DNA from: a virus
Length of the DNA: 23,025 nt
Virus record (IMG/VR): IMGVR_UViG_3300005573_000070
Direction: 5' to 3' (one strand)
This document shows, one piece after another, positions 1 through 23,025 of this stretch (the first letter of the stretch is position 1; every line of letters starts with the position of its first letter). Below the pieces are notes generated by a model that made no database searches, had not been told where the DNA came from, and worked only from the letters and a program-made list of their open reading frames with translations. The position numbers were made by a program, and so were the translations under genes.

Positions 1-88
1 TAATTGTGGTATTACAAATGGTAAGTATTCATCATATGTGTCTGTGTCAGTTGTATCTCTGTATATGGTGTGGGTCTTTGGTGTGTCA
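1..88. repeat. Direct repeat identical to 10080..10167 (may extend past the left edge)
   Basis: taattgtggtattacaaatggtaag...gggtctttggtgtgtca matches 88/88 by eye at an offset of 10079. Confidence 0.95.
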
Positions 89-1200
89 GTACTCTGGTCG
101 TAGTTTACTGTAATTCCGGTTGTAGTACTGGTAACACGTACTTTGTCAACAGTAAACGGGTCAGTACTGGTATATGTATAAGTAACTGTAGCCGGACCGA
201 TAGAAGTACTGAAAGTAAAGGTTCTACTGTCGATCAGTTCGTTGTCCGGATTGTAGATTGCTATAGTAAGATCCTGATTCTGACCAGACACGTTTACCGC
301 GATCCGTATATAGACTTCTGTGGTTGTAAACGGGGTGTATTCTAATACCAAAGGATCTGTTTCCGAAACTGTTCTAAATTCGCCTTCTCCCAGCAAATCT
401 TTTACAGCATATTTGTAATATTTGAAATTAGTCTCTGTTAAAGATGATATACCATTGGTGTGGTAAACAGTTTGATGTTTTGTTATTTCACCAGCAAGTA
501 ACGTCTCTCCTTTTACGTATGAAATTTGTAACCTACTTCTATCAAGAGTTAAACTGTACTGACCTGACGAGTTTGTTAGGACGAGATCACCTAAAATAAT
601 GTATGAACTACTAACGGTCCAGTTTGGGTTGGTGTCGCTCTCTTCGAAATCTTTCCAAATACCGCCGCTTCCCAGTTGTGATGGTGCCGTAGAACGAACA
701 GTATCTACTTTGTAACCTATCGCATACCCAGCTCGTTCCCTCGTGTACCGTTTTTTGTACGTTTCAGGATCTATAGTGTAAACGTTCTCGTCATAGTCTT
801 TCGCGTATAACAAGAACAACGTAATGTACTGGGTCTGACCAGATGGTACTGTGACAGGTATTTGAATGTTCCTACATCCGGTTGATTTTGGGCATTCTCC
901 GTTTAACAGGTTCTTAGCCGGATTTAGCTCGTTATAGGTAGTGGTATCGTCACTGAGTATTTCAATACGTCTGCCGTTAATGTACGCAACTCCAGCAAGA
1001 ACGTTTACGGTTAATATACCAGTCTGTGAGTTGTACACAGTATCGGAGATTTTGAAATGGTCAACACTAAGAACACCGTCCGAATATAGGTCGGACGACC
1101 TCGCTTTTAACTGTTCCTCAGCCGATTCTCCAATATAATTGAGATCGTCAGATGTTGGTTCTTGTAAGTCATAAAATATTGATTTGTTTTTCGCCGCCAT
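1..1200 (-). CDS. Tail fibre protein, paralogue of 8109..11261; 3' end lies outside the window (400 codons visible; not in the ORF track)
   Basis: Manual translation from the ATG at 1200 gives MAAKNKSIFYDLQEPTSDDLNYIGESAEEQLKARSSDLYSDG...ILSDDTTTYNELNPAKNLLNGECPKSTGC...HTNGISSLTETNFKYYKYAVKDLLGEG...DTPKTHTIYRDTTDTDTYDEYLPFVIPQL with no stop to position 1. It is colinear with the N-terminal ~394 aa of the 1050 aa fibre (MTTKSKSVFYDLQEPVKDDFNYIGD...). A GGAGG lies about 11 nt upstream. Confidence 0.9.
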   Translation of the reverse strand, partial: MAAKNKSIFYDLQEPTSDDLNYIGESAEEQLKARSSDLYSDGVLSVDHFKISDTVYNSQTGILTVNVLAGVAYINGRRIEILSDDTTTYNELNPAKNLLNGECPKSTGCRNIQIPVTVPSGQTQYITLFLLYAKDYDENVYTIDPETYKKRYTRERAGYAIGYKVDTVRSTAPSQLGSGGIWKDFEESDTNPNWTVSSSYIILGDLVLTNSSGQYSLTLDRSRLQISYVKGETLLAGEITKHQTVYHTNGISSLTETNFKYYKYAVKDLLGEGEFRTVSETDPLVLEYTPFTTTEVYIRIAVNVSGQNQDLTIAIYNPDNELIDSRTFTFSTSIGPATVTYTYTSTDPFTVDKVRVTSTTTGITVNYDQSTDTPKTHTIYRDTTDTDTYDEYLPFVIPQL

Positions 1201-1201
1201 T

Positions 1202-2278
1202 TTACCTATCCCCTCCAACTATTACAAGAGCCTGGTTGGAACGGCTCAACAACCCATCCTTCTGTGAAAACAAAAGGATGTTTATGGCTCCGTTTAAATC
1301 TGCATTCGTCCTTCTCCCGCAAGAATTACATACTAGTAAACTTCGTCTTGGTCTTTCTGTATCCAGCGAACCACAGAAATGACACATCTTACTAGTATTT
1401 TTAGGATCCACATATACAACATCTATGCCATTTAGTTTGCATTTGTACTCCAAAAAGTCTTGGAACATCCTGAAAGGGAACACATTATTGATTAGGTAGT
1501 TTACATCTTTCCCTTTACTTGTTCCTTCTTTTCTAGAACTTGACTTTCTGATATTAGTTAAGTTCTCTAATATAATCTGGGAACCTCCCATTTCTATTAG
1601 ATACTTAACTAATTCAGAAGTCAACTTGTGGAAGAAGTCTTTACTATAATTCGCTAATTTCTTTTTTTGTTTATGTTTTCTATACTCCATCTTTTTATGA
1701 ACGTATTGCTTTAGACTATATCTTTTACCATTTGATAGAGTTATATTGTCAGCGTTTATATCCATTCCTAACTTCTGGTTCCCTTTTACATTACCCTGTT
1801 CCGGTACTTCACAAATAAAGTATATTCTCCAGTTGTTGTTTATCTTCTTTATTTCAATCCTTTTTATTTCAGTTACTTCTTTCAATTTATTGATGGTTCT
1901 TAATCCTTCTAATGGATAATTTCTCTTACAAATCCTTATCCAGGCATTGTAATAACCTTCTGTGAACTCCATATCAAAATTATGACGATCGAAGGTCAGT
2001 GGTATGTTCAATCTCTTTACCTTAAACAATTTACCAGCTTTAACCGAACTCAATACCTTGTTTCTTACATCTTCAATCAAGCTTGAGTATAAAAATGGGT
2101 ATTTTGCTTTTATCTTACCATATGTGGCCTTGTGTACTTCAAGTCTTCTGTATTCTCTGGTTGCTTTGATATACCGGAGAATATACCTAGCTATTACCTG
2201 AACATATCTATACTGTTGTTCAAGAAATTCCAACTTCCCTTTATTTCCTTTTAAATTACAATAATATGTTAGTTTCAT
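1202..2278 (-). CDS. tnpB: RNA-guided endonuclease TnpB (IS200/IS605 OrfB, Cas12f-like size), 358 aa
   Basis: RuvC-I LGMDIN, RuvC-II IILENL, YVDPKNTSKMC, zinc ribbon CHFC...CNSC and RuvC-III NADLNGAINI are all present. The D-E-D triad is intact. Confidence 0.93.
   Translation of the reverse strand: MKLTYYCNLKGNKGKLEFLEQQYRYVQVIARYILRYIKATREYRRLEVHKATYGKIKAKYPFLYSSLIEDVRNKVLSSVKAGKLFKVKRLNIPLTFDRHNFDMEFTEGYYNAWIRICKRNYPLEGLRTINKLKEVTEIKRIEIKKINNNWRIYFICEVPEQGNVKGNQKLGMDINADNITLSNGKRYSLKQYVHKKMEYRKHKQKKKLANYSKDFFHKLTSELVKYLIEMGGSQIILENLTNIRKSSSRKEGTSKGKDVNYLINNVFPFRMFQDFLEYKCKLNGIDVVYVDPKNTSKMCHFCGSLDTERPRRSLLVCNSCGRRTNADLNGAINILLFSQKDGLLSRSNQALVIVGGDR
1224..1293 (-). ncRNA. Candidate TnpB omega/reRNA scaffold overlapping the tnpB 3' end
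   Basis: The minus strand folds as a three-way junction: GAGCC(1290-1286)/GGCTC(1232-1228) closes CATCCTTTTGT-TTTC-ACAGAAGGATG (1280-1255, 11 bp) and GGTTG/CAACC (1254-1250/1238-1234). One pair is a U-G wobble only on the minus strand. The position matches where TnpB reRNAs are known to lie. Confidence 0.5.
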
Positions 2279-2312
2279 TTTCGTGTTTAATACTAGAACA
2301 TGTGTAATTACC

Positions 2313-2332
2313 CTTACCTCCCACGAGGTAAG
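2313..2332. other. Perfect hairpin; candidate IS left-end subterminal palindrome
   Basis: CTTACCTC-CCAC-GAGGTAAG forms an 8-bp stem with a 4-nt loop in the 63-bp gap between the GT9 stop and the tnpB start. No U-tract follows it on the minus strand. Confidence 0.55.
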
Positions 2333-2341
2333 ACCAGAATT

Positions 2342-3220
2342 TTAACCTTGGATGACCTCTCTTAGCTTCTCAAAAACGATTTCCGCACCTATTTTCATAC
2401 AATCGTAGTCATAATTACATTCGGGTACCTTTCCCAAATGCGATGCGAAATCTGATATATGACATGGTCTCTCTGGACAGATACATTTATCCTTTGCCAA
2501 ATTTATGTTGTGTTTGTATCCGAGACGTTCCGAGGATGTACCCCCAAATAAGACAACGCCTTTTTTATCAAAAGCGGCCGACAAATGGTTCAAGAAACTG
2601 TCTATAACTACGAAACTTTCACAATACTTCATCAATGGAAAGACTTGTCTCCGATTTAAATGGCTCATTTTTATAACGTTTCTTAGTACTGGTTGTTGCG
2701 GTAACAGTACTTGTATAATCTTTATGTCCAGGAATTCTTTGACAAAAAGGTCTGCGAACTTCTGCGCTTCGTCAACTGGCCAGTCTCGGTTAAGATTTGG
2801 ACCATTACCGGGCCCGCCAGATATTTGTAACAATATATATTTACCGACCTCACGCCTGTATCGCAAAATCTCGTCTTCTTCTTGTGGAGTTAGAAAGATC
2901 AATGGTTTCATTTCCTGGTCATATTCAATGTCTAGAACTTTACAAAACGCTTCTATGAGATGTTTTTTCTGAAATCGGTACTCATAAGTCAAATATGGTT
3001 CGATCCGTTTAACAGGAGTACTTTTCAAATAGTCATCATACAAATATGGGTGTTGAAAATGAAAATTTCTGTAAACAAACTTGTTATAAAAGAACACTTC
3101 TGGATAACCACTTACAATTGCGATCTTACCATATTTTTCGTTCAGTTTCTTGGCCAAGGCTGATAAAGCTATCTGTTTACCAAGACCACCATCTGAAATT
3201 ATAGCCAAATCAAGGTTCAC
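2342..3220 (-). CDS. Glycosyltransferase family 9-like (heptosyltransferase-like, GT-B fold), 292 aa
   Basis: N-terminal GGLGKQI loop, YILLQISGG, WP motif, VIDSFLNHLSAAFDKKGVVLFGGT (the GT9 DS...H.AAA....V.LFG.T motif) and a C-terminal Cys cluster ending CMKI. GTG start with AAGGAG upstream. Confidence 0.85.
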   Translation of the reverse strand: MNLDLAIISDGGLGKQIALSALAKKLNEKYGKIAIVSGYPEVFFYNKFVYRNFHFQHPYLYDDYLKSTPVKRIEPYLTYEYRFQKKHLIEAFCKVLDIEYDQEMKPLIFLTPQEEDEILRYRREVGKYILLQISGGPGNGPNLNRDWPVDEAQKFADLFVKEFLDIKIIQVLLPQQPVLRNVIKMSHLNRRQVFPLMKYCESFVVIDSFLNHLSAAFDKKGVVLFGGTSSERLGYKHNINLAKDKCICPERPCHISDFASHLGKVPECNYDYDCMKIGAEIVFEKLREVIQG

Positions 3221-3252
3221 GTTTCAAACTCCTTTTCTAGATTCAAACAAAA

Positions 3253-6200
3253 CTAACCGGCGTAATAGAACACAGCTACCATGGTCCACTTAAAACCTTT
3301 TTCAGGATCTACTTGTATTGTTGACCAGTCAATATTTTCTGCTGCTTTGCCAAGTGTGTAGTTGTGAACGATGTCATCCCCTTGCTTCATCGCAAAACCA
3401 GGAACATCAGAAGTTGTTAACAAATCACCGATTTCGATATTACCCAGCTCATTTTCTTTGACTTTTACTAAACCTTCACCAAGTGAGTTTACAGTTGCCC
3501 AGTTAAATTTTTGTGTTGTATATCCTTCTTTATAAACCCAGTGGTCACAATTTTCACAACCTAGATAAACATTGTATACGCCCATGACTCGTTTGTCGCA
3601 AGGGATTGTAGTTTGAGATATTTCAGGAACAATTGACGAAACGCCGTCACATCTCTTAAAGCGTACCTCTTTCACTACAACAACATCACCTGGCTGAAAC
3701 TCACCTTGAGAGTATATTGTGTCGTGAGCGCCTGTAAAAGGTCCGTAGTTTGTTCCTGGACCTGCTGCATAGAAGTCGTACGCACAATTCCCACCCCAAC
3801 CAACAACACCACAACTATTAGCAGCACAGCTAACACCAACAACACCACAACTACTAACCTCAAAGACAACACCAACAACACCACAACTGCTAGCAGTATA
3901 GCTAACACCAACAACACCACGACTACCAGCATTATAGCCAACACCAGCAACACCTTGAGGATCACCTACACCATAAACACCGGTGCCAGAAGAAGATTCG
4001 CCCCATACGCCCCAACCATAACAAGTGGTACTCACAATACCATAACTGCTAGCACTAGTATTGACATTAGTAACACATACAGCGGCTGTACCGCCTGACA
4101 CAACATGCAAAGGATAGCTTGGCGTTGTCGTCCCGATGCCGACATTGCCTGTACTTGTAATGAAAACTCTATCTGTATTATTCGTTCTTAAACTCAAAGT
4201 ATAATTGTCTAGTGTTCCAATAAAGGCATTTGCTCCTGCTTGAAGACCAATATTTCCTGTAACTGTTAGTTTTTGAGAAGGTGTCGTCGTCCCGATGCCC
4301 AGCCTTTTATTCGTATTATCCCAGAATAAGTTAGCATTATCTTGAGATATCAGACCATTTGAACCGGCAAACAAGATAGAACCTGAAGTTAAGGATGTTG
4401 ATATCAAATTTGTCCCTTTTATATTACCATTAACTTCCAGTCTTTCACTTGGCGTTGATGTAATACCAATACCAACATTACCACCATTAGGTTGCAAAAG
4501 GAGACTATATGGTGTTGCAGTACCATCAATACGTTGAACCTGTTGAAAAACATTACCACTACTGAGAACTCCCATAAGAAATCCATAGTTACCTGGATCG
4601 TTACTCACTTTCTTTAAAAGAGCAAAACTTCCACCGTTACTTCCTAAGGCAGGTACCGTATCATCTGAAGTAATTGTAATGCCGAACTTATTCCCTGGCA
4701 AGCTTGTACCAATACCAACATTGCCAAGTATCCAAGAATTACCAGAAGCAGATATTTTATTAACGTAGGCAGTAGTGGCAGTTGGAGGTGTTCCAGAGGT
4801 AAAGGTTAAGGAACCATTATCGGCTATCGAAGTCGAAGTCGTTTCATAATATGAATTTTCTCCGTTAGAACTGGTTCCTCTCCATACTCTGTATTTTACT
4901 GCTCCAGTAACTGCTGACCAAGACACATTTATTGTTCCAGCAGTTGTTCCTCCATTCACTGTTGCTGATACTTCACTTGATAATATTGTCCAACCTATAC
5001 CATCTGATGCTGATATCTTGTAATAATATGTTCCATTTAACGTTCCACCTGATGAAGTTGAAGCTGTAACTCCTGTTGGAACTGACATTTCTACAGCAAA
5101 GTTAGAACCTTGCGACAGAACCAGTTTCTCTTGTGGATATGTTATAATACCAATACCAACATGATCGCTTGCGGTAGTCAGGTATACTCTTCCTGTATCG
5201 GCGGTCCATCCTGCAGCAGAAGTAGGTTGAGCATCTAAAGTTAACCAGACAGTACCATTATATCCTAGGAAATTAGATCCGTTCCATTTGATAGTACCAG
5301 CAATTGGCGGCGAACTGTCATCACCAATTTGTAACTTACCGTTGACCGTCAATTTCTGCGAAGGTGTTGCTGTACCAATACCAACATTACCAGAAACATC
5401 AATAGTTATACCATTATTTGTACCAGTAGTTAAATATAATGGTCTTAAAGTACCAGTACCAGATGTTGTTGTTAATATCTGGAATCTGTTGTTGTTTGTA
5501 TCATATCCTATATTTAATCTTTCATAATTTGTACCACCAATCTGGTCTATGTTTAAACTACCACCACCTAAATATAACGATTTCCATCTGTAGCTTGTTG
5601 ATCCTAAATCATATGTGTTGTCTATATTTGGACCAGTATTGCCATCTATTTGTAACTTGAAATTGGTTGGATTCGTACCAATACCGACGTTACCCATTAT
5701 ATATGAATTTCCAGTCCCAGCTACTTGTAAAACATCAGCAGTATAAATTGTTCCGCCTTTACTAACCGCAAATTTATTAGCAGTATTAGCAGCATTTCTA
5801 ATTTGTATGCCGTCATAAGATGGATTATTATCAGTTGCAGGAACCCATCTTATGAAATTATAGTCGCCAGTGTAATGAAGTGCATAATACGGGTTTGTTT
5901 GTCCTGTGATCAAAATAGAATCTGTTATATGTAATTTAGCTTGCGGTATTGTCGTCCCGATACCCAATCTTTTATTTGTATTGTCCCAAAACAGGTTAGC
6001 ATTGTCTTGAGATATCAGACCATTTGAACCAGAAAACAGGATAGAACCTGAAGTTAAAGATGCTGATATCAAATTTGTTCCTTTTATATCACCATTAACT
6101 TCTAGTTTATATCCTGGACTAGTTGTACCAATACCAACATTACCAGAAGTATCAACAACAATCTTGTGCAACTGTCTCAAATCAACAACACTAGTAATAG

Positions 6201-7209
6201 CAGTTGCAGAAGTAATTACTTTTGCTAACCTAATTGAATCTGGTGCTACAGGCGGAGCATCTGCCCCATTATCAACTTCGGTAAAGATATAAGTTCCATC
6301 TCCTTTTAAGTCAACATAGGTATCTTTTAATGCAGTGTATGTATGAGAAGTTGTACCTTTTACAATTCTCCTGCCCATTACATAGGCAACACCGGCTGAT
6401 ATATCTGAAGTCAAAGTTGAAGAAGTAGCAGGTAGTAGTCCAGAAATAACTGTATCAGAGAAAAAATCGCTGGTATGAAGTAGCATCGTTTGGGTGTCAC
6501 TTCCATAACTTTGAGATATAGGTCCGTTAATAGTTATCCCTGCAAAGGCAGGAGATGTTACAGTATAAACACTGAGCTGTTCTGACCCATCAGCTCCAGT
6601 TTGTTTTGTTATTGTGATATTATCGCCTGCGATGATCTTGTTCTGTAAGTAATCGGCCATGGTATCAGTTGAAGATACTTCGACCTTACCACCAGGAACT
6701 AAGAATATCTCACTAAATGCTATACCGTCCCTTTTCGAAAGGTCAACGTTCTCTGATGTTAACGTAAAAGTTCTAGAAGAGTTCGCCTGACCTTCTAGTA
6801 CAGGTATTATTATATTACCTGTAAATTCCGGGTTTTCATCAAGATCAGTTGCCCTCGACAATTTGAATGGTCTGTTACTACTACCAACATCATCCAGAAC
6901 GTATATACCATTCTGACTTGTATCAGTCTGGTCCTTTATAAGGACACGATCATTGGGAGTAACAGTGACTCCGTCTATTGTAGGGAATGGTCCATTGGAA
7001 GTACCTTCAAGGACCCACTTGTTGTTGTTCGTGTCATAGTAATAGTTAGCACTAATGTTTGTAGTAGTAGCACATTTGACAGCTTGCTTTACAACCCATA
7101 GCCTAGAAGGTAAGCTCTTTTCAAGATTGTTAATTGCCTCAATTAATGGTACGTGGTCAACTAAGTAATGATATGTAACAAGACCTTTTTTAACTTCGAC
7201 CGGCGCCAT
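3253..7209 (-). CDS. Long modular tail fibre/adhesin, 1318 aa, with a probable C-terminal autocleaving chaperone-type domain
   Basis: N-terminal phage fibre domain (VKCATTTNI...TIDGVTVTPNDRVLIKDQTDTSQNGIYV...RATDLD); nine GNVGIG/LGIGT/HVGIG joints; an FN3-like segment (YYYKISA...VSWSAVTGAVKYRVWR); 12-aa GVVGV repeats; C-terminus FTGAH...VNSLGEGLVKV...IEIGDLLTTSDVPGFAMKQ...TLGKA resembling peptidase-G2/IMC-type domains. GGAGG upstream. Confidence 0.85.
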   Translation of the reverse strand: MAPVEVKKGLVTYHYLVDHVPLIEAINNLEKSLPSRLWVVKQAVKCATTTNISANYYYDTNNNKWVLEGTSNGPFPTIDGVTVTPNDRVLIKDQTDTSQNGIYVLDDVGSSNRPFKLSRATDLDENPEFTGNIIIPVLEGQANSSRTFTLTSENVDLSKRDGIAFSEIFLVPGGKVEVSSTDTMADYLQNKIIAGDNITITKQTGADGSEQLSVYTVTSPAFAGITINGPISQSYGSDTQTMLLHTSDFFSDTVISGLLPATSSTLTSDISAGVAYVMGRRIVKGTTSHTYTALKDTYVDLKGDGTYIFTEVDNGADAPPVAPDSIRLAKVITSATAITSVVDLRQLHKIVVDTSGNVGIGTTSPGYKLEVNGDIKGTNLISASLTSGSILFSGSNGLISQDNANLFWDNTNKRLGIGTTIPQAKLHITDSILITGQTNPYYALHYTGDYNFIRWVPATDNNPSYDGIQIRNAANTANKFAVSKGGTIYTADVLQVAGTGNSYIMGNVGIGTNPTNFKLQIDGNTGPNIDNTYDLGSTSYRWKSLYLGGGSLNIDQIGGTNYERLNIGYDTNNNRFQILTTTSGTGTLRPLYLTTGTNNGITIDVSGNVGIGTATPSQKLTVNGKLQIGDDSSPPIAGTIKWNGSNFLGYNGTVWLTLDAQPTSAAGWTADTGRVYLTTASDHVGIGIITYPQEKLVLSQGSNFAVEMSVPTGVTASTSSGGTLNGTYYYKISASDGIGWTILSSEVSATVNGGTTAGTINVSWSAVTGAVKYRVWRGTSSNGENSYYETTSTSIADNGSLTFTSGTPPTATTAYVNKISASGNSWILGNVGIGTSLPGNKFGITITSDDTVPALGSNGGSFALLKKVSNDPGNYGFLMGVLSSGNVFQQVQRIDGTATPYSLLLQPNGGNVGIGITSTPSERLEVNGNIKGTNLISTSLTSGSILFAGSNGLISQDNANLFWDNTNKRLGIGTTTPSQKLTVTGNIGLQAGANAFIGTLDNYTLSLRTNNTDRVFITSTGNVGIGTTTPSYPLHVVSGGTAAVCVTNVNTSASSYGIVSTTCYGWGVWGESSSGTGVYGVGDPQGVAGVGYNAGSRGVVGVSYTASSCGVVGVVFEVSSCGVVGVSCAANSCGVVGWGGNCAYDFYAAGPGTNYGPFTGAHDTIYSQGEFQPGDVVVVKEVRFKRCDGVSSIVPEISQTTIPCDKRVMGVYNVYLGCENCDHWVYKEGYTTQKFNWATVNSLGEGLVKVKENELGNIEIGDLLTTSDVPGFAMKQGDDIVHNYTLGKAAENIDWSTIQVDPEKGFKWTMVAVFYYAG
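3796..3954. repeat. In-frame 36-bp tandem repeat, about 4.5 units (S[CR]GVVGV plus 5 variable residues)
   Basis: The core aacaccaacaacaccacaact starts at 3832, 3868 and 3904 (1 mismatch), with partial copies at 3796 and 3940. The 15-nt segments between cores differ. Confidence 0.9.
4286..4437. repeat. Internal duplicated module A', matching 5951..6102
   Basis: 152 bp with about 16 mismatches counted by eye (~90%). Encodes EVNG[ND]IKGTNLIS.SLTSGSILF.GSNGLISQDNANLFWDNTNKRLGIGTT. Confidence 0.92.
5361..5694. repeat. Module C, shared with 8843..9176 in the other fibre gene
   Basis: 334 bp, ungapped, with about 17 mismatches counted by eye (~95%). Both ends coincide with GNVGIGT joints. Confidence 0.95.
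5951..6102. repeat. Internal duplicated module A, matching 4286..4437
   Basis: Ungapped alignment at an offset of 1665. Confidence 0.92.
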
Positions 7210-7232
7210 TTTTGTTTATCCTCCAAGTTTGC

Positions 7233-7303
7233 GGTCTGGTCCGATAACGGACCTTCTCAGGAACTAAGCCTGAGATAAGGCTAGACCCCAGTCCATAATA
7301 TAT
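7233..7303. repeat. 71-bp structured intergenic direct repeat, copy 1
   Basis: ggtctggtccgataacggaccttctcaggaactaagcctgagataaggctagaccccagtccataatatat; 69/71 identical to 7362..7432; contains two perfect hairpins. Confidence 0.95.
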
Positions 7304-7309
7304 CCTGTA

Positions 7310-7339
7310 TAACTACAAACGGTATTCTCTGGATGTCAA
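7310..7339 (-). promoter_or_regulatory. Possible sigma70-type promoter in the spacer between the 71-bp repeats
   Basis: Perfect TTGACA at 7339..7334. The -10 region is poor (TAGTTA at 18-bp spacing). The implied start near 7304 coincides with the edge of repeat copy 1. Confidence 0.3.
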
Positions 7340-7361
7340 GGTTTAAAGTGATCTGGTCCGT

Positions 7362-7432
7362 GGTCTGGTCCGATAACGGACCTTCTCAGGAACTAAGCCT
7401 GAGATAAGGCTGGACCCCAGCCCATAATATAT
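7362..7432. repeat. 71-bp structured intergenic direct repeat, copy 2
   Basis: Differs from copy 1 at two positions (ctagacc/ctggacc and cagtcc/cagccc). Only 1 nt separates it from the stop codon at 7434. Confidence 0.95.
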
Positions 7433-7433
7433 T

Positions 7434-8108
7434 TCACTTGGATGACTGCTGCTCTGGTTTTGTCCCAGAGTTCCCCTTCGCAAGACCAGAATCATTTAAT
7501 CTCTGACCGCTGTTTAGTTTTTCTGGTTCCTCGGACTTCAACAACTGTTTACCGCTTTGTAATATCAAGTCATACAAATCTTTCTCCCGTGAAATAGCTT
7601 CAAGGCTCAAGACCGCATCATTCTTACCATTTAGTAAGTTTAACAGTTTCTTCTTGAAATGGTCTTTTTCACAAGATTCGAATTCTTCTCTGGTCATTTT
7701 CCCGATCTTCTCTAAAACGGGGTAAAGAACCTCAACTTCTCGTATTGCGTCTTTGACCAACTTTCTGATATAAGGAATCTCTGATTTTTTGCGATCTATC
7801 TCTATTTGGATAAGTTCTCTTTCTAGCGGATCTGTTTCTGTTTCTAGTTTTCTTTCTAGTTTTTTGATTTCAACTGCTCGTACTCGCAGATCGTAATAAC
7901 ATTCGTTTAACGCTCTCAACCTGTCAATGATCCTTAGCGCAGCGTGTCTATAGGCACGATGTGGAGATAACTCGCCGTCAACAATAGCAAGTCGGTTCTG
8001 GAAGTCTGAATTACCAAACGGTACTTCTTCTACCAGATCAATAACGGTTTTTAAGAATTTTGACACTCCTTCAATAGAATCAATTTCTTTTAGTTCTTTG
8101 TCGCTCAT
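7434..8108 (-). CDS. Hypothetical coiled-coil protein, fibre-associated, 224 aa
   Basis: Starts immediately after the fibre stop (TAG-ATG junction). E/K-rich and helical, with the motif NSDFQ...SPHRAYR. Function not assignable. Confidence 0.8.
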   Translation of the reverse strand: MSDKELKEIDSIEGVSKFLKTVIDLVEEVPFGNSDFQNRLAIVDGELSPHRAYRHAALRIIDRLRALNECYYDLRVRAVEIKKLERKLETETDPLERELIQIEIDRKKSEIPYIRKLVKDAIREVEVLYPVLEKIGKMTREEFESCEKDHFKKKLLNLLNGKNDAVLSLEAISREKDLYDLILQSGKQLLKSEEPEKLNSGQRLNDSGLAKGNSGTKPEQQSSK

Positions 8109-11100
8109 CTATTTAGCCCTTCCTATCCATTGTTTCAACTCCTCAATCTGTCTTTGTTGTTCTTTTATTGCTTCAATCAAAACTGCAACCAATCGTCCAT
8201 AATCAACTGATAAAAATTCTTCTTCTTTGTCAACTTCTTCACCATCTTCAGTTTTCTCTTTATATTGCCGTTTAAATTTAGTAACTACTTCAGGAGCAAC
8301 CTTCTCTGCCTCCTGCGCTATTACACCAAACTCGTATTTTTCTGTATCACAATCAACACCAAGTGTGTTCTTATAAAAATCGTTCCATCTAAATCTAACA
8401 CCTTCTAAGTTCATAACAATGTCCAAAGCATCACTGATTGGTTTTACATCAGCTTTAAACCTTATATCTGATGAAGTTGGAAACGAAGTTGCGTGCGCTG
8501 AACCATTGACATCAAGTTTATATCCAGGTGCCGTCGTCCCGATGCCGACGTTGCCACTTTGTAAAAACGAAACAACTTCTTGATCACTATTATTTACAAA
8601 TCCCAATCTGCCATTAGTATTGAAAAAATTGTAGGATATGTTATTAGTTGTATCCCGTAGCGTAAGCATAACGCCAGCGGACTTTCTTATTCCTAATACC
8701 CCATCTGCAATGGTAAGTTTGTCAAGTGACGCAGTCGTCCCGATGCCGACGTTGCCACTGACTATTAACCCATTTGATGGTGCCGTATTGTTTCCGGCAT
8801 AAGTTCCGATCGCAACACCTCCGTTGACATCCAATTTTGACAAAGGTGTCGCTGTACCAATACCAACATTACCATTTGTATCAATAGTTATACCATTGTT
8901 TGTACCAGTAGTTAAATATAATGGTCTTAAAGTACCAGTACCAGATACTGTTGTTAATATTTGGAATCTGTTGTTGTTTGTATCATATCCTATTGTTAAT
9001 CTTTCATAATTTGTACCACCAATCTGGTCTATGTTTAAACTACCACCACCTAGATATAACGATTTCCATCTGTAACTTGTTGATCCTAGATCATATGTGT
9101 TGTCTATATTTGGACCAGTATTGCCATCTATTTGTAACTTGAAATTGGTTGGATTCGTACCAATACCAACATTACCTTCATTTGTAATATAAATTCTGTC
9201 AGTATTGTTAGTTCTCAAACTTAAACCAAAAGTGTCTAATGTACCAATAAAAGCATCTGTGTTTGTCTTAAGTCCAATATTACCAGCAACTACTAGTTTT
9301 TGGGATAAAGGAGATGTTCCAGTACCAATACCAACATTACCAGAAGAGTCAATTCTTAGTTGTTCAGTATTATTAGTATAAAAGGATAAAGTATTTGTAT
9401 CTGGTCTATCTATACCTACTCCAGAATCAATTATAGATAATACCCTGTTCGGACTAGTTGTTCCAATACCAACATTACCATTATCCAATATAGTTAGTAT
9501 ATTGTTACCAGTACCTCCTTCAAATACTAGTTTTGACTTGCCACTATCGTTTTCAATTCTTATCCTCAATGGAAGATAAGGGATGTTGGCAAACGATGTC
9601 GTGTTAGCTGATAGAACGATTTCTGGAGTTTGAGATGATTGATCGTCTGTTGGTACTATTTCTATTGGGTATTCGGACAGTCTCAGTTTCTTATGACTGT
9701 CTACTAAATACCGGATATCTTTTTGAAGTTCGATACTCAACCCGCCAACGTTGCTAGGTAACCAAGTATTGTTAATACTATACTGTACATTAAGTATAGC
9801 CAAAGCTAGTTTTAATGGGTCCAGTGATGTACTAAATCCAATTGATCCATTTTCGTCCACAACTAGATAGAACGTACCAGTTTGTCCTCCAAAGTCAGTC
9901 TGTGTTAAGTTTTTTAAAACAAAATATTTTTTGTTATCTGTCCATTGTACTGAGGATAGTTCTATTCCTCTGAACAAAAATTTGGTAATTCTCTTACCAT
10001 TTACATACATGAACGATCTGTTTTCAGTTAATGTGTCACGTATCATTATACAGTCACTCTGGTTTATTCCATTGTTGTCTAATTGTGGTATTACAAATGG
10101 TAAGTATTCATCATATGTGTCTGTGTCAGTTGTATCTCTGTATATGGTGTGGGTCTTTGGTGTGTCAACACCATTTACAGTCTTGTAATTTACAGTAATA
10201 TTTGATCCGGTACTACTAACACTTACCTTACCAACCGTAAATGATGTAGTAGATGTGTATGAATAGGTAACTGTGTTGGCGGAACTGGTAAAAGTAAAGG
10301 TCTTGTGGTCGATTTCAGTATTGTCTGTATCATAAATTGTTATGGTTAGGTCTTGATTGGTTGCATTACTTACCGCGATCCGTATATAGATTTCTGTTGT
10401 CGTGATCGGAGAAGTGTAAGTCAACGATATAGGAGTTGATACTGTTCTGAACGAACCCTCTCCCAACAAATCTTTTACAGCATATTTGTAATATTTGAAA
10501 CTAGTCTCTGTTAAAGATGATATGCCGTTGGTATGATGCGTAACTTGGTGTTTTTCAACTTCCTCGGATGGTTGAACTTCTTCTCGCAGAATTATTCGCT
10601 GGCAACGAGTCCTGTCAACGACCCATTCAGAACCTGTGTACAAGAGGTCCGCAATTATGATATAACTATACCCAACGGTCCAACTAGCTGCCGGATCACT
10701 AGAGTTTTCTCTATAGTTTGCCCATACTCCACCGGTGTCGAACTGTTTCGGCAGAACGGGCCTATTATCTCTTGTACCGACAGCGTATCCTATGGCATAA
10801 CCCGATCTTTCTCTTGTGTACCTCTTTCCGTACGTTTCAGGATCTATAATGCAAACATTTTCGTCATAGTCTTTCGCATATAACAAGAATACTGTTACAC
10901 AGTCACTACCAGAACTGACACTAACGGTCACGTCCTTACACCCAGTTGATTTTGGGCATTCTCCGTTTAACAAGTTTTTGACCGGGTTTAGCTCGTTATA
11001 GGTAGTGGTATCGTCACTGAGTATTTCAACTCGCCGGCTCCCAACGTACGCGGTACCAGGTCCGACACTGAACTTTACTGTTTGGTTATTGGAACCAGGA

Positions 11101-11261
11101 TCGATAGTTATCTCGAACGAACTAAGACCTAGGATGCCATCGTTGAAAAGGTCCGCGGCCCTCTTCCTTAACTGGTCCTCTACAGAGTCTCCTATATAAT
11201 TGAAGTCGTCCTTGACCGGTTCCTGTAAGTCGTAGAATACTGATTTGCTTTTTGTTGTCAT
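8109..11261 (-). CDS. Tail fibre with C-terminal intramolecular chaperone (peptidase S74), 1050 aa
   Basis: Directly follows the baseplate wedge genes and has six GNVGIGT joints. The C-terminus SSDIRFKADV...GVIAQEAEKVAPEVV...SVDYGRLVAVLIEAIKEQQRQIEEL is the S74 signature with the S-D-x-R-x-K autocleavage site. Confidence 0.93.
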   Translation of the reverse strand: MTTKSKSVFYDLQEPVKDDFNYIGDSVEDQLRKRAADLFNDGILGLSSFEITIDPGSNNQTVKFSVGPGTAYVGSRRVEILSDDTTTYNELNPVKNLLNGECPKSTGCKDVTVSVSSGSDCVTVFLLYAKDYDENVCIIDPETYGKRYTRERSGYAIGYAVGTRDNRPVLPKQFDTGGVWANYRENSSDPAASWTVGYSYIIIADLLYTGSEWVVDRTRCQRIILREEVQPSEEVEKHQVTHHTNGISSLTETSFKYYKYAVKDLLGEGSFRTVSTPISLTYTSPITTTEIYIRIAVSNATNQDLTITIYDTDNTEIDHKTFTFTSSANTVTYSYTSTTSFTVGKVSVSSTGSNITVNYKTVNGVDTPKTHTIYRDTTDTDTYDEYLPFVIPQLDNNGINQSDCIMIRDTLTENRSFMYVNGKRITKFLFRGIELSSVQWTDNKKYFVLKNLTQTDFGGQTGTFYLVVDENGSIGFSTSLDPLKLALAILNVQYSINNTWLPSNVGGLSIELQKDIRYLVDSHKKLRLSEYPIEIVPTDDQSSQTPEIVLSANTTSFANIPYLPLRIRIENDSGKSKLVFEGGTGNNILTILDNGNVGIGTTSPNRVLSIIDSGVGIDRPDTNTLSFYTNNTEQLRIDSSGNVGIGTGTSPLSQKLVVAGNIGLKTNTDAFIGTLDTFGLSLRTNNTDRIYITNEGNVGIGTNPTNFKLQIDGNTGPNIDNTYDLGSTSYRWKSLYLGGGSLNIDQIGGTNYERLTIGYDTNNNRFQILTTVSGTGTLRPLYLTTGTNNGITIDTNGNVGIGTATPLSKLDVNGGVAIGTYAGNNTAPSNGLIVSGNVGIGTTASLDKLTIADGVLGIRKSAGVMLTLRDTTNNISYNFFNTNGRLGFVNNSDQEVVSFLQSGNVGIGTTAPGYKLDVNGSAHATSFPTSSDIRFKADVKPISDALDIVMNLEGVRFRWNDFYKNTLGVDCDTEKYEFGVIAQEAEKVAPEVVTKFKRQYKEKTEDGEEVDKEEEFLSVDYGRLVAVLIEAIKEQQRQIEELKQWIGRAK
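8533..8759. repeat. Pair of identical 26-bp GC-rich direct repeats (8533..8558 and 8734..8759) flanking one fibre module
   Basis: gtcgtcccgatgccgacgttgccact occurs twice, 201 bp apart, with 17/26 G+C inside AT-rich coding sequence. Confidence 0.92.
8843..9176. repeat. Module C', shared with 5361..5694
   Basis: Ungapped alignment at an offset of 3482. Confidence 0.95.
10080..10167. repeat. Direct repeat identical to 1..88
   Basis: 88/88 match by eye. Confidence 0.95.
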
Positions 11262-11266
11262 AGTTT

Positions 11267-12529
11267 TTATGCGTAAATCTCAAAAATAGGTTGTTTTCTT
11301 CCTTTGTAATAGATATGGTAAATTCTTGATAAAGTCGATTTCACTGTACTGATGTTGTTATCAACAATATCAAGCGGAATTGTGTACCCTTCAAACTTCA
11401 AGGTACTGTTCTGTAAAGTAGAATCAACTTGTATTACAGACCTCTTCACAATAGACCAGTGAGAATTATCAACAACGCCCCACAAGTTACCGTTCTTTTT
11501 CAACAATCTTGGATAATTTGTCCCGCCAACAATAATTTCTTTTATAATGCAGGGTAAATTTGTATTGAATGAAAATGTGTCCGTTATGTTAACAGGAGTA
11601 TCAAACTGTATAGAAACAAACTGTTTCAAGTCATAAAACTTCACCACGTACCCCGCCAGTTTCGCGAAATAGGACAAAAGCGCGGCTATTTCTTCGTTAC
11701 CTTCAAGTGCATAAGACCCGTTTGATTTCTTTAATATGTAATGAATACGATCCGATTTTCCATCTTTGTAAACACCAGGACTGACTTGTATATAATAATC
11801 ATCCAATTGTTCATCGGAGTACTTCGTAAAATACTTACCATAAGTAGAACTTTTACCTGGTAATCTCCACAACGTTTGTTCTCTAGGGTCTACTAAATCA
11901 TAATCACTTCCTGTAAAAGCATCTTTGATCCCGTCAAGAACAGATTTTAACCCTTTCAAAGATCCGCCGTACACGTTTCCCCTGAACAATCCTTTCACTA
12001 TATCACGATACTGGTCGGCACTGACATAAAAAGGTTGGTCGAGTAAAAATCCAAACCTTTTACTCAACCCGTCACCAGGGACCGTTACTATTGCTAACCA
12101 ATCCATATACGTTAACAATTCTTTATACACATCTTCAGAAGACCACGATATCCACGTTAATATAGAAAGTATGTATCTACAGTCAAACTTTCGCTCCGTA
12201 ACGTCTATTATCTGACCACTACTGTCGTAGAAAGAACATGTGAAAGTATTTATCCCTAAGGTTATTACTGGGTTGGACCCTGAAAAATTGTCTATCTCAA
12301 ATTTCACATTTTGAACCGGTACTGGATCATAATGGGTTGTATTTCCGTCCGAATTTGTAATAGTCAAATCGACTGTTTCAGAACCAGGCGGATAAGAATC
12401 AATACTCACAGCATATTTCGAGATATAAGGAATGGCACTAGATCCGATGTCAAACAACACTCTTAAAAACGGGAAACTGTCCAAAATGTCTTTTACAAAG
12501 GTGTCCTCTTCCCAAGTGACGTATATCAT
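11267..12529 (-). CDS. Probable baseplate wedge subunit (P2 gpI-like position), 420 aa
   Basis: Lies between baseplate J and the first fibre, with an ATGA overlap to J. LSKRFGFLL...DQYRDIV...GGSLKGLKSVL resembles the L...G..D..YR..G+..G+ pattern of gpI-like wedge proteins. Confidence 0.6.
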   Translation of the reverse strand: MIYVTWEEDTFVKDILDSFPFLRVLFDIGSSAIPYISKYAVSIDSYPPGSETVDLTITNSDGNTTHYDPVPVQNVKFEIDNFSGSNPVITLGINTFTCSFYDSSGQIIDVTERKFDCRYILSILTWISWSSEDVYKELLTYMDWLAIVTVPGDGLSKRFGFLLDQPFYVSADQYRDIVKGLFRGNVYGGSLKGLKSVLDGIKDAFTGSDYDLVDPREQTLWRLPGKSSTYGKYFTKYSDEQLDDYYIQVSPGVYKDGKSDRIHYILKKSNGSYALEGNEEIAALLSYFAKLAGYVVKFYDLKQFVSIQFDTPVNITDTFSFNTNLPCIIKEIIVGGTNYPRLLKKNGNLWGVVDNSHWSIVKRSVIQVDSTLQNSTLKFEGYTIPLDIVDNNISTVKSTLSRIYHIYYKGRKQPIFEIYA

Positions 12530-13959
12530 ACGATGGTCACCTCAGTCAGGTTTAAGAATTCTATTGGTAACGCCTGGACTGTCTCAACCGGGCCACCTTC
12601 TTTAAGTATCTGTAAGCTGGGTACTGTATCAACACCGGGTACATCTTCAACTACGTTAACCAAATCAGAGATAGCAACTTTACTACCTAACGGTAAGCTC
12701 TTTACATAGTTGACAAGAGCTGTTCGTACATTTTGTTGTACAGTAGAAGGTGAATATTGTGTCAGATATGTTAGTGAACATTTGACTGTAAAATCTAATG
12801 GCCGCGCTTCGCGCACCATTACATCTAGTCCAAGGACTCTGTTTTCTTCCAGATCTAATACTTTTTGTATTTCCGCAACGGTCGCATTATAAGTAATATT
12901 TACTATTATCGACCCGCTCTGGCTACACGTTAGTGTATCGTTTGCTCTGGTACTCCACTCCCATAAAGGATTAGTATCTTTCTCTATCGTAATGGTAATG
13001 GTCCCCGAAGTCGGTTTGACATCACGAACATACATATAGTCCTTTAACAAATCTCTTATTTTTATGGGCGTATTGGCAGAAGGAATGTTTATCTCTCTTT
13101 GAACAGTCAAGATTTGATAATCTCTGATATAAACGTCAACAGCTCCGGTCGTGGCCCGTTGCATGAACGGATCGCCGGGGCCTGCTACGTAAACATCTCG
13201 TACATTATACTGAATAAACAGCTGTTTGTACCCCGGAATTGTACCCAGACGAGTTCCTTTCCATTTCGACTTGATCCTCTCAACTAATTGTTCGTCAGTT
13301 TCCTCATCACTGCCCCCTATTATCGGTAACAAGTTTACCGCGCGGGAATAATTTCCTTGCAGGTAATAGCCGAAGTCATAATCTATCTGTTGTGGTCCAA
13401 TGTTTCCAATACTTCCTACTTGTTCACATTCTACTGTAACAGGAAATCCGTACGTACCAAGTTCTAGTACAAAGTACTTAGCCCAATCATCATCTGATTG
13501 TATGTTAAAGACGAAAGTAGTTACAGGTCTATAGTATATGTTAAAGATCGACCTAACACGATCACTAGGACCTACTGTGTAAGTACCTAAATCGTGACTT
13601 TTGGGTATGTAGTACACAGTCCCAGTGGCTGATCTGGCAGATAACCTTGTCAAAGCATAATCGTTAGCGATGTTCTCGATAACGTTCTTGAGAGTGTTCC
13701 TAACCTCGGTCGGTGATATTCCCAATGCCTCTGATATATCATCAATCCTGCTATCGTCCTTCAATAAAGCTACGATGCCATCTAAGTAATAGATACTCCC
13801 AACGAAATCTCTTGTTTTATCCAGGATCTCCCTTATTATGGACAACGGAAGGACAACAACGTCACCGACAACGGTACCAAGAGACGTATCGATTTCTGGA
13901 TTAAATTGTTTGATCTGGTCAGATATAGTTGTATGCCATTTTATAGGATCGAAAGCCAT
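12526..13959 (-). CDS. Baseplate J-like wedge protein (P2 gpJ / Mu gp47), 477 aa
   Basis: RLSARSATGTV, VECEQVGSIGNI, GGSDEETDEQLVERI, GAVDVYI and C-terminal LPLGSKVAISDLVNVVEDVPGVD. AGGAG upstream. Confidence 0.92.
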   Translation of the reverse strand: MAFDPIKWHTTISDQIKQFNPEIDTSLGTVVGDVVVLPLSIIREILDKTRDFVGSIYYLDGIVALLKDDSRIDDISEALGISPTEVRNTLKNVIENIANDYALTRLSARSATGTVYYIPKSHDLGTYTVGPSDRVRSIFNIYYRPVTTFVFNIQSDDDWAKYFVLELGTYGFPVTVECEQVGSIGNIGPQQIDYDFGYYLQGNYSRAVNLLPIIGGSDEETDEQLVERIKSKWKGTRLGTIPGYKQLFIQYNVRDVYVAGPGDPFMQRATTGAVDVYIRDYQILTVQREINIPSANTPIKIRDLLKDYMYVRDVKPTSGTITITIEKDTNPLWEWSTRANDTLTCSQSGSIIVNITYNATVAEIQKVLDLEENRVLGLDVMVREARPLDFTVKCSLTYLTQYSPSTVQQNVRTALVNYVKSLPLGSKVAISDLVNVVEDVPGVDTVPSLQILKEGGPVETVQALPIEFLNLTEVTIV

Positions 13960-13967
13960 AATTTCTC

Positions 13968-14324
13968 CTACACGCCCGCTTTGAGAGAAATTTCTGTTCC
14001 TTTCTGTGTCGTCACCACAACTTCGTATTCATTTAAGGAGATCTGGTGAATATCAACTGTATCAACAAGCTCGGCCGGGTTGTCAGTTTCGGTCGTATCA
14101 TTATAAAGTTTTAAAATGCGCATAATTTCGTCTTCGTCGAAATTAGTATAGTCCGTTCCATACCCAAATATATGTAAATCAACCGGGGTCAAAAGCAACT
14201 TGACCAAAGACTGTAAAAGCTTTGGTTCGTTCTCCACTGTTACAAATGTTACACCGCTATCTTGTTTGACCGGGACAAGATCAATAAAAGACCTGTTACC
14301 ACACGATACTTTAATATCTTTCAC
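13968..14324 (-). CDS. gp25/gpW-like baseplate (sheath initiator) protein, 118 aa
   Basis: Size, position just upstream of J, and the motif KLLQSLVKLLLTP...GYGTD. GTG start with GGAGG upstream. Confidence 0.7.
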   Translation of the reverse strand: MKDIKVSCGNRSFIDLVPVKQDSGVTFVTVENEPKLLQSLVKLLLTPVDLHIFGYGTDYTNFDEDEIMRILKLYNDTTETDNPAELVDTVDIHQISLNEYEVVVTTQKGTEISLKAGV

Positions 14325-14326
14325 AT

Positions 14327-14845
14327 CTATCCTCCCAAGAGCAATCTTATTAACTTCTGCACTTGTACAAGTTCGGTTATGTCGCTCGAAATAGAACTTA
14401 TCATGCCACTAACAAGATCATTTGTGTAAGTCATTCTTTTAATGTCTTCCGCGACAGACTCAACCTGCCCAACAGTGTCGAGTATAGTGTCGATTGCTGT
14501 CTGGACTGGTTGTCTGATCTCAGGAAATAACTCTAAATATTTAAGAGCGTTACTGGTATCTAACACGGTCAAAACGCTCTTTTTAAAATCTTCGATTGGT
14601 CGTATGACGCTATCAGCCTGGGCACGGAGTACCGACATAACAGCACTGTTTGTAAGTTGTGTTTCTAACAAAGCGGCCTGTTGTTGAGCGTATTGAGTAA
14701 TTGCCATTGCAATGACACTGTTTATTGCACCTAGTATTGTACTGCCTAACCGCAACAAAGCATCTTTTGTTGTCTGGGGTACATCTTTTGGCGGTAGTTC
14801 TACCTGGTCAATGTTCCCCAAAAGATCGTCATCTTCTATTGACAT
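14327..14845 (-). CDS. Hypothetical helical protein, about 172 aa
   Basis: The ORF track starts at GTG 14851, but GGAGGT (14859..14854) is 8 nt from the ATG at 14845, which is the likelier start. Packed against the gp25-like gene. Confidence 0.75.
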   Translation of the reverse strand: MSIEDDDLLGNIDQVELPPKDVPQTTKDALLRLGSTILGAINSVIAMAITQYAQQQAALLETQLTNSAVMSVLRAQADSVIRPIEDFKKSVLTVLDTSNALKYLELFPEIRQPVQTAIDTILDTVGQVESVAEDIKRMTYTNDLVSGMISSISSDITELVQVQKLIRLLLGG

Positions 14846-14904
14846 AATCACGTACCTCCTGGATAGTACCCGACAATGTACCAGTTATCTTTATCAGACA
14901 CGGT

Positions 14905-14976
14905 GGTCCGGCCCGATATAATGTGGTCTGGTCCAAATAAAGGCCAGACCCTATCCCGGACGACGAGTCCAGGATA
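14905..14976. promoter_or_regulatory. Intergenic twin-hairpin element carrying GGTCYRGYC boxes
   Basis: Hairpins GGTCTGGTC-caaataaa-GGCCAGACC (14925..14950) and TATCC-c-GGAC-gacga-GTCC-a-GGATA (14952..14976), plus an extra box GGTCCGGCC at 14905. The 11-mer tggtctggtcc is shared with 7361..7371. Confidence 0.55.
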
Positions 14977-14982
14977 TAAACT

Positions 14983-15165
14983 TCAAGTCCATTTAGCAGT
15001 AGTCTGGTCAATCTTGTTTTTAATATTGTTAATTTCGTTATTGATCTCTTCGTCCGTCTTACCGGCTCTCCTGAGCATGTCCCGCAGATTGTTTTCAATT
15101 TCCGGTTGCAAAGCAAAAATATCATTTTTAAGCCTGTTAAAAAGGTCGTCCCTTACTATTTTCAT
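14983..15165 (-). CDS. Hypothetical small protein, 60 aa
   Basis: ATGA overlap with the spike stop codon, as at other junctions in this operon. Natural charged helical composition. Confidence 0.7.
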   Translation of the reverse strand: MKIVRDDLFNRLKNDIFALQPEIENNLRDMLRRAGKTDEEINNEINNIKNKIDQTTAKWT

Positions 15166-16217
15166 ATGGTCTTAAGTGCCTGTGAAGAATACATTGTACT
15201 GTTGAACTGAACCATTGGTGGTCCAGATGGTCCAGCTGGTGTACTGTGAATATGTGAATTAAGTGCGGTTGTCAAGAGGTCAGCTAGTACAACCGCTTGA
15301 GTACCATTGTTTATCACGACGCCGCCCGTCGCGTTATTAACTTTCACTGACCCACCACCAGCGTCAATCTCTATACCAGACGCGGTTATTTTGATCTTGA
15401 CAGACGTACCAGCATTCCCTTCTATGGTTACTTCTCCGGTTCCTTTCAGTTCAATAGATGCTGACGTACCACTAGTACTACTCTTAACTGTAACACTGTC
15501 TCCAGTTATGGTTACGTTTGAAGAAACGCCAGTAACAGGACTCGATTTAACGTCAACCTTACCAGTCTGGTCAACAGATATAGTTGCATTTGGTACCGGG
15601 GCATAACTGGTACCAAGGAACATCTTGTGACTCAGTGTCAGACCGTTCTTTTCAATATTAAGGTTTATCCCTTGAGTGTCAAGGTAAAGAGACCCAGCCC
15701 TTACCTTTGTTTCACCAGTTAAACTTTGCGCTTCTAATACAAAGTATGAAGATCCGGTCGACAACTTAAGGCTACCGTCTTTTCTAAGATACAAATACCC
15801 ACCATAATACTGAGTAGTACCGGCTGCTTGAATTGCTATCTCGCCTGGCAGTGGTTTCACCCTAAGAGGCGGTTCCGAAGCAGATTCCTGGGGCCAGTTC
15901 TTAAGAAATCTTACCGGGAAAATTTGTCTCTTATCTTTACCACTTAGCGAAATCTCCTCGTATAGAACAAGGGTCCTGATTTTCGCTTGTTTAATGGCCT
16001 CGCCCGGGTTGTACATTTTACCAACAAACTCCGCAAGTAACGGGTCCGACAAGTTCCACACGTCAAGCGTTTTTATATCAGATGGTACTGGTACCTCATT
16101 CAGACCAGTTGTGTTCAGTACAGCTACGTCAGTATAGTATGCTCCGTCAGTACCAAGAATGTCTATAAAAAGCCCTTTCTCGGTTCGTTTAATGCCGGTT
16201 ACGATACCTAGTTTCAT
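15162..16217 (-). CDS. Baseplate central spike (P2 gpV / phi92 gp138-like), 351 aa
   Basis: N-terminal OB-fold-like start (GIVTGI...), LPGEIAI, a long G/S/T/V-rich beta-strand repeat region, and apex LNSHIHSTPAGPSGPP with the HxH metal-binding motif. Confidence 0.85.
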   Translation of the reverse strand: MKLGIVTGIKRTEKGLFIDILGTDGAYYTDVAVLNTTGLNEVPVPSDIKTLDVWNLSDPLLAEFVGKMYNPGEAIKQAKIRTLVLYEEISLSGKDKRQIFPVRFLKNWPQESASEPPLRVKPLPGEIAIQAAGTTQYYGGYLYLRKDGSLKLSTGSSYFVLEAQSLTGETKVRAGSLYLDTQGINLNIEKNGLTLSHKMFLGTSYAPVPNATISVDQTGKVDVKSSPVTGVSSNVTITGDSVTVKSSTSGTSASIELKGTGEVTIEGNAGTSVKIKITASGIEIDAGGGSVKVNNATGGVVINNGTQAVVLADLLTTALNSHIHSTPAGPSGPPMVQFNSTMYSSQALKTI

Positions 16218-17647
16218 GGTTCTGTTAACGAATAATCCGCGTAATCTATCCAGTATTTTGCGATATTATCAAGGAATGGAATTTTCGGAAATCGAGTCAC
16301 GTCAAATGACTGGTAACAGTCGTACACACTTCCTTCTGGTACAATATTCTTCATACCAAATACTCGTAACATTTCGGATGTAAGATCAGGATCAAGAGGA
16401 TTGTACAGATACAAGGCAGTTTGGCTCTGCGAACTCTTTACCTGTGTGCTGTTACTGGGAACATCATAAACAGATATCTCGTAGTTCTGCGCCAAGGCTT
16501 GTAATCGGCTCACAAGAGCTTGTTTAAACGACTGTAGCGTGTCCTGATCCACTCTAACTATATTTTTGACGAGGACAGGTACGTATTTATAAATCTCGCG
16601 ATAGAAAATTTCGTCATCCCAGTATCGTTCGTCGAAGTAATTTGGGACCAATCCACCCTCGATACCTTTATCAGGGTTGACCGTCCCGACTATTTTGACC
16701 ACTACATTGTCATGAAGCCAGGCATCAGAGGTAGTAGCGTTAGGATCCTCGATCCTGTTCACTGGAAAGTAATAAGGAATAATTGCGGACCCGAAAGATT
16801 GAGAAAGAATCCTTTTTACTTCAACGCAGCCCCAAAGTTTCGGATTTCGACCTTGTCCGTTAACGTTAACTGTATAAACAAAGCTATTGTTAACAAGCTG
16901 CTCAATGAAAATCATATTTATTATGGACGGGTCAATAATGAATCCGACAACTAAACCGGCATAACCTGCCCCGTCATAACTTATCTGTTTCCCCGATCCT
17001 ATCTGAACTTGGTATTGCTTCCCTTTGTCAAACTCGTATATAGCACAAGTTCCGTAAGCAAGTAATGATAACGTTGGATCAACGACTGTATCGGGATTCA
17101 CACTCCTAACCGTGATAACAGAATTGTTCTCGTTTATATCGGACCACGTGTATGGTCTGTAATTAACCATAGTCTCTGCGGTCTCGCGACGAGCTGGAGT
17201 AGTTAGCAAAGTGTATAAAAGAAGACATGTACCGTAATTATATCCGGTCGGTTCGTCAATGGTAGCATTAAGAGGTATCTCGATCTGTACATTACCGTCT
17301 AAATAGCGAGCGCCTATAAGCGTACCAACTCTTTTGAGGTGTTCTTGGATATAACCCATTACCTTCTCCGAAAATTCTAAGTATTGGTTAATCCACATTT
17401 CAATTAATGCCTTGATGTGCTGCTCTTTTATGTTTATCAACTTTTCTGTCTTTCTAAAAGGAGTTTTATAGTAATAAAGAGGTTTATTCCCTGTCCCATA
17501 CCTGACCCAGTAGTACCCATCTCTAACTTTACAAAATTCTTCGATATCGGACTTTTCTTTCCCCGAGAGTATAGACGTTGCAGACCCGGACGAAACCGCG
17601 TAATCTAGAAGCAACGAATAGTCTATTATTGTTGGAATGTGCTTCAT
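16214..17647 (-). CDS. Hypothetical structural protein between hub and spike, 477 aa
   Basis: ATGA overlaps on both sides. No motif recognised. Confidence 0.75.
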   Translation of the reverse strand: MKHIPTIIDYSLLLDYAVSSGSATSILSGKEKSDIEEFCKVRDGYYWVRYGTGNKPLYYYKTPFRKTEKLINIKEQHIKALIEMWINQYLEFSEKVMGYIQEHLKRVGTLIGARYLDGNVQIEIPLNATIDEPTGYNYGTCLLLYTLLTTPARRETAETMVNYRPYTWSDINENNSVITVRSVNPDTVVDPTLSLLAYGTCAIYEFDKGKQYQVQIGSGKQISYDGAGYAGLVVGFIIDPSIINMIFIEQLVNNSFVYTVNVNGQGRNPKLWGCVEVKRILSQSFGSAIIPYYFPVNRIEDPNATTSDAWLHDNVVVKIVGTVNPDKGIEGGLVPNYFDERYWDDEIFYREIYKYVPVLVKNIVRVDQDTLQSFKQALVSRLQALAQNYEISVYDVPSNSTQVKSSQSQTALYLYNPLDPDLTSEMLRVFGMKNIVPEGSVYDCYQSFDVTRFPKIPFLDNIAKYWIDYADYSLTEP

Positions 17648-20079
17648 CCTTTTATTTTGACATTGCTCACTCTTCTTGCGAATATAAATTCAAGATCAAT
17701 TGTCGGGACAGATTCAAGTGCGTAAGAATATGTCATACTGTGTAACATCGCGACCCATCCGGTTAATGACTTGTTACCTACAATAGCAGCTCCTTCGGTA
17801 CCGAAATACGGGTCTGGTATGAAATATGCTCTTCCCAAACAGTATCTCCTACCATTGTTTACCACGGCAATAGTCATGGTTCTTGTAGACGCATTCTTAA
17901 AGCTTAATGCTACCGCACTGAACAACGCAATGTAGTTGAGATGGAACAAAGATGCGTTTGGGTTTACTGTTTTTGAGGCCACAGACGACCCGTACTTGAA
18001 CGCAATCTGCGAATCTGTATATGCCCAACAGAACGGAAATATCTCCCCGGATAAAGGCGTGACCGGCGAAAAATCTTGGCGCGACATCAAATCGAAATCG
18101 CGTCTGGACCAGTTCATCTTTAGGATATCTTCCCTGTTAATCACAAAATCAGGATCAACGTATCCTTTCTCGTCGACCAACAACATATTTGGTCGCGGGT
18201 ACCTTAACACTAAAGTGCCTGGTTCGTCGTCAAAGATGTAAGCATATGTTGTATCGAACAGGTTACTTAAAAGAGATGTCCCACTTTCTATAACGTTATA
18301 AAAAACAACGTGGGATTCTGCCACTTGAAGGTTGTACGCCCTAATTGTAGCGGAATCTCCTTCCTGGTACGCGGCAATATAACAATACTTAGAAAGTCGG
18401 GACAAATCTTTCAATTTATTAAAGACGGCTTGTTTCCGGGCAACTTCTGTTTCAATCTGACCAATCTCAGGTGATCCCTGACCTAGCTCGTGCACTTTCT
18501 CGACCATCTCGTTCTGTATCGTGTTTAGTTTCTTACTAACGTTATCTTGTAGTCGTAAGAGAACGTCTCTGTACTTTTCTCTGACCTTAAAGTACAAGTA
18601 TGACACCCAGTACATGTTCGAAAATCCAGTACTTTTCCCGGCAGCCGTGCACAACTGGTTAACATCATCTACGTTATACCACGCCCTTCGGTAAAAAGAT
18701 AGTCCAGAAACGCCAAACTTTGTATCGGACAATTTCGATGTGTATAACAATCCTTTCGTTTCTTTTAATCGGTCATCCTGTATTAACAGGTCAATGTCTG
18801 GGCTACCTGTTATACTCTCTGAACTGCCAGTGATTTGAGGAGTCATGTTCTCTGCAGGGACAACAGTTGTTAATGATTCTGAACCAGACAGTTTAACAAC
18901 CATGTACAAGCCCGCTTCGCTCATTTTTTGCCCGGTTAAACTTGTTACTGACCCGGTCATCGTACCCGCAACCGTTCCTCCGGATAGTTCCGGAACAGAC
19001 CCTCTCTTATTAGTTAAATGTAGCGTGTTTAATACGTATTCAAAAATTTCATCAACTGTCTTGAAGTTCAGTATATCCTCAAACACAGTTATTCCGGGTT
19101 GTTGCATGTCTAACGGATAGTTTTCAAAGAAAGTCATTAACGCGCGGTCCTTGACTGTATTCACACGGTCCAAATACGCAACGTAACTTTTACAAGTTAT
19201 AGTACATGTGGGAACTTGTTCGGGTTCAACTGTATAGTTAACAGCGGTTACAACGCCAACGAACCGTCTCTGGTGAAAGTATCCTTCAAGTTCGTTCGGT
19301 TGTAAACTATCTACATCGCTCCTAAGACTGTCAATTTCACTTTTTGTAGCAGGACCGTAGTACTCACCAATGTGTAAGTTACCACGAGGTGTATCGGAAC
19401 CGATAACGTCTACAAAAAAGTCGACTATATTGTTTTCGGTAATGTAGCTACAGCCTAGCTCTCTCAACTTCTCCAAGCTCAGAGTAAATTTGAGCTCCAT
19501 ACCAATTCGGTCCAAGCTAACAACGTACGAATCAATACTTATAACCGCTTCTGTAAGATCAATTTCGTCGACATTACCACGACCGACCAAATCGTATAAA
19601 GACGGTTTTAGTCCTTTAAATAACTCAATAATAGACCCGATCTTGTTTCTGTAGTACTCGTTATGTGGTTTGCTCAATTCCTCGTAGTTGGTAGTCGGAT
19701 CTAACGCTTTCCAGTTAATGTTCAGATCTGTCTCGCCAACATAATACGAATGTTTGTCCTTGAGAAACTCTTTAAGGTACCAGTCAGCACTGCTTTCTAT
19801 CTCAGCTGGAGGTGTTATCGGTAACGGATGTTGTGACAACGTACCAAGGTCCTTCAATTTCGATTCCATGTTCTTTATCTTAGTCTTGATGTCTGAGATC
19901 TCGGTATTCAGATTTTCTTCTGATACAAGCCTGGGCGTAAGAGTTGGGTCTGTGACCGGGTTACCATCCAAGTCCACTTCGTCATAAATGTCAAAAGCTA
20001 GTTGTTTCCCAATACCATCCGTGGAATTCCACCTATATAGTATAAGTTTGAATCTGGTTGTGAAAACTTTTTCGGCCAT
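17644..20079 (-). CDS. Probable baseplate hub protein (T4 gp27 / P2 gpD-like) with insertions, about 811 aa
   Basis: Position between the tube-initiator-like and spike genes; motifs FVGVVTAVNYTV...CTITCKSYVAYL and late KYG...MTIAV...RYCLGR...HSMTYSY. ATG 20079 (4 nt after the upstream stop) is preferred over the track's GTG 20100. Confidence 0.65.
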   Translation of the reverse strand: MAEKVFTTRFKLILYRWNSTDGIGKQLAFDIYDEVDLDGNPVTDPTLTPRLVSEENLNTEISDIKTKIKNMESKLKDLGTLSQHPLPITPPAEIESSADWYLKEFLKDKHSYYVGETDLNINWKALDPTTNYEELSKPHNEYYRNKIGSIIELFKGLKPSLYDLVGRGNVDEIDLTEAVISIDSYVVSLDRIGMELKFTLSLEKLRELGCSYITENNIVDFFVDVIGSDTPRGNLHIGEYYGPATKSEIDSLRSDVDSLQPNELEGYFHQRRFVGVVTAVNYTVEPEQVPTCTITCKSYVAYLDRVNTVKDRALMTFFENYPLDMQQPGITVFEDILNFKTVDEIFEYVLNTLHLTNKRGSVPELSGGTVAGTMTGSVTSLTGQKMSEAGLYMVVKLSGSESLTTVVPAENMTPQITGSSESITGSPDIDLLIQDDRLKETKGLLYTSKLSDTKFGVSGLSFYRRAWYNVDDVNQLCTAAGKSTGFSNMYWVSYLYFKVREKYRDVLLRLQDNVSKKLNTIQNEMVEKVHELGQGSPEIGQIETEVARKQAVFNKLKDLSRLSKYCYIAAYQEGDSATIRAYNLQVAESHVVFYNVIESGTSLLSNLFDTTYAYIFDDEPGTLVLRYPRPNMLLVDEKGYVDPDFVINREDILKMNWSRRDFDLMSRQDFSPVTPLSGEIFPFCWAYTDSQIAFKYGSSVASKTVNPNASLFHLNYIALFSAVALSFKNASTRTMTIAVVNNGRRYCLGRAYFIPDPYFGTEGAAIVGNKSLTGWVAMLHSMTYSYALESVPTIDLEFIFARRVSNVKIKG

Positions 20080-20083
20080 TGTT

Positions 20084-20818
20084 TTACGTAGCACCACCAC
20101 TGGCAGAGAAAGACTTTAGTTCTTCAGGTACTGGCTTCTCAAATTTTTCGACGGGTATCGGTCTCAATATACCCTTAAAAGATATTGTAAATTTGATGAT
20201 GCCTAATCGGTTTTGCTCTTCTGTAATCGAGACGTCGGAAATGAACCCGTCAAAAATCAGGCTCCTCCCCGGACCTAAATAATCGGATATCGTTAGCTGT
20301 TGCTTGACAATGCTACTGGCACTTCTTTTGACACGACCAGTTCGAACAGTTTCAGATATCCTGTAGAGTGTATTAATAAATGTTGGAAACTGTTGTACTC
20401 CCGGGTACCTGGAAATAGGGGTTCCTTTCTTTGTTACCTTCGTTCCCTTCTTTCGCAAAGATTCTGTTAACAGTTTGAACCGGCCGTATGTTGCCTCCTT
20501 AATATTTGCCCCGATATTGGAAAACACTTCTTTGAACGACTTTGATTTTGCTGATTCTACCGGATCCGAAGGCTCTTTAGTCTCGTCCAAAATCTCGTCC
20601 CGTACGTTATAGAAAGTGCCAATGTAAGTACTGCCGGACAGCTTTATATCAACAGGCCCTATAAACCATGGGTGGACAAAGTTAGAAGCAATGCCTTGGG
20701 CCGTACCCACTTTTGTGTCCAAGGCAAAGTTGATGCTGGTAATTCCTCGTATCCTAAAGTAATAAGTAACTGCTTCCGTTGGTACTGTTAAGACTATTGT
20801 TCTAGACCTGACCGTCAT
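20084..20818 (-). CDS. Probable tail tube initiator / tape-measure-adjacent protein, 244 aa
   Basis: Immediately follows the tape measure. The pattern FVHPW...IKLSGST ... FDGFISDVSITEE...FTISF is typical of tube-fold baseplate proteins. Confidence 0.55.
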   Translation of the reverse strand: MTVRSRTIVLTVPTEAVTYYFRIRGITSINFALDTKVGTAQGIASNFVHPWFIGPVDIKLSGSTYIGTFYNVRDEILDETKEPSDPVESAKSKSFKEVFSNIGANIKEATYGRFKLLTESLRKKGTKVTKKGTPISRYPGVQQFPTFINTLYRISETVRTGRVKRSASSIVKQQLTISDYLGPGRSLIFDGFISDVSITEEQNRLGIIKFTISFKGILRPIPVEKFEKPVPEELKSFSASGGAT

Positions 20819-20821
20819 TGT

Positions 20822-23025
20822 TTACCTACCTATACGTGCAAGACCCATTAACAATGGCGAAGACAGTTTGCCAATAATAAGAGTAAGTTTATCTAGTATC
20901 CTTTTCACCAAAATAATTAATGTCTGTAACGGATTACCAAGTGAGTCCATTACCAACATCATTTCGTCAATCTTATCAACACTAAGTCCTGATCTGGCCA
21001 GTGCTTCTCTGAAGTCAACGTTCCTGTTCTGTACCCATGTCTCAACTGCTTCTCGTAACACGTCTACTTCTTCTGGGAACCTTCTGATAATCTCTCTGAA
21101 CTGTGGAACAAAAGCCATCCACGTATCCTTAAGACCGGCACTATGCTTTGCAATATCCATAAAAAATGCGGCTGTTTCTCTGGCTTTCTCAAACGGGGTT
21201 GTAACAAGAGCTTTGTGAACCATTTCATCTAACGTTCCTGTCCAACGACCAGTAGCTGCAAGTACGCCCGCGTACATGTCCCATGTCGTACCACCAATAA
21301 CTTCCGCAAACTGTTCTGCTAACTTTCTCGAATGTTCAACTGTTAACGAAAATCTTTTACCAACCGTGGCTATTGCAGAAACAACATTGCCCATAAGTTG
21401 ACTGTTAATATCGGAGAAACGGGAACCCATCCACATGATACGTTCAAACACACCACCAAAGATCTGCATAACTTCAGTCATAGTAAGACGTATCTTTCTC
21501 AAAATATAACCTGCGAAGTTACTGTACATTTGTAGAATATCGTGCGCTCCTTTGTAACCTCTACGTATGATCTCTTGTAAACTATAGCCGAAGTACGAGG
21601 CAAACTTTACTAACCGAGTACTTAGTTCGCCAGCTGTTGTACCAATAGCCCTGGCAAATCGGTCAATGGTCATTGAAAAGCTGACAATACCACCAATTCC
21701 TCGTCTCGTCAGACTTTCAAAAGTTTCTCCGAGTGGCATGAAAACGTTGATAACATCACTAACGGCTTTGGACACTGTTTCGATTGAGTAGATCATACTA
21801 GCCCAACTGCCCATCAAATCAAGTGTAAACTCTCTAACATCTCTCAGGCCAAAAACGTATTCGCCAAAAGACTTTGTTACCTCCGCGGTTAACTTAGTAA
21901 CGCGCATGCCTGCTTCATAGAGTGCATAAAGTATCGTAATAATCATGGTAACCACAGCCGTGGAAACTTTCTTTATTTCGAGCAACTGTTCTATGAATCC
22001 CTTTAAACTTTTGGCCGCGTCAACAATTGGCCCGGCTCCAGCCACGATAGACCGGGCAAGAGTTATAATGTTGAGCGCAAATTTACCAACAGCTGTAGCT
22101 ACGGTTTGGATAGGTTTTGGCAATTGCGACATTTTTTCCGAAAATCTCTTGAAAGAGTCATTGGCCATATGTTGCCATACAACGAATTCGGTAGTTGATT
22201 TGGTGTATTCCTTGACAAGTTCGGCCACGTTGTCCGCGACCTTTTTGAGTTCGTCCAAGTCCTCGACTAATTTTGTAATCGATTCCTTTGTCACCAAATT
22301 CTTGACACTCAGTTCCTCTATTCTTTTCTTTAATGCGTCATACTGTCCTTCGAGGACCTTGTTGTATTTGGTAAGGCCCGCAACTGACTGGAGATAGTTC
22401 CTGAGAGAGTTCTTAATCTCTTGTATCTTCTTGTTAGACTCTTCACTAACCGTTATTAAAACTTCGGCTTCTTTTGAAAGTTTGGCCGCTTCATCTCTCA
22501 AATCTCTTACCATCTCTATACCGTTTTCATTAGCAACAACCAGACCTATTTGCTTCCCTGTAGATTCCTGGATGGACCGGCTCATTTCCTGGAACGACCT
22601 AACAACCTCATTAACATTGTCCGGTATCGTACCTGACAGTACACTACGAACAATTTCCTCTAACTTGGACAACGTTTTTCTGTACTCACGATATTTGTCA
22701 GAACTTTCGGAAAGGACGCCGTTAAGACGCCGACTTTCGTTAGCAAGTATCCCGACGAAACTGCTAAGATCGAACTTGAATTCCGTAAGTCGTTTCGACT
22801 GGTCCTTCAAAAAAGATTCGTAACCACTGAGTGCGGTACTTATCGTTTCGACCAATTTCTTTCTCGCGGTCTCGATCTGGCCAATAACTTTTGTCATATC
22901 CTCGCCCATTTTATATATCTTGTCAGCAAATTCTGTCGCGGACATAGATGTCTCACTAAAAGCGCTTGCTAACTTGTTAGCATAAGAACTAGCTTTGTCA
23001 ATAACTGGAAATGTTTCTTTAATGG
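20822..23025 (-). CDS. Tail tape-measure-like protein, 5'-truncated by the window (over 733 aa)
   Basis: Long helical/coiled-coil protein with a hydrophobic stretch (AVVTMIITILYALY), upstream of the baseplate genes. The frame stays open upstream of the track's Met at 22945 to the window edge (IKETFPVIDKASSYANKLASAFSETS-MSAT). Confidence 0.75.
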   Translation of the reverse strand, partial: IKETFPVIDKASSYANKLASAFSETSMSATEFADKIYKMGEDMTKVIGQIETARKKLVETISTALSGYESFLKDQSKRLTEFKFDLSSFVGILANESRRLNGVLSESSDKYREYRKTLSKLEEIVRSVLSGTIPDNVNEVVRSFQEMSRSIQESTGKQIGLVVANENGIEMVRDLRDEAAKLSKEAEVLITVSEESNKKIQEIKNSLRNYLQSVAGLTKYNKVLEGQYDALKKRIEELSVKNLVTKESITKLVEDLDELKKVADNVAELVKEYTKSTTEFVVWQHMANDSFKRFSEKMSQLPKPIQTVATAVGKFALNIITLARSIVAGAGPIVDAAKSLKGFIEQLLEIKKVSTAVVTMIITILYALYEAGMRVTKLTAEVTKSFGEYVFGLRDVREFTLDLMGSWASMIYSIETVSKAVSDVINVFMPLGETFESLTRRGIGGIVSFSMTIDRFARAIGTTAGELSTRLVKFASYFGYSLQEIIRRGYKGAHDILQMYSNFAGYILRKIRLTMTEVMQIFGGVFERIMWMGSRFSDINSQLMGNVVSAIATVGKRFSLTVEHSRKLAEQFAEVIGGTTWDMYAGVLAATGRWTGTLDEMVHKALVTTPFEKARETAAFFMDIAKHSAGLKDTWMAFVPQFREIIRRFPEEVDVLREAVETWVQNRNVDFREALARSGLSVDKIDEMMLVMDSLGNPLQTLIILVKRILDKLTLIIGKLSSPLLMGLARIGR

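Follow-up and report, generated by a model that had tools for sequence, protein, structure and literature searches.

In the fibre genes of an uncultured myovirus-like phage, the data support that whole modules were gained, lost, copied and swapped in frame at short joints of conserved DNA. These joints are probably places of ordinary short-homology recombination or gene conversion, which acted over evolutionary time among the paralogous fibre genes as well as from phage to phage. The main evidence is that related phages carry the same modules in other orders, that the homology between them breaks at the joints, and that the joints are more alike in their silent sites than codon usage explains.

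Fibre genes and joints

The window, that is, the whole stretch of 23,025 nucleotides analysed (IMG/VR record IMGVR_UViG_3300005573_000070), is the tail and baseplate module of the phage and carries three fibre genes, B, A and B' (Table 1). Each fibre follows the same plan, a gene-specific N-terminal anchor and then a chain of modules. The Peptidase_S74 domain of gene B (PF13884) was found at residues 931-993 (E=1.6e-16); gene A has no such domain and ends in another tip, as in the non-S74 subgroup of the MAT fibres. Gene B', which starts around position 1200, had been missed by the first-pass annotation, where two fibre genes were named. Its product is 59% identical to residues 1-394 of the gene B protein, P0002 (E=1e-138), and in the near-identical contig L125 its translation goes on as anchor, then GNVGIG and then module B. 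No Rfam family was found in the window.

Table 1. Genes, modules and joints of the window, with each joint named after the modules that it parts
Feature	Position	Strand	Remarks
Fibre gene B', 5' part	1..1200	-	Paralogue of gene B anchor; leaves window
TnpB-type RNA-guided nuclease gene	1202..2278		PHROG/Pfam scans; no link to joints
Fibre gene A	3253..7209	-	1318 aa; PHROG tail-fibre families, PDB sequence matches to MAT fibres
Gene A module G	6145..7209	-
Joint G/F	6127..6144	-	AT-type, exact
Gene A module F, first copy	5974..6144	-
Half joint F/u3	5951..5973	-	KRLGIG, GC-like 3' half
Gene A module u3	5695..5973	-
Hybrid joint u3/B	5677..5694	-	GGT AAC GTC GGT ATT GGT; 2 mismatches to AT-type
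Gene A module B	5392..5694	-
Joint B/H	5374..5391	-	AT-type, exact
Gene A module H	4726..5391	-
Degenerate joint within module H	5149..5166	-	DHVGIG; 2 mismatches to AT-type
Joint H/I	4708..4725	-	AT-type, first codon GGC, 1 mismatch
Gene A module I	4483..4725	-
Joint I/F	4465..4482	-	AT-type, exact
Gene A module F, second copy	4309..4482	-
Half joint F/A	4286..4308	-	KRLGIG, GC-type 3' half
Gene A module A	4150..4308	-
Joint A/u4	4127..4149	-	GC-type 23-mer
Gene A module u4	3253..4149	-	Tip
224-aa gene between fibre genes B and A	7434..8108	-	phrog_1409; same position in L121
Fibre gene B	8109..11261	-	1050 aa; Peptidase_S74, PHROG tail-fibre families
Gene B module C	9480..11261	-	Baseplate-proximal anchor
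Joint C/D	9462..9479	-	AT-type, last codon GGA, 1 mismatch
Gene B module D	9342..9479	-
Joint D/A	9324..9341	-	AT-type, exact
Gene B module A	9177..9341	-
Joint A/B, gene B	9159..9176	-	AT-type, exact
Gene B module B	8874..9176	-
Joint B/u1	8856..8873	-	AT-type, exact
Gene B module u1	8757..8873	-
Joint u1/u2	8734..8756	-	GC-type 23-mer
Gene B module u2	8556..8756	-
Joint u2/E	8533..8555	-	GC-type 23-mer
Gene B module E	8109..8555	-	Last beta-helix turn and Peptidase_S74 chaperone

Pattern scans of the window recovered all the 15 joints where the first-pass annotation had placed them, in the two spellings that it had described. The AT-type 18-mer (plus strand ACCAATACCAACATTACC) gave 10 matches, counting those with up to two mismatches, against 0.01 expected from shuffles. 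The three copies of the GC-type 23-mer compare with an expectation of 0, and partial copies of it lie at 4279-4308 and 5944-5973. Translated from the coding (minus) strand, 12 of the joints give GNVGIG, half of them in gene A and half in gene B, and one identical 18-mer is used in 6 of these 12; of the other three joints, two give KRLGIG and one DHVGIG. All the joints share one strand and one reading frame as direct repeats. Regarding the exact shared runs, they measure 17-25 nt between AT-type joints, 17-26 nt between GC-type joints and at most 8 nt between the two types. The AT-type joints are found along the shaft and the GC-type joints near the tips.

Module orders and breakpoints among relatives

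We compared the window with three related metagenomic phages, L121, L122 and L123, all the comparisons being made on metagenome assemblies. As for other relatives, megablast gave no match for 3253-11261 among the INPHARED phages, a search of IMG/VR with both anchor domains found no close relatives, and a metagenome scan with the anchor alignment added two distant loci and nothing more.

The relatives contain the same modules in other orders and in other genes. Gene B of the window reads C/D/A/B/u1/u2/E, gene B of L122 reads C/D/A/u5/E, and the two copies in L121 read C/B/H/I/u6 (B1) and C'/D/A/u8/u9/E (B2), while gene B of L123 reads C''/u11. Gene A is G/F/u3/B/H/I/F/A/u4 in the window and G/A/B/F/... 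in L121. To these seven architectures the partial genes B' (C'/B...) and L128 add further anchor-to-module junctions. Four different modules follow A, three follow B, three follow F and at least four follow a C-type anchor. The module families separate by clustering, and the segments between joints are otherwise unrelated or variable. The three copies of module B in the window are 93-97% identical, and the modules exchanged between phages are 85-96% identical.

As breakpoints we took the endpoints of blastn HSPs of at least 80% identity and at least 150 nt (n=80). The enrichment at the joints is strong: 52 of the 80 endpoints are no more than 15 nt away from a GNVGIG joint against 5.8 at random (maximum 15 in 5000 simulations), and the remaining ones lie mostly 10-20 nt beyond the RLGIG half joints. 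Duplicated modules also begin or end at joints, as the first-pass annotation had noticed. At four junctions (A/B in gene B of the window, C/B in L121 gene B1, G/A and B/F in L121 gene A) the left homology ends 0-11 nt past the joint and the right homology begins 0-11 nt before it, therefore the switch is limited to about 18-29 nt. At the first of these junctions the homology to L122 gene B and L121 gene B2 ends and the homology to gene A and to L121 genes B1 and A starts. Likewise, the E-module homology of L122 and L121 gene B2 begins 1 nt before the joint u2/E, the anchor homology of L121 gene A stops 2 nt after the joint G/F, and the hybrid joint u3/B is, from nt 9 on, identical to module B as it stands in gene B. 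Genes B1 and A of L121 have 323 nt in common at 100% identity, with joints at both ends.

Another contig, L124, in which gene B is fused to gene A, was considered as a recent B-A recombinant and set aside as ambiguous, because the switch falls in a 57-nt identical stretch of the triplicated module B rather than at a joint; the contig may be a chimera made in assembly.

Silent sites of the joints

The fixed spellings exceed the codon bias of the genes. From codon usage, the exact AT spelling has P = 0.004-0.008 (about 0.03 with the usage of gene A itself), and the GC spelling, which is contrary to the local codon usage, has P about 1e-4. Overall, codon usage would give the exact AT-type 18-mer to 1-3% of the GNVGIG joints, and six of the 12 have it. 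With P values this low, the spellings are not explained by codon bias alone. As an internal control we used the flank positions with the same amino acid in the same register, and the fraction of identical codons in the window was 0.54 in the joints vs 0.37 in the flanks. The strong AT bias at third positions explains one part of the AT spelling: the GC3 of the mobile shaft modules is 0.12-0.20, so the chance expectation of this spelling is somewhat higher. Moreover, not all the joints count as independent, since several are located within larger duplicates or at the borders of these (5339-5638 vs 8821-9120, 93%; 4280-4462 vs 5945-6127, 85%), and some of the joint identity was thus inherited together with the duplicated modules.

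In a wider test we used an unbiased IMG/VR sample, obtained by a degenerate pattern in place of exact-word scans. Joint pairs of the same locus with unrelated flanks (around 32% identical in DNA) shared 4.67 of 7 silent sites vs 2.75 expected, an excess present in 36 of 40 loci (p=2e-8), and the identical-codon fraction was 0.69, where the internal control gave 0.47 (39 of 48 loci, p=6e-7). Therefore, the silent-site effect is general, since the joints of one genome share silent positions beyond expectation in this sample as well. Each of the exact AT and GC words occurs in at least 120 viral contigs; the number of contigs with a word is no evidence in itself, because among the matches listed the homology to the window covers only 30-77 nt around the motif.

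Structural meaning of the joint motif

Every module starts with (I-D-x-S)-G-N-V-G-I-G-T-T-x-P-x-x-K-L. Judging from sequence alignment, this motif is the capping loop, by which the trimeric beta-helix units of the S74-type and MAT fibres are closed. The stretch NVGIGTTTPSYPLH of gene A is aligned with RVGVGTTAPTSALH of Bd3182 (8OJN), and the phmmer alignments to 8OND, 8OML and 8OJN cross the motif. In the description of Caulton et al. (2024, PMC10769870), this segment of Bd3182 is the capping loop R656-H669, with the consensus V-G-G/N-pi-x-x-P-x-x-x-L, and such a loop is common to T5 pb1, the K1F endosialidase and MyRF. The individual modules would accordingly be expected to adopt an intertwined trimeric beta-helix fold. 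Swaps at the joints are in frame and probably structurally tolerated, because the motif encodes the capping loop. Well over a thousand fibre-like proteins, from phages as well as from bacteria and archaea, carry the joint motif, and the strings GNVGIG and NVGIGT had no mention in the literature searched.

How the modules may have been exchanged

In the motif DNA, modules that are otherwise unrelated share an island of 17-26 identical nt. A crossover at this island could come about by general short-homology recombination, by gene conversion or by template switching, between paralogous fibre genes of one genome or between co-infecting phages and prophages, and the agent could be host RecA or a phage annealing protein. 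Each crossover would automatically be in frame and at a structural unit boundary, therefore many recombinants should fold, and the useful ones, with a presumable effect on host range, would be retained by selection for adsorption. Repeated exchange would keep the joint spelling uniform (concerted evolution), and the AT and GC spellings would form in effect two separate exchange pools, shaft vs tips.

A crossover driven by homology is not strictly proven, because selection for foldable products also concentrates the surviving breakpoints at unit boundaries. Actually, crossovers might occur anywhere without homology, with only the in-frame junctions at unit boundaries surviving, and the uniform joint DNA would then simply follow from codon bias, common descent and hitch-hiking with copied modules. 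The motif does mark a structural unit boundary, the GC3 of the shaft modules favours the AT spelling and several joints came within larger duplicates. Nevertheless, we regard this explanation as unlikely: the junctions are in perfect register and switch within 18-29 nt over which the two partners do not differ, the silent sites of the joints are more alike than flank sites of the same amino acid, in 39 of 48 unrelated loci as well as in the window, and the GC spelling runs against the local codon usage. It is also conceivable, if rather improbable, that the spelling itself is selected as a recombination address. The AT and GC words would then be two orthogonal connector standards for shaft and tip positions, unrelated phages, giant viruses and bacteria with such fibres could trade modules by means of the same words, and second-order selection for evolvability would maintain them; if true, the joint words would be a natural cross-lineage plug standard for trimeric fibres.

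The first-pass annotation had interpreted the joints as micro-homology or recombinase sites giving a shufflon-like repertoire. The in-frame exchange of modules at the joints is borne out by the module orders, the breakpoints and the joint codons, but the shufflon-like framing is not. A programmed system, in which a dedicated recombinase or nuclease acts at the joints at high frequency and creates a repertoire within one population without inversion, would agree with the numerous joints of fixed spelling, with the TnpB nuclease gene adjoining the fibre genes, and with the contigs of four samples that end or switch in module B, which could be heterogeneity. However, contig breaks at module B are expected from a triplicated repeat, the joints are direct repeats coding a widespread structural motif, and a single distal architecture of gene A is present in four independent assemblies, 99.9-100% identical over the distal 2.4 kb of the gene and its neighbours. 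Furthermore, the modules shared between phages differ by 4-15%, and this level of identity indicates that the exchange is evolutionary and not programmed. The annotation had also stated that no recombinase is visible, which is right for a dedicated one but overlooks the TnpB-type gene. PHROG and Pfam scans of 12 ORFs, most of the larger ones, found no recombinase in the window except this unrelated TnpB-like protein, and in 20 kb of L123, which encode a helicase, RNase HII and other replication genes, none was recognisable, including a PHROG scan of 10 unannotated proteins. Neither an annealing protein (in the window and part of a relative's genome) nor inverted recombination sites around invertible segments were found. 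Therefore, we consider a programmed system very unlikely.

The mosaics could finally be chimeric contigs, produced by assembler jumps between the repeated joints or modules of co-occurring strains. The switch of L124 from B to A in an identical stretch and the ends of contigs L125-L127, all of them within module B, are compatible with this. However, the identity at the joints is no longer than 17-26 nt, and reads and usual final assembly k-mers exceed this length. Moreover, the same junctions appear again in independent samples (D/A in three genes, B/H/I in two, H/I/F/A/u4 of the window in four assemblies), none of them breaks the reading frame, and the genes have their full length and keep intact anchor and tip domains, which makes an artefact extremely improbable.

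Significance and comparison with known systems

Which hosts a tailed phage can infect depends largely on its fibre tips. In this locus the recombination of tips and shaft units can be followed in a natural case of unusual clarity, with joints at nucleotide resolution, where three paralogous fibre genes form a shared module pool and use two joint spellings that do not cross-react. The joints appear to be natural, structurally tolerated splice points, because the motif is a widespread capping loop and unrelated viral contigs show the silent-site excess too. They could guide the reading of fibre mosaicism in metagenomes, as well as the choice of fusion points for chimeric fibres in laboratory phages.

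The locus is a new example of an established principle, the reshuffling of phage host-recognition fibres by recombination at conserved motifs. In shufflons and invertible fibre genes (R64 Rci; Mu Gin, P1 Cin) alternative distal parts are also placed on a constant proximal part. The end is thus the same as here, but those systems have a dedicated site-specific recombinase, inverted sites and switching within the population, and none of these features is seen in this locus.

The closest precedent is gp37/gp38 of the T-even phages, where short conserved glycine-rich motifs also part variable segments. As summarised in PMC12032242, the glycine-rich motifs of gp38 and the His boxes of gp37 are thought to be recombination hot spots (Tetart et al. 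1998; Trojet et al. 2011). In agreement with this, the motifs of the present locus coincide with the breakpoints between relatives. Nevertheless, gp38 is a monomeric adhesin with hypervariable loops, whereas here the motif is a capping loop from fibres with a trimeric beta-helix, and the units that change place, multiply and appear in new orders are whole structural modules of 40-220 aa. Unlike in the T-even phages, the exchange involves three paralogous fibre genes of one genome, two mutually non-homologous spellings stand side by side, and the recombination is deduced from sequence comparison.

Regarding the MAT/S74 fibres (Bd3182 8OJN, Bd2133 8OND, T5 pb1 4UW8, K1F 3GW6), the capping-loop motif is the same, by direct alignment to the solved structures, and so is the architecture of conserved anchor, beta-helix shaft and variable tip, with or without the S74 chaperone. 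Where the MAT paper deals with the motif (PMC10769870), it treats it structurally and calls the family mosaic, with no DNA-level joints or breakpoints reported there. The MAT fibres are chromosomal genes of the bacterium Bdellovibrio bacteriovorus, whereas the genes described here belong to a phage.

The fibre genes and their modules

All the long ORFs of the window are carried by the minus strand and together they form a myovirus-type tail module, the fibre part of which (3253-11261) had no megablast match among the INPHARED phages. The ORF at the left end, which we call B', is paralogous to the anchor of gene B and therefore the phage has at least three fibre genes. A protein search with the gene B product (P0002) found four relatives, whose contigs were retrieved. 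The contig L121 contains two B-type genes, the 224-aa gene and an A-type gene, while L122 and L123 contain one B-type gene apiece.

Coordinates of the genes and repeats (window, unless another contig is named)
Feature	Position	Strand	Remarks
Third fibre gene B'	1-1218	-	ORF off left end; paralogue of gene B anchor, 59% identity, E=1e-138
TnpB-type gene	1202-2278	-	Cas12f1-like_TNB, E=1.4e-22
GT9-like 292-aa gene	2342-3220	-	weak Glyco_transf_9 match; in L123, 13669-14550
Fibre gene A, P0001, 1318 aa	3253-7209	-
Five tandem 36-nt repeats	3799-3978		near gene A tip
Two direct repeats, 71 nt	7233-7303, 7362-7432		between 224-aa gene and gene A
224-aa gene	7434-8108	-
Fibre gene B, P0002, 1050 aa	8109-11261	-	C-terminal Peptidase_S74 chaperone, E=1.6e-16
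420-aa gene	11267-12529	-
Baseplate_J	12526-13959	-
Tape-measure-like gene	20822-22945	-
tnpB remnant	L121:9250-10000		between fibre genes B1 and B2

We divided the genes at the joints, that is, at the short GNVGIG-encoding motifs between fibre modules, and grouped the segments according to their DNA similarity. The first-pass annotation had proposed that modules are exchanged in frame at these joints and the resulting map bears this out, since the same modules vary in order, in the gene that carries them and in the anchor that precedes them. For example, the block B/H/I belongs to gene A in the window and to gene B1 in L121, and in L123 a B-type anchor bears the tip of gene A (residues 1133-1319) plus the GT9-like gene. 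Furthermore, the more distant contig L128 has an identical ...ILDN/GNVGVG junction, followed by a further, different module.

Module map of the fibre genes (slash, joint; C, C', C'' and G, N-terminal anchors; E, S74 chaperone module)
Gene	Modules	Remarks
Window B	C/D/A/B/u1/u2/E
Window A	G/F/u3/B/H/I/F/A/u4
Window B'	C'/B...	read from near-identical contig L125
L122_B	C/D/A/u5/E
L121_B1	C/B/H/I/u6
L121_B2	C'/D/A/u8/u9/E
L121_A	G/A/B/F/...
L123_B	C''/u11

Breakpoints

We compared seven genes by blastn, keeping the HSPs that reached both 80% identity and 150 nt. As the first-pass annotation had anticipated, the breakpoints were enriched at the joints: 52 of the 80 internal HSP endpoints were located within 15 nt of a GNVGIG joint, versus 5.8 expected under random placement (maximum 15 in 5000 simulations), and although the 80 endpoints are not independent, the enrichment is large nonetheless. 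Most of the other endpoints were around 10-20 nt beyond RLGIG half joints. In several cases, homology with the left partner extends to 0-11 nt after the joint and homology with the right partner begins 0-11 nt before it, so that the two overlap at the joint and the switch is confined to 18-29 nt common to both partners. L121_B1 and L121_A have a stretch of 323 nt in common, 100% identical and with joints exactly at both bounds, which indicates that sequence was copied very recently from one gene of this genome to the other. In the hybrid joint at 5677, the match to the other copy of module B begins only at the ninth base, as would be expected after a crossover inside the joint.

Near the tip of gene A, the tandem 36-nt repeats encode ...SCGVVGV... 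units. The homology to the tip of the L123 B-type fibre starts inside this array, at residue 1133 of gene A, and this array is therefore a swap point too, of a kind different from the GNVGIG joints. The GT9-like gene travels with this tip: taken together, the two are 80% identical in DNA between the window and L123, where they come after a B-type fibre. The GT9-like protein may act specifically on this tip, in its assembly or modification.

Spelling of the joints

Every joint coordinate of the first-pass annotation held when the sequence was checked again. GNVGIG is encoded by 12 joints, six in gene A and six in gene B, and the remaining ones encode KRLGIG (two) or DHVGIG (one). Regarding the codons, the AT-type spelling GGTAATGTTGGTATTGGT is exact in six joints and differs by 1-2 bases in four further ones, and the GC-type GGCAA[CT]GTCGGCATCGGGACGAC is present in three. 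Codon usage predicts that around 0.4-3% of GNVGIG motifs have the AT spelling and around 0.01% the GC spelling. Larger duplicates in the window carry some joints along by inheritance, and the shaft modules D, A, B and F (4150-6144 and 8874-9479) have a GC3 of only 0.12-0.20, compared with 0.37-0.43 in most other genes; these two facts weaken the excess over codon usage but do not remove it. The base composition suggests that these mobile shaft modules originate from a more AT-rich gene pool or circulate in one. As an internal control we used those codons of the joint flanks that stand in the same register and encode identical amino acids, and found that identical codons amounted to 0.54 in the joints versus 0.37 in the flanks. 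Exact identity extends over 17-26 nt between joints of one spelling and over at most 8 nt between AT-type and GC-type joints. The shaft modules are bordered by AT-type joints, and u2, E and u4, near the tips, by GC-type joints; a GC-like joint precedes E in each of the three S74-ending genes.

A degenerate search of IMG/VR (GGN AAY GTN GGN ATH GGN AC) yielded at least 120 loci, 119 of which were analysed, as one had already been retrieved. Joint pairs of one locus with unrelated flanks shared 4.67 of 7 silent positions versus 2.75 predicted from local codon usage, with an excess in 36 of the 40 loci (p=2e-8), and pairs from different loci shared 2.4 of 7. The internal control gave 0.69 identical codons in the joints versus 0.47 in the flanks of this sample (39 of 48 loci, p=6e-7). 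The two exact words are both widespread among viral contigs (at least 120 matches each); among the matches listed, the median GC of the contigs with the GC word was 0.44, with 41 of 120 below 0.42. An extreme case of the same joint is a 7-kb viral contig (IMGVR_UViG_3300025317_000141) with 16 exact GC-type 23-mers.

How the modules move

The module exchanges are most simply read as the outcome of short-homology recombination or gene conversion at the joints. Exchange between two joints would be assisted by the longer homology within shared modules whenever a module is present in two genes, the recombinant products would then be under selection, and repeated exchange would homogenise the joints. 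The first-pass annotation had gone further and framed the joints as micro-homology or recombinase sites of a candidate shufflon-like cassette system that works without inversion. We consider a programmed system of this kind very improbable, because the joints are coding repeats in direct orientation and the motif that they encode recurs in at least 1579 fibre-like proteins from phages, bacteria and archaea. Furthermore, four contigs from other samples (L124-L127) match the window from 1 to around 5600 at 99.9-100%, so the architecture H/I/F/A/u4, GT9, tnpB, B' is stable. Scans of the window and of 20 kb of the L123 contig showed no recognisable recombinase.

These four contigs all end or switch within module B, the triplicated repeat. 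In L124:1-1100 (JGI 3300027863) the upstream part of gene B is 100% identical to window 9177-9898 and is followed by gene A from module B on, the switch being in a 57-nt stretch of module B identical in both copies. This could be either a real 3.5-kb deletion recombinant fusing two fibres or an assembly chimera, so it was not counted as evidence.

Recombination or gene conversion at the joints is a further case of a known principle, recombination at conserved fibre motifs. The closest precedent is T-even gp38, for whose glycine-rich motifs a role as hot spots of recombination in modular shuffling has been suggested (cited in PMC12032242). The principle is common to both; however, here the motif is another one, the architecture is different (trimeric), there are two joint spellings and whole structural modules are moved among three paralogous genes. 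The motif string was found in no paper of the literature searched.

Structural meaning of the joint

The repeat regions have matches among the Bdellovibrio MAT fibres of solved structure (8OND, E=2.4e-9; also 8OML, 8ON4 and 8OJN), with NVGIGTTTPSYPLH of gene A aligned to RVGVGTTAPTSALH of Bd3182. In the passages of Caulton et al. 2024 (PMC10769870) on this segment, it is the capping loop R656-H669 at the edge of the trimeric beta-helix, the consensus V-G-G/N-pi-x-x-P-x-x-x-L is common to T5 pb1, K1F endosialidase and MyRF, and the motif is treated only structurally. As the joint corresponds to the capping loop, it is the start of a structural unit, which explains how in-frame swaps there can give a foldable fibre. 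The variable modules of gene B (B/u1/u2; u5 and u8/u9 in relatives) are placed directly before the conserved, S74-bearing E, thus at the distal end of the fibre, and they would form its tip should the chaperone be released, as happens in other S74 fibres.

Other features of the region

The solo TnpB-type gene is directly upstream of B', with its stop 1 nt before the B' ATG. At the same junction L121 has a tnpB remnant with an internal deletion, in which residues 1-41 and 310-354 are left and the final 123 nt are conserved; therefore, the tnpB insertion is old and shared. The two 71-nt direct repeats are 97% identical. The 216-nt region containing them had no match in Rfam, and its predicted fold of -74.6 kcal/mol is more stable than that of shuffled sequences (z=-3.5). 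The repeat region is kept in L121, inside a block of 89% identity.
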